Positions 1 through 35,156 of a DNA stretch of 35,156 nucleotides are shown here, piece after piece. The translations under genes and the position numbers were made by a program. Position 1 is the first letter of the stretch, and every line of letters begins with the position of its first letter. The notes under the pieces are model-generated. The model saw nothing but the letters and a program-made list of their open reading frames with translations. It was not told where the DNA came from and did not search any database. Source of the DNA: Lentisphaerota bacterium (GTDB taxonomy: Bacteria > Verrucomicrobiota > Lentisphaeria > Oligosphaerales > PUNB01). The DNA lies in assembly GCA_003552565.1 (NCBI GenBank), contig PUNB01000122.1, positions 1-35,156 on the forward strand. Direction: 5' to 3'.

Positions 1-133
1 CGGTTGACGATAACGGCGACGAGAACGGATCACGAGTCTCATAATCGTTCACCATTATCGTCGCCGATCTCGTTAACCGCTGTTTCTGCTCCGGGGTATC
101 CGGGAGCAAAAGCGCCGACGGCAGAGTTATATG
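1..133 (+). repeat. GACGA-rich palindromic repeat plus flanking arm (probably cut by window start)
   Basis: Imperfect hairpin (cggttgacgataacggcgacga...tcgtcgccgatctcgttaaccg) then ggggtatccgggagc...; aligns by eye to the reverse complement of 6920-7060. Confidence 0.7.
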
Positions 134-196
134 GCAATATACTCTGATTCATGACAATATGCAAGAAAAGTTGTGTCAATATCTATTGGCGAGATT

Positions 197-2635
197 TCAC
201 TTATCCTTTTGTGAGTTTGAATAAGGATTGAGCAGGTCTTTCGACTGTCCTTGTTCAAGCGTGTGAATTTGGCCTTCACAGCCGATTCTTATAGGAGGGC
301 AGGGGCCCGAGTCCAATGAGACGGTCAGTTTTTGATGATTGACTAGGATTGCCACCCAGTGACCGCGATAATGAATTTTCAACTTGATTTCCCTGACTTC
401 TTTCGGCAGCATCGGATTCAGCCACAGTATATTGTTTCGCAGCTCCAGGCCGCTGTAGCAGCGCAGCACCAGATCGACTGTGCCTGCCATGGCGCCCAGG
501 TGTATGCCTTCACTGGTGGTGCCCCCCTGCACATCGGCCAGGTCGCTTACCAAAACGTTGCCGAACAGATCCCAGGAACGTTCCCTGTCGGAGCGGGCCT
601 CGACCCAGGAGTGAACCAGATTGCTCAGAGTCGAGCCATGAGAGGTGCGCCGCTGGTAATATTCGATGTTACGGGGAATCATTTCCGGGGTGAATTCGTA
701 CCCCATAAAACTAAACAGTTTTTTTATCTGTTCAGAGGAAAAGAGATAGAAAAGCATTAGAACATCGGCTTGTTTGCTGGCTTTGTAGCGATTGATGTCA
801 TCGCCTTCTTTTTCCAGAATCCGGTCCAGGCGCTGAATGTCTCCGTGCTGCCGGCGCAGTTCTTCCCAGTTCAGTTCTTCCAGTTCTTCATAGCCTTCAA
901 ACTGGCTGATGATCCCCTGGTTATGGAAAGGTATGAACATTTTGCGGCTGATATCCTGCCAGCGGGTGATCTGCTCTTGATCGATTTTCAATTTTTGCAA
1001 GAGAGTTTCTTTACGGGTTGGGCAGAGCAGATTAAGAATGCCGCCGGCGAGCTGCAGACACCAGGCGGCCATGACATTGGTGTAGGCGTTGTTGTTGAGT
1101 CCAGGTTCGTCGTTGTCGGGGTAACCAGTGTGGAATTCGTCCGGGCCGGCCACTCCGCGTATTTCATAACGGCCTTTTTCGGGGTTGAATACGGCGGCAC
1201 TGGCCCAGAACTGGGCAATGCTGAGGACCATTTCAGCTCCTGCAACCGCCATGAATTCAGTATCGTTGGTGTTTTGGTAGTAACGCCAGATATTATGGAC
1301 GATAGCGGCGTTTATATGTCTTTGTTTATAGGTATGATCCGGTACCCAGCGGCCGGACTTGGGGTTTAAATGCACGGTTTGGCTTTCCTCCCGGCCGTCG
1401 CTGCCGCTCTGCCAGGGGTACATGGCACCTTCCAGCCCTTCTTGACGGGCCGCCCAACGCGCTTCGGGAAGGCGGCGGTAGCGATACATCAACAGGGAGC
1501 GGGTGAGGTTCGGCATATGCATGTTGATGACTGGGAAGATAAACAGTTCATCCCAGAAGATGTGGCCGCGATAGGCCTCTCCATGCAAGCCTCTGGCGGG
1601 CACCCCGGCATCCAGATCAATTGAATGCGTGGAAGTGGTTTGCAGTAAATGAAATATGTGGAGCCGCAGAATCATCTGCTCCTGGCTGGCTTCGCCTGTT
1701 TTCAACTGGATATCACAGGTTCGCCAGTAACGCTGCCAAGCCTGTTTATGAGTGTCGAGCAATTCTTCAAAATCGCCGGCGCGGAAAACTTTGCTGTTCG
1801 CCGCCAGCCCCGGCTCACTGATCGCCCGGTCGGAACCGCAATAGAGGGCGCTGATTTTTTCTATCTTCACAGAATGTCCTTCCTCAACTTCAAAATATAT
1901 ATCCTGACCGATATATCCATTCTCTTGCAGCAGCTGCCGCGATTCATCAACCTGTCGGCTGTTATGCATGATTCGGGTGCGAATTGTCTGTGCTAAATCC
2001 AGTCGGGATTGATTGGTGGTGCAGCGTAAAAGCAGGATATCAGGGGTGAGCTGACATGTCTCCAAAGGTTCCAGATGCTTTGTTTCCAGTTTACGGTAGC
2101 GAGTCACTCCAAGGTTTTCCACCTGTCCGTCGATGGCGGAACGTACGATTATCGGCTCAGACCAGTTAACCGGGAGCAGTTGCCATTCCATGGCGGCCAA
2201 ATATGCGTCCGCCATGTGGACTATGCGGCGAGTTGTCAGTTTTGTTTCCCGTTTTCCCTGGTCGCGGAAATGTAGATAATAAGAAAGTATGCCGTTTTGA
2301 ATGTCGAGGGTCTGACGAAAGTCCAGCCATTCAACCTGATTGAAGTCCAGCCATTCTCCATTCTCCGGTTTGAAGTTCAGACACAGCCAGTTAGGCAGAT
2401 TCACCAGGTCTTCGTTTTCTATCTGACGGCCGGCGACAGTGCTTGTCCGCCGGTTGTAGCCGCCGTGCAGGTAAGTGCCGGGATAATGGATGTCATCCGC
2501 TTTGGCGCCGGCGAATGCGCCGCGGGTGGCGAAACGGCCGTTCCCTAGGGTGCATAGAGCTTCCCGATGCTGTTGCTGCTTCGGCTCCCAGCCTTGATAT
2601 TCCAGGCACCAGGAGGACATTTCAGGCATATTCAT
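197..2635 (-). CDS. Glycoside hydrolase family 65 (trehalose/maltose/kojibiose phosphorylase-like)
   Basis: 812 aa; GH65 motifs EALCTLGNG, ARGLHGEAYRGHIFWDE, GPDEFH, KQADVLML, HGSTLS, EGIHLGAMAG; no N-terminal HAD/beta-PGM domain. Confidence 0.95.
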   Translation of the reverse strand: MNMPEMSSWCLEYQGWEPKQQQHREALCTLGNGRFATRGAFAGAKADDIHYPGTYLHGGYNRRTSTVAGRQIENEDLVNLPNWLCLNFKPENGEWLDFNQVEWLDFRQTLDIQNGILSYYLHFRDQGKRETKLTTRRIVHMADAYLAAMEWQLLPVNWSEPIIVRSAIDGQVENLGVTRYRKLETKHLEPLETCQLTPDILLLRCTTNQSRLDLAQTIRTRIMHNSRQVDESRQLLQENGYIGQDIYFEVEEGHSVKIEKISALYCGSDRAISEPGLAANSKVFRAGDFEELLDTHKQAWQRYWRTCDIQLKTGEASQEQMILRLHIFHLLQTTSTHSIDLDAGVPARGLHGEAYRGHIFWDELFIFPVINMHMPNLTRSLLMYRYRRLPEARWAARQEGLEGAMYPWQSGSDGREESQTVHLNPKSGRWVPDHTYKQRHINAAIVHNIWRYYQNTNDTEFMAVAGAEMVLSIAQFWASAAVFNPEKGRYEIRGVAGPDEFHTGYPDNDEPGLNNNAYTNVMAAWCLQLAGGILNLLCPTRKETLLQKLKIDQEQITRWQDISRKMFIPFHNQGIISQFEGYEELEELNWEELRRQHGDIQRLDRILEKEGDDINRYKASKQADVLMLFYLFSSEQIKKLFSFMGYEFTPEMIPRNIEYYQRRTSHGSTLSNLVHSWVEARSDRERSWDLFGNVLVSDLADVQGGTTSEGIHLGAMAGTVDLVLRCYSGLELRNNILWLNPMLPKEVREIKLKIHYRGHWVAILVNHQKLTVSLDSGPCPPIRIGCEGQIHTLEQGQSKDLLNPYSNSQKDK

Positions 2636-2674
2636 AATGCTTTCTCCTTGTTTTCGGTCAAGAAACGAAATCTA

Positions 2675-2835
2675 TTTGCCTCGTCAGCAGAATTTGTGGG
2701 TACATTGTGGTCGTCTTTCATACCCAATACCGACGAAGCAGGTGGTTTAAGCGTAACCAACTAAGGGTGGGCTCAAGTGTTCGATGAATTGCGGGATTAA
2801 GTGTCATGGTCTCCACGCCTCTCTTCTAAGCACTT
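2675..2835 (-). repeat. ~150-160 bp intergenic repeat with conserved hairpin, copy 1
   Basis: Reverse complement aligns to 26585-26731 (shared tttgcctcgtcagc, cccaataccgacgaagca, gcgggattaagtgtcatg, ctccacgc, tctcttctaa). Confidence 0.85.
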
Positions 2836-2854
2836 CAGCTCCCTCGCAAACATG

Positions 2855-3838
2855 CTAGACCACATCCAGTACTATGGACAGCCAAAAGGGGATCGTCAGC
2901 AGGCAGCAGATATGAGTAAGCATGACACTGGCGCTGGCGAACTCCACATCCGCCTTGAAAATTTCACTGACGGCCACCGTGTTGACCGCCGAGGGCATGA
3001 CCGCGACCAGAAACAGGATCATGGCGATGTTGCCCGGTATCGGCAGCCATACTATCCAGAAGAGCGCGATTGCCGGCACCAGCAGCAGTCGTACAAAGGC
3101 CACGCCCCATTGTCGCCAGTGAAACATCTGCGATGGTCGCAGATCGGCGATGCGGCTTCCGGCTATTATCATGGCCAAAGGGATGGTAGCGGCGCCGAAC
3201 ATGCTGAAGGCTTCCAGCAGCGCTTCCCATAAAGAGAGCAATAACTCTTGACCGCCGTCGATAAAGGAAATGCTGGAGGACAATGGCGGGATAATCGCGT
3301 CTCTTACTGTGACCGCCGCTAAAGCAACAACAATGGCGATAATCGGCGGCGAGTTCAACTGGCGCAGTGACCCCAGGGAGAGGCGGGTTTGGTTTAGAGA
3401 GAACACCCCTAAGGACCACATGGCGACCTCGCTGCCGAGAGTGGAAAGCACCACTTTCGCCAGGCCGATCTCTCCCCAGTAAAAATAGGCCAGAGGCATC
3501 ACCAGAAAAGAGTAGTTGTTGATTGTGGATTGAAAATGAAACGCTCGACCCTGAGGGGAAGAACGCCCGCCGTAAAGACTGATGCAGAGCCAGCCGATAA
3601 TGAAACCGGTGGCCATGATCATGAAGGCGCCGACTGGCAGAAGCCATTTCTCTCTTAAAGAAGACAGAGTGAAATTGGTGACAATGGTGCTGAAAATAAG
3701 AGCCGGATAGATGAAGTTAATCAACAAGCGCGCCATTTTGGCGGTCGCGGCACTGTCTATGACCAGTCTTTTGCGGGCGGTCCAGCCGAGGACGATCATG
3801 AGGAAAACCGCGCATAAACGGAGGAAAACAGCTGTCAA
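2855..3838 (-). CDS. AEC (auxin efflux carrier / malate permease) family transporter
   Basis: 327 aa, about 10 hydrophobic segments; PALIF, NNYSFLVMP, IPLAMIIAG, AVMPSA motifs; TTG start. Confidence 0.9.
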   Translation of the reverse strand: MTAVFLRLCAVFLMIVLGWTARKRLVIDSAATAKMARLLINFIYPALIFSTIVTNFTLSSLREKWLLPVGAFMIMATGFIIGWLCISLYGGRSSPQGRAFHFQSTINNYSFLVMPLAYFYWGEIGLAKVVLSTLGSEVAMWSLGVFSLNQTRLSLGSLRQLNSPPIIAIVVALAAVTVRDAIIPPLSSSISFIDGGQELLLSLWEALLEAFSMFGAATIPLAMIIAGSRIADLRPSQMFHWRQWGVAFVRLLLVPAIALFWIVWLPIPGNIAMILFLVAVMPSAVNTVAVSEIFKADVEFASASVMLTHICCLLTIPFWLSIVLDVV

Positions 3839-3852
3839 TGTTGCGTCTCCGT

Positions 3853-4569
3853 TTATTCAGGCGTTTTGTTGTCAGCCGCCGGACGATTGCGGAAGTGCAG
3901 AAGCTTCCAGTAGCCGAAGGCATTTACACCTTTAACACTTACCAGCTCCATTTCGGCGTCGGTCAGGAATTGATTCATGTCAAAGTCCGAGTGGAATCCT
4001 ACCAGATTGGCCAGGGGGGAGATTATTTTTTCCACGCCGCGCATGATTCTGCCCCGGCTGGCGAAGTGGTTGAGAACATAAACATCGCCATCCGGGCGAC
4101 ATACCCGGCGGGCTTCCTGCATCATCTTTTTGGGATCGGGGACAACCGAGGCCACGTACATGATGGCGATCTTGTCAAAGCTGTCATCTTTAAATTCGAG
4201 GTTCTGAACGTCCATTTCCTGGATTTCAATATTTTCCAGGTTGTGTCTGGAAATGGTTTCCCGAGCCTGTCGGAGCATTTCCGGCGAAACATCAATACCG
4301 ATAATCTGCACGTCCCTGGGATAATAAGGCAGCGCCAGGCCGGTGCCGACTCCGGCTTCCAGTATGCGCTCTCCCGGCTGGCAGTTCATCAGCTTCAGCG
4401 CCTGTTTGCGTCCGGGCTCCATCACCGGCCCGAAGACCATGTTGTAAAGACGGCCGTAGCGCCGATAGGCTTTTACTACATCCTGGGAGTCGCGCAGCCC
4501 TTTTTTATTTTCCTGCTCACAAGCGGGTGAATTATCTTCGGAAGGTTGCGATTTGTCAATCTGATTCAT
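3853..4569 (-). CDS. Class I SAM-dependent methyltransferase, PmtA-like (phospholipid N-methyltransferase)
   Basis: ILEAGVGTG motif I, GIDVSPEML; N-terminal YRRY..LYNMVFG and LNHF resemble Rhodobacter-type PmtA; substrate inferred. Confidence 0.8.
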   Translation of the reverse strand: MNQIDKSQPSEDNSPACEQENKKGLRDSQDVVKAYRRYGRLYNMVFGPVMEPGRKQALKLMNCQPGERILEAGVGTGLALPYYPRDVQIIGIDVSPEMLRQARETISRHNLENIEIQEMDVQNLEFKDDSFDKIAIMYVASVVPDPKKMMQEARRVCRPDGDVYVLNHFASRGRIMRGVEKIISPLANLVGFHSDFDMNQFLTDAEMELVSVKGVNAFGYWKLLHFRNRPAADNKTPE

Positions 4570-4583
4570 ACATATTCCCTTAA

Positions 4584-5786
4584 TTAATGTTTTCTGTACA
4601 TTTCTTCGGCCCGCGGGTTTTTGGAGGAGATGTCGATGGCGTATAATTGACTGCCGATGTTGGAACTGAGATTCATATAATGTTTATGGATGAAATGGGC
4701 GATCCATTTTTCGATTTTCAATACCAGCATTTTTTTTCGCAGACGTCCTTGCATGTCGCGATTAAGAATGGTCGGCAGGGTGTTGGTGGTGATGATCTCG
4801 TCGATGGCCGGGGTGTTTAAATTCTCTTTGACCTCGTCGGATGAGTAAAAGTGAGTGACAATAAACGTTATTCTGCCGGCGCCTGCGGCTCTCAGGCGAT
4901 TGCAGCATTCCATGATTGTGTGGCCGGTTCTGACCATGTCATCGAAGACGACAATGTCGCATCCTTGGATTTTTTCCATTCCGAGGGGGGAATTCTGGGC
5001 CGGCTGCATTTTTACCCGTCTTTCGCCGTCGCGTTTTTTTTCCATGAAAAGATAATCGACGCTCGGCGGCAGCAGCATGTCTTGTGATATTCGCTTTACG
5101 CACTTCCCTACTTCCTGGACAAAGGGGACGGCTCCGGCGTCCGGAGCGCACAAAATCAGCTTCGGTTCGGAACTTTTGCTGTGGCTTTTGACTCCTCGTT
5201 TCATTAAATATCCGGCGAACAGCCGGCTTGGACATAGATTAAAAAATTCGTCAGTGAAAATGGACGAAAAGAAACGCTGCACCGAGGAGGAATGGTTGTG
5301 GACGGTTACAACACCGTCAACCCCGCTGTGACGCAGCAGTTCCCCGTATAATTTGGCGGAGAAAGGCTGTCCGTCGAATTTTTTATAGTCATGGATGTTT
5401 CGTTCGAACTCAGTTACTCCATGTTCCCGGCCCGGTCCGCGGTCCTGGGCGCTGTAGAATAAATCCGGCTGCACCAGAAAAACTTTTTCGGCGCCGTTGT
5501 CTTTGGCGGCGCGGGCCACTAAAAAGGTGCGCATGGCCAGGGAATTGCGGGTGTTCTGGCCGCAGCAAGTGGAAACAATTACGACAGTTTTGCCTTTCAG
5601 TGATTCACCGATATGTTCAAAATCATTTTCATCGCTGATGAACCGCGGGCAGAATTCGCTGTTGGCGAACTGTTTAAGGGATATTAAGTCAGATATTTCC
5701 GCGGCTTGACCCGAATAATGAGCTACGTCAATAGCGAACGGATCATCTGAAATCGTGGCCACAACAAGAACGGAATCTGGATTCAT
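4584..5786 (-). CDS. Divergent ribose-phosphate pyrophosphokinase (PRPP synthetase) family protein
   Basis: FANSE, AAKDNGA, YSAQDR, APDAGA, VFDDMVRTGHT, TTNTLP; ATG at 5786 with upstream GGAG preferred over ORF-track start 5930. Confidence 0.85.
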   Translation of the reverse strand: MNPDSVLVVATISDDPFAIDVAHYSGQAAEISDLISLKQFANSEFCPRFISDENDFEHIGESLKGKTVVIVSTCCGQNTRNSLAMRTFLVARAAKDNGAEKVFLVQPDLFYSAQDRGPGREHGVTEFERNIHDYKKFDGQPFSAKLYGELLRHSGVDGVVTVHNHSSSVQRFFSSIFTDEFFNLCPSRLFAGYLMKRGVKSHSKSSEPKLILCAPDAGAVPFVQEVGKCVKRISQDMLLPPSVDYLFMEKKRDGERRVKMQPAQNSPLGMEKIQGCDIVVFDDMVRTGHTIMECCNRLRAAGAGRITFIVTHFYSSDEVKENLNTPAIDEIITTNTLPTILNRDMQGRLRKKMLVLKIEKWIAHFIHKHYMNLSSNIGSQLYAIDISSKNPRAEEMYRKH

Positions 5787-6018
5787 TGTTCTTTTGCACT
5801 CCCGGAATAGAATGTAAAGAAATAAAAAGCTGCTGGTTTGTTCATTAATTAAAGATTGCGGAATTATGTCGTCATTCTGCAGTGGGTGTTTTCGGTATGC
5901 TTGATAAATGAAACAGGTTAAGTGAATCAAAATTTCAATTTATCATATTTAGACAAACTTTCCAGTCAGGCTGAATAATTCCAATGCAATTTTATAAACA
6001 TCGATTATGTTAGGATGA

Positions 6019-6176
6019 CTAGACCCCGTCCGAAAAGGGCTCCCGCTTTTTTCGGCGATCTTCCGGTTTTCCGAGGAAAACCGTTAGCTTACGGCTAGCG
6101 ATTTCCCTCGGAAAACCGAAATTTCATCCGAAACAAGCGGGAGCATGGGTGCGATACCTTTCCGGGGTCAGACTAA
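6019..6176. mobile_element. MITE-like element, interior type A
   Basis: Starts CTAG-ACCCCGTCCGAAAAGG, degenerate inverted end cctttccgg; long internal hairpin ctcccgctt...aagcgggag; interior matches 23108-23225 in reverse. Confidence 0.8.
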
Positions 6177-6188
6177 GGAGTTAATATT

Positions 6189-6821
6189 ATGATTGCAGTA
6201 ATTGATTACCAGGCTGGTAACGGCACGAGTGTGTTAAGAGCACTGCGGAGTCTCGGCCATAAGGCGGAGATAACTTCCGATCCTGAGGAGGTCAAACAGG
6301 CGGAGCGGGTGATTTTTCCGGGAGTGGGAGCGGCCGGAGCCGCCATGGACAGCCTGCGTCAGCTTGAGCTGATAACTGTTTTACGCCAGGTGATTGAACG
6401 GCAGACCCCGTTTCTGGGGATATGTCTGGGATACCAGCTTCTGTTTGAACGAAGCTTGGAGGATAACACTGAGTGTTTGGGGGTGCTGCCCGGTGAAGTT
6501 GTCGGATTTCCTGCTGGCATGCGGGAGTCGGAAAGCGGCCAGGCTCTCAAAATCCCCCACATGGGATGGAATCGGGTAGACGGCACGGCGGCCCCCCGGT
6601 TATGGCAAGGGATCGAAGAAGATACAGAATTTTATTTTGTCCACTCTTATTATCCGGATATCCCCGAGCGGTCGCAAAGAGAATTAGCCTGTATGTATAC
6701 AGATTACGGGGTGGATTTTGTCTCCGGAGTGCATGACGGAAACCTTGTTGGGGTGCAGTTTCATCCCGAGAAAAGCGGTCGGCCGGGGCTCGCCCTGCTG
6801 GATAATTTCTGCCGAAGCTGA
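6189..6821 (+). CDS. hisH: Imidazole glycerol phosphate synthase, glutamine amidotransferase subunit
   Basis: IDYQAGN, FPGVG, LGICLGYQLL, IPHMGWN, YFVHSY, QFHPEKSG; RBS AAGGAG. Confidence 0.93.
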   Translation: MIAVIDYQAGNGTSVLRALRSLGHKAEITSDPEEVKQAERVIFPGVGAAGAAMDSLRQLELITVLRQVIERQTPFLGICLGYQLLFERSLEDNTECLGVLPGEVVGFPAGMRESESGQALKIPHMGWNRVDGTAAPRLWQGIEEDTEFYFVHSYYPDIPERSQRELACMYTDYGVDFVSGVHDGNLVGVQFHPEKSGRPGLALLDNFCRS

Positions 6822-6845
6822 AGCGCGAGCGGGTCGTCCGCGGAA

Positions 6846-6926
6846 TAGTGAGACTTGTTGAATGGTTTCGGGGTCAGGTTTTCGGGTTTGAAGGCTGGAA
6901 CCTGAAACCACGAAGTCTCATACAAG
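6846..6926. repeat. Heptamer (GGTTTCA-like) repeat module bounded by TGAGACTT/AAGTCTCA
   Basis: cctgaaaccacgaagtctca (6901-6920) is the exact reverse complement of 19211-19230. Confidence 0.7.
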
Positions 6927-7060
6927 CCCGGCCGCCGGCTCGATGCGCCGGATACCCTGAGGGTGAAACCTCGATTGACGATAGCGGGCGACGAGAGCGG
7001 ATTATGATTAAAGCGTGTCCTAATCGTCCACCGCTCTCGTCGCCGTTAACGTAACCGCTT
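6927..7060 (-). repeat. GACGA-rich palindromic repeat plus arm
   Basis: Hairpin ggcgacgagagcgg...ccgctctcgtcgcc; arm matches 89-133 and 26328-26362. Confidence 0.75.
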
Positions 7061-7083
7061 AGTAGGCCGGTGTTACATAAGCT

Positions 7084-7197
7084 GCTATACCAAAGCGGTG
7101 AGAGCTCACCGCACTCCGAAAGAGCCTTCGGCTCGGTGTCCCGAACTGATGCGAAGCATCTTTGGAGTGCGGCGGCCTGACGCCGCTTTAAGATAGC
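7084..7197. repeat. Inverted REP doublet (REPIN-like), GGAG type
   Basis: aaagcggtgagagctcaccgcactcc (7092-7117) and ggagtgcggcggcctgacgccgcttt (7164-7189) in inverted orientation, each a tetranucleotide plus GC hairpin. Confidence 0.75.
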
Positions 7198-7212
7198 CGC
7201 GGTGTTTCACAT

Positions 7213-7264
7213 AAGGTTTCAGCAGCACAAAAGCAGGTGCTAACCCTTTCCGCACGGGGTTTAA
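7213..7264. mobile_element. Truncated MITE-like element, interior type C (one end only)
   Basis: aaggtttcagcagcacaa...aaccctttccgcacggggt-TTAA resembles 12476-12524; terminal repeat abuts the TAA stop of the response regulator. Confidence 0.65.
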
Positions 7265-7926
7265 TAACTGTCGTGCTGGACATATTCCGTGGCGTATTGC
7301 AGGAGTTCAATTGAATTTTTAAGTCCCAGTTTGCTTTTTATATTGGCCCGATGGGTCTCGACGGTTTTGACGCTGAGATTTAACTCAGCGGCGATATCGC
7401 TTGTCTTTACACCGCTGCCGATAAATTCCAGAATTTCGAATTCCCGATTGGTGAGGCCGTGAATCGGCGGCGCTTCAGCTCGAGAGCTTTTTCCTTTTCC
7501 GCCCACTACAGGGGCCAGAATACGGGTGTACATGGCTTCGCTTAAATAGGTGTTGCCGGCGGCGACCCGTTTAATGGCGCTGATCATTTCTCCAGCTCCT
7601 TTTTCTTTCATTATGTAGCCATTGGCTCCGGCCTTCAGCACTCTTTCGGCGTAAAGAGCTTCACCATGCATCGACAGAACCAGAATCGGCTGTCGCCAAC
7701 CCTGATCCCGCAGATCGCGAATCAGAGAAATGCCGTTGTGTTCTCCCAGAGAAATGTCAAGCACCAGTACGTCCGGGGCGGCGGAATTCAGAGCTTCGAG
7801 AGCTTCTCCGGGGGTGCCTGCTTCGGCGCAAACCTGCAGCCCCGGCTGCTGTTCGATCAGCTGCGCCAAGCCGCGACGAACCAATTGATGATCGTCAATC
7901 AGCAGAATTTTGATCGGTCCGGTCAT
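7261..7926 (-). CDS. NarL/LuxR family DNA-binding response regulator
   Basis: REC domain (LIDDHQLVR, LVLDISL, LSMH, GANGYIMK) plus HTH (LTNREFEIL...LSVKTVETHRANI); no adjacent kinase. Confidence 0.95.
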   Translation of the reverse strand: MTGPIKILLIDDHQLVRRGLAQLIEQQPGLQVCAEAGTPGEALEALNSAAPDVLVLDISLGEHNGISLIRDLRDQGWRQPILVLSMHGEALYAERVLKAGANGYIMKEKGAGEMISAIKRVAAGNTYLSEAMYTRILAPVVGGKGKSSRAEAPPIHGLTNREFEILEFIGSGVKTSDIAAELNLSVKTVETHRANIKSKLGLKNSIELLQYATEYVQHDSY

Positions 7927-7995
7927 TTCAGTTCAACTCCCTGCGGCAGAGAATATTTCATGAATTGTTCAGACTAGCGGACAGTGCCTGTACAG

Positions 7996-8023
7996 AAGAT
8001 ACTTTCTTTTCATTATTATGCAA
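7996..8023 (-). promoter_or_regulatory. Possible sigma-70 promoter of the response regulator
   Basis: TTGCAT-16 nt-TATCTT on the minus strand between the ahcY terminator and the gene. Confidence 0.3.
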
Positions 8024-8073
8024 GTTGATGAAGATAAATCGCAGCTCTTAATCTTCGCGGAAAATGCAGTCCA

Positions 8074-8116
8074 CAAAAAAAGGTGAACCTCAGGAAGAGG
8101 TTCACCTTTTTATTTT
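8074..8116 (-). terminator. Intrinsic terminator after ahcY (bidirectional form)
   Basis: aaaaaggtgaacctc-aggaa-gaggttcaccttttt, perfect stem with T tracts on both strands. Confidence 0.85.
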
Positions 8117-8138
8117 CAGTTTCTACAACTAAACCGGC

Positions 8139-9551
8139 TTAGTACCGATAATGGTCGGACTTATAGGGTCCTTCCACCGGTACGCCGATGTAATCGGCCT
8201 GATATTGGGCCAGCTTTGTCAGGCGCGCGCCCAGCTTGTCAAGATGCAGCCGAGCCACCTCTTCGTCCAGATGCTTGGGCAGGCAGTAAACGCCGATTTC
8301 ATAATCTTTATTCCAAAGATCAATCTGAGCCAGGCTCTGGTTGGTGAACGAATTGCTCATGACAAAACTGGGATGGCCGGTGGCGCAGCCCAGATTAACC
8401 AGCCGGCCGTCGGCCAGCAGGATAACCGAGTGTCCGTCCGGGAAGACGTACTTGTCCACCTGCGGCTTGATCGGCACATGCTCGACACCATCCAGTTTCT
8501 TCAGCTTGGCGACTTCGATCTCGTTGTCGAAGTGACCGATATTACAGACTATCGCCTGATCGCGCATTTTGCTCATGTGTTCAGCCGTGATCACTTCCCG
8601 ATTACCGGTGGCGGTAACGAAGATTTCGACTTGATCAACCACGTCTTCAATACGCACAACTTCAAAACCTTCCATCGCCGCCTGCAAAGCGCAGATCGGG
8701 TCGATTTCGGTAACCGCCACACGGGCACCGAAGCCGCGCAGTGACTGGGCCGAACCCTTGCCGACATCACCATAACCGCAAACCAGGCAGTATTTACCGG
8801 CGACCATCACATCAGTCGCCCGCTTGATGCCGTCAGCCAGGGATTCCCGGCAGCCGTAGAGGTTGTCGAATTTTGACTTGGTCACCGAGTCATTGACGTT
8901 GATCGCCGGTGTCAGCAGGGTGCCTTTGTTGTGCATCTGGTACAGGCGGTTGACACCGGTGGTGGTCTCTTCAGAAACACCTTTCCATTCCTTGGCTACA
9001 CGATGCCAGAAATCGGAATCTTCCTTGAGCACTCTCTGCAAAACCTCGAAAAGACATTTCTCGTCTTCTGCTTCCACTTCCTGAGAAAGAACCTGCGGGT
9101 CATCCTCGGCCTGATAACCGAGATGGATCATCAGGGTGGCGTCGCCGCCGTCATCAACAATCAGGTGCGGCCCTTTGCCGCCGGGAAAAGTCAGCGCCTG
9201 CAAGGTGCACTCCCAGTATTCTTCCAGGGTCTCGCCTTTCCAGGCAAAAACCGGCACACCAGTGGCGGCGATGGCCGCTGCGGCATGATCCTGGGTTGAG
9301 AAGATATTACAGGATGCCCAGCGAACATCAGCTCCCAGAGCGGTCAGTGTTTCTATCAGCACAGCTGTCTGAATTGTCATGTGCAGACTGCCGCTTACAC
9401 GAGCCCCTTTGAGAGGCTGCTGCGCGCCGTAGGTCTCCCGCAGGGACACCAGTCCGGGCATTTCCTTCTCGGCGATTTCAATTTCTTTCCGGCCGAATTC
9501 AGCCAGACTAGGATCAGCAATCCAGTAATTATCAGTTTTTACAATATTCAT
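8139..9551 (-). CDS. ahcY: S-adenosyl-L-homocysteine hydrolase
   Basis: [55 protein letters not shown]-terminal HYRY. Confidence 0.98.
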
Positions 9552-9589
9552 CAATAATATTTCCTTGATTAGTTAGTTACACTTCATTC

Positions 9590-10579
9590 TTATTGCAGGT
9601 TGAAATCTTTTTTCACCTGATTGTATACTTCGTCGCTAAGTGCGGCGCCTGTGGTTTTCACCGCTTCGGCTCCCAGCCGGGCGCCGAGATCTCCGGCCCG
9701 GCGCGTCGACTCGCCTCGGAGAAGACCGTGGAGGAATCCAGCCGCCCATAAATCACCGGCGCCGGTGGTGTCCACCGCCTGCACCCGCAGGGCGGGAACT
9801 TCCACCGTCTCACCGCCGCGACGAATCAGGGAGCCCTCGGCTCCCAGCTTGACCGCGGCCACTTCGCACAGCTGCCCCATCTCTTCGAGAGCGGTGCGAA
9901 GATCATCCTTGCCGGATGCGCAAAAAGCGGCCGCTTCGTCCTCGTTGGCGAAGACCATATCAACTTTCTCCCGGAGCAGCTCCGGCAGTGTGTCGGCGGC
10001 CGCCTGCACTACTTCTGGAGCTCCTAAATCAAGACTGACCCTGCATCCCGCCTGCCGGGCGCAATCCAGAACGCGAGTCATTAAGTCCTGATTAAACAGC
10101 AGATATCCCTCCAGGTGAAGGTGGCCGCAGCCTTGAAAATCCTCCACCCTGATTTCTGTCGGCTCCAGAGTGGCGGAAGCGCCGAGGAATGTGCGCATGG
10201 TGCGCTGGCTGTCGGGAGTGATCAAGGACAGACATGTGCCTGTCGGGGTCGCCGAGTCGGTCTTGAAACGGCTGACATCCACTCCCGCTTCGGCGAACTG
10301 GCCGCGATAGAAAGTGCCGGCTTCATCTTCGCCGGTCTTCGCCAGCATGGCGCATTCGCTCCCCAGTCTGGCCGCTCCCATGACGGTGTTGGCGGCGGAA
10401 CCGCCAGGGGCCCGATAAGGCTTCTCCGGCAGACGCTGGACGATCTCCTGCAAGGCCGGAAAATCGACCAGCTCCATGCCACCCTTGCCACCGTCAATGG
10501 TCTGCAGGAAAGACTCCGGAACATAAGCCAGGCTGTCGACTAAGGCCGCTCCCACTCCGATCAGTTTACTCATGGTCAT
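9590..10579 (-). CDS. PfkB family kinase, probable adenosine/purine nucleoside kinase
   Basis: GGSAANT, RTMRTFLGA, LEGYL, FANEDEA, DTTGAGD; lies between metK and ahcY. Confidence 0.85.
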   Translation of the reverse strand: MTMSKLIGVGAALVDSLAYVPESFLQTIDGGKGGMELVDFPALQEIVQRLPEKPYRAPGGSAANTVMGAARLGSECAMLAKTGEDEAGTFYRGQFAEAGVDVSRFKTDSATPTGTCLSLITPDSQRTMRTFLGASATLEPTEIRVEDFQGCGHLHLEGYLLFNQDLMTRVLDCARQAGCRVSLDLGAPEVVQAAADTLPELLREKVDMVFANEDEAAAFCASGKDDLRTALEEMGQLCEVAAVKLGAEGSLIRRGGETVEVPALRVQAVDTTGAGDLWAAGFLHGLLRGESTRRAGDLGARLGAEAVKTTGAALSDEVYNQVKKDFNLQ

Positions 10580-11776
10580 TTATCCTTTTTGCGCGTATTG
10601 ACGAAGAATTTCGGCTTTGTCGGTCTTTTCCCACGGGAACTGTTCCCTTCCGAAATGGCCGTAAGCCGCACTTTCCAGGAAGCTCCAGCCGTTGGCGGCG
10701 GGTTCGGTGAGTGCGAGATTGCTGATGATCGCCGCCGGGCGGAAATCAAAGATACCGCTTTCTTCCAGCAGGTGCTGCAATCTGTCTTCGGAAATGGAGG
10801 CCGTGCCGTAAGTATCAATATTGATGCTCAGCGGATGCGCCACGCCGATAGCGTAGGAAACCTGAATTTCACATTTTTCCGCCAGTCCCGCGGCGACCAC
10901 GTTCTTGGCCACATAACGGGCTTTGTAAGCAGCCGAACGGTCAACTTTCGAGGGGTCTTTGCCGGAAAAAGCACCGCCGCCGTGACAGCCGACGCCGCCG
11001 TATGTGTCAACAATTATCTTGCGACCGGTCAGGCCGGTATCGCCGTAAGGACCACCGACGACAAAACGTCCGGTCGGATTGACATAGTAGTTGACATCAT
11101 CAGTGAGGAATTCACTTGGTATAACATCAGCCGTCACCTCCCGAACCAGAGCTTCGAGCTGCTCGTCTTTCATTTCCGGAGTATGCTGATGCGACACCAC
11201 TACGGTTTCCACCTGTACCGGCTTGCCGTCTTCATAAAGGAAGGAGACCTGACTCTTCGAGTCCGGGCGCAGAAAATCGTAGGTTTTCGGATCATTATGG
11301 CGCAGTTTGGCCATTTTTTCAACTATCCGATGAGCGTATAGAACCGGAGCCGGCATCAGCTCTTTTGTCTCATTGCTGGCGTAACCGAACATCATGCCCT
11401 GGTCGCCGGCACCCTGCTCAGCGAATTTGCCGTCATCTTCATTAACGCCCTGGGCGATATCCGGGGATTGCGGATGCAGAGCCAGGAGAACTTTGCAGTC
11501 GTCGGCCGAGAAACCAATGTCCCGGTCAGTGTAACCAATGCGGCGGATGGTGTCCCGCACCACTTCTTCCCAGTTGACCTTGGCTCGGGTGGTGATTTCG
11601 CCGGAGACCATTACAAAGTCTGTGGTTACCAGGGTTTCACAGGCCACACGACTATTCGGGTCCTGCTGTAAGCAGGCATCCAGAATCGCGTCGGAAATCT
11701 GATCCGACACTTTGTCCGGATGTCCTTCTGAAACTGATTCGGAAGTGTAAATGTGTTTTTGGGTGATTTTACTCAT
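10580..11776 (-). CDS. metK: S-adenosylmethionine synthetase
   Basis: [47 protein letters not shown]. Confidence 0.98.
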
Positions 11777-11858
11777 GTTTTTGATCCTTAATTAAGTTTC
11801 TGTTTCATTACTATTCCCGCGTTTTCCCCTGATTTCGGGGTGTTAGCGCGGCTGTTTC

Positions 11859-11902
11859 ATGCGAATATGCGTATAAACTAATAGATGATTCTGGTTTTGC
11901 AA
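11859..11902 (-). promoter_or_regulatory. Candidate metK operon promoter with adjacent palindromic operator
   Basis: Minus strand TTGCAA-16 nt-TAGTTT followed directly by ATACGCATATTCGCAT (12 of 16 positions palindromic). Confidence 0.45.
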
Positions 11903-12061
11903 ACGCAATCAATGATTTTTTTTTAATTAGCGCCAATTCGCGTCCATTGGCGGTTCAAAAGTGTAAACAGTTTCCATCTTTCACTGACGCATTACTGAAA
12001 ATGTTCAACTATAGGGGAAGTTTTGGATCATTATGATATATTAATTTTGTCAATCTACGAG

Positions 12062-12247
12062 CTAGACCCCGTCCGGAAAGGGGTAGTATGCCGAATTTGT
12101 GCTGAAAAAACCTTGTCTCGAACCTTGTCCCGAACCAAAATCCGATTGGTTTTAATGTTTTCATCCCAAATGGAATATGGTTCGGGACAAGGTTCGGGAC
12201 AAAGTTGAACTCAAAACACACAATACACCTTTCCGGATACCCTCGAG
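12062..12247. mobile_element. MITE-like element, interior type C (stack unit 1)
   Basis: CTAG-ACCCCGTCCGGAAAGG...CCTTTCCGGATACCCT-CGAG; internal inverted gaaccttgtcccgaacca / tggttcgggacaaggttc. Confidence 0.85.
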
Positions 12248-12434
12248 CTAGACCCTCCGCGAAAAGGGTTCGGAAACGAGATTAAGGCGAAAGATTAGGT
12301 CAAAAGATTAAGGGGCGCACCCGTTTTTCCCTAATCTTTCGTCATAATCTTTCGCCTTAAGTCAATTGGCCGTGAAACGCACAGCCACTTTCGAGCATGT
12401 GAGCTCCACAAAACCCTTTTCGTTTAGCCTCGAG
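12248..12434. mobile_element. MITE-like element, interior type B (stack unit 2)
   Basis: CTAG-ACCCTCCGCGAAAAGG...CCTTTTCGTTTAGCCT-CGAG; closely similar to 14319-14505 and to the reverse complement of 21855-22029. Confidence 0.9.
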
Positions 12435-12532
12435 CTAGAGGGTATGCGAAAAGGTATATTGTGTGTTTTCGAGACAAGGTTCTCGGCAGCACAATTTCCG
12501 CTCACAACCCTTTTCGCGGAGGGTCGAGCTAG
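12435..12532. mobile_element. MITE-like element, internally deleted type C, inverted relative to unit 1 (stack unit 3)
   Basis: CTAG-AGGGTATGCGAAAAGG-tatattgtgtgtttt...cgagacaaggtt...CCTTTTCGCGGAGGGT-CGAGCTAG; matches both ends of unit 1 reverse complement. Confidence 0.85.
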
Positions 12533-12598
12533 CGCTTAGTTGCAGAAATCAAACGACGCATGGCATTATATTACAATTAAGCCCCAGGAGCAGGGATT

Positions 12599-13444
12599 TT
12601 GCACAATCAACAAGACAGTCAATTAACCACCAGATCTTTCAGAAACCGGCTATGGCAGGGCAGATTTCTTTCCCATTCATCAATTCTACAATGGCTGCTG
12701 GATGGAGGCGATCCGATGATTCTGGGCACCGGCAACGGGGCGGTGCTGAAAGTGGAGGGAGACGGCCTTTGCATGCGTCTGGACAGTGTTGGGGAAAGCC
12801 GAGTCGCTCTGTCCCGCCCCTTGTTTTTCAAACGGCATTGCCGAGCCGGCAGTATCGCCTGGTGCAAAAGAGCTGTGGGCTGGCACGGTGCGGTCTGGAT
12901 GTGGCAGGCGGCCTGGAAAATGCGGCGGCTGAATATACCCGCACCTGAACCGAATGGTTACTTGGATCCGACTTTTCAAAATCCTGGCGCCTGCAGTTTT
13001 TTCTGGAGCGAATGGGTCGAGCCGGCTTTGACTCTTCGGCAAATGGCCGAAGCTCCGAAGACTCGCGACCAAGTGATAAACAGCCAGAAACTGCCGATAC
13101 AAGCGGGGGATATTCTGGCCCGCCTGCATAATCATGGACTATACCACCGTGACACCAGCTGGAAAAACTTCCTGCTCAACCCGGAAACAGAACAACTGCT
13201 GCTGGTCGATATAGACGGAGTGAACAGAGGCGGCATCCGCCCCGAGACGGCGGCCGTCCGGGACATAGCCCGTTTTTTGACTGACGCGGTAATCAGCGAA
13301 GCCGATGCCTCCTGGATGCAACTGCTGCTGACGCATTACGCGACATGCCGGCAAATCCCCTTAAGTAAAATAAAATCCCCGCTTGAAGAAAAACTCAATC
13401 AATTCCTGGGACGTAAAGGCTGGTATAATGAACAGGAAAGATAA
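12599..13444 (+). CDS. Lipopolysaccharide kinase (Kdo/WaaP/InaA) family protein
   Basis: IPAPEP, LHNHGLYHRDTSWKNFL, LVDIDG, RDIARF; start uncertain (TTG 12599 or ATG 12716). Confidence 0.75.
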   Translation: MHNQQDSQLTTRSFRNRLWQGRFLSHSSILQWLLDGGDPMILGTGNGAVLKVEGDGLCMRLDSVGESRVALSRPLFFKRHCRAGSIAWCKRAVGWHGAVWMWQAAWKMRRLNIPAPEPNGYLDPTFQNPGACSFFWSEWVEPALTLRQMAEAPKTRDQVINSQKLPIQAGDILARLHNHGLYHRDTSWKNFLLNPETEQLLLVDIDGVNRGGIRPETAAVRDIARFLTDAVISEADASWMQLLLTHYATCRQIPLSKIKSPLEEKLNQFLGRKGWYNEQER

Positions 13445-13446
13445 AT

Positions 13447-14277
13447 ATGCCTGAATTGCCGGAAGTGGAAACGATTCGAACCGCTCTTGAGCTGCAGCTG
13501 CGAGGTCAGAAAATCACCGAAGTGACGGTGCAAAATCAAAATTTACGCCGGCCGGTGGATGAAAAAGCCCTGCGGGAGTGCTGTCGCGGAAAATCCCTGG
13601 AGCAAGTCAACCGCCGGGGCAAATACCTTATTTTCGGATTTACAGAAGATAATTATATAGTTGCCCATTTGGGCATGACCGGCGGCTTCCGAATCAGCTC
13701 CGCTGATATCCCCCTGGAAAAACACGAACATGTGGAATGGCTGCTGACTGACGGCCGCTCCCTTCGTTATCATGATCCCCGGCGCTTCGGATGTATTGTC
13801 TGCACCGAATCTTCACCCATCCCAGGCAGTTGGCCGCTGCCGAAACTGGGCCCCGAGCCGCTTTCCGATGCATTTACCGTCGAGTATTTGTACAAAACCT
13901 TTAAGAGACATAAAAAACCGGTCAAAAACCTGCTTATGGAACAACAGACGGCCGCCGGCATGGGCAATATTTACGCCAGTGAGGCGTTGTTTAGAGCCGG
14001 AATAGATCCCCGCAGAAGCGCCCATAGAATCAGCAAAAAGCGCTGTCAGCAACTGCAGGAAGCTATCCGCGCAGTTCTGACTGACGCCATCACCTGCGGC
14101 GGAACCACCATCAGCGACTACCGCTCCCTGGACGGAATGGAAGGGGATTTCGCCGTCTGCCTGGATGTTTACGGGAAGGAAAACCGCCCTTGCCCTCGCT
14201 GTGGAGCGGCTTATACAATTAAACGCGCGACACTCGGCGGCAGAAGCACCTTTTACTGTTCCGGGTGTCAGCACTAG
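13447..14277 (+). CDS. mutM: Formamidopyrimidine-DNA glycosylase (Fpg)
   Basis: MPELPEVET, RRGKYL, HLGMTG, DPRRFG, GNIYASEALF, C-terminal CPRC...CSGCQ zinc finger. Confidence 0.98.
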   Translation: MPELPEVETIRTALELQLRGQKITEVTVQNQNLRRPVDEKALRECCRGKSLEQVNRRGKYLIFGFTEDNYIVAHLGMTGGFRISSADIPLEKHEHVEWLLTDGRSLRYHDPRRFGCIVCTESSPIPGSWPLPKLGPEPLSDAFTVEYLYKTFKRHKKPVKNLLMEQQTAAGMGNIYASEALFRAGIDPRRSAHRISKKRCQQLQEAIRAVLTDAITCGGTTISDYRSLDGMEGDFAVCLDVYGKENRPCPRCGAAYTIKRATLGGRSTFYCSGCQH

Positions 14278-14318
14278 CCTAATAATTCATGCGAATTCGG
14301 CCATGCGTCATTTCAGGG

Positions 14319-14505
14319 CTAGACCCCATGCGGAAAGGGTTCGGAAACGAGATTAAGACGAAAGGTTAGGGCAAAAGGTTAAGGGGCGCACCCGTTCTTC
14401 CCTAATCTTTCGTCATAATCTTTCGCCTTAATCCAATTGGGCGTGGAACGCACAGCCACTTTCGAGCTTGTGAACTCCAAAAAACCCTTTTCGCATAACC
14501 TCTAG
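14319..14505. mobile_element. MITE-like element, interior type B
   Basis: CTAG-ACCCCATGCGGAAAGG...CCTTTTCGCATAACCT-CTAG; followed by an orphan terminal repeat gaccctccgcgaaaagg at about 14511-14527. Confidence 0.9.
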
Positions 14506-14683
14506 TCTCTGACCCTCCGCGAAAAGGTGTTTGCGGTCTATGCACGCACAAGAAAGACGCAATTAAAACTTTGTTCGCATTTATTTTGTTTATGTTATAT
14601 ATTATTGCTTGTTACCTGAATGCGCTAAAAAATTGGCGAAACGAAAGTTTTTCAGGATATTTTGTTGAAAGGTTTCCGGCGCT

Positions 14684-15349
14684 ATGATAAACATCATAAT
14701 TGACGACCGCGAACATGGCTCGGGAGTGGCGGAACATTTGGAGAATTATTCATCCGAAGCGACAGTGGAATGCAGAAGGATGAAAACCGGCGATTATCTG
14801 ATACAGCCTGGCTCTGTTATGGTTGAGCGCAAAACTGTTGATGATTTATGTGTTTCCATCATTGACGGCCGCCTTTTTCGCCAGTGCCGCTTTCTCGTCG
14901 CTGCTTCGGATTGTCCATTGCTGTTGATCGAGGGTAATTTGCAAGAGCGAACCGTGGCCGTTGAAGATACTGCCCTGCGGGGAGCTCTGCTTTGTTTGGC
15001 GCAGATATTCCATCTTCCGGCGATTTACTCCCGTGGCCCACGGGATACCGCTGCCGCTTTGGTACAGCTTGGACGTCAGCGGATGAATCGGACAAATTAT
15101 CAGCATTGGCGCTCCGGGAGGTGTCCGAAAAACTTAATCCGGCAAAAGCTGCATGTACTGCAGGCGCTGCCGGGGGTTGGGCCGGGTCTGGCCCGAAAAA
15201 TGCTGGAATGTTTAGGTTCGGTCCGGTCGGTTTTCAGCGCCAGTCAGGAAGAACTGCAGTCAATCGAGGGAATCGGCTCCAGGCGCGCCGCTCGTATCTC
15301 GGAAGTCATAGGTGCGAGCGGGCCTCCGAATAGGGATCTGAATCCGTGA
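14684..15349 (+). CDS. ERCC4/XPF-type nuclease with tandem helix-hairpin-helix domain
   Basis: IIDDRE, GDY, VERKTVDD (ERKxxxD), SIIDGRLFRQ, LLIEG; HhH motifs LPGVGP and IEGIGS. Confidence 0.9.
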   Translation: MINIIIDDREHGSGVAEHLENYSSEATVECRRMKTGDYLIQPGSVMVERKTVDDLCVSIIDGRLFRQCRFLVAASDCPLLLIEGNLQERTVAVEDTALRGALLCLAQIFHLPAIYSRGPRDTAAALVQLGRQRMNRTNYQHWRSGRCPKNLIRQKLHVLQALPGVGPGLARKMLECLGSVRSVFSASQEELQSIEGIGSRRAARISEVIGASGPPNRDLNP

Positions 15350-15626
15350 ATTTAATGAGATGTGATGAACTTCGCGCCAAGAGCGCCGAGCACAAGCCCT
15401 GCAAGTTACCGCGCGGACGGATTATTCCGTCCGTTAATATTAATATAACTAAAACCGTAAGACCGTTGAATGAAAACCGCGTTTTGTATAAAAATTCAAT
15501 ATTTGATTTGCAATATTCCTATCTTAAAATATTTTATTAAAAATTCGTTATGATTGTCAGACAAGTCGGTAAGAATGGTTTTTACCGACATTATAAAGAA
15601 AAACAAAAAATAAGGAAGCAAGAAAA

Positions 15627-15803
15627 ATGAAAAAACAAAAATGGTGGCTGGTGATGTTCGCGATTCCGTTTCTGTTTGTCGGCATTTTGTTGACGACGGC
15701 GGGTTGTGGCGAAGCGGAAGATGAGCTGGAACTGCCGATCGAAGACACGGAAGACCTTCCGGATCCGGAAGAGGGTGAAGATTTGGACATAGACATTGAG
15801 TAA
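15627..15803 (+). CDS. Small acidic lipoprotein (58 aa; absent from the ORF track)
   Basis: MKKQKWWLVMFAIPFLFVGILLTTAG-CGEAEDELELPIEDTEDLPDPEEGEDLDIDIE; AAGGA upstream, signal peptide with TAGC lipobox, terminator downstream. Confidence 0.85.
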   Translation: MKKQKWWLVMFAIPFLFVGILLTTAGCGEAEDELELPIEDTEDLPDPEEGEDLDIDIE

Positions 15804-15821
15804 TCCAAAAACATCCTGCAG

Positions 15822-15858
15822 CGCCCGCTGTCGTACTACGACAGCGGGCGTTTGCTTT
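15822..15858 (+). terminator. Intrinsic terminator after the small lipoprotein
   Basis: cgcccgctgtcgt-act-acgacagcgggcg followed by tttgcttt. Confidence 0.75.
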
Positions 15859-16000
15859 AGGATGCTCCCGCGCGGGAAGTAAATGTTTTATGTTGCTGTT
15901 ATTTCTGGATTTTCAGGAGTCAACAAGTGTTTTTTACCGGACAGCATTGTAAGAATGGGATCTTTCCTTGATCAAACCTTTCAAATAGGACAATGTTTAG

Positions 16001-16753
16001 TTGGAAATAATAATCAAAGTTAACGCTGAAGCAGCGGGCCTTCTGGCGGCCGGACTTATAGCGGAAAAGATAAGAACCAACCCCAAGACTGTTCTCGGAC
16101 TTGCCACCGGCGGCACTCCTCTGCCGGTTTACGAGGAATTGGTTCGGCTGTATCGCCAGGAAAACCTGGATTTCAGCAGTGTAACCACATTCAACTTGGA
16201 CGAATATGTCGGCTTGGGGGGTGAAGACGCTAATTCTTATTGCCGTTTCATGTGGGAAAATTTATTCAATCATATCAACATCGCACCGGAACGTGTGCAT
16301 ATTCCGAACGGCCTGGCGGAAGATATGGAGGCGCATTGTCTGGAATATGAAGATCGTATCCAGCAGGCGGGCGGCATTGATCTGCAGCTGCTGGGGATTG
16401 GCGCCAACGGCCATATAGGGTTCAATGAACCAAACTCTTCTTTTGCTTCTCGTACACGAGTAGTGAACCTTGCTCCCGAAACCGTCAAAGCCAACCGTCG
16501 ATTCTTCCCCGCAGAAGAGGATGTTCCTCGTCGCGCCGTCACCATGGGAATCGGCACCATCCTGGAAAGCCGCTCATGTCTTTTGCTGGCCGCGGGAGAG
16601 AACAAAGCCGAGGCGCTGGCTGCGGCACTGGAAGCGCCGGTATCCTCTTCGGTGCCCGCTTCAGCTCTGCAAAGCCATCCGCGGACAACCGTGATTTGCG
16701 ACCGGGCTGCGGCCGCCAAGCTGCGGAACAGACTCAAGAATGAATCAGCGTAG
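16001..16753 (+). CDS. nagB: Glucosamine-6-phosphate deaminase
   Basis: LGLATGGTP, TFNLDEY, GGIDLQLLGIGANGHIGFNEP, TMGIGTI, PASALQ. Confidence 0.95.
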   Translation: MEIIIKVNAEAAGLLAAGLIAEKIRTNPKTVLGLATGGTPLPVYEELVRLYRQENLDFSSVTTFNLDEYVGLGGEDANSYCRFMWENLFNHINIAPERVHIPNGLAEDMEAHCLEYEDRIQQAGGIDLQLLGIGANGHIGFNEPNSSFASRTRVVNLAPETVKANRRFFPAEEDVPRRAVTMGIGTILESRSCLLLAAGENKAEALAAALEAPVSSSVPASALQSHPRTTVICDRAAAAKLRNRLKNESA

Positions 16754-17030
16754 GATGGTCGGCTCTCATCCCTTTTTGAGCGAGAATACATCGCAAGTGC
16801 TGCGCTTCCTCCGCGATTTGTCGCTCAACACTACATCCCTCAAAAGACACTCGTATTAGACTTTGTGGTTTTATAGTCACAAAAAACACAAAAAATACTT
16901 TCCGATGAAGCGTGGCGAATAAGTTTGTCGACTAAGGGTGCAAGTATCATTCAATTTGCGATACTTTTGGTAAAAAAGCGAGGCCTGGTCTCCTCGGTCT
17001 TCGGCCTGTTAAGAAAACGCAGAGCAGTTC

Positions 17031-17076
17031 GACGAAGTGCAGGGGACGAAGTGTGGGGGACGAAGTGTGGGGGACG
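17031..17076 (+). repeat. 14-bp tandem repeat x3
   Basis: gacgaagtgcaggg gacgaagtgtgggg gacgaagtgtgggg gacg, just downstream of the ppk1 stop. Confidence 0.85.
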
Positions 17077-17078
17077 CA

Positions 17079-19184
17079 TCATTTTCCATAGGAACCTTTT
17101 GTTTCGCCAGCCAAACAGTCTTGGAAAAATTCGTAGGTTCGTCGCTGACTGCGGGTATGGCGCCAGCGGCTTGAACGGGAGGGAGGGGCAAATGTGCCGT
17201 CAGCACGCAGCCGGCGGCCTTTACAGCGGTCCTGCAGCTGCAGCTCGAACAAATGATCGATGATCCGGCATATACGTCGGTCGTAAACGGGGAATAGCGT
17301 TTCAATTCGCCGGTCGAGATTGCGCGGCATCCAGTCGGCACTGGCCATATAATACTCCAGCTTGCCGCCGTTGCCGAAACGAAACATGCGGGTATGCTCC
17401 AGGAAGCGGTCAACTATACTGACCACGCGGATATTGTCGATCAGCCCTCCCGGCCGCATACAGCAGGCGCCGCGAACCGCCATTTCTATTTTAACTCCGG
17501 CGCGCGCCGCTCGGAAAAGGGCGTTGATTATTTCCGGATCCACCAAGGTGTTGATTTTCACCCGAATCGAGCCGGGATTGCGAGCTGAGGATAAACGCGT
17601 CTCACGCTCGATCAGCTCCAGAAAGCGGGTGCGCAAGGTGTAAGGCGCCACCGCCAGCTGCTCCCAGGCGGGCGGATCGGAATAACCGGTCATCACATTG
17701 AATAAAGCCGCCGCGTCGGAACATAAAACCGAGTCATTTGTAAATATGGAGGCATCGGTATAAAGCCTGGCGGTACTGTCATTGTAATTGCCGGTGGAAA
17801 GATGCAGGTAACGGCGGATATGACTACCTTCTCGACGGACAATCATCAGCATTTTGCTATGTACCTTAAGTCCCGCCATGCCGTAGATGACATGCACACC
17901 GGCTTCTTCCAGATGGCGTGCCCAGCCGATATTGCGTTCTTCATCGAAACGAGCCTTCAGCTCCAGAATGACTGTTACCTGTTTTCCGGATTCGGCGGCT
18001 CGGCGCAAAGCCCGGACCACGGGTGAATCGCCGCTGACACGGTAAAGAGTCTGCTTGATCGCCAGCACGTGCTGATCGGCGGCTGCCTCTTCCAGCAATT
18101 GAATTACCGGATCGAATTGTTCATAAGGTGGAAACAAAGGCAGGTGGCGGTGCCTGCTGACGGCGGTGAAAATCGATTCGTTTTCTTTGATAAACGGGGA
18201 TTCCAGGGGCGGCCAGTCCGGCTCCCGCAGAGATGGGGAGAAATCATGCTCCAGCATTTGGAAAAAGTCATTCAGCGCCATCGGCCCTGGCAATCGATAC
18301 ACAAACAGTCTATCCGTCTGTAACTGCTTGATCAGCCAGTCACCAAGCCGTCGATCACTGCCGCGAGGCAGCTCCAGCCTGATCGGCTGCCGCAGACGCC
18401 GCCGGCGCAGTTCCTGGCGTACATGCTGCAGAAGATCCACCACTCCGTCAGTATCCGCGCTGAAATCCATGTCCCGAGTCAAGCGAAAAGGAAAAGCGGC
18501 TTCGATCGGACGATTAACGAATAATTGATCCAGGAATTCAATGATTGTGTCTTCGAGAGTCACGAATAACCGCGTTTCTCGATCCGTTTCGATTTCCACC
18601 GGCAGCCAGCGCGGCAGAGCGCCGGGGACTTCCACCAACCCGCGATGCCAGCCTTTGCCGTCCGGCTTCCGCAGTAAAACCGCGATTTCCAGCATACAAT
18701 TGGCGATTATCGGGAAAGGATGGCTGGGATCCACCGCCACTGGTGTCAGCATCGGCATTATCTCCCGCTGAAAATAATCTTTCAGCGCCGTGTATTCGGA
18801 ACGCCGCAACTGTGAAGGGGCAGTCAGTCGAAAAACTCCCTGCTTCTCCAGTGCAGGCAGAATTTCATTTTGCAGGCAGCGGTATTGGCGGCGAAGCATT
18901 GATTCCACCTTCTTGTTAATCGCCGTCAGCTGCTCCTCCACAGTCATCCCGGAAGGATCTGTGGAAGCGACTCCGGAAAGCAGCTGTTGACGCAGGCCTG
19001 CCACCCGGACCATGAAAAATTCGTCCAGATTGGAACTGGCAATGGCGACGAATTTCAGCCGCTCCAGCAAAGGCGTCTGACCGTCCAAAGCTTCTTCCAG
19101 CACCCGATTGTTGAAATCAAGCCAAGAAAGCTCCCGATTGATCAGGCCTTCATTTACTTCCGCGATTGAATTTTTACTATTCAA
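17079..19184 (-). CDS. ppk1: Polyphosphate kinase 1
   Basis: NRELSWLDFNNRVL, NLDEFFMVRVAGL, IKQTLYR, ELKARFDE, KVHSK, TGNYN, DRFLEH, SADWMPRNLDRRIE. Confidence 0.97.
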   Translation of the reverse strand: MNSKNSIAEVNEGLINRELSWLDFNNRVLEEALDGQTPLLERLKFVAIASSNLDEFFMVRVAGLRQQLLSGVASTDPSGMTVEEQLTAINKKVESMLRRQYRCLQNEILPALEKQGVFRLTAPSQLRRSEYTALKDYFQREIMPMLTPVAVDPSHPFPIIANCMLEIAVLLRKPDGKGWHRGLVEVPGALPRWLPVEIETDRETRLFVTLEDTIIEFLDQLFVNRPIEAAFPFRLTRDMDFSADTDGVVDLLQHVRQELRRRRLRQPIRLELPRGSDRRLGDWLIKQLQTDRLFVYRLPGPMALNDFFQMLEHDFSPSLREPDWPPLESPFIKENESIFTAVSRHRHLPLFPPYEQFDPVIQLLEEAAADQHVLAIKQTLYRVSGDSPVVRALRRAAESGKQVTVILELKARFDEERNIGWARHLEEAGVHVIYGMAGLKVHSKMLMIVRREGSHIRRYLHLSTGNYNDSTARLYTDASIFTNDSVLCSDAAALFNVMTGYSDPPAWEQLAVAPYTLRTRFLELIERETRLSSARNPGSIRVKINTLVDPEIINALFRAARAGVKIEMAVRGACCMRPGGLIDNIRVVSIVDRFLEHTRMFRFGNGGKLEYYMASADWMPRNLDRRIETLFPVYDRRICRIIDHLFELQLQDRCKGRRLRADGTFAPPSRSSRWRHTRSQRRTYEFFQDCLAGETKGSYGK

Positions 19185-19204
19185 AACAAATTTCCTAACG
19201 CGTT

Positions 19205-19245
19205 CCTATGTGAGACTTCGTGGTTTCAGGTTTCAGTGTTCAGGT
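19205..19245 (+). repeat. 16-bp junction motif plus heptamer repeats
   Basis: cctatgtgagacttcg-tggtttcaggtttcagtgttcagg between ppx and ppk1. Confidence 0.7.
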
Positions 19246-19249
19246 CTAA

Positions 19250-20818
19250 CTAAGCGCCGGTCACTCTGATCTCAATCGAGCGAGCAAAAACAATTTCGAA
19301 CATGTCGCCTTTATTGCGAACCCCGGCGACCGCCAGACTGAGATCATAATCACTGACAGCGGTCAAACACACTTTTTCATTATCGTAAGTCGCCCGAAGG
19401 TCTTTCACCTTGTTCTGATGCGCCCGGTCGAAAGCATCCGCCACCCTCAGGATTGCCGCCAGTTTGCTTACCAGCACCCGGTTCTCGGTCGACAAGGATA
19501 CATATTCTGAATGGGCGTTGCGCGGCAATGCCCGGCGATGATAGCGGGCAATCAGAGAAATCAGGTTGAGTTCATCCGAGGACAAACCCGGCAGCTCACT
19601 GTGGCGCAATAGATAATAGGAATGCTTGTGATGCTCTCTATTGCTTACAAACATGCCTATATCATGCAGCAGCCCCGCCACTTCCAGCAGTACCCGACAG
19701 CGCTCAGGTAAGCCGTGCAGAACGGACAGCTGATCGTACAGACGCAAAGCCAGGGAAGTAACTTTATGAGCATGTTGGGAATCGTAGTCATAGCGCGTTC
19801 CCAGATGCTCGGCGGAAGCGATAATCTGGCTGACGAAGCTGTCAGGCTCTCCGCCCAATTCACGGAACAGGTCTTTCGTCAAGGCGTCCCTGGTATCGAC
19901 CATGGGAATTATCATCCGCTCGGCCTCGCTGGCGTTGAACAATTGTTCCAGCATGTGACAGCATGGCAGGATGCCGGCGGCGTCCGTGTCGCTCAGCCCA
20001 TATTGTCGAATGAGTTCAAATTCATCCATTTGATTCAAGCGGATGAAGTGTTTGTCAAAAGTTTTTTTTGACATTGTCGCCACCTTCGCCGGGGTTTGAC
20101 TGCGAACGATAGCGACCAGCGCCCGTACCGGTGCACCGACAACAATCAGGTTTTCCGGATGCATTCTCCTGGACATTCTGTTTATTCCCATGAATGTTGC
20201 GGCCAGTAGAGGATCCACAGCTTCCCGCATACGCAGAGGAGTCAGCTGCTGCTCCATTTCTTCAGCCAGCCGCAGCGTTCCCACCCGGATCGTTTCCGCG
20301 TTGACCAGCCGGCCGTCTTCCACCAGAGAAACCTGGCAGGAACCGGTGCCGATGGTGTAGATAATCGAATCACCAGTATTAAAACCGAATTTTCCGGCCA
20401 TGATTTCCCGTACGGCCAGAAACAGCACCCTGGCTTCATTTGCTCCTTCCAGAATATCTAGACGGATGTCGCTGGCCTGCTTGATGCGATCAAGAAATAT
20501 ATCGCGATTGAAAGCCTCCCGCACCGCGCTGGTGGCTATCGCTTTATACCGCTTAATCCCGTATTCCCGCATCAGCCGGGCGAAATCGCGAAAAATCTCT
20601 TCACCCAGTACCATGTTTCGCGAGCCAATATAGCTGGAACGAAAAACATCGTGCCCCAGAGGAATATTCTGAGTCGCCTCCTCCAGTACTTCCATTTCAT
20701 CGTTGACCGAAGACTGCACGATCCTCAGCCTGGCTGAATGAGCTCCAAGGTCGATGACCGCCAGTGGACTCGTATCAGGAGCTTCAGCGGCGAATAATTT
20801 TGTTTTACGAGTCGGCAT
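19250..20818 (-). CDS. ppx: Exopolyphosphatase / GppA family with HD domain
   Basis: VIDLGAHSAR, ATSAVREA, EAR, IGTGS; C-terminal LLHDIG, HHKHSYY, ARYHR, ADAFD. Confidence 0.93.
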   Translation of the reverse strand: MPTRKTKLFAAEAPDTSPLAVIDLGAHSARLRIVQSSVNDEMEVLEEATQNIPLGHDVFRSSYIGSRNMVLGEEIFRDFARLMREYGIKRYKAIATSAVREAFNRDIFLDRIKQASDIRLDILEGANEARVLFLAVREIMAGKFGFNTGDSIIYTIGTGSCQVSLVEDGRLVNAETIRVGTLRLAEEMEQQLTPLRMREAVDPLLAATFMGINRMSRRMHPENLIVVGAPVRALVAIVRSQTPAKVATMSKKTFDKHFIRLNQMDEFELIRQYGLSDTDAAGILPCCHMLEQLFNASEAERMIIPMVDTRDALTKDLFRELGGEPDSFVSQIIASAEHLGTRYDYDSQHAHKVTSLALRLYDQLSVLHGLPERCRVLLEVAGLLHDIGMFVSNREHHKHSYYLLRHSELPGLSSDELNLISLIARYHRRALPRNAHSEYVSLSTENRVLVSKLAAILRVADAFDRAHQNKVKDLRATYDNEKVCLTAVSDYDLSLAVAGVRNKGDMFEIVFARSIEIRVTGA

Positions 20819-20827
20819 TTTAATACT

Positions 20828-21811
20828 CTACTGGTCGGAATAATCAGTATTCATCATCGCCAGGCGGGCAGCGCCCGCGGGGACCGCGTCATCTCCGAGC
20901 CGGGAAAGACGTAGATCCACATCTTTCGGGTTCAGCGCGAAAAGATTGTTTTCAAACCCCTGGCGAACCAACGGCAGCAACTGCTCGCCCAGAGCCTCCA
21001 TAACGCCGCCGCCGAAAATCAGGCAGTCAGGAGCCAGAACTGCGCTCATATTGGCAGCTCCGATTCCCAGTATTTCAGCACCTTTGTTGAGCACTTTGCA
21101 AACCACCTTATCCCCCGCCAAATAAGCCTTTTTCAGATGTTTACTGCGAAGACGGGAAAAATCCTTACCGGCGTATTCTGTCAGAACGCTGCTTTTCCCT
21201 TTTTGATTGATTTTTTTATCCAGCTTGCGGGCAAAGGCCGTTTTGCTGCAGTAAGCCTCCAGGCAGCCGCGCTTGCCGCAGCCGCAGCGACGGCCTTTGC
21301 GCCGGATGATGTGATGCCCCAGCTCACCGCCGAGACCGCGGTTGCCAACATGCAGCCGGCCGTTGATAATGATACCGCCGCCCAGGCCGGTGCCGAGAAA
21401 AAAGCCGACCACCGTGCGGGCATCTCCGGCAGTGCCAGCCCAATATTCCCCTAGTAATCCGCAATCTGCATCATTGCCCAGCACTGTTTCACGTTCAAAA
21501 ACTTCATTGAAAATTGCCTGCGCCGGTTCGTTTTTCCAGCCTAGGTTAGGGGCGTGCAGCAGTATGCCGGTTTGCGGATCGACGGCGCTGGGAACCGCCA
21601 CCCCGAGGCTTGCGATCCGCCGCCGGTATAAATCGCCTTTCTCAAGCGCCCGCTCCAGCACCGAACGCATGACCGCGGCCATTTCCCCCACCCCCAGGCC
21701 GACTTCGGTTTTCTCTTTCGCTCTGGCCACCGCCTTGCCGTCGCCGTTAATAATCAGGGCGGCAATATTGGTACCGCCGAGATCGATGCCCGCATGATAT
21801 GTTTCCGACAT
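20828..21811 (-). CDS. ROK family sugar kinase (glucokinase-like)
   Basis: GIDLGGT, NDAD, LGTGLGGG, GELGH, CGCGKRGCLE; ATG 21811 preferred because the ORF-track start lies inside a repeat. Confidence 0.92.
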   Translation of the reverse strand: MSETYHAGIDLGGTNIAALIINGDGKAVARAKEKTEVGLGVGEMAAVMRSVLERALEKGDLYRRRIASLGVAVPSAVDPQTGILLHAPNLGWKNEPAQAIFNEVFERETVLGNDADCGLLGEYWAGTAGDARTVVGFFLGTGLGGGIIINGRLHVGNRGLGGELGHHIIRRKGRRCGCGKRGCLEAYCSKTAFARKLDKKINQKGKSSVLTEYAGKDFSRLRSKHLKKAYLAGDKVVCKVLNKGAEILGIGAANMSAVLAPDCLIFGGGVMEALGEQLLPLVRQGFENNLFALNPKDVDLRLSRLGDDAVPAGAARLAMMNTDYSDQ

Positions 21812-21854
21812 TATTGTTCTTTTTCCTTTCTTAAGAGTGTTGTTGAAGGTTTCG

Positions 21855-22029
21855 CTAGACCCTATGCGAAAAGGATCTTGTGGAGCTCTCAAGCTCGAAA
21901 GTGACTGCGCGTTCCACGGCCAATTGGATTAAGGCGAAAGATTGTGACGAAAGATTAGGGGGAGAACGGGTGCGCTCCTTAATCTTTCGCCTTAATCTCG
22001 TTTCCGACCCCTTTCCGGACGGAGTCTAG
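21855..22029. mobile_element. MITE-like element, interior type B (reverse orientation)
   Basis: CTAG-ACCCTATGCGAAAAGG...CCTTTCCGGACGGAGT-CTAG; right CTAG contains the TAG stop of the upstream gene; about one GATTA unit shorter than the other B copies. Confidence 0.9.
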
Positions 22030-22874
22030 GTAACCGTTTTCAGTCTTTCCCCGGCGGATTGTATAACTCTCTGCATGGAAGCGGGTGAGGTTATGAAAAG
22101 ATGCACCTTGTCGCCGGTGAACTCTTCGAGTGTTTGTTGAAAGCCGGTTTGCAAAGGGTTTAAAACGGCCACCTGCCACTGACTGCTCATTTGGGCAAAA
22201 GGGATTATCCCCAATCGCCGGGCATGTTCAAAAGGCACTAAAGCAAAAGCTTCCTCGGGTATTTCAAAACGCTCGAGTTCAACGAAAGGTGTGGCGGTAT
22301 GGGCGGACAAGAAGCCTATAATAGCGTTTATGTCCACTTTATCCATGCTTTCCAATTCATGCATCAGAGACAATGTTGATTCGGAAGCAGTGTTCATTCT
22401 GCTTTCGGTGATGCCGGAGATTGCGGCTTCATACTGCTCCGAGGAAATCATTTCGTTTTGCAGAAGCAACCAGGCAAAATCGATTTCAGCATTTAAATTG
22501 AATTCCAGCTGCGCCTCCGAAGGACTGGGCTCGACTTCCTCGTTTTCCGTCCCCAGCAAAGCGTCAGCGGGATTCTCGGATACTTCCAATAGTCGTTCGG
22601 CTTCTGGATCATCAGGATTCAGGGTCAGCAGATGCTGAGCCAGTGAGTAGAGCTGAGACCAATTCTGCTCTTCCTCGAAAACTTCAGCCAGCCGCATGTA
22701 TATTTCCCAAGCCTGAGAGGCGTTGCCGATTTTTTCATAAGAAGCCGCCAGCCCGGAAAGCGCGGAAGGATCATGCGGATGTTTTTCCAGGATGGACTCA
22801 CAGGCTCTTACTGCTTCCCAGGCGGCCGCGTCATCTCTTGCAAATTCTTCCATGTTTTGGGGGGTGGCAAACAT
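22026..22874 (-). CDS. TPR-like N-terminus plus MshEN/T2SSE_N-like domain protein
   Basis: Helical repeats (HPHDPSALSGLA, LTLNPDDPEA); C-terminal LLQNEMISSEQYEAA and PFVELERFEIP...ARRLGIIPF...VAVLNP resemble the PilB/GspE N-domain; no ATPase. Confidence 0.7.
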   Translation of the reverse strand: MFATPQNMEEFARDDAAAWEAVRACESILEKHPHDPSALSGLAASYEKIGNASQAWEIYMRLAEVFEEEQNWSQLYSLAQHLLTLNPDDPEAERLLEVSENPADALLGTENEEVEPSPSEAQLEFNLNAEIDFAWLLLQNEMISSEQYEAAISGITESRMNTASESTLSLMHELESMDKVDINAIIGFLSAHTATPFVELERFEIPEEAFALVPFEHARRLGIIPFAQMSSQWQVAVLNPLQTGFQQTLEEFTGDKVHLFITSPASMQRVIQSAGERLKTVT

Positions 22875-23027
22875 ATTTTCATCCTTGATTATTTTTAGAA
22901 ACGAATTAAATTAAAATATACTGTTAAGATAATTTGATACAAACCATTTTGCGAATTTTGTTTATTTTCTCAAAAACGAGATGTCAGGATTGTTTTCTCC
23001 AAGTGGTAGGCGGCAAGGCAGCGGATA

Positions 23028-23043
23028 TGGCACGAAAATTGCT
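23028..23043 (+). promoter_or_regulatory. Sigma-54 (-24/-12) promoter facing pilB
   Basis: TGGCACG-AAAA-TTGCT, exact match to TGGCACG-N4-TTGCW; sigma-54 activator encoded in the same locus. Confidence 0.85.
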
Positions 23044-23107
23044 TGTTTGTTGGAAAGCAATCTGACTATCAAGCAATTTCCAGTCGGTGTTATTGAATAT
23101 TGCCGAG

Positions 23108-23356
23108 TTAGACCCTATGCGAAAAGGTATCGCACCCATGCTCCCGCTTGTTTCGGATGAGATTTCGGTTTTCCTCGGAAAACCGGAAGATCGCCGAAAC
23201 AAGCGGGAGCCTTATCGGGTAGGGGTGCGGCGGGGCGTCTCCGGTTTTTATGCCGCAAGTCATTAGCGCTGAGGCTGGTAACTGACGGAACAAAAACCGG
23301 ATCAGACCTGCCGGCGCTCCCAACAAGGGCGTGAGACCTTTTCGCATAAGCTCGAG
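23108..23356. mobile_element. Composite MITE-like element (type A module plus second hairpin module)
   Basis: TTAG-ACCCTATGCGAAAAGG...CCTTTTCGCATAAGCT-CGAG; first part is the reverse complement of the 6019 element minus 35 bp; second part has a ccggttttt...aaaaaccgg hairpin. Confidence 0.85.
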
Positions 23357-23426
23357 ACATCCCCATAGGTATAAGTAAATGGAAATCAACAGCTCGAAGA
23401 ACAAAAAACATGGTGTTGGAGCCGGC

Positions 23427-25127
23427 ATGTCATCAGGTCTTCTGGAAAGACTTGTCGCCAGCGGCGCTCTTGATGAGATACACCAAGAGGAAATAGAATC
23501 ATCCTTTGAGGGCGGTCAGTCCGAGCTGGAAAAGCTCCTCAAAGAAGATTACGCCGTTGATTCCGCCGAATTTTGTCTGGCGATCGCTTCCTATGCCAGA
23601 ACACCGGTCCTTTCCCTGGCGAATCACACGCCTGATTCTTCTCTTTGCGAAGAATTTCCAATTGAAATCCTGCAAAGAGAACGGATGCTTCCGGTGGGCC
23701 GCACGAGCCGCACCTTGACGCTGGCTCTGGCTGATCCCATGAACGTATTAGCCGTTGAGGAAATGGAGGACTTGACCGGCCTCAAGGTGTTGCCGGCGGC
23801 GGCTCTGGAGTCGGAAATCAATGAGGTGCTGAAGGCGTTAACCGAAAAAGGTAAAGGCGACCTTGACAACGCCTTCCAGGAAGCAGGCGGAGAAAAGGAT
23901 ATTCAGATTGCCTCGGGAGAAGAAGACGATTCGGATATCGACAGCATGCTGGAAAGCGCCTCTCACGCGCCGGTTATCCGGATCGTCAATATGATCCTTA
24001 TGGAGGCTTTGAGCAAAGATGCCAGCGACATTCACATTGAAGCATTTGAAAAACAGATGCGTCTGCGTTACCGCATCGACGGAGTTCTTTTTGAGGGGCC
24101 TGAGCCGCCGAAGCATTTGCAGTCCGCTATCATTTCCAGGCTTAAGGTTATGTCGGAACTGGACATAGCCGAACGCCGGATACCCCAGGACGGCCGCTTT
24201 AAAATCAAGGCTCAGGGAAAGGAAATTGACCTGCGAGTGTCGATACTGCCGACAGTGCATGGGGAGAAAACCTGTATGCGGCTGCTGGACAAAAGCAATC
24301 TGGCTGCCTCTCTGGATGTGCTCGGGCTGGATCCTGATTCACTGCAAAAACTGCGCGGCGCCATTCACCAGCCTTACGGATTAATTCTCGTCACCGGCCC
24401 GACGGGCAGCGGTAAAACCACCACTCTTTATTCCGCTCTTCAGGAGCTGAACAGTCCTGAAGTAAACATTACCACGGTGGAAAACCCGGTGGAGTATCAG
24501 CTCATGGGCATCAATCAGGTGGAAATCCGGGAAATAGTGGGAATGACCTTCGCCGCCGCATTGCGATCCATACTGCGGCAGGACCCGGATATTGTATTGG
24601 TCGGGGAGACTCGCGACAGTGAAACGGCCGACATCGCGGTCAAGGCGGCACTGACCGGCCATCTGGTTATGACCACCCTGCACACTAATGATGCCCCCGG
24701 AGCCGTGGCCAGGCTGGCTTACATGGGCATTGAGCCTTTTTTGATTGCATCCTCCCTGCTGCTTTCACAGGCTCAGAGGCTGGTGCGTAAAATTTGCACC
24801 AACTGTAAAGAGCCCTTTGAATTTTCACCGGAATACGCTGAAGCCAATCATATCCCCCCGGACCAGTTCGACAACGCTCAGGTTTACAAGGGGCGCGGCT
24901 GCAATCGTTGCAACCATACCGGTTACAAGGGCAGAGCCAGCATTATGGAGATTCTGCAAGTGACCCGGGAAATGCGCGAGTTGATTTTGCGCACAACCAA
25001 CGCCGACGACATCAGAAACATGGCCCTCCAGCAGGGATTTCGCAATCTGCGCCAAAACGGTTTTTACAGGGTGCGCGAGGGAATCACCACCATTGAAGAA
25101 GTACTGCGGGTGACCGCCACCGAATAG
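23427..25127 (+). CDS. pilB: Type IV pilus assembly ATPase (PilB/GspE family)
   Basis: ASDIHIE, DIAERRIPQDGR, GPTGSGKTT, LRQDPD, AALTGHLV.TTLHTN, CxxC...CxxC; ATG 23427 has GGAG RBS (track start 23379). Confidence 0.93.
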   Translation: MSSGLLERLVASGALDEIHQEEIESSFEGGQSELEKLLKEDYAVDSAEFCLAIASYARTPVLSLANHTPDSSLCEEFPIEILQRERMLPVGRTSRTLTLALADPMNVLAVEEMEDLTGLKVLPAAALESEINEVLKALTEKGKGDLDNAFQEAGGEKDIQIASGEEDDSDIDSMLESASHAPVIRIVNMILMEALSKDASDIHIEAFEKQMRLRYRIDGVLFEGPEPPKHLQSAIISRLKVMSELDIAERRIPQDGRFKIKAQGKEIDLRVSILPTVHGEKTCMRLLDKSNLAASLDVLGLDPDSLQKLRGAIHQPYGLILVTGPTGSGKTTTLYSALQELNSPEVNITTVENPVEYQLMGINQVEIREIVGMTFAAALRSILRQDPDIVLVGETRDSETADIAVKAALTGHLVMTTLHTNDAPGAVARLAYMGIEPFLIASSLLLSQAQRLVRKICTNCKEPFEFSPEYAEANHIPPDQFDNAQVYKGRGCNRCNHTGYKGRASIMEILQVTREMRELILRTTNADDIRNMALQQGFRNLRQNGFYRVREGITTIEEVLRVTATE

Positions 25128-25137
25128 AGGAAAAATA

Positions 25138-26271
25138 ATGGCTTTCAGTAACAAACAGACATCAAACAGCTCCAGGGGAAATCGCAATGCCCCAGGGAAG
25201 GTGTCATCCGGAGGTGTCAAAGTGCGCGGTGCGAAAAAAATCCGCAAACGCGAACTTTGTCCTTTCACTCAGAAGTTGACCGCCATGCTCAGTGCCGGGC
25301 TGCCTCTGATCCAATGCCTTACGGCTCTTTCGGAGCAGGTTGAGGATCCCAACTTTCGTCCTGTTGTTGAGGACATAAAGTCGCGCGTGGAGGGAGGGGC
25401 TTCGTTTGCTGAAGCTCTGGAAGTTTACCAGAACCTCTTTGGGGATTTATACGTTAATATGATCAGAGCCGGAGAAATGAGCGGCAGCCTGGGGGAAGTC
25501 ACCGCCCGCTTGTCCTCTTACCTGGAAGCCAGCGCGGCAATGATCCGCAAAATTAAATCCGCACTCACTTATCCTGTGGTGGTGGTGGTGCTGGCAACCA
25601 TACTCGCTATCGGCATGCTGATTTTTATCGTGCCGGTTTTTGAAGGTATTTTCGCCGACTTTGGAGCGGATCTGCCGGCGCCGACTCAGATACTGGTGGA
25701 TGTCAGTGACACAGTTCGCAACCAAACGCCGTTGGTAGTGGCGATTATTATTGCTTTAACTCTGATACTGCGGCATGTTAAAAAGACCCCTCAGGGGGCG
25801 TTGGCCGTCGACCGCATGATATTACGAGCGCCGGTGGCCGGCAAGCTGGTTGAGAAAATTGCTCTGGCCCGCATGTCCAGGACTTTCGCTTCGCTGCTCA
25901 ACAGCGGGGTGCCGATTCTAAAAACCGTCCAGGTTGTCGCTCAAGCCACCGGCAACCGCGTTATCGGCCAGGCTTTGGCTTCATGCGGAGGAGCTATTGA
26001 AAACGGCGCCAATGTTGGTGAATCATTGAAAAAAACCGGCAGGTTTCCGCCGCTGGTCATACATATGGTGTCGGCGGGAGAAAAAACCGGCAATATCGAC
26101 GGCATGCTGGAAAAGGTCGCGGACTTTTACGAGGACGAGGTGAATAATACCATGGAATCTTTGTCCAGCATGATCGAACCTTTGCTGATGGCTTTTCTGG
26201 GGGTGGTTATTGGAGGTATCGTTATCTGCATGTTTCTGCCGATATTTCAGATGCACGAAGTTGTTTCGTGA
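25138..26271 (+). CDS. pilC: Type IV pilus platform protein (PilC/GspF family)
   Basis: AGLPL, AGEMSGSL, KSALTYP, LPAPTQ, SGVPIL, GEKTGNIDGML, IEP, MFLPIF. Confidence 0.95.
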   Translation: MAFSNKQTSNSSRGNRNAPGKVSSGGVKVRGAKKIRKRELCPFTQKLTAMLSAGLPLIQCLTALSEQVEDPNFRPVVEDIKSRVEGGASFAEALEVYQNLFGDLYVNMIRAGEMSGSLGEVTARLSSYLEASAAMIRKIKSALTYPVVVVVLATILAIGMLIFIVPVFEGIFADFGADLPAPTQILVDVSDTVRNQTPLVVAIIIALTLILRHVKKTPQGALAVDRMILRAPVAGKLVEKIALARMSRTFASLLNSGVPILKTVQVVAQATGNRVIGQALASCGGAIENGANVGESLKKTGRFPPLVIHMVSAGEKTGNIDGMLEKVADFYEDEVNNTMESLSSMIEPLLMAFLGVVIGGIVICMFLPIFQMHEVVS

Positions 26272-26327
26272 AGAATCAGGTGGCTTCTCTGAAACCTGTC
26301 CCCAGAAATCATTGAGCGAGTCTCTCA

Positions 26328-26378
26328 CTCGGGGTATACGGCGCATCGCGCCGGCGGTCGTGCTTATGGGAAACATCG
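26328..26378 (+). repeat. Arm of the GACGA element plus 16-bp junction motif
   Basis: ctcggggtatacggcgcatcgcgccggcggtcgtg-cttatgggaaacatcg versus reverse complement of 6911-6961 ctcagggtatccggcgcatcgagccggcggccggg-cttgtatgagacttcg. Confidence 0.75.
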
Positions 26379-26584
26379 GGTTCTTCGTTTGTTGTTTTCG
26401 GCGGTTAACGAGAGGTTTTTCCAATATTTTTGCGCTGGAAATTTTGGTTTTATCGATACCCCCAGTTAAGAGTTTTGGTTGGTTTGTAAAAATGGCGACT
26501 TTGTCATTTTTGTTGCTTAAGCGGGTCAGTTAAGCGGGTCGCTTAAGTGTGTTTGAGCAAGGGTGGGGGGGTAAGAAAGCGATT

Positions 26585-26731
26585 AAGTGTTTAGAAGAGA
26601 AGCGTGGAGAACATGACACTTAATCCCGCACTTCATCGCACACGTAAGCCCACGCTTAAACTATCTGCTTCGTCGGTATTGGGCATGAAGAAGATCAACA
26701 ATATACCCACAAATACCGCTGACGAGGCAAA
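26585..26731 (+). repeat. ~150-160 bp intergenic repeat with conserved hairpin, copy 2
   Basis: Reverse complement of 2675-2835; preceded by ttaagcgggtc tandem units at about 26517-26550. Confidence 0.85.
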
Positions 26732-26744
26732 AAAAAGAGTTTTG

Positions 26745-26781
26745 TGAAACCCTAGAAACCTGACACCTGAAACCTGAAACC
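26745..26781 (-). repeat. Heptamer tandem repeat (CCTGAAA/CCTGACA)
   Basis: gaaacc-tgacacc-tgaaacc-tgaaacc; same unit as at 19222-19245 and 6864-6909. Confidence 0.7.
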
Positions 26782-26864
26782 AAGCTGCTACCCACCAAAT
26801 CTAAGAAAAAACTATTAGCAACCCACTCGTCTTGAGAAAGAGCCAAAAATCACGAGCGACTATT

Positions 26865-28184
26865 ATGAATTCGGCCAAAAAATTGATAGATTGGATAAAA
26901 AAGGATCAAGTGGGGAGTCGCCACCCCCCACTCGCCTTGGTTATGCTGGCGCGACTGGCGCTTCTGGCGCTTCTGCTGGTGGTTTTGCTGGGGTTCTCTG
27001 ACTACACTCTTGATTTCCTGGAAATTTCACTTTTCATGGGGTTGACCTTTGCCATTTCTTTATTATACACTTTGTGGATGAGACAGGACGGGGATTATTC
27101 CCGTCAGGCCATGTGCCAATTCGCGGTTGACGCTTTTATTATCACCGGCCTGGTTCATTTTACCGGCGGCGCGGCCAGTGCCCTCTCTCTGCTCTACCCG
27201 CTGTTGATTCTTTCCGCCGGCATTATTGTCTCCGGCCGGGTGGCGGTGAAAACGGCGCTTCTTTCCTCCTTCCTATATATAATTCTGATTGCCCTCGAAT
27301 ATAATGACTTTCTGCCCTATCGCGGAGAGGAACCATCGCCTTACGAAAACCTGGCGAGTCTAAGTCAGATGACCATGCTGCAAGTGTTGCTTTTCGTGTT
27401 TTTCGCGGCGGTCAGCAGTTATGTCAGCGATCGCTATCTTTATCAGTCTCTGCAATTGAGACGACTGCGCGAGATGACCAAAAGCACTCTCGAGAGTGTT
27501 TCCGTGCCGCTGCTGGCGATAAAAAATCCCGAGGGCCTGATAAAATTAGCCAATCCGGCGGCCTGTCGATTGTTAAAGCGGAGCGAATCGGAACTTGCCG
27601 ACAGTCAGTTTTCCGCGTTGTTCGCGGAGCGGGCGCCGACACCGCGGGAAATAATTTCAGAGCAGGATTGCGTATGGTGTCTGAAGAAAGCGGACGGCAC
27701 CTCTTTTCCCGTGAGCCTGGAAATATCAAAGGACAGCCTTTCAGGAGCTGTGCTCAGCGCCATACATCAGGATTCCGAAGACGCGGAAGTCAACCTGGTG
27801 GCTTTTCAAGACATGAGTCGGCTTATGCAAGAAGAAGAGGGAATTAGAACCACCGAAAAGACCAAAACCGCGGTCGGCATGATTACTGAAATGGCGCACG
27901 TGGTGCGCAACCCCTTGACCGCTATTCGGGGAGCCGGCGAACTGATCAACGCGGCGGTAGAAGAAGCTCTTTCCCGGCAGCACCAGATTACGGAAGAGGA
28001 ATTTCATACCCTTAAATCCATGTGTGAAATCATCTTTGACCAGACGCGCGAACTGAACAGTAAAGTCGAAGATTTCATGTCTTACGCCGACGGTGATCAA
28101 GAAAAACTACTCGATTTGGTGGCTCAAGCCAATCTATGGGGCGAAAGAGTAACCAAAAAACGTCAGACCGCACCAAAAAAATAA
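26865..28184 (+). CDS. PilS-like membrane sensor (multi-TM, PAS, HisKA) lacking the HATPase domain
   Basis: PilS-type membrane region (QFAVD...TGLVHFTGGAAS...LLY), PAS (ANPAA), H-box MAHVVRNPLTAI; ends 94 codons after the His; directly upstream of pilR. Confidence 0.8.
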   Translation: MNSAKKLIDWIKKDQVGSRHPPLALVMLARLALLALLLVVLLGFSDYTLDFLEISLFMGLTFAISLLYTLWMRQDGDYSRQAMCQFAVDAFIITGLVHFTGGAASALSLLYPLLILSAGIIVSGRVAVKTALLSSFLYIILIALEYNDFLPYRGEEPSPYENLASLSQMTMLQVLLFVFFAAVSSYVSDRYLYQSLQLRRLREMTKSTLESVSVPLLAIKNPEGLIKLANPAACRLLKRSESELADSQFSALFAERAPTPREIISEQDCVWCLKKADGTSFPVSLEISKDSLSGAVLSAIHQDSEDAEVNLVAFQDMSRLMQEEEGIRTTEKTKTAVGMITEMAHVVRNPLTAIRGAGELINAAVEEALSRQHQITEEEFHTLKSMCEIIFDQTRELNSKVEDFMSYADGDQEKLLDLVAQANLWGERVTKKRQTAPKK

Positions 28185-28229
28185 ATTTAACTGAAATAAA
28201 GCTTCCAGAACCTTTTTCGGAAGCATGTT

Positions 28230-29660
28230 ATGAGAGTGAAATCAAGCTTGACAAATTCTCAGAAAATTCTTATTGTTGATGATGAACCCGGGATCGTGAA
28301 AGTCCTTCAGGCCGGCCTGAAGAGGGACGGCTATTATCCGCTGGCGGCATCTTCAGGAAAAGAAGCAGTCGAAACGCTTTCCACTACCGCTGTCGACTTA
28401 ATTCTCCTGGACTTGCGTTTGGGCAAGGGCATCAACGGTTTCCAGACCATGCAGAAAATTCGCGAAACGGGCAGCCGGACCCCGATAATCATGATGACCG
28501 CTTACGGCAATATTGAAACCGCGGTCAGAGCGCTTAAAGCCGGAGCCTGTGATTTTATCTGTAAACCCTTTTCCCTGGATGATTTGAGGCATTTGATAAG
28601 GGAGGCTTTGCAGAAACGCTCCCTTGACTCAGCCGCCTTCTCGGAACCGTCTGATGACAGCGAGGAGAGCACTGGCGTGCAGTGTCATTTTGGCTATTTG
28701 ATTGGTGAAAGCCCCGAGATGCGGCGAGTTTACCGGCTGATTGAGCGCAGTGCTCCCACTGATGCCACTGTGCTTATACAAGGCGAAAGCGGCACCGGCA
28801 AAGAGTTGGTGGCGCGGGCGTTACACAAGCACAGCCGGCGCGCCGACCGGCCCTGGGTGCCGCTGAACTGCGCGGCGGTGCCGGTAAGTCTGCTGGAATC
28901 GGAAATGTTCGGACACACCTCCGGCGCTTTCACCGGGGCGCGGTTCGAAAGACAGGGGCTTTTTATAAGCGCCTCCGGCGGAACTTTGTTTCTAGATGAA
29001 ATCGGGGTCATGAACCTGGGACTGCAAGGGAAACTGCTGCGGGCGCTGCAAGAAGGAAAAGTGCGCCGCATAGGCGAAAATCAGGATACTGATGTCGATG
29101 TCAGAGTGATCGCGGCCACCAACGAAAAACTGGAAGATAAAATCCAGGACGGCTCTTTCAGGACAGACTTGTACTATCGCGTCAATGTCATTCCGATAGA
29201 ACTGCCGCCACTGCGTGAAAGGGGTGGAGACATTGTCATCTTGGCGGAGGAGTTCAAAAATCAGCAAAGCAGGAAGTTGGGGAAAGAGTTTCGGCTTGCC
29301 CCCTGCGCAATAAATGCTATAATTAACTATTCTTGGCCGGGCAACGTTCGGGAATTACAGAACGCTGTGGCTTGTGCCGCCACATTATGTGACCAGTATA
29401 CGATTGAAGTGAGCGACCTGCCGCCACACATAGCTGAGTGCGGGGAAGAAAATCCCATGACCGTCCAGGAAACAATTTCCGCGGAGGATCGCGCTCAGGC
29501 GGATGGAGAGCACCAAGCTCCTTTGGATCAATATCTTAAGCAAAAAGAGCGGGAGTATATTCGAAAAATTCTCCAGAAAACCGGCGGCAACCGATTACAA
29601 GCGGCTGAAATCCTCGGCATCAGCCGCACAACATTATACCGGAAATACGAAAACTGCTGA
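28230..29660 (+). CDS. pilR: Sigma-54-dependent response regulator (PilR/NtrC family)
   Basis: REC (LIVDDE, LLDL, MTAY, KPF), AAA+ ([28 protein letters not shown]), Fis HTH; symbol assigned from context. Confidence 0.85.
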
Positions 29661-29672
29661 TAAGAAAAAAAA

Positions 29673-30770
29673 ATGTTTAAACAACTGATAAGAAACTTTA
29701 GATGGCATCGAGACGTGGACAAAATGGGCCCCCGCAGATTTCTGATTGCGGAGTTGGGACGGGATAACTGTAAAATCGTCCTTTTAGAGCGGTCAGGTAA
29801 AAAAATTTCTTGGAATATAGCTGAAAATTTAAAGCTGGAAGGAAAAAATGACATCACCGGCGGTGAGCGAATGAGCGAAGCGCTGCGGCAGCTGAAACAC
29901 GATGCTCAGTATATTTCAGTTGTTTTTGGAGGCGGCGGTTTTCTTGTGCGCCTGCTTAATCTGCCCGGCACTCCGCCTGCCGAGGAGCGGAAACTGATTT
30001 CTCAAGTCAGGCAGACATTGGGAATAGATGATTCATTTGCTTTGCAGACCCATATCCAAAGTTCAATGGCTGCCGCCCAGGAAAAAGACTTGAAAACAGC
30101 CAGCGCCAAGACTAATCAACAAGGGTATTCGGTGGTTGTTGCCGCCGGTAAAAATGAATTGATTGAAGATATACAGGGGGTGGTGCGAGAAGCGGGATTG
30201 GTCCCTGTTTCCATGCTGCCTTCAGGAATCGCCGGCGCCAATCTGGCCGCTGATGAAATGCGGGATGGTGCCGAAAATTCCGCCGCCGGCTTCTTCCTCA
30301 TCGAATCTCATTCCTCTATCCTCTTACTCTTTCATCATACTGAATTGGTTCTGACTCGTCAGTTCAAAACCGGCTACCGCGCATTTGTGGATGCAGTCAT
30401 GTCCAATTTGGGACTTGATGAAGAAACCGCCACTGATATTCTTAACAGCGGTTCTTTTGATCTCTCTGATAATATTGCCTCCGTCGCCAATAACTGGCTT
30501 CACCAGATAGGCATCAGTCTGGATTTTCTCGAACGCCGTTTCGGTTACCGCGTGGACTGCCTTTATTTTCTTAGCACGGAGGGAGGACAGAAGGCGATTG
30601 AAACAATGCTTTGCAAGACAATTAATGACACCGTGGCTCCGTGGAATCAATTCAAGGCGCTGAAGGCGCTGGACATGGAAGGAGAAAAACAGAATATTCT
30701 CTCAACTTATGCTTTGCCCCTCGGTGAAGGAATGAGAATATATAAAAACACAGGTAATCATGACGTATAA
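29673..30770 (+). CDS. pilM: PilM-like pilus alignment protein (divergent)
   Basis: Position before pilNO; AELGRDNCK, VVVAA, EAGL.P, IGISLDF resemble the PilM actin-like fold. Confidence 0.7.
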   Translation: MFKQLIRNFRWHRDVDKMGPRRFLIAELGRDNCKIVLLERSGKKISWNIAENLKLEGKNDITGGERMSEALRQLKHDAQYISVVFGGGGFLVRLLNLPGTPPAEERKLISQVRQTLGIDDSFALQTHIQSSMAAAQEKDLKTASAKTNQQGYSVVVAAGKNELIEDIQGVVREAGLVPVSMLPSGIAGANLAADEMRDGAENSAAGFFLIESHSSILLLFHHTELVLTRQFKTGYRAFVDAVMSNLGLDEETATDILNSGSFDLSDNIASVANNWLHQIGISLDFLERRFGYRVDCLYFLSTEGGQKAIETMLCKTINDTVAPWNQFKALKALDMEGEKQNILSTYALPLGEGMRIYKNTGNHDV

Positions 30771-31434
30771 TATCAATTTCTGGAGCGTCCCTGACTGGAA
30801 CCGCGAGAGCAGCATCAACCCCAATTTTTTAATGGCGGTGATCGTTGCTTTGTTTATTCTGGTTTCGTTTTCCTGGTACACCGTGGTTGAAGGCAGAAAA
30901 AGGCATTTCGAAAGCGAAAAGCAAACCTTGACTCAGGAAGTCAGCGGCCTGGCGCCGCAAGCGGATAGATTGGCTGAACTTAAAGAGAAAACAGCCTTGT
31001 GGGAAGAGGCCTTATCCTTGCTTCGTCGAAAAGGGGAACAACGGATTTTCTGGAGCCGGCAGCTGGCCGGACTGCAGCAGCTTGTTCCTGATCATATTGT
31101 TCTGACCAGCCTGTCCATTCGTGATCAGACAAGACGGGTGGAAGTGCCCGCCGCCGAATCAATGACCAGAAGCCATACTGGCGAGACCCAGGAAATTGTT
31201 GAATTTCGCACTGTCTACACACTGCATCTGGAAGCCGTGGCGGAAGGTGAAAACGCGGAAAAAAAAATCACCGATTTCGCCCGAACAATTGGCAACAGCA
31301 GAATCATTGGAGAGCTGCTGACGTCCTATGACATCCAGAATATCAGTCAGTCCGAAGAAAGAGAGGAAGATGGGAAGACCATCACCCCCTTTTATCTGAC
31401 TTTTGAGTATCAGGAATTTCCGGAGTTTATGTAG
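30760..31434 (+). CDS. pilN: PilN-like protein
   Basis: N-terminal INF motif, single TM, coiled coil, WS..LAGL...VPDHIVLTSL. Confidence 0.75.
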   Translation: MTYNINFWSVPDWNRESSINPNFLMAVIVALFILVSFSWYTVVEGRKRHFESEKQTLTQEVSGLAPQADRLAELKEKTALWEEALSLLRRKGEQRIFWSRQLAGLQQLVPDHIVLTSLSIRDQTRRVEVPAAESMTRSHTGETQEIVEFRTVYTLHLEAVAEGENAEKKITDFARTIGNSRIIGELLTSYDIQNISQSEEREEDGKTITPFYLTFEYQEFPEFM

Positions 31435-31436
31435 TT

Positions 31437-32093
31437 ATGAAGGGAAAATTAGATAATTTCGACTTGCAGGCTATCATGGCCTCTGAACAGATTCGTAAAT
31501 GCGGCATGGGCCTGATTGCAGGTATCATGGTTTTGCTGGCAGTCTGGTTTCTGGCTGTCCGCCCTGCGCAAGTCAGTATACAAGAAATGCAGGATGAAAT
31601 TAAAGATCTGGAAAGACGCTCGAACAATAAGCAGACAGTTATTGACCAAGCCGACATAATTGAAAAAAAATATGAGCAAACGGGTGAAAAACTCAAAACG
31701 ATAATTGAGCAGGACATGGCTCCTGAAAGAGCCGCCTTGGGATGGGCCAGCAGGCGATTGCGAAGTGCGGCGGCCGCTACCGGATTGGAGGTGCGTGACT
31801 ATACCGGCAGCACTGTCTCGCCGCCCGGCAGAGGCGGAGATCAGATTCCGCCGCTGCTGGAAAACTTCTCCACCCGCTTTGAATTGCGCGGCGGTTATCA
31901 TCAGATCGGCCGTTTTTTTGCTGTTCTGGAGAAAGAACTGCCCTATGCTTTAATGAGGAATTTGAGTATCTCCCCGCAAAGAAGACGAGGACGGGATTCC
32001 CAGCTTCTGCAGGCTAATGTAACCTATAGATTTCCACGTTTTACTGAAGAGGGCTTTCCCCCGGAAAAAAGGCCATCTTCAGAAAATGAATAA
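31437..32093 (+). CDS. pilO: PilO-like protein
   Basis: Single TM, coiled coil, LRGGYHQIGRFF..LE motif. Confidence 0.8.
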   Translation: MKGKLDNFDLQAIMASEQIRKCGMGLIAGIMVLLAVWFLAVRPAQVSIQEMQDEIKDLERRSNNKQTVIDQADIIEKKYEQTGEKLKTIIEQDMAPERAALGWASRRLRSAAAATGLEVRDYTGSTVSPPGRGGDQIPPLLENFSTRFELRGGYHQIGRFFAVLEKELPYALMRNLSISPQRRRGRDSQLLQANVTYRFPRFTEEGFPPEKRPSSENE

Positions 32094-32160
32094 TTTGTGC
32101 TTTAATTTTATCCGTATACCTCAATGAGGGTAACCCGCTTTCACACTGGAGTTTTAAATC

Positions 32161-32625
32161 ATGCAGCCGTCAACCAGCTTGATGAAAACATTGCTAATCT
32201 CTTTCATTTTTGCAAATATTCTCATTTTTGCGATTTTTCCGGTGGTGCAGTTTTCAATGGCCGAGACGGATCACTCAATTCAGAACTTACGGCAGGGAGA
32301 TGAATTTCGCGGTCCGGGATATCATATTTCCGACCAGCAGAGAGACCCTTTTAGGTTAGCCACGGAAACCGAGGTTGAAGTGGATTCTGATGATTTTACG
32401 GAGGAAGACATTCGTAATATGCTTAATCTGACCATGGTTTTCAGTTCTGCCTCCGGAGGGCTGGCGAATGTCAATGGAAAACTTGTTCGTCCCGGTCAGG
32501 AAATAGAGGTAGAAACAAATGGCATGGAAATTGCTATACAGATTAAAGAAATCGATCCTGCTAATTCGGGAATCTTCGTAGTTTACGAGGAAATGGAAAT
32601 TTTTATTCGCGCCGATCGGCAATAA
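32161..32625 (+). CDS. PilP-like protein
   Basis: N-terminal hydrophobic segment, RDPF motif, ANVNGKLVRPGQ; between pilO and the secretin; no lipobox Cys. Confidence 0.6.
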   Translation: MQPSTSLMKTLLISFIFANILIFAIFPVVQFSMAETDHSIQNLRQGDEFRGPGYHISDQQRDPFRLATETEVEVDSDDFTEEDIRNMLNLTMVFSSASGGLANVNGKLVRPGQEIEVETNGMEIAIQIKEIDPANSGIFVVYEEMEIFIRADRQ

Positions 32626-32672
32626 ACAACCGTTGAAGAGACATTAAATAAAAGCAAAAAAAGGAAAGTATA

Positions 32673-35156
32673 ATGAAAATTGATGATCAGTATTGCTCTC
32701 TTGTCGCTCAAATCAAAAATTCACGTAAAACAGTTTATTTTCTCCAGGCGGTCGTTTGTGTGACATCACTTTTGTTGTTGCTGCATCTGGGTTTAAAGGG
32801 GCCCGTCGCGATCGGGGGTGAGCCCGGTCCGGAAGGCGATGATGAGCCGGCGACAGATGAACTTCTGGCGGAAGAGGGTTCCCCGGATGAAGAAGAGATG
32901 GAATTGCTGGCACCGGAAGAGCAGGCGCCTGAGGCTGAAGAAGGAATTGATATGGTGGAGGAAGAGGACGACCGTATCAGCGTCAGTGTCAGTGAAGGTC
33001 AGATACAGGAAGTCCTTCGGACCATGGCGGCATTGCGTCCGGGCACCACGATCATGATATCTCCCGAAGTTGAAGGTGAAGTCAGTTTTGAACTTCAGGA
33101 TGTGCCTTGGCGCACCGCTCTTGATCTGATCGCCGACAACCAGGGACTGGAAATAATTGAGCGCGCTGACAATGTCTACCTGGCGCAGCCGAAAACCGAA
33201 TATGAAGAGATTGAAAGAGTAACCGATCTGGAGCTGGAGCTGTACACGGCTGAAGACATCAAAGAAATGCCTGAGGATGAATTGCGGCGGCTGTACCAAT
33301 CCCTGCGTCCGATTCCGGAAACGCTGACCGTAGAGGAAATGCGCGAGGAACTGGCCCCCCAGGCGCACGAATTTGTTAAACACTTGCGAGTGGAGAACCG
33401 CCGGGCCATCGAAGTCATTAACCAGCTGGCCCGGCAAAGTGATGTGGATTTTATTTTCTCCACTCATTTCGATGATGACCCGGAAGCTGAAACTCCTGCC
33501 CCCTCCAAAGATGAAGGGCCGCCGATTTCTTTGAACCTCCGCAATCGTCATATTTCCAGTGTCATCAGGACAGTGGCCGAGCAGGGAGGACTGTCCACCA
33601 CCTATCAGGATGACACTTGGCTGGTGAAACCGATGCGTCCCGAACAGAGGGAACTGGAACCGCTGGTCAGCGAAACTTTTCAGGTTCAATATATAAATGT
33701 GGACGAAAAGCTGGTCGAAGACCTCGAAAAAATCAGTTCCGACCGAGGGCAGATTATCACCCGCGGCAAAGTTATCACCGTTTTCGACACCGCTGACCGC
33801 ATTGAGCAGATGGATCGGATAATCTCTGATCAGGATGTGGCCACCCCGCAAGTGCTGATTGAGGCTCGATTCTTTAATCTCACAGATACTACTTCCCATG
33901 AACTGGGTATTGACTGGCGTTCTTTGGGGGAAGGCATGAGCTTGCGAGTCGCTCCCGAAAGCCTTACTTATGACTACCGCCACGGCAGGTTGATCGGGCC
34001 AGTGGATGCTAATGATGGTTCTTTCGTTGATCCCCGATATCTGCGGGACGGCGAAAACAGACTCAGCCGGTTAATCCATCCAAATTATCTGCCCCAGTTG
34101 GGTGATCGCTCTCCTGATGACCTGCCGGGCGATTACACCGCCATAGACCCGCGCACCGCCACCTTGAATCTTCCCAGCCTGGAGGCGGTGCTGTACGCCT
34201 TGGATTCCATGGACAAAGCGGAGCAGCTCTCCAACCCGAAAATCCTCGTCAGCAGCGATGAGCAGGCGACGATCCATATCGGCCGCCAGGAACCCATCCT
34301 GCGCAGCACCGTCGCCACTGTCGACGGGGAAGTGATCAGAACCTTTGAACTCGATACTAACTTTGGTGGCGAAACAGTGCGGGTGGCCGATCTGCTTTCC
34401 GACCGCGTAGGCACCATCAGCCATGATGACGCCTATACCGGTTATACCGGTTATCTCGACTTGGGCACTAAGCTCACCGTGGCGCCCTCGGTCAAAACCG
34501 AGGACGAAGTTTACATCCGGGTAATTCCTGAACTGATCAACAAACCCGGTGAAATCACGGTTGGCGAAGACGCTTTCCGACAGTCATTCCCGGAGCTTTT
34601 CAGGGTGCGGGTGCAGACTCAGTTCAACCTGCGCAGCGGCCAGACAATCGCCATTGGCGGGCTGGTCAGTGAGGATATGACAACCGATCAGCGAAGAGTT
34701 CCCTTCCTGCATCGGCTGCCTCTGGCCGGCAGGCTGTTTCAATATGATTTTGATAGGGAAATCCGTACGGAAACGATTATCTTTTTGACCGTCCATATTA
34801 TTTCTCCCGATGAAATGGATACCACCGACGGCATGCCTGTTATGTCCCGGAGCATGCAGTCGCGGGTCAACCAGATCAGAGCCGCCGATGAGGCGGGCGG
34901 TTTATATGATGAAGAAGCGCGCCAGCGCGAACTGGAAGCCGCGGAGGAAGCGGAAAGAACTCGCCGCCACCCCTGGCCCTTCGGCAAAAGAGATAAAGGT
35001 GAACCGGAAGAAGAAGCCCCCGTTCCTTCACCGGAAGAAGAGCCTCAGCCGGAACCGGCGGATGAACCTGACGATGAACCGGCTGATGAACCAGAGCATG
35101 AAGAGGCGGTGAAACCTGACGACGAAGAACCGGAAGAGAAAGAAGCCGAATCCGAG
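32673..35156 (+). CDS. pilQ: Secretin (PilQ/GspD family), partial at 3' end; absent from the ORF track
   Basis: Frame from ATG 32673 (AAGGA RBS) read as open to the window end; LQDVPW..AL, PQVLIEARF, LGIDW, LSNPKIL, LGTKLTVAP, GQTIAIGGL, VPFLHRLPLAGRLF, IIFLT. Confidence 0.92.
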   Translation, partial: MKIDDQYCSLVAQIKNSRKTVYFLQAVVCVTSLLLLLHLGLKGPVAIGGEPGPEGDDEPATDELLAEEGSPDEEEMELLAPEEQAPEAEEGIDMVEEEDDRISVSVSEGQIQEVLRTMAALRPGTTIMISPEVEGEVSFELQDVPWRTALDLIADNQGLEIIERADNVYLAQPKTEYEEIERVTDLELELYTAEDIKEMPEDELRRLYQSLRPIPETLTVEEMREELAPQAHEFVKHLRVENRRAIEVINQLARQSDVDFIFSTHFDDDPEAETPAPSKDEGPPISLNLRNRHISSVIRTVAEQGGLSTTYQDDTWLVKPMRPEQRELEPLVSETFQVQYINVDEKLVEDLEKISSDRGQIITRGKVITVFDTADRIEQMDRIISDQDVATPQVLIEARFFNLTDTTSHELGIDWRSLGEGMSLRVAPESLTYDYRHGRLIGPVDANDGSFVDPRYLRDGENRLSRLIHPNYLPQLGDRSPDDLPGDYTAIDPRTATLNLPSLEAVLYALDSMDKAEQLSNPKILVSSDEQATIHIGRQEPILRSTVATVDGEVIRTFELDTNFGGETVRVADLLSDRVGTISHDDAYTGYTGYLDLGTKLTVAPSVKTEDEVYIRVIPELINKPGEITVGEDAFRQSFPELFRVRVQTQFNLRSGQTIAIGGLVSEDMTTDQRRVPFLHRLPLAGRLFQYDFDREIRTETIIFLTVHIISPDEMDTTDGMPVMSRSMQSRVNQIRAADEAGGLYDEEARQRELEAAEEAERTRRHPWPFGKRDKGEPEEEAPVPSPEEEPQPEPADEPDDEPADEPEHEEAVKPDDEEPEEKEAESE

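Follow-up and report, generated by a model that had tools for sequence, protein, structure and literature searches.

Mosaic intergenic arrays of short repeats, such as the BIMEs of enterobacteria and the NIMEs of Neisseria, have been known for decades, and to our knowledge it is not clear how their modules come to be joined. Elements of the IS200/IS605 family insert as single strands 3' of a short specific sequence, in one orientation and without duplication. Their two ends carry similar sub-terminal hairpins, and the right end has its own cleavage sequence, which is related to but distinct from the target.

In NIMEs, dRS3 repeats (20-bp inverted repeats, ATTCCC-N8-GGGAAT) alternate with RS repeats of 50-150 bp, from more than 100 families, to form long intergenic arrays; phages integrate at dRS3, and a site-specific recombinase was proposed as the builder (PMC1797815). 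REPs are high-copy, GC-rich intergenic palindromes arranged in mosaics (BIMEs), and a Y1 transposase of the HUH class (RAYT or TnpA-REP) is believed to mobilise them in trans (PMC3333891, PMC2817692, PMC3733652). They alternate in orientation within BIMEs (PMC2817692), and one end of the palindrome bears a GTAG or CGTC tag (PMC3733652). Members of the IS91 family use a tetranucleotide target, 5'-CTTG/GTTC (CAAG/GAAC on the other strand), beside a palindrome-bearing end, without duplication, while the other end is a palindrome beside a related cleavage tetranucleotide (PMC13181058). Short non-coding derivatives of this family are mobilised in trans (PMC13181058, PMC3189936), and one-ended products that end at target-like tetranucleotides are an IS801-type signature (PMC3189936).

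Here we analysed 35,156 nt (the window) of contig PUNB01000122.1 from a Lentisphaerota bacterium, an uncultured salt-lake organism (GCA_003552565.1). The genome scanned is a metagenome assembly of 2.09 Mb in 275 contigs, estimated to be 86% complete. The first-pass annotation had noticed a 16-bp motif at the joints between different repeat modules downstream of a hisH-like gene. We consider it somewhat probable (roughly 55%) that small non-coding mobile units have this 16-mer as their 3' end, and that they land after CAAG-type sequence, stack head to tail and would be moved in trans by an HUH-type transposase.

The array between a hisH-like gene and a regulator gene

A unit consists of a conserved GC-rich hairpin (B), a variable palindrome (X), GTYTC and the tail AYAYAAG. 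The features of the window are as follows.

6189..6821, + strand: hisH-like gene for a class-I glutamine amidotransferase, bordering the array on the left (ORF; Pfam GATase, E 8.1e-22)
6847..6926, + strand: unit 1, a 5'-truncated unit of the "heptamer" (H) family without hairpin B (BLAST to full units and DNA fold)
6911..6926, + strand: motif copy 1, CGAAGTCTCATACAAG (sequence scan)
6927..6971, + strand: hairpin B of unit 2, a GC-rich stem-loop ending GTGAAAC (nhmmer 6927-6970, E 3.4e-11)
6972..7067, + strand: X module of unit 2, the "GACGA" palindrome (long stem in DNA fold)
7068..7081, + strand: motif copy 2, CGGTGTTACATAAG, 3' end of unit 2 (sequence scan)
7082..7199, + strand: body of unit 3, the "C module", a branched palindrome CTATACCAAAGCGG...CCGCTTTAAGATAG (right-flank family and fold)
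7200..7215, + strand: motif copy 3, CGGTGTTTCACATAAG, 3' end of unit 3 (sequence scan)
7216..7264, + strand: tail of another repeat family ("type-C MITE"), joined in register at its native point, ...GACAAG followed by G
7261..7926, - strand: response regulator with LuxR-type (GerE) DNA-binding domain, right neighbour of the array (ORF; Pfam Response_reg 5e-25, GerE 1.1e-16)
19205..19245, - strand: solitary 5'-truncated H-family unit with degenerate tail GTCTCACATAGG (arm complementarity and sequence scan)
26276..26378, - strand: 3'-truncated unit, with degenerate motif GTTTCCCATAAG, then hairpin B, then the left arm of the H module (nhmmer 26360-26318, E 9.9e-11)

The flanking genes are convergent and the three forward copies of the motif are all present on the + strand, as the first-pass annotation had described them. 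In motif copy 1, the X arm contributes its last 4 nt, which are followed by GTCTC (the 3' half of the stem base) and the tail ATACAAG, and hairpin B of unit 2 begins immediately 3' of its AAG. The BLAST alignment of unit 1 begins at position 36 of the full unit and covers 80 nt; the stem base GTGAGAC...GTCTCA and the tail are kept, and its hairpin is seen in the DNA fold. The "GACGA" palindrome of unit 2 is also present as stand-alone copies in a relative (G002). Motif copy 2 is 2 bases shorter than the usual form and escapes an ungapped 12-mer scan. The C module comes directly after AAG without B, belongs to a family of 15 right-flank copies and has a copy with 94% identity in another relative (G001), and motif copy 3 has 19 exact copies genome-wide. 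The type-C MITE does break at its CAAG-equivalent position, and 7/7 other copies of it in the genome are preceded by (A/G)GACAAGG.

The two reversed copies of the motif were also found, at 19205-19220 (reading CGAAGTCTCACATAGG) and 26363-26378 (reading CGATGTTTCCCATAAG). The former was said to share only the heptamer flank with motif copy 1, and the arms at 6889-6920 and 19211-19242 are indeed 91% complementary over 32 nt. The latter shares only the downstream hairpin, as also claimed (nhmmer matches 6927-6970 and 26360-26318). The alignment of the 26276-26378 unit to full units ends after 87 nt, so that units are truncated at the 5' end (unit 1) as well as at the 3' end (26276-26378). We had considered an excess of 5' truncation as a mark of copying from the 3' end, and dropped it because 3'-truncated units exist and the motif-anchored search biases the count.

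The flanks and parts of the array are also present, with 0-2 differences, in contigs of two public runs, X1 (salt lake, 2012) and X2 (soda lake, 2019). For none of the three joints is there a contig that extends 31 nt to both sides. No empty site or circle junction was seen in these assembled contigs, which cannot show absence. The joints listed from them stem from other copies of the repeats.

Anatomy, abundance and order of the units

The 16-mer is the 3' end of a unit of 80-320 bp and is not a free-standing site. A full unit reads 5'-CCCGACC-GCCGGCGC-GAT-GCGCCGG-ATACCCCGAGG-GWGARAC (B), X, GTYTCWC and AYAAG-3', the consensus of B being CCCGACCGCCGGCGCGATGCGCCGGATACCCCGAGGGAGAGAC. The genome has 374 copies of hairpin B, of which 238 lie 3' of a motif (up to 3 mismatches) and 82 are without a motif within 400 nt. 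The X modules fall into at least 15 families, which differ in sequence and length. X sits on a conserved stem base, formed by pairing of the terminal GARAC of B with the GTYTC of the motif, and this base covaries (GAGAC/GTCTC 102 times, GAAAC/GTTTC 31 times, mixed combinations 14 times). The stem base GTYTC(WC) ends 5-7 nt before the terminal AAG, the terminal 7-8 bases (CAYAYAAG) are unpaired, and the B stem-loop of the following unit begins 7 nt after the joint, which reads ...GTCTCACATAAG followed by CCCGACC... The idea of an autonomous 16-bp site did not hold, because bases 1-4 are part of the variable module and the next 5 are half of the conserved stem, leaving only the last 7-8 as the joint.

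Such structure could also serve at the RNA level, as a promoter or transcription start, a terminator, a processing signal or a part of a structured non-coding RNA. The predicted fold of the array region is much more stable than those of shuffled sequences (-95 kcal/mol, z = -5.0), and many motif copies have a start codon 2-60 nt downstream. On the other hand, there is no orientation bias to the downstream gene (147 co-oriented vs 137 convergent), on which ground a promoter or 5' leader was rejected, and among 153 units both strands fold alike (-54.98 vs -55.01 kcal/mol) with equal shares of G-U pairs (613/7485 vs 696/7641). No Rfam family reached threshold in the window, where the best match in 6700-7400, the only one with E < 1, was a microRNA model at 21 bits against a cutoff of 70 bits. 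We regard a role in RNA as very improbable.

As for abundance, the excess of the motif is marginal within the window and overwhelming genome-wide. In the window alone, there are 4 matches with up to 1 mismatch vs 0.72 +/- 1.02 expected, and 2/100 shuffles reach 4. The genome-wide scan that the first-pass annotation had suggested gave a frequency far beyond chance: there are 188 copies of the degenerate 16-mer and 404 of its 12-base core GTYTCAYAYAAG, vs about 2 expected, and CGAAGTCTCACATAAG with up to 3 substitutions has 332 matches vs about 16 expected. A looser motif (up to 2 mismatches in 12) was abandoned in favour of the strict core, since about 157 chance matches were expected. Of the 12-mer cores, 351/404 lie outside ORFs of at least 100 aa. 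The motif-anchored units take up no less than 43.9 kb, or at least 2%, of the assembly (2.09 Mb), in 297 separate arrays or solitary copies across contigs.

Within arrays, the next unit begins directly after AAG of the previous one. Neighbours within 420 nt lie on the same strand in 107 cases and on opposite strands in 5, and the terminal inverted repeat of a MITE was ruled out, because neighbouring copies are direct rather than inverted. Clustering the flanks separately, as had been proposed, gave 15 families on the left and hairpin B, other modules or unique DNA on the right, which agrees with the claim that different repeat modules are joined at the motif. The 107 neighbour pairs comprise 59 distinct ordered pairs of X families vs 56.4 +/- 2.4 in shuffles; that is, neighbouring X families assort at random, and the motif does not belong to one fixed repeat in decay. 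Moreover, at 203/395 motifs the sequence breaks sharply after AAG and continues directly as something other than B (9 more motifs lie at contig edges).

An explanation without any dedicated machinery would take the arrays as old decaying composites, whose modules were shuffled by homologous recombination or gene conversion at junctions of about 55 nt, or as artefacts of assembly. About 400 similar junctions provide ample homology, and 132/338 of them have an exact 31-mer in common with another copy. Similarly, units are truncated on both sides without a sequence signature, decayed versions of the motif are carried by the relative G001, and the covered pieces of the hisH locus are identical in the contigs of 2012 and 2019. 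The assembly is fragmented, with 186/404 motifs within 500 nt of a contig end, and with such shared junction k-mers some module orders could be assembly chimeras. The units, for their part, explain many contig breaks when such metagenome genomes are assembled or annotated. However, an exact 55-mer is common to only 10/338 junctions, neighbouring families are as varied as shuffled ones, which leaves no fixed composite, and the sharp breaks into non-B sequence are not accounted for. Together with the insertions described below, which homology cannot produce, this makes the explanation improbable.

Insertion of whole units behind CAAG-type sequence

Turning to our preferred reading, units that move and land after CAAG-type sequence, two clean pairs of filled and empty sites were available, both within other repeats. 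A 192-nt unit at G000:C92:5343-5534 splits a repeat exactly after ...CATATGCAAG. The flanks are contiguous in 6/6 native copies (84-91% identity on the left and 87-98% on the right), and ...CAAG stands at the site in 5/6 of them. Similarly, a 180-nt unit at C273:4260-4439 splits another repeat after ...TCTAACAAG; 12/15 native copies are contiguous, with ...CAAG in 10/15 and other ...AAG endings in 2 more. There is no target duplication in either pair, and an 8-bp target-site duplication was rejected for the units because the left and right copies mismatch and the tail variant is unchanged when B follows (pooled odds ratio 1.5, p = 0.18). Homology cannot set whole units after CAAG inside unrelated repeats with such exact, duplication-free joints.

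The same rule is seen in the bulk of the copies. AAG ends within 3 nt of the start in 277/338 B copies with an intact 5' end, vs 11% of random positions, and 273/338 start within 3 nt after CAAG/TAAG. Outside motifs, B follows 26/51 CATACAAG sites and 12/46 CACATAAG sites, while it follows 0-2 of 13-74 sites for seven of eight control 8-mers and 5/25 for the remaining one, the one-base variant TATACAAG. The upstream DNA is single-copy at 12/34 non-motif CAYAYAAG sites carrying B, which is again unexplained by homology. Repeat families joined at the motif have a native ...AAG at the joint in 35/37 copies of the CTCACAAG type, 34/43 of the GAGACAAG type, 11/15 of the CGAGCAAG type and 5/6 of the TATGCAAG type. 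Against the rule, some right-flank families natively come after ...TGAG (52/57) or ...GACG (52). It is shown that whole units are inserted in one orientation directly 3' of CAAG/TAAG-type sequence without target duplication. Since every unit ends in ...CAYAYAAG, a preferred landing site is re-made at its 3' end. Units that arrive later therefore land behind those already in place, giving head-to-tail mosaic arrays with the motif at every joint.

The rule was sampled in a single other lineage, a relative from another family of the same order (G019). This genome has 87 motif matches and units made of a B-like hairpin, GAGAC, an unrelated GC-rich X and GTCTCATACAAG. In their ends, units from different families of one bacterial order have a conserved architecture. 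The CAAG rule could not be reproduced in G019: among 20 sampled of its 142 B-like copies, 17 were preceded by GGGTTCAG-type heptamers and only 1 had CAAG nearby. In the same-family relatives G001 and G002, no orthologous empty site downstream of hisH could be compared cleanly, because the gene neighbourhoods differ.

The first-pass annotation had offered two mechanisms, a site-specific recombinase and an HUH element of the IS91 kind. In the former, the CAYAYAAG tail would be the crossover core of a conservative enzyme (a tyrosine or serine recombinase, or an IS110-type DEDD recombinase with guide RNA), and circles of a unit with one core would integrate Campbell-fashion into core-like sites, including the end of a resident unit. 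One common 8-mer per joint, with a copy at both ends of solitary full units, is consistent with this. So is the array junction (motif, B and GAGAC, about 55 nt), an imperfect palindrome like many recombination sites, and X is bounded by the 7-base GWGARAC...GTYTCWC, recalling the inverse core and core of integron attC. However, the sides of the 8-mer (..GAAGTCTC and CCCGACCG..) are not mutual inverted repeats, as those of core sites usually are. Conservative recombinases require identical overlaps, and the left and right 8-mers of a unit are often unequal; the left 5-mer differs from the unit's own tail in 15 units (ACAAG vs ATAAG) and agrees in 8. Moreover, CAAG is all that the targets have in common in the two filled/empty cases, and recognition by a guide RNA or of the arm type would need a longer sequence.

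A search for a recombinase or transposase gene beside the motif, also suggested at first pass, yielded no enzyme whose ends match. In G019, IS110-family genes lie inside X positions, with a B end on one side and a motif on the other. Their ORFs do not reach the AAG joint, stopping short of the motif by 278 and 354 nt, and the IS110 family has no match in the present genome (86% complete). We consider a conservative recombinase unlikely.

Our preferred reading follows the latter of the two mechanisms, in which a single-strand (HUH-type) transposase would act in trans in the manner of the IS91 or IS200/IS605 family, with B as the putative target-side end and the X stem base plus YAAG as the putative terminating end. 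Of the two proposals, it fits best with insertion after ...CAAG without duplication, though it also has no enzyme with matching ends. Four Y1_Tnp ORFs (on C197, C33, C237 and C121) have no motif or B within 2.5 kb. The single Y2_Tnp ORF of the genome, on C51, is cut by the contig end; its complete relatives in Lentisphaerae assemblies end in ...AATTTCCTATCAGTT with a palindrome of their own, unlike B or the motif, and two of them (L080 and L081, 2275 bp) are 99.96% identical to each other. IS91-like ends in G019, G032, G007 and Lentisphaerae assemblies are likewise unlike B or the motif.

Among 41 relatives, Y2_Tnp is present in 17, including 4/6 genomes with at least 4 motif matches, and there is no clear link with motif abundance, as several motif-free genomes have many Y2_Tnp copies. 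A search for an autonomous copy, with its gene between B and a motif, found none: in the 37 pairs of motifs spaced by 600-3200 nt, the intervening DNA has ordinary-looking ORFs (judged as reading frames only) or no ORF. A one-ended signature is also absent, CAAG/GAAC/TAAG/GGAC/CGAC being found at 7/119 truncation points vs 13/119 control windows.

Comparison with known systems

The units resemble the rolling-circle IS91 family (IS91, IS801 and IS1294) and its miniature derivatives in that they stand after ...CAAG without duplication in the two filled/empty pairs. IS91 elements also have a single-stranded circular intermediate in which the two ends are joined; the assembled contigs of the public runs showed no circle junction. 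The resemblance of the ends is structural only, with the B palindrome near the target joint and the X stem base near the terminal AAG. They differ in that no Y2 element has these ends, relatives of the one Y2 gene of the genome ending in unrelated sequence, and in that truncated copies lack the one-ended tetranucleotide signature. Moreover, about 400 copies with at least 15 interiors in stacked arrays are not described for IS91-type elements in the portions of PMC13181058 and PMC3189936 used here.

The IS200/IS605 family differs in that its ends are alike, whereas B (GCCGGCGC...GCGCCGG) is unlike the X stem base (GARAC/GTYTC), and no Y1 or TnpB gene is linked to the units. Differences from REP/BIME are also clear: neighbour pairs are direct in 107 cases and inverted in 5, CCCGACCGCCGGCGCGATGCGCCGGATACCCCGAGGGAGAGAC is without GTAG, CGTC or their complements, and none of the Y1 genes of the genome is flanked by the repeat, in contrast to the REP/RAYT arrangement.

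Integron attC sites are imperfect palindromes of variable length and sequence with a 7-base inverse core and core, all in one direction, and an integron has a single platform with integrase and attI, with variable cassettes between the attC sites. In layout the units differ, being scattered over 297 loci, and the segment between the palindromes is the constant B instead of a variable cassette. Helitrons are eukaryotic and kilobase-sized with an AT target, and neither they nor their non-autonomous forms have any sequence relation to the units.

The architecture is analogous to that of NIMEs, in which a short conserved repeat also lies between variable modules. However, the joint in our genome is the asymmetric CAYAYAAG with all units in one direction, whereas dRS3 is symmetric, and the units are defined elements with a constant 5' hairpin and 3' tail, whose whole-unit insertion is seen directly. 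The joint can be read directly, since the unit end is the sequence after which units insert, and arrays grow behind the last unit. Abundance, an end architecture conserved between families of one order and interchangeable hairpin interiors make these units well suited to a search for the enzyme and to the question of what determines which DNA is mobilised. Tentatively, they may represent a self-stacking class of mobile element in Lentisphaerae-type bacteria, for which a single-strand transposase would need only two short constant ends, the GC hairpin beside the target and the stem base with its CAYAYAAG tail, would carry any palindrome caught between them and would have its target re-made by the tail, so that the units would build one-directional mosaic arrays unaided. 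If this is true, it would give a concrete and testable mechanism for building mosaic intergenic arrays of the BIME and NIME kind.

Abundance of the motif in the window and the genome

The motif CGrwGTyTCAyAyAAG occurs in the window in direct orientation at 6911-6926, 7068-7081 and 7200-7215 and reversed at 19205-19220 and 26363-26378, and inspection of the sequence confirmed all five copies where the first-pass annotation had placed them. Inside the window alone the excess is small and marginal (4 matches with at most one mismatch vs 0.72 ± 1.02 expected; 2 of 100 shuffles reach 4). The annotation had called for a genome-wide scan, and across the assembly (2,086,424 bases in 275 contigs, 86% complete, the window being contig C268) the motif is real and far beyond chance: the degenerate 16-mer has 188 matches, CGAAGTCTCACATAAG with up to three substitutions has 332 vs about 16 expected, and the 12-base core GTYTCAYAYAAG has 404 copies, 351 of them outside ORFs of at least 100 aa. 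The repeat breaks the assembly, 186 core copies being no more than 500 nt from a contig end. Moreover, an exact 31-mer recurs in another copy for 132 of 338 junctions, and an exact 55-mer for 10; thus some module orders could be assembly chimeras, and array order is readable only within the limits of a fragmentary assembly.

Summed contig depth over the modules (window 6861-7217) in three public sequencing runs, including X1 (salt lake, 2012) and X2 (soda lake, 2019), exceeded that of the unique flanks by a factor of tens to hundreds (at 6912-6962 in X1, for instance, 7932 vs about 10). The modules are therefore very abundant in these salt- and soda-lake communities, the depth being no copy number for one organism. 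Other repeat families, among them CTAGACCC...GAAAAGGG hairpins and GATTAAGGCGAAAG and GGGACAAGGTT palindromes, fill the intergenic window gaps 12062-12532, 14318-14505, 21854-22029 and 23104-23356, where the motif does not serve as joint, and several of these sequences act as variable modules elsewhere in the genome.

Unit anatomy and the joint after AAG

Printed segment by segment, the arrays follow a regular grammar, namely AAG, usually B, then X, then the next motif. B is a conserved 45-nt element (consensus CCCGACCGCCGGCGCGATGCGCCGGATACCCCGAGGGAGAGAC) usually lying directly after AAG, and its profile, based on the right flanks of 174 of the 404 motifs, finds 374 copies in the assembly. X is a palindrome between B and the next motif that varies in sequence and length. 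The GARAC that ends B co-varies with the GTYTC that starts the 12-mer (GAGAC/GTCTC 102, GAAAC/GTTTC 31, mixed 14); the two form the base of the X-bearing stem and leave the last seven bases, AYAYAAG, unpaired. From this grammar and pairing, the 16-mer is a composite of four X-arm bases (CGAA, CGGT and others), half of the conserved stem and the tail. The array in the window is resolved as follows.

6189-6821, + strand: class-I glutamine amidotransferase gene, left neighbour of the array
6847-6926: unit of the 'heptamer' family, 5'-truncated
6927-7081: full unit with B, GACGA palindrome and a motif shortened by two bases
7082-7215: B-less unit with a branched 'C module'
7216-7264: tail of another repeat family, called 'type-C' in the first-pass annotation
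7261-7926, - strand: response regulator with LuxR-type domain, convergent right neighbour

Truncation affects both the 5' and 3' sides of units, and target-like tetranucleotides are in no excess at truncation points (7 of 119 vs 13 in the control). That the motif acts at the level of RNA is unlikely, given that the motif shows no preferred orientation relative to genes (147 vs 137), that the two strands of 153 units match in folding and in their share of G-U pairs, and that no Rfam family matches.

Neighbouring motifs at most 420 nt apart lie on the same strand in 107 cases and on opposite strands in 5. Of 338 B copies whose 5' end is intact, 277 start within 3 nt of the end of an AAG, vs 11% of random positions. 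Away from contig edges, B comes next after 192 of 395 motifs and other, mostly unique DNA after 203 (singletons make up 149 of 393 right flanks), which makes the break after AAG sharp. Where B lacks a full motif in front, the preceding DNA still ends in CATACAAG or CACATAAG, and at non-motif occurrences of these B comes next at 26 of 51 and 12 of 46 sites, respectively. By the same reading, seven of eight control 8-mers gave B at 0-2 of 13-74 sites, and the one-base-variant control TATACAAG at 5 of 25. Where B followed such a non-motif site, the 60 nt upstream were single-copy in 12 of 34 cases.

Multi-copy sequences found after the motif often carry a native ...AAG at the joint point when they occur elsewhere: 35 of 37 copies of the CTCACAAG type, 34 of 43 of GAGACAAG, 11 of 15 of CGAGCAAG and 5 of 6 of TATGCAAG. 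The same holds for 7 of 7 copies of the type-C tail, bearing out the earlier remark that this repeat breaks off at its CAAG-equivalent position. Counter-examples are right-flank families with native ...TGAG (52 of 57 copies) and ...GACG (52 copies).

The left flanks, clustered separately from the right as the annotation had proposed, form 15 families covering 346 of 393 copies, each occurring next to B and also next to unique DNA. Among the 107 neighbour pairs there were 59 distinct ordered X-family pairs vs 56.4 ± 2.4 after shuffling, and same-family neighbours were not enriched (9 vs 12.0 ± 3.1). The modules thus do not behave as one fixed repeat that merely decays.

Insertion and the search for an enzyme

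In two cases a whole unit lies inside another repeat family whose other copies run uninterrupted, allowing a filled-versus-empty comparison.

G000:C92:5343-5534 (this genome): 192-nt unit with B, a 'GTGGCTAT'-family X and GTCTCACATAAG, exactly after ...CATATGCAAG
C273:4260-4439, - strand: 180-nt unit, after ...TCTAACAAG

At the first site the flanks are contiguous in all 6 native copies (left 84-91%, right 87-98% identical), 5 of which read ...CAAG. At the second they are contiguous in 12 of 15 native copies, and all 15 together give ...CAAG in 10 and other ...AAG endings in 2. Neither insertion shows a target duplication. A comparison of the left 5-mer with the tail of the same unit, in solitary full units, gave 15 mismatches (ACAAG vs ATAAG) and 8 agreements, and within X families the tail variant is independent of whether B follows; a target duplication is thus statistically excluded as well. 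A further copy of the family interrupted at C273, 'GGTTAAGCGGGTC...GAGCAAG|GGTGG...TAAGAAAGCGATTAAGTG', lies in the window at about 26500-26620 (+ strand), outside the 15 copies scored, and appears unoccupied at ...GAGCAAG.

In the simplest reading, the unit would be a non-autonomous mobile element that always enters in the same orientation, just 3' of a CAAG/TAAG-type sequence, and whose own 3' end, ...CAYAYAAG, would provide the landing site for the next unit. Since the tail would recreate this site, head-to-tail arrays with a motif at every joint would result. We infer by analogy that the reaction may be HUH single-strand transposition, which the units resemble in tetranucleotide specificity, absence of duplication, fixed orientation and a hairpin at each end, one near the target and the other next to a related terminal sequence. 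The first-pass proposal that a site-specific, IS91-like process joins modules at the motif largely holds: the assortment and the filled and empty pairs support the joining. No recombinase or transposase with matching ends was found.

No gene suitably placed between B and motif, as in an autonomous copy, was found in the assembly. Four ORFs of the genome carry Y1_Tnp and one carries Y2_Tnp. Neither motif nor B lies within 2.5 kb of the Y1_Tnp genes, and no IS110-family gene was found in this 86% complete genome. The sole Y2_Tnp ORF, of the IS91 family (C51:1-1119, - strand, locus L073), runs off its contig. HPHLH and RYYGHYS in it are HUH-like, and CPKCGG stands at its C-terminus, but neither a start nor an N-terminal zinc domain could be recognised. 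About 300 nt upstream, the same strand bears a motif-like TTCTCATATAAG. Its relatives in Lentisphaerae assemblies include two 2,275-bp element copies, 99.96% identical, whose ends (...AATTTCCTATCAGTT, a perfect 46-nt palindrome being close by) resemble neither B nor the motif. These copies (L080, L081) lie 23 kb apart on one contig of a Lentisphaerales assembly, each with the palindrome about 90 nt from its right end and with flanks beginning GTT(T/C). The IS91-like loci of three relatives (G019, G032, G007) have ends equally unlike B or motif. Y2_Tnp was found in 17 of 41 relatives, and its presence does not track the motif.

Relatives and comparison with known systems

A 14-base pattern, RWGTYTCAYAYAAG, scanned in 41 genomes of the same order, matched 383 times in this genome, 87 times in G019 (a larger, GC-rich genome of another family), 4-7 times in G004, G007, G016 and G032, and 0-2 times, about chance level, in the rest. 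In 8 regions examined of the 87 matches, G019 repeats the architecture (GTCTCATACAAG, B-like hairpin ending GAGAC, X, GTCTCATACAAG) with unrelated, GC-rich X modules. The same-family G001 has decayed motif versions beside a 94% identical C module, and G002, also of this family, has many stand-alone GACGA palindromes without B or motif. The constant unit ends thus predate the present expansion, and X-type palindromes also stand by themselves.

The CAAG rule was not recovered in G019, where CAAG lay nearby in only 1 of 20 internal B-like copies sampled of 142; GGGTTCAG-type heptamers preceded 17 of these 20. Tandem (GGGTTCA)n heptamers of variable number lie between motif and B-like hairpin (L042-L061, L012-L018) and also before B-like copies without a motif. 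X arms in the genome of the window are rich in heptamers (CTGAAAC/GGTTTCA). A 7-copy repeat of G004 terminates in the motif GTCTCACACAAG, all copies about 105 nt from contig ends (L007, L020, L021; L062-L070), and another repeat family, elsewhere preceded by GGAGTTCACGCTTCAG, starts right after AAG. G019 also has IS110-family genes inside X positions, whose ORFs stop 278 and 354 nt short of the motif and not at the AAG joint. A structured stretch of about 200 nt (CTCCTGTGAAAC...; loci L026 on G019:C632, L014 and L025) lies upstream of an IS110-family ORF. X modules of G019 and G032 also contain it by itself, in one or the other orientation, and GTTTCACAGGAG is repeated on both sides of the IS. 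The stretch may be a non-coding IS110-family end left behind or moving alone.

A limited literature search returned nothing relevant on such Lentisphaerae repeats or on head-to-tail stacking of HUH-type miniature elements. REP/BIME repeats with RAYT (PMC2817692, PMC3733652, PMC3333891) differ in that REPs alternate whereas the units are direct, lack a GTAG or CGTC tag and flank no RAYT gene. By analogy, the units seem to work most like IS91-type (or IS200/IS605-type) HUH elements. IS91 elements target 5'-CTTG/GTTC adjacent to oriIS without duplication, carry a palindrome at each end as well as a terIS cleavage tetranucleotide, and form single-stranded circles (PMC13181058); CTTG is the complement of the CAAG at the unit joints. 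Short IS801 right-end fragments move in trans (PMC3189936). The units nevertheless fall outside these types because no transposase element shares their ends. In architecture they are closest to NIMEs (PMC1797815), which have a symmetric 20-bp inverted repeat as joint, unlike the units, and like them place a short conserved repeat between many 50-150-bp repeat families.

Follow-up and report, generated by a model that had tools for sequence, protein, structure and literature searches.

How four identical copies of an 8-bp sequence, CGAGCTAG, came to alternate with three different inverted-repeat elements in the intergenic region between the divergent genes metK and a kinase-like reading frame is the question raised by the window analysed here, a stretch of 35,156 nucleotides that constitutes contig C268 of the genome (G000; an assembly of 2.09 Mb in 275 contigs, with 52% G+C and 86% completeness). 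The copies start at 12058, 12244, 12431 and 12525, with spacings of 186, 187 and 94 bp, which agrees with the preliminary description of the locus. The two strands of the window contain no further copy; 0.52 would be expected, and none of 100 dinucleotide shuffles reaches four. Judging from sequence comparison, the stack was probably formed by three separate MITE insertions into one 6-bp target, GAGCTA, a reading to which we assign a probability of about 0.75. A target-specific MITE/IS family normally behaves in this way, and the phenomenon is encountered at about two dozen sites in the genome.

Each interval between the repeats had been described as holding one complete inverted-repeat element (type C, type B, and a deleted and inverted type C), and both the terminal repeats and the copies elsewhere in the genome bear this out. 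The first CGAGCTAG (12058–12065) is composed of a native flanking C at 12058, the first copy of the target duplication, GAGCTA, at 12059–12064, and a G at 12065 that is the tip of unit 1. Unit 1 (12065–12244, including the terminal G and C) is a 180-bp MITE-like element of type C with an ACCCC-type left end, an AGGGT-type right end, and a central hairpin at 12109–12206 with 41-nt arms. The second GAGCTA (12245–12250) is followed by unit 2 (12251–12431), a 181-bp MITE-like element of type B with a central hairpin at 12282–12360 and 32-nt arms, and the third (12432–12437) by unit 3 (12438–12525), an 88-bp type-C-like element that is inverted relative to unit 1 and internally deleted, such that the central hairpin is gone. 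The fourth GAGCTA occupies positions 12526–12531, and is bordered by a native G at 12532. The leading C and trailing G of the two inner CGAGCTAG copies are hence element termini, while the outermost C and G (12058 and 12532) belong to the native flank. The ~17-nt terminal inverted repeats of the family are present in all three units, each of which has GAGCTA on both sides.

The genome contains 15 near-full-length copies of type C and 25 of type B. The copy nearest to unit 1 is located on contig C91 (95.9% identity over 170 bp), and that nearest to unit 2 on C92 (94.2% over 171 bp). In unit 3, bases 1–31 match the right end of unit 1 at 90% identity, and bases 30–86 match copies on C153 and C246 at 98% (98.2% over 57 nt for C153). 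Since the nearest relative of each unit resides on another contig, the stack is not a local duplication.

Domain matches confirm the genes between which the stack had been placed. The S-adenosylmethionine synthetase gene metK (10580–11776, minus strand) is recognised by three S-AdoMet synthetase domains (E 1.8e-63 to 4.9e-42), and begins 281 bp away from the stack. On the opposite side, just 66 bp separate the stack from a Kdo/WaaP-family kinase-like open reading frame with a TTG start (12599–13444, plus strand; PF06293, E 6.8e-05), which is followed by mutM for formamidopyrimidine-DNA glycosylase (13447–14277, plus strand). The whole stack is predicted to fold strongly, at –133.5 kcal/mol with a z-score of –15.6. 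The suggestion that units 1 and 3 fold back around unit 2 therefore stands as a prediction, but the shared terminal inverted repeats alone explain it.

The four identical repeats had been interpreted as a regenerated target with a duplication length of its own; the duplication is supported, but the duplicated part is the central 6 bp and not the whole 8-mer. The flanks of 80 paired elements, for which both ends are recognised, were compared with shuffled flanks. Left and right 8-mers agree at seven or more of eight positions in 28 of the 80 elements (shuffled mean 2.8, maximum 8), and the signal is confined to register 8, with an additional signal in register 4 that derives from the periodicity of CTAG. 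Perfect repeats of the central 6-mer are found in 24 elements (shuffled mean 1.22, maximum 5), and in these the element-proximal base is nearly invariant, being G on the left side in 24/24 and C on the right side in 23/24, whereas the distal base is C in only 16/24 and G in 14/24. The fixed proximal and variable distal bases identify G and C as the tips of the element, and the six bases between them as the duplication. For this reason, a 6-bp duplication with fixed tips was preferred to one of 8 bp, and the young IS copies in the related genome G033 (see below) agree with this choice. In 25 of the 80 elements, the flanking 6-mers agree at two or fewer of six positions.

From locus to locus the 8-mers vary (CAGGCTAG, CAACCTAG, CTAGGAAG and others), yet they agree within a locus. 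The four bases that precede CTAG at termini likewise vary widely across the genome (CTAA, ATAG, CTAG, CAGG, GTAA and others), which shows that CGAG is no constant component of the terminal repeat. CGAGCTAG itself occurs 11 times in the genome: four times in the stack, twice at junctions of two elements (C26 and C74), four times at unrelated positions, and once as the right flank of a solo element on C208, where the left flank is TGAGCTAG.

Two further copies in the window, noted earlier at 14319 and 21855, do have only CTAG in common on their two sides, and correspond to elements at 14322–14502 and 21858–22026. The former is a type-B copy with 90.7% identity to unit 2, unmatched flanking 6-mers, and the flanking 8-mers AGGGCTAG and CTAGTCTC. 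The latter is a solo type-B copy in inverted orientation, whose flanking 6-mers, TCGCTA and TAGGTA, agree at 4/6 positions (8-mers TTCGCTAG and CTAGGTAA). The CTAG beside these copies is the element tip plus three target bases rather than a 4-bp duplication, and the matching flanks have simply been lost. The duplication length is therefore the same in solo and stacked copies, and the proposal that it differs between them is not supported by the 6-bp statistics given above. The copy at 14322–14502 is followed by a junction of 10 bp, not 8, and by an apparently truncated element whose start is at 14512 and whose far end is not recognisable. Termini or elements of the same superfamily are also seen in the window at 6023, at 7260, and at 23112–23352, the last being a 241-bp pair with flanks that agree at 5/8 positions.

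Other stacks were searched for and found, and the one beside metK is not the special case that it was initially taken to be. Strict termini number 325 in the 2.09 Mb of the genome; the units of the stack, 88–181 bp in length, appear to have no credible coding capacity, though short open reading frames are listed across it. Ends that face each other within 60 bp occur at 31 places, and at 24 of these the ends are exactly 8 bp apart. When gaps of 2–14 bp are allowed, the 8-bp spacing accounts for 23/27 cases, and for 12/12 in G016, which belongs to the same order but a different family and measures 2.1 Mb. G016 has 128 terminus matches compared with 169 in the present genome, and other relatives have between 0 and 13; a search of genome contigs with a 19-nt terminus returned two records only.

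The stack is nevertheless exceptional in one respect, in that only in this window are all outer and inner 8-mers identical. At the 24 exact junctions, the outer 8-mers agree with the inner one on both sides in two cases, both of which are in the window, on one side in 11, and on neither side in 11; several junctions with no outer-flank match are situated close to contig ends. Since most junctions lack a two-sided match, either copies must often rearrange or recombine with one another, or some stacks arise by a different route. These hybrid flanks are the main fact that pure serial insertion alone does not explain. Flanks of this sort are left by recombination between copies or by intramolecular transposition, as is argued for ISRm22 in PMC1525189. 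In G016, three contigs (C131, C212 and C245) share the junction CTAACAAG as well as the arms around it, which may reflect either joint movement of two units as a dimer or duplication in the assembly.

The tetranucleotide CTAG is ~6.5-fold under-represented in the genome (1244 occurrences versus ~8118 expected), whereas AGCT is near expectation (7066 versus 8118), and a large share of the remaining CTAG is held by element borders. The core of the preferred target, TAGCTA, occurs 64 times in the assembly, as compared with 464 expected. Of nine exact CTAGCTAG sites, eight abut an element, as do 76 of the 121 sites that match it at 7/8 positions. The 6-mers at junctions are closer to the consensus than those that flank solo elements, with 4.76 versus 3.81 matching positions out of six, the solo set including false termini. 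Since every insertion doubles the target, and the element tips supply a C or a G of the palindromic context, the best remaining landing sites would be mostly beside resident elements. Scarcity of targets would accordingly be expected to drive stacking, a notion that agrees with these counts, and the transposase may in addition be drawn to its own ends. Contig ends fall within 250 bp of a strict terminus in 49 of 550 cases, which makes the repeats one cause of the fragmentation of the assembly, and longer arrays may be missing from it.

The ends of the superfamily recur in IS copies that encode a transposase in three same-order relatives. In G033, a complete genome, four or five copies of a ~1.89-kb IS with 97–98% mutual identity have one AGCCCGTCCGAAAAG end and one AGGTCATCCGAAAAG end; the flanks are ATAGAAAG/CTAGAAAG and ATAGCTAG/CTAGCTAT, and are unmatched in one copy. 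A single copy in G051 is flanked by ATAAGTAG and CTATGTAG. On contig C501 of G024, CTAGCTAG borders directly on an end that reads ACCCCGCGCGAAAAGG, and 76 nt further begins an open frame of 507 aa, which contains a DDE_Tnp_1 domain and runs off the contig. As in the MITEs, the young IS copies in the relatives display a 6–7-bp duplication and fixed G and C tips. The MITE ends come in two flavours, ACCC/AGCC and AGGK, which match, and are explained by, the two unlike ends of the IS. In the G033 IS (locus L035), a 542-aa open frame (1408–3036, plus strand) runs antisense to the 520-aa transposase frame (1426–2988, minus strand), and has no NCBIfam match; an antisense frame of 361 aa is present also at locus L028.

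With respect to classification, the best NCBIfam model for the transposases of the relatives is transpos_ISNCY_1, with scores of 234–245 bits that fall under its cut-off of 325, followed by models for IS1182 and IS5; JGI labels some relatives 'IS5 family transposase'. The mutual identity of these transposases is only 24–38%, and the nearest named elements are of the ISRm17 type, labelled ISNCY-like by NCBI, at 24–28% identity. Two annotated ISRm17 copies have ends in which a terminal G precedes TGCCCGTCC, and flanks (CTAGCTAG/CTAGCTAT in one copy and CTAGTCTAG/CTAGTCTAG in the other) that correspond to a 6–7-bp duplication. In both ISRm17 copies examined, on Sinorhizobium meliloti plasmids (L044 and L045), GT precedes the CTAG-rich target (GTCTAGTCTAG and GTCTAGCTAG), which, as in the present genome, is palindromic and of the CTAGCTAG type. 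When the ends of the MITEs, the IS copies of the relatives and ISRm17 are aligned, the terminal G is invariant, and the core CCCGTCCGRAAA is common to all. Our literature searches found no account of the target or duplication of ISDol1 and ISRm17, no paper that joins ISNCY, IS1182, IS1031 and MITEs, and nothing specific on stacked bacterial MITEs with a common duplication.

The present assembly has no match to the DDE_Tnp_1 domain, nor to rve and IS110 transposases, and the G024 transposase has no match in it, tblastn giving nothing better than E 0.7. Given that the genome is 86% complete, divided into 275 contigs, and that 49 of its 550 contig ends are near termini, the missing transposase is weak evidence. 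Four long terminus pairs were examined as candidates for autonomous copies and rejected, because the DNA between the ends encodes host proteins (a histidine kinase, Dxr, a UDP-glucose dehydrogenase and an epimerase). The enzyme that mobilises the elements in this organism would most plausibly be a transposase of the kind found in the relatives, as suggested by the common ends.

A mechanism can be proposed that would connect the repeats, the duplication statistics, the generality of the 8-bp junctions, and the ends held in common with the IS copies of relatives. At the start, C-GAGCTA-G would have stood as a native sequence in the metK–kinase intergenic region. The inserting elements belong to the superfamily that has hundreds of copies in the genome and ~17-nt ends consisting of a G followed by A[C/G][C/G]C..TCCGRAAAGG, which are also the ends of an IS of ~1.9–2.0 kb that encodes a DDE transposase of ~510–530 aa related to that of ISRm17. 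This transposase would make cuts staggered by 6 bp, and sometimes 7, in a TAGCTA-like target, with a preference for C-TAGCTA-G, and repair would double the six bases. The fixed G tip and the fixed C tip would then improve the surroundings of both duplicated copies to C......G, such that the next mobile element would be likely to enter one of these two regenerated copies, leaving element ends that abut across 8 bp (C, the six bases, and G). Three such events, which we regard as successive and independent, would give rise to the four identical CGAGCTAG copies. Repeated insertion into a target that is regenerated each time was part of the preliminary description, and it continues to be the best explanation for the four-fold identity.

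Several other origins have to be weighed against serial insertion. One is a mosaic of the NIME or BIME type, in which the palindromic joint (end, 8 bp, end) would be conserved, and site-specific or homologous recombination would shuffle modules with no transposition of single modules. The layout mirrors that of neisserial NIMEs, where a 20-bp dRS3 flanks RS elements in arrays according to PMC1797815, and both the many elements that lack matching flanks and the two-unit stacks, most of which agree on at most one side, are as recombination predicts. We consider such a mosaic unlikely, however, in view of how common solo elements with perfect 6-bp direct repeats are in unique DNA (24 of 80, versus 1.2 expected), and because the outer array borders do not have the outer arm of a complete joint, and the ends recur, together with the flanks, in IS copies that carry a transposase. 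Moreover, the IS110-family genes of two relatives have no such termini in their loci, and none of these genes is found in the present genome. Very improbable is the arrival or origin of the three units as one block, either as a composite element or as the product of local duplication. The outer ends do form a valid terminus pair between identical CGAGCTAG copies (12066–12524, 8/8), and the G016 junction that recurs on three contigs indicates that dimers may sometimes move jointly. Nevertheless, the 475-bp block is intact at no other locus in the genome, where the longest matches extend over 206–253 bp, where C adjoins B on C96 and C237 the junction 8-mers are other ones, and the units are closest to copies elsewhere (94–98% identity), not to their neighbours.

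REPs are linked to RAYT enzymes, and REPs with GTAG/CGTC tags have reportedly been studied. Elements of the REP/REPIN type spread by a RAYT (Y1/HUH) transposase could be envisaged on the basis of five Y1_Tnp matches in the genome (C197, C33, C237, C138 and C121) and the small hairpins (ACCCC...GGGGT) that the element ends can form. However, none of the three Y1_Tnp loci examined out of the five has MITE termini nearby, the ends match those of DDE-type IS, and a 6-bp duplication is observed here whereas target duplications are not known from RAYT/REP systems, which together render this origin even less probable than a block arrival. The least credible alternative, which we regard as highly improbable, is a dedicated recording or regulatory array, to which units would be added in order and with polarity, and which would itself serve a function such as that of a small RNA or the control of metK or the kinase gene. 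Its location between divergent genes, close to the kinase start, and the strong predicted fold would suit such a role. Against it stands the absence of leader-like asymmetry; all four target copies are identical, any of them could take a new element, and no mark of polarity is seen, which leaves the earlier idea of an ordered record of events unsupported. In addition, the same stacking is present at about two dozen unrelated sites, Rfam returned only below-threshold look-alikes of the microRNA-hairpin type for the stack, and sigma-70-like promoters are predicted in it 0 times versus 1.7 expected, the combined promoter and terminator scan giving nothing that exceeds shuffles.

Empty or partly filled versions of the site were sought in relatives and in metagenomes, and none was seen. 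The 40 relatives searched are family-level at best, with metK 78–79% identical, and synteny is lost beyond metK. The public runs that contain the locus are soda-lake and salt-lake metagenomes, seven of DNA and none of RNA, and four of them were examined. Their contigs break inside the repeats, and those of the flanks reach into unit 1 (to 12118) and unit 3 (from 12470–12490); among these contigs, which end inside the repeats, there is no joint that omits exactly one unit. A metagenome scan with the kinase protein detected no relative, and one with 26 nt of the left flank no exact match.

Repeated insertion into one regenerated target, if correctly deduced, would account for the dense repeat mosaics by which this assembly, and at least one other from the same order, is fragmented: DDE transposition of an ordinary kind, combined with a strong preference for a target that regenerates itself, would suffice, and no new machinery is needed. 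The ends, the 6-bp duplication and the CTAGCTAG-like target set out an undescribed MITE superfamily and tie it to the ISRm17-like transposase group, which should aid annotation of these uncultured soda-lake and salt-lake bacteria. With its four-fold identity, the site illustrates target re-use well in a natural setting, and offers a testable model for the growth of intergenic mosaic arrays. A more far-reaching and tentative idea, which we view as possible but doubtful, is that such arrays seed themselves: the tips would complete C-TAGCTA-G at both copies of the duplication and so convert one mediocre site into two better ones, and in a genome that purges CTAG, serial re-use of these sites would generate NIME- or BIME-like mosaics of unrelated MITE cores. 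If true, the origin of 'intergenic mosaic elements' would have a mechanism worked out in this lineage, down to the transposase family involved, and dRS3-type joints (arm-N8-arm) could correspond to abutted transposon ends around a common target duplication.

In PMC1797815, on the neisserial NIMEs, the 20-bp dRS3 (ATTCCC-N8-GGGAAT) is described as flanking more than 100 families of RS elements of 50–150 bp, a dRS3-specific recombinase is proposed, and NIMEs are stated not to have been observed outside Neisseria. To judge from that description, the NIMEs and the present stacks share arrays of varied 50–200-bp modules, and joints in which two inverted arms surround eight variable bases. The arms in the present genome are of the GGGT/ACCC type and do not conform to the dRS3 consensus, the outermost borders are devoid of the outer arm, and the eight bases consist of six duplicated target bases and two element tips. 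A DDE IS with the same ends exists in the present system, whereas transposition of NIMEs is not shown. The REP and BIME clusters of enterobacteria and pseudomonads are likewise high-copy intergenic palindromic mosaics, and REPs are targeted by insertion sequences, as related in PMC1525189 and PMC3184786. REPs measure 20–40 bp, in contrast to the units described here, which are roughly 90–180 bp and have terminal inverted repeats and a target duplication.

A further comparison is with MITEs derived from DDE insertion sequences. The size of 88–181 bp, the IS-type terminal inverted repeats, the target duplication, the hundreds of copies, the intergenic site and the central hairpins are all MITE features. 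Unlike MITEs in general, many unrelated cores are found under one pair of ends, either flavour of IS end can occupy either side of an element, and abutment across a common duplication is unusually frequent. Autonomous IS with the same ends are present in G024, G033 and G051, and were not found in the assembly analysed here. Finally, ISRm17 of S. meliloti and the IS of the relatives encode a single DDE_Tnp_1 transposase, whereas the elements in the stack are without any gene, and the transposases of the relatives are distant from that of ISRm17, as is evident from the identities and the sub-threshold ISNCY_1 scores given above. The similarities to ISRm17 extend to the DNA: the end motif, G followed by (A/T)(C/G)CCCGTCC....AAA, is alike, and so are the CTAG-rich palindromic target and the 6–7-bp duplication with a fixed terminal G and C.

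Follow-up and report, generated by a model that had tools for sequence, protein, structure and literature searches.

A PilS-like sensor without a CA domain, conserved beside an intact PilR in Lentisphaeria and Kiritimatiellia, as a candidate phosphatase-only regulator

Introduction

A textbook two-component sensor both charges and discharges its response regulator. The window analyzed here, a stretch of 35,156 nucleotides from a Lentisphaerota bacterium (contig PUNB01000122.1), encodes a PilS-like sensor that ends before the ATP-binding (CA, HATPase) domain and is followed by an apparently complete PilR. The locus raises the question of whether such a sensor is a broken kinase or a protein with a role of its own and, in the latter case, what it does to PilR and from where PilR receives its phosphate.

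Gene neighborhood

The sensor gene was found within a cluster of pil genes composed of the following features.

22026..22874, minus strand: divergent gene with TPR and MshEN domains, adjoining pilB in relatives too (conserved)
23379..25127, plus strand: pilB (Pfam T2SSE and MshEN), upstream of the sensor
25138..26271, plus strand: pilC (Pfam T2SSF), directly upstream of the sensor
26865..28184, plus strand: CA-less PilS-like sensor gene, an open reading frame of 439 aa, stop included in the coordinates (Pfam 6TM_PilS, PAS and HisKA)
28185..28229, no strand: spacer of 45 nt between the sensor gene and pilR, too small for a CA remnant
28230..29660, plus strand: pilR, 476 aa (REC, Sigma54_activat, AAA_lid and HTH_8, a Fis-type HTH)
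29673..35156, plus strand: pilM, pilN-like and pilO-like genes, an ORF of 154 aa, and the secretin gene pilQ, open at its 3' end (Pfam)

Downstream of pilR, the Pfam matches were weak for PilM_2 and PilO and clear for Secretin, and no pilin gene followed pilR in the window. Rfam gave no match across the window, the 335-nt leader 5' of pilB included. The gene order recurred among relatives, where pilB-pilC lay immediately 5' of the sensor in 9 of 14 neighborhoods, and a pilR downstream of the sensor was seen in 20 of 23 related loci and 27 of 37 named loci. As had been read from the sequence originally, PilR retains its phospho-acceptor Asp and GAFTGA; the pocket is intact and includes Asp17/18, the phospho-acceptor Asp61, Thr90, and Lys112.

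Domain architecture of the sensor

The sensor ORF extends from an ATG at 26865 to a TAA at 28182-28184. An in-frame TTG occurs further 5' at 26832, and the ATG was preferred because the closest relatives have N-termini that agree with it. Four parts were recognized.

26925..27434, plus strand: six-helix transmembrane input domain, about aa 21-190 (AF2 helices, 6TM_PilS match)
27510..27812, plus strand: PAS domain, aa 216-316 (AF2 strands and helices, pLDDT above 85)
27867..28094, plus strand: DHp (HisKA) helical hairpin, aa 335-410 (Pfam, AF2)
28098..28166, plus strand: extra C-terminal helix with a conserved Trp425, where the CA domain would be, aa 412-434 (AF2)

The Pfam search, numbered from the TTG start, matched 6TM_PilS (PF25323) at 42 bits with a cut-off of 27, HisKA at 26.6 bits, just below its cut-off of 26.9, and PAS_9 weakly. 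Among 69 short relatives of the sensor, HisKA was matched by 53 and PAS families by 37-46, and the HATPase_c domain had no Pfam match in the sensor or in any of these relatives. The best NCBIfam matches were AtoS and NtrB, and PDB sequence and fold searches returned ordinary PAS-histidine-kinase relatives, including ThkA (3a0r), HK853, WalK, and FixL/LOV chimeras. The membrane part was modeled by AF2 as helices 21-44, 51-72, 78-99, 106-121, 124-146, and 163-211.

In the hairpin, His345 (codon CAC, 27897-27899) occupies the same alignment column as the His in 78 full-length forms and is followed by GTG GTG CGC AAC, which gives H-V-V-R-N-P-L, with H-V-V-R-N at 27897-27911. The residue after the His (H+1) is the non-acidic Val346, the H+4 residue is Asn349, and the H-E/D-x-x-N/T motif is absent. 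There are 94 residues between the His and the C-terminus, and a custom CA-domain HMM built from the 78 full-length relatives found no match in any of the six frames of the window. These results bore out the original prediction in its description of the sensor: a PilS-like HisKA protein with an H-V-V-R-N box, ending without a HATPase domain and leaving no room for a remnant before pilR.

Distribution and phylogeny

The truncation, which the original prediction expected in orthologs, was shared by all 30 homologs found down to an identity of 31%, which were 416-451 aa long. The 69 short relatives measured 390-457 aa, and full-length PilS proteins measured 525-601 aa. The number of residues after the His ranged from 70 to 115 in the short forms versus 201 to 259 in the long forms, so that the ranges were disjoint. 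When 1.84 billion representatives were searched with a profile, sequences of at most 457 aa made up 47 of the 48 best rows, and full-length forms started at 223.6 bits. A branch with an SH-aLRT support of 100 sets apart all but two of the 69 short forms, which make up a single deep clade distinct from the full-length PilS. Judged from this tree, the CA domain was lost once, long ago, in the PilS ancestor of the short clade.

The clade is distributed in Lentisphaeria and Kiritimatiellia/Pontiella, usually in the order pilB-pilC-pilS-pilR, and its cultured carriers include Pontiella sulfatireligans F21(T) (L074) and Pontiellaceae strain B12227 (L086). Because the same truncated architecture occurs in dozens of genomes, its features lie far beyond chance. 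Across 401 genomes sampled from the phylum, a search at E<=1e-10 gave no full-length PilS relative, all 24 matching places being short, and no CA-like stretch was present in any frame at the 37 named short loci. Within one genus whose DNA was close enough, the whole gene had a dN/dS ratio of 0.06-0.13 and the DHp one of 0.01-0.23. This genus lies outside the lineage of the window, for whose sensor the DNA compared encodes proteins of 35-36% identity with saturated dS; protein relatives at 57-65% identity also exist. Purifying selection, the depth of the clade, and the lack of CA remnants together uphold the earlier view that the gene is not in decay.

The input side of the short forms also remained conserved. 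The Arg30 of TM1 is invariant (R in 67 of 67 short and 78 of 78 long relatives), and Arg30, Gln85, Asp89, Gly101, and Asn230 showed the same conservation as in full-length PilS. In the additional C-terminal helix, Trp425 is near-invariant in the Lentisphaeria subclade, and a W was found in 35 of 67 of all short forms. Similarly, in 37 rows of PilR proteins adjoining short sensors, in which at least five genomes are present twice, the phospho-Asp was retained in 36 and the DD, Thr, and Lys residues in all 37.

H-box residue pattern

Residue counts were taken on representatives at 50% identity, which included 77 long and 43 short forms. The long forms carried the His in 77, Glu at H+1 in 76, and Asn or Thr at H+4 in 77. 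Among the short forms, the His was present in 38, an acidic H+1 residue in 17 (16 Glu and one Asp), and Asn or Thr at H+4 in 41, and the N-P-L core was retained like the H+4 residue. The acidic H+1 residues occurred mostly in the basal, Kiritimatiellia-type subclade. Val at this position was limited to the subclade of the window, and S, W, H, Q, or A was found in the other non-acidic short forms. Five short representatives, a sister pair among them, had Asp or Gln in place of the His. In addition, at two genomic loci where the sensor had Gln (L018) or Tyr (L021) at this position, the neighboring PilR kept an intact Asp pocket and a GAFTGA-type loop.

According to Willett and Kirby (PMC3510030), the acidic H+1 residue is necessary for kinase function only and the H+4 Thr or Asn for phosphatase activity only, while the His boosts phosphatase activity and is not essential. 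In CrdS, every tested H+1 substitution abolished kinase activity (PMC3510030). Read against these assignments, the relaxed residue in the short forms is the kinase-specific one only. The HVxRN box, expected earlier as a motif of the orthologs, did not extend beyond the subclade of the window. Since HVxRN is not a family motif and H+1 is still Glu in 16 of 43 representatives, the residue pattern indicates that H+1 became relaxed secondarily, once the CA had been lost. The original prediction had counted two separate kinase-disabling changes; both are present, but the second is not an independent hit.

Proposed role of the sensor

A complex of the sensor and PilR was predicted with a score of 0.66, and the best control scored 0.00. 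Among solved complexes, 116 of 157 come up to the mark for this score, as do 2 of 215 mismatched pairs. At least 86% of the contacts agreed between docking runs, and the pLDDT of the partner was at least 85. The predicted interface is canonical, with DHp residues 345-363 and 382-393 facing REC residues 19-32, 63, 91-92, and 111-117, although the pass may reflect mere likeness to solved HK-RR complexes.

Beyond the architecture, age, conservation, synteny, and residue pattern of the CA-less sensor described above, we infer its phosphatase activity, its signal, and the phosphodonor of PilR as follows. The sensor is a PilS derivative in which a membrane input of the pilin type is kept together with the PAS domain and a PilR-docking DHp hairpin, and without a CA domain it would be unable to autophosphorylate. 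It would most likely dephosphorylate PilR~P under signal control through the retained H+4 Asn349. PilR would receive its phosphate from a non-cognate donor, most simply acetyl phosphate via ackA-pta or possibly another kinase. Together with sigma-54, PilR~P would then act on pil promoters, probably including two -24/-12-like sites of the cluster. We consider it somewhat probable that the sensor is a signal-gated, phosphatase-only PilS with PilR phosphorylated from elsewhere. The original prediction had named a phosphatase-only or phosphotransfer sensor, and the computational checks it asked for supported it, with corrections on the H+1 motif and on the His.

Some points sit less easily with this role. 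Judging by the residue counts, an acidic H+1 in 17 and a His in 38 of 43 short representatives exceed what a pure phosphatase would strictly require. Moreover, the phosphatase activity of the DHp is reported to be greatly raised by the CA domain (PMC3510030), so a CA-less enzyme may be weak.

Alternative explanations

A different use of the same docking surface would be that of a non-catalytic anti-activator or scaffold, where the DHp binds the PilR receiver stoichiometrically, for example by retaining it at the membrane or blocking its oligomerization, without catalyzing dephosphorylation. The canonical interface of the predicted complex and the lineages that do without the His would suit this role, and binding-type pseudokinases derived from histidine kinases are known (ChrS_CA-fs, PMC9491836; DivL; RocA). 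However, mere binding would need neither the phosphatase-specific H+4 residue, kept in 41 of 43 representatives, nor the N-P-L core, and the phospho-acceptor pocket of PilR is fully retained. We regard this explanation as unlikely.

Improbable to a similar degree is a His-phosphotransfer protein resembling Spo0B or ChpT, which would pass phosphate from the receiver of a hybrid kinase through His345 to PilR. Besides the common presence of the His, this would agree with the content of the sensor's own genome, which is 86% complete and encodes at least three hybrid kinases (C69, C201, and C166) but no Hpt domain that could be found. That absence is uninformative because ordinary Hpt proteins were found in all five searched related genomes carrying a short sensor. 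None of the hybrid kinases, or any other donor, is linked to the sensor locus. The replacement of the His in 5 of 43 representatives, sister pair included, favors a phosphatase over a phosphotransfer protein, and its replacement at L018 and L021 beside an intact PilR also argues against phosphotransfer.

A split kinase is less likely still. A separate CA protein would phosphorylate the DHp in trans, or the sensor would form a heterodimer with a full-length kinase, like the ChrS pseudokinase with HrrS. Amin et al. (PMC3591291) counted 3.66% of HisKA proteins without HATPase, 1.7% also with HE/DxxN/T, and such proteins were proposed there as split kinases; the H-E/D-x-x-N/T motif is likewise found in 17 of 43 short representatives. 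The window sensor, however, has Val at H+1, a position where all tested substitutions in CrdS were kinase-dead (PMC3510030). The stand-alone HATPase partner envisaged by the original prediction did not turn up in the window, in the neighborhoods of relatives, or in five related genomes. Specifically, no CA was found within about 9 kb of the sensor in the window, and only one, in a hybrid kinase, was found in 14 neighborhoods of about 19 kb. No CA-only partner was conserved across the five related genomes, of which only two had one CA frame below 250 aa and three had no CA-bearing open frame below 313 aa. What remains in the sensor's own genome is a 114-aa CA-only frame at the end of contig C46, which would fit a partner but comes after an HNH nuclease gene.

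With respect to a heterodimer, the window sensor is the only 6TM_PilS match of its own genome, and no kinase encoded there resembles it in the DHp, the best match having 37% identity over 43 aa (E = 0.057). A paralogous kinase for PilR was rejected on these two results from the 86% complete genome. A 249-aa HATPase protein (C261) was also considered as a stand-alone CA and rejected, since it is itself a minimal kinase, HisKA+HATPase, with its own receiver next to it.

Lastly, the gene might be an ordinary PilS recently turned pseudogene, frameshifted, or misassembled, the case that the original prediction named as its refutation. Nothing was found in favor of this, and it is negligibly probable and refuted by the comparative data, as stops of this position class recur in two bacterial classes under purifying selection with no CA remnant. 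A true frameshift, that of a deltaproteobacterial pilS (L113), looks different, with its CA remnant still present in a different frame within the 464-nt gap that precedes pilR.

Phosphodonor and sigma-54 sites

The phosphatase-only reading calls for an outside source of phosphate and for sigma-54. In the sensor's own genome, ackA and pta were found side by side, and rpoN was present. Two sites resembling the sigma-54 pattern lie in the window.

23028..23043, plus strand: -24/-12-like site TGGCACGAAAATTGCT, 351 nt 5' of pilB
32520..32535, plus strand: second -24/-12-like site TGGCATGGAAATTGCT, 153 nt 5' of pilQ

The genome of 2.09 Mb had eight strict matches, the site 5' of pilB among them, versus about six expected by chance by our own arithmetic. 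Of 13 sequences examined, counting the window, only two carried the strict pattern 5' of pilB. The genome has one canonical type IVa pilin gene, and no site was found within the 300 nt 5' of it. The last two results speak against the proposed role. For the pilin genes that come after pilR in Kiritimatiellia, the upstream -24/-12 matches were weak, with 7-9 of 11 consensus positions, and three of six were judged plausible.

A broader proposal is offered tentatively, as possible rather than probable: PilR would have had no cognate kinase since the short-clade ancestor, and in Lentisphaeria and Kiritimatiellia it would be charged by acetyl phosphate, which reads the fermentative state, while the pilin-sensing membrane protein only removes phosphate. 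If true, pilus gene expression would be set by metabolite-driven phosphorylation and a signal-gated phosphatase, without an ATP-dependent sensor step.

Comparison with known systems

Taken as phosphatase-only, the sensor would represent a natural, class-wide case in which the well-studied PilS-PilR sensor has permanently lost its charging half while the phosphorylation site of the regulator is kept. It could serve as a natural test of whether PilS conveys the pilin signal through its phosphatase arm, whether a DHp alone suffices as a regulated phosphatase, and how far acetyl phosphate or cross-talk can reach as the sole phosphate source in vivo. As the cultured carriers L074 and L086 exist, the question is accessible to experiment. 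For annotation, short pilS genes of this kind would be neither kinases nor pseudogenes.

DivL (Caulobacter) and RocA (group A Streptococcus) are likewise derived from histidine kinases and repurposed as non-kinase regulators. Unlike the window sensor, each of them retains a CA-like domain, and they are not PilS proteins; DivL has a Tyr at the His position, as does the relative L021. ChrS_CA-fs of Corynebacterium glutamicum is also a histidine kinase minus the CA that still shapes signaling via a response regulator (PMC9491836), but it is a laboratory-evolved frameshift acting through heterodimers with its paralog HrrS, and no paralog was found for the window sensor. In E. coli NtrB and EnvZ, a DHp cut off from its CA suffices as a phosphatase and has a constitutive phosphatase phenotype (PMC3510030). 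Such pieces are engineered fragments, whereas the window sensor is natural, membrane-anchored, sensor-coupled, and conserved in a clade. The HisKA proteins without HATPase of Amin et al. 2013 (PMC3591291) share its domain make-up, but as presented there the category is a database count without characterized members, and the window sensor lacks the H-E/D motif used there. A description of a CA-less PilS, including in Lentisphaeria, Kiritimatiellia, or Pontiella, was not found in the part of the literature covered, which leaves its absence unproven.

A further comparison is PilS itself, of the type found in Pseudomonas aeruginosa, Neisseria (Nps), Geobacter, and Myxococcus. Shared features include the six-helix membrane domain, the invariant Arg of TM1, the PAS domain, the HisKA DHp, and a gene directly 5' of the sigma-54 activator pilR in a pilB-pilC-pilS-pilR cluster. 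The window sensor differs in having no CA and no autokinase core, Val instead of Glu at H+1, an extra C-terminal helix, and no pilin gene after pilR. Reportedly, PilS controls pilin expression by way of its phosphatase activity when it senses pilin in the membrane (PMC6528607, citing Kilmury and Burrows 2016), where Arg24 in TM1 of P. aeruginosa PilS contacts Glu5 of the pilin (PMC6528607). The invariant Arg30 of the window sensor also lies in TM1 and may correspond to Arg24.

The sensor gene and its domain architecture

The sensor gene lies within a type IV pilus cluster with the order divergent TPR and MshEN gene, pilB, pilC, sensor, pilR, pilM, pilN-like, pilO-like, a 154-aa ORF, and secretin.

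Features of the type IV pilus cluster in the window
22026-22874, minus strand: divergent TPR and MshEN gene, found in the same place beside pilB in about 8 of 14 relatives' neighborhoods
23028-23043, plus strand: near-consensus sigma-54 -24/-12 site (strict match), 351 nt before pilB
23044-23378: leader of 335 nt between the putative promoter and pilB
26865-28184, plus strand: PilS-like sensor ORF without an ATP-binding domain, 439 aa, ATG start with an in-frame TTG at 26832, TAA at 28182-28184
28230-29660, plus strand: pilR, with REC, sigma-54 AAA+ module, lid, and Fis-type HTH by Pfam
32520-32535, plus strand: near-consensus sigma-54 -24/-12 site (strict match), 153 nt before the secretin gene

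Pfam identified the 6TM_PilS domain (42 bits, cut-off 27), a weak PAS domain, and a HisKA domain just under threshold (26.6 bits, cut-off 26.9) in the sensor, with no match to the ATP-binding domain HATPase_c (hereafter CA). The top NCBIfam matches were AtoS and NtrB, both partial. The His345 codon (27897-27899) is followed by Val-Val-Arg-Asn-Pro-Leu, only 94 residues remain after the His, and a spacer of 45 nt separates the sensor from pilR. An HMM of the CA domain, derived from the C-terminal regions of 78 full-length relatives, also had no match in any of the six frames of the window. The locus as originally predicted, including the ORF, the H-box, the short C-terminus, the spacer, the missing CA domain, and the PilR pocket, was accurate in all details.

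In the AF2 model of the sensor (mean pLDDT 84), six transmembrane helices are followed by the PAS domain, a HisKA helical hairpin (DHp) of two helices (335-370 and 377-410), and an additional C-terminal helix (412-434) that bears the conserved Trp425. The membrane and PAS invariants Arg30 (in TM1), Gln85, Asp89, Gly101, Ser105, Tyr111, and Asn230 are common to the sensor and full-length PilS. The sensor matches PilS in its input, position, and partner, but differs in having neither the CA domain nor the Glu that follows the His (H+1); as it lacks these kinase-defining features, classing it as a histidine kinase would be inappropriate.

An old family of short sensors

A word-indexed search returned 30 homologues, 416-451 aa long and 31-65% identical, that all lacked a precomputed HATPase domain, and a single 578-aa protein (25% identity) with one. 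When 1.84 billion representatives were searched with a profile, 47 of the 48 rows above 223.6 bits were 457 aa or shorter, the 48th being a 4,799-aa multi-PAS protein, and full-length PilS-like proteins of 525-601 aa appeared under that score. The 147 retrieved proteins of 380-620 aa split into 69 of at most 470 aa and 78 of at least 500 aa, and none fell in between. HATPase_c was found in none of the 69 short forms.

A maximum-likelihood tree was constructed from 394 shared columns, using the complete set of 69 short forms and alternate long forms (39 of 78). In this unrooted tree, obtained by a quick search without bootstraps, a branch with an SH-aLRT of 100 sets 67 short forms on one side. 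The predicted truncation extends to the orthologues. The remaining two short forms (P0110 and P0138) nest within the long forms and could represent fragmentary genes or independent losses. Since the long forms span many phyla, a single loss of the CA domain is the parsimonious reading.

A decayed or broken PilS was ruled out. No CA-like stretch was found in any frame of 37 short loci from named species genomes, unlike the deltaproteobacterial MAG locus L113, an example of real decay, where a full-length-type pilS is frameshifted and a CA remnant persists in another frame within the 464-nt gap before pilR. Within one genus, the gene had a pairwise dN/dS of 0.06-0.13 and its DHp part one of 0.01-0.23, at dS of 1.2-2.5, near saturation. 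The expectation of a ratio under 1 was borne out in that genus, while the DNA available for the lineage of the window is too diverged to give a value. Together with the age of the short family, these results uphold the original prediction of specialization rather than decay, and both the architecture of the sensor and its evolutionary stability are solid.

Matches with E<=1e-10 were found at 24 places in 21 of 401 sampled genomes of the phylum, including the genome of the window. All 24 sensors are stop-terminated, and their lengths are 395-457 aa except for the 238-aa L020, which matches just the C-terminal part of the query, and one gene cut by a contig end. The pilR gene directly follows the sensor in 20 of 23 loci (window not counted), and pilB-pilC lie directly 5' of it in 9 of 14 wider neighborhoods.

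In the 37 named short loci, the sensor ORF never includes a CA domain, is stop-terminated in 36 (L052 runs past the contig end), and is immediately followed by pilR in 27. The carriers include Lentisphaeria (the name borne by relatives), Kiritimatiellales, Pontiella including P. sulfatireligans F21(T), Pontiellaceae B12227, and a few 'Verrucomicrobiota' MAGs. Two of the 37, in one MAG each labelled Spartobacteria and Chloroflexota (L076 and L078), may stem from contigs that were mis-binned or labels loosely applied rather than from genuine occurrence beyond the clade. The CA-bearing relatives at 33 other loci (called ORFs of 325-582 aa, with pilR next in most) belong to deltaproteobacterial, Thermodesulfobacteriota, Holophagae, NC10, Rokubacteria, and similar MAGs.

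Some genomes encode two or three short paralogues, such as G223 (L003, L022, and L024) and G292 (L002 and L023). Among their extra copies, L023 and L024 lack an adjoining pilR, and L022 has a PilR-like neighbor with a degenerate GAFTGA loop (GSSADA).

H-box residues and the predicted activity

Residues at the H-box were counted among 50%-identity representatives of both forms.

H-box residues in 77 full-length and 43 short representatives
His position: His in 77/77 full-length; His in 38/43 short (Asp in three, Gln in two)
H+1: Glu in 76/77 full-length; acidic in 17/43 short, the rest Ser, Trp, Val, His, Gln, Ala, or Gly
H+4: Asn/Thr in 77/77 full-length; Asn/Thr in 41/43 short

According to Willett and Kirby (PMC3510030), the acidic H+1 residue is essential to kinase activity only and the H+4 Thr/Asn to phosphatase activity only, while the His boosts phosphatase activity but is dispensable. 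The residue pattern observed here is the one expected if selection were relaxed on kinase chemistry but kept up on phosphatase chemistry. A basal, mostly Kiritimatiellia-type subclade largely retains H-E-I-R-N/T and the subclade of the window has H-V-V-R-N; the Glu was therefore lost after the CA domain. At H-3, Glu (Glu342 of the sensor) occurs in 33 of 43 short representatives and Gly in 58 of 77 full-length ones; the Glu is a clade-specific acidic residue.

Obligatory phosphotransfer through the sensor His is disfavored, because the sensors at two genomic loci have no His (Gln in L018, Tyr in L021) beside PilRs whose acceptor Asp and GAFTGA-type loop are intact. The Tyr of L021 recalls DivL, which has Tyr at the same position. 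A phosphatase-only mechanism is the inferred reading of the sensor and somewhat likelier than not.

The closest resemblance is to the engineered DHp-only phosphatases of NtrB and EnvZ, of which the sensor would be a natural case. HisKA proteins without HATPase constitute 3.66% of HisKA proteins and were proposed as split kinases (PMC3591291). Among the papers listed in the literature searches, none was found to describe a PilS clade without CA.

The PilR partner

PilR of the window retains Asp17/18, Asp61, Thr90, Lys112, and GAFTGA. Among PilRs adjoining short sensors, the phospho-Asp is present in 36 of 37 rows and the remaining pocket residues in all 37, where at least five genomes are present twice. 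In L010, Val replaces the phospho-Asp, yet its sensor retains the His.

A complex predicted for a pair of DHp copies with the PilR receiver had a score of 0.66 (best control 0.00), a mark that 116 of 157 solved complexes attained, as did 2 of 215 mismatched pairs. Contact agreement between runs was at least 86%, and partner pLDDT was at least 85. The modelled contact is the canonical interface of helix 1 and helix 2 with the receiver, and includes residues 345, 346, and 349; as similar complexes have already been solved, it indicates likeness rather than proof of binding.

Candidate sources of phosphate

The window is contig C268 of a 2.09 Mb assembly (275 contigs, 86% complete). No CA gene was found near the sensor in the window, and a search of five related genomes revealed no small CA protein that was conserved. 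A 114-aa frame, nearly all HATPase_c, occurs at C46:2-343 (minus strand), where it directly follows an HNH endonuclease ORF and is truncated at the contig end. Neither a second PilS-type protein nor a kinase with a DHp similar to that of the sensor was found in this 86%-complete genome. It encodes 11 clear kinases, including a soluble PAS-HisKA-HATPase protein adjoining an NtrC-like regulator, and at least three hybrid kinases whose receivers are C-terminal (C69, C201, and C166). An Hpt domain was not found in the assembly; each of the five relatives searched has Hpt. The ackA and pta genes lie side by side, so acetyl phosphate is available as a donor and could serve as the phosphodonor of PilR.

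Putative promoters and neighboring genes

The genome encodes rpoN and contains eight strict -24/-12 matches, two of them in the pil cluster on the coding strand. By our own arithmetic, the genome-wide total is about that of chance, and two correctly oriented matches within 12 kb are not at chance level. As these two lie upstream of pilB and the secretin gene, they suggest that PilR may autoregulate its own operon and the secretin gene. The pilB leader had no Rfam match and no convincing ORF. The divergent TPR and MshEN gene could feed a c-di-GMP signal to the pilus ATPase.

In the window, pilM starts 12 nt after pilR (29660-29673) with no pilin gene between, and the single canonical type IVa pilin of the genome is on a separate contig (C227). 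Kiritimatiellia-type loci (L029, L030, L031, and L033) have short pilin genes with Glu5 and Pro22 after pilR. The window also encodes an orphan NarL/LuxR-type response regulator (7261-7926, minus strand), near which the window has no kinase gene. The stretch immediately upstream of the pil cluster (17079-21892, minus strand) carries consecutive genes for polyphosphate kinase (ppk1), a Ppx/GppA phosphatase that has an HD domain, and a ROK-family kinase.
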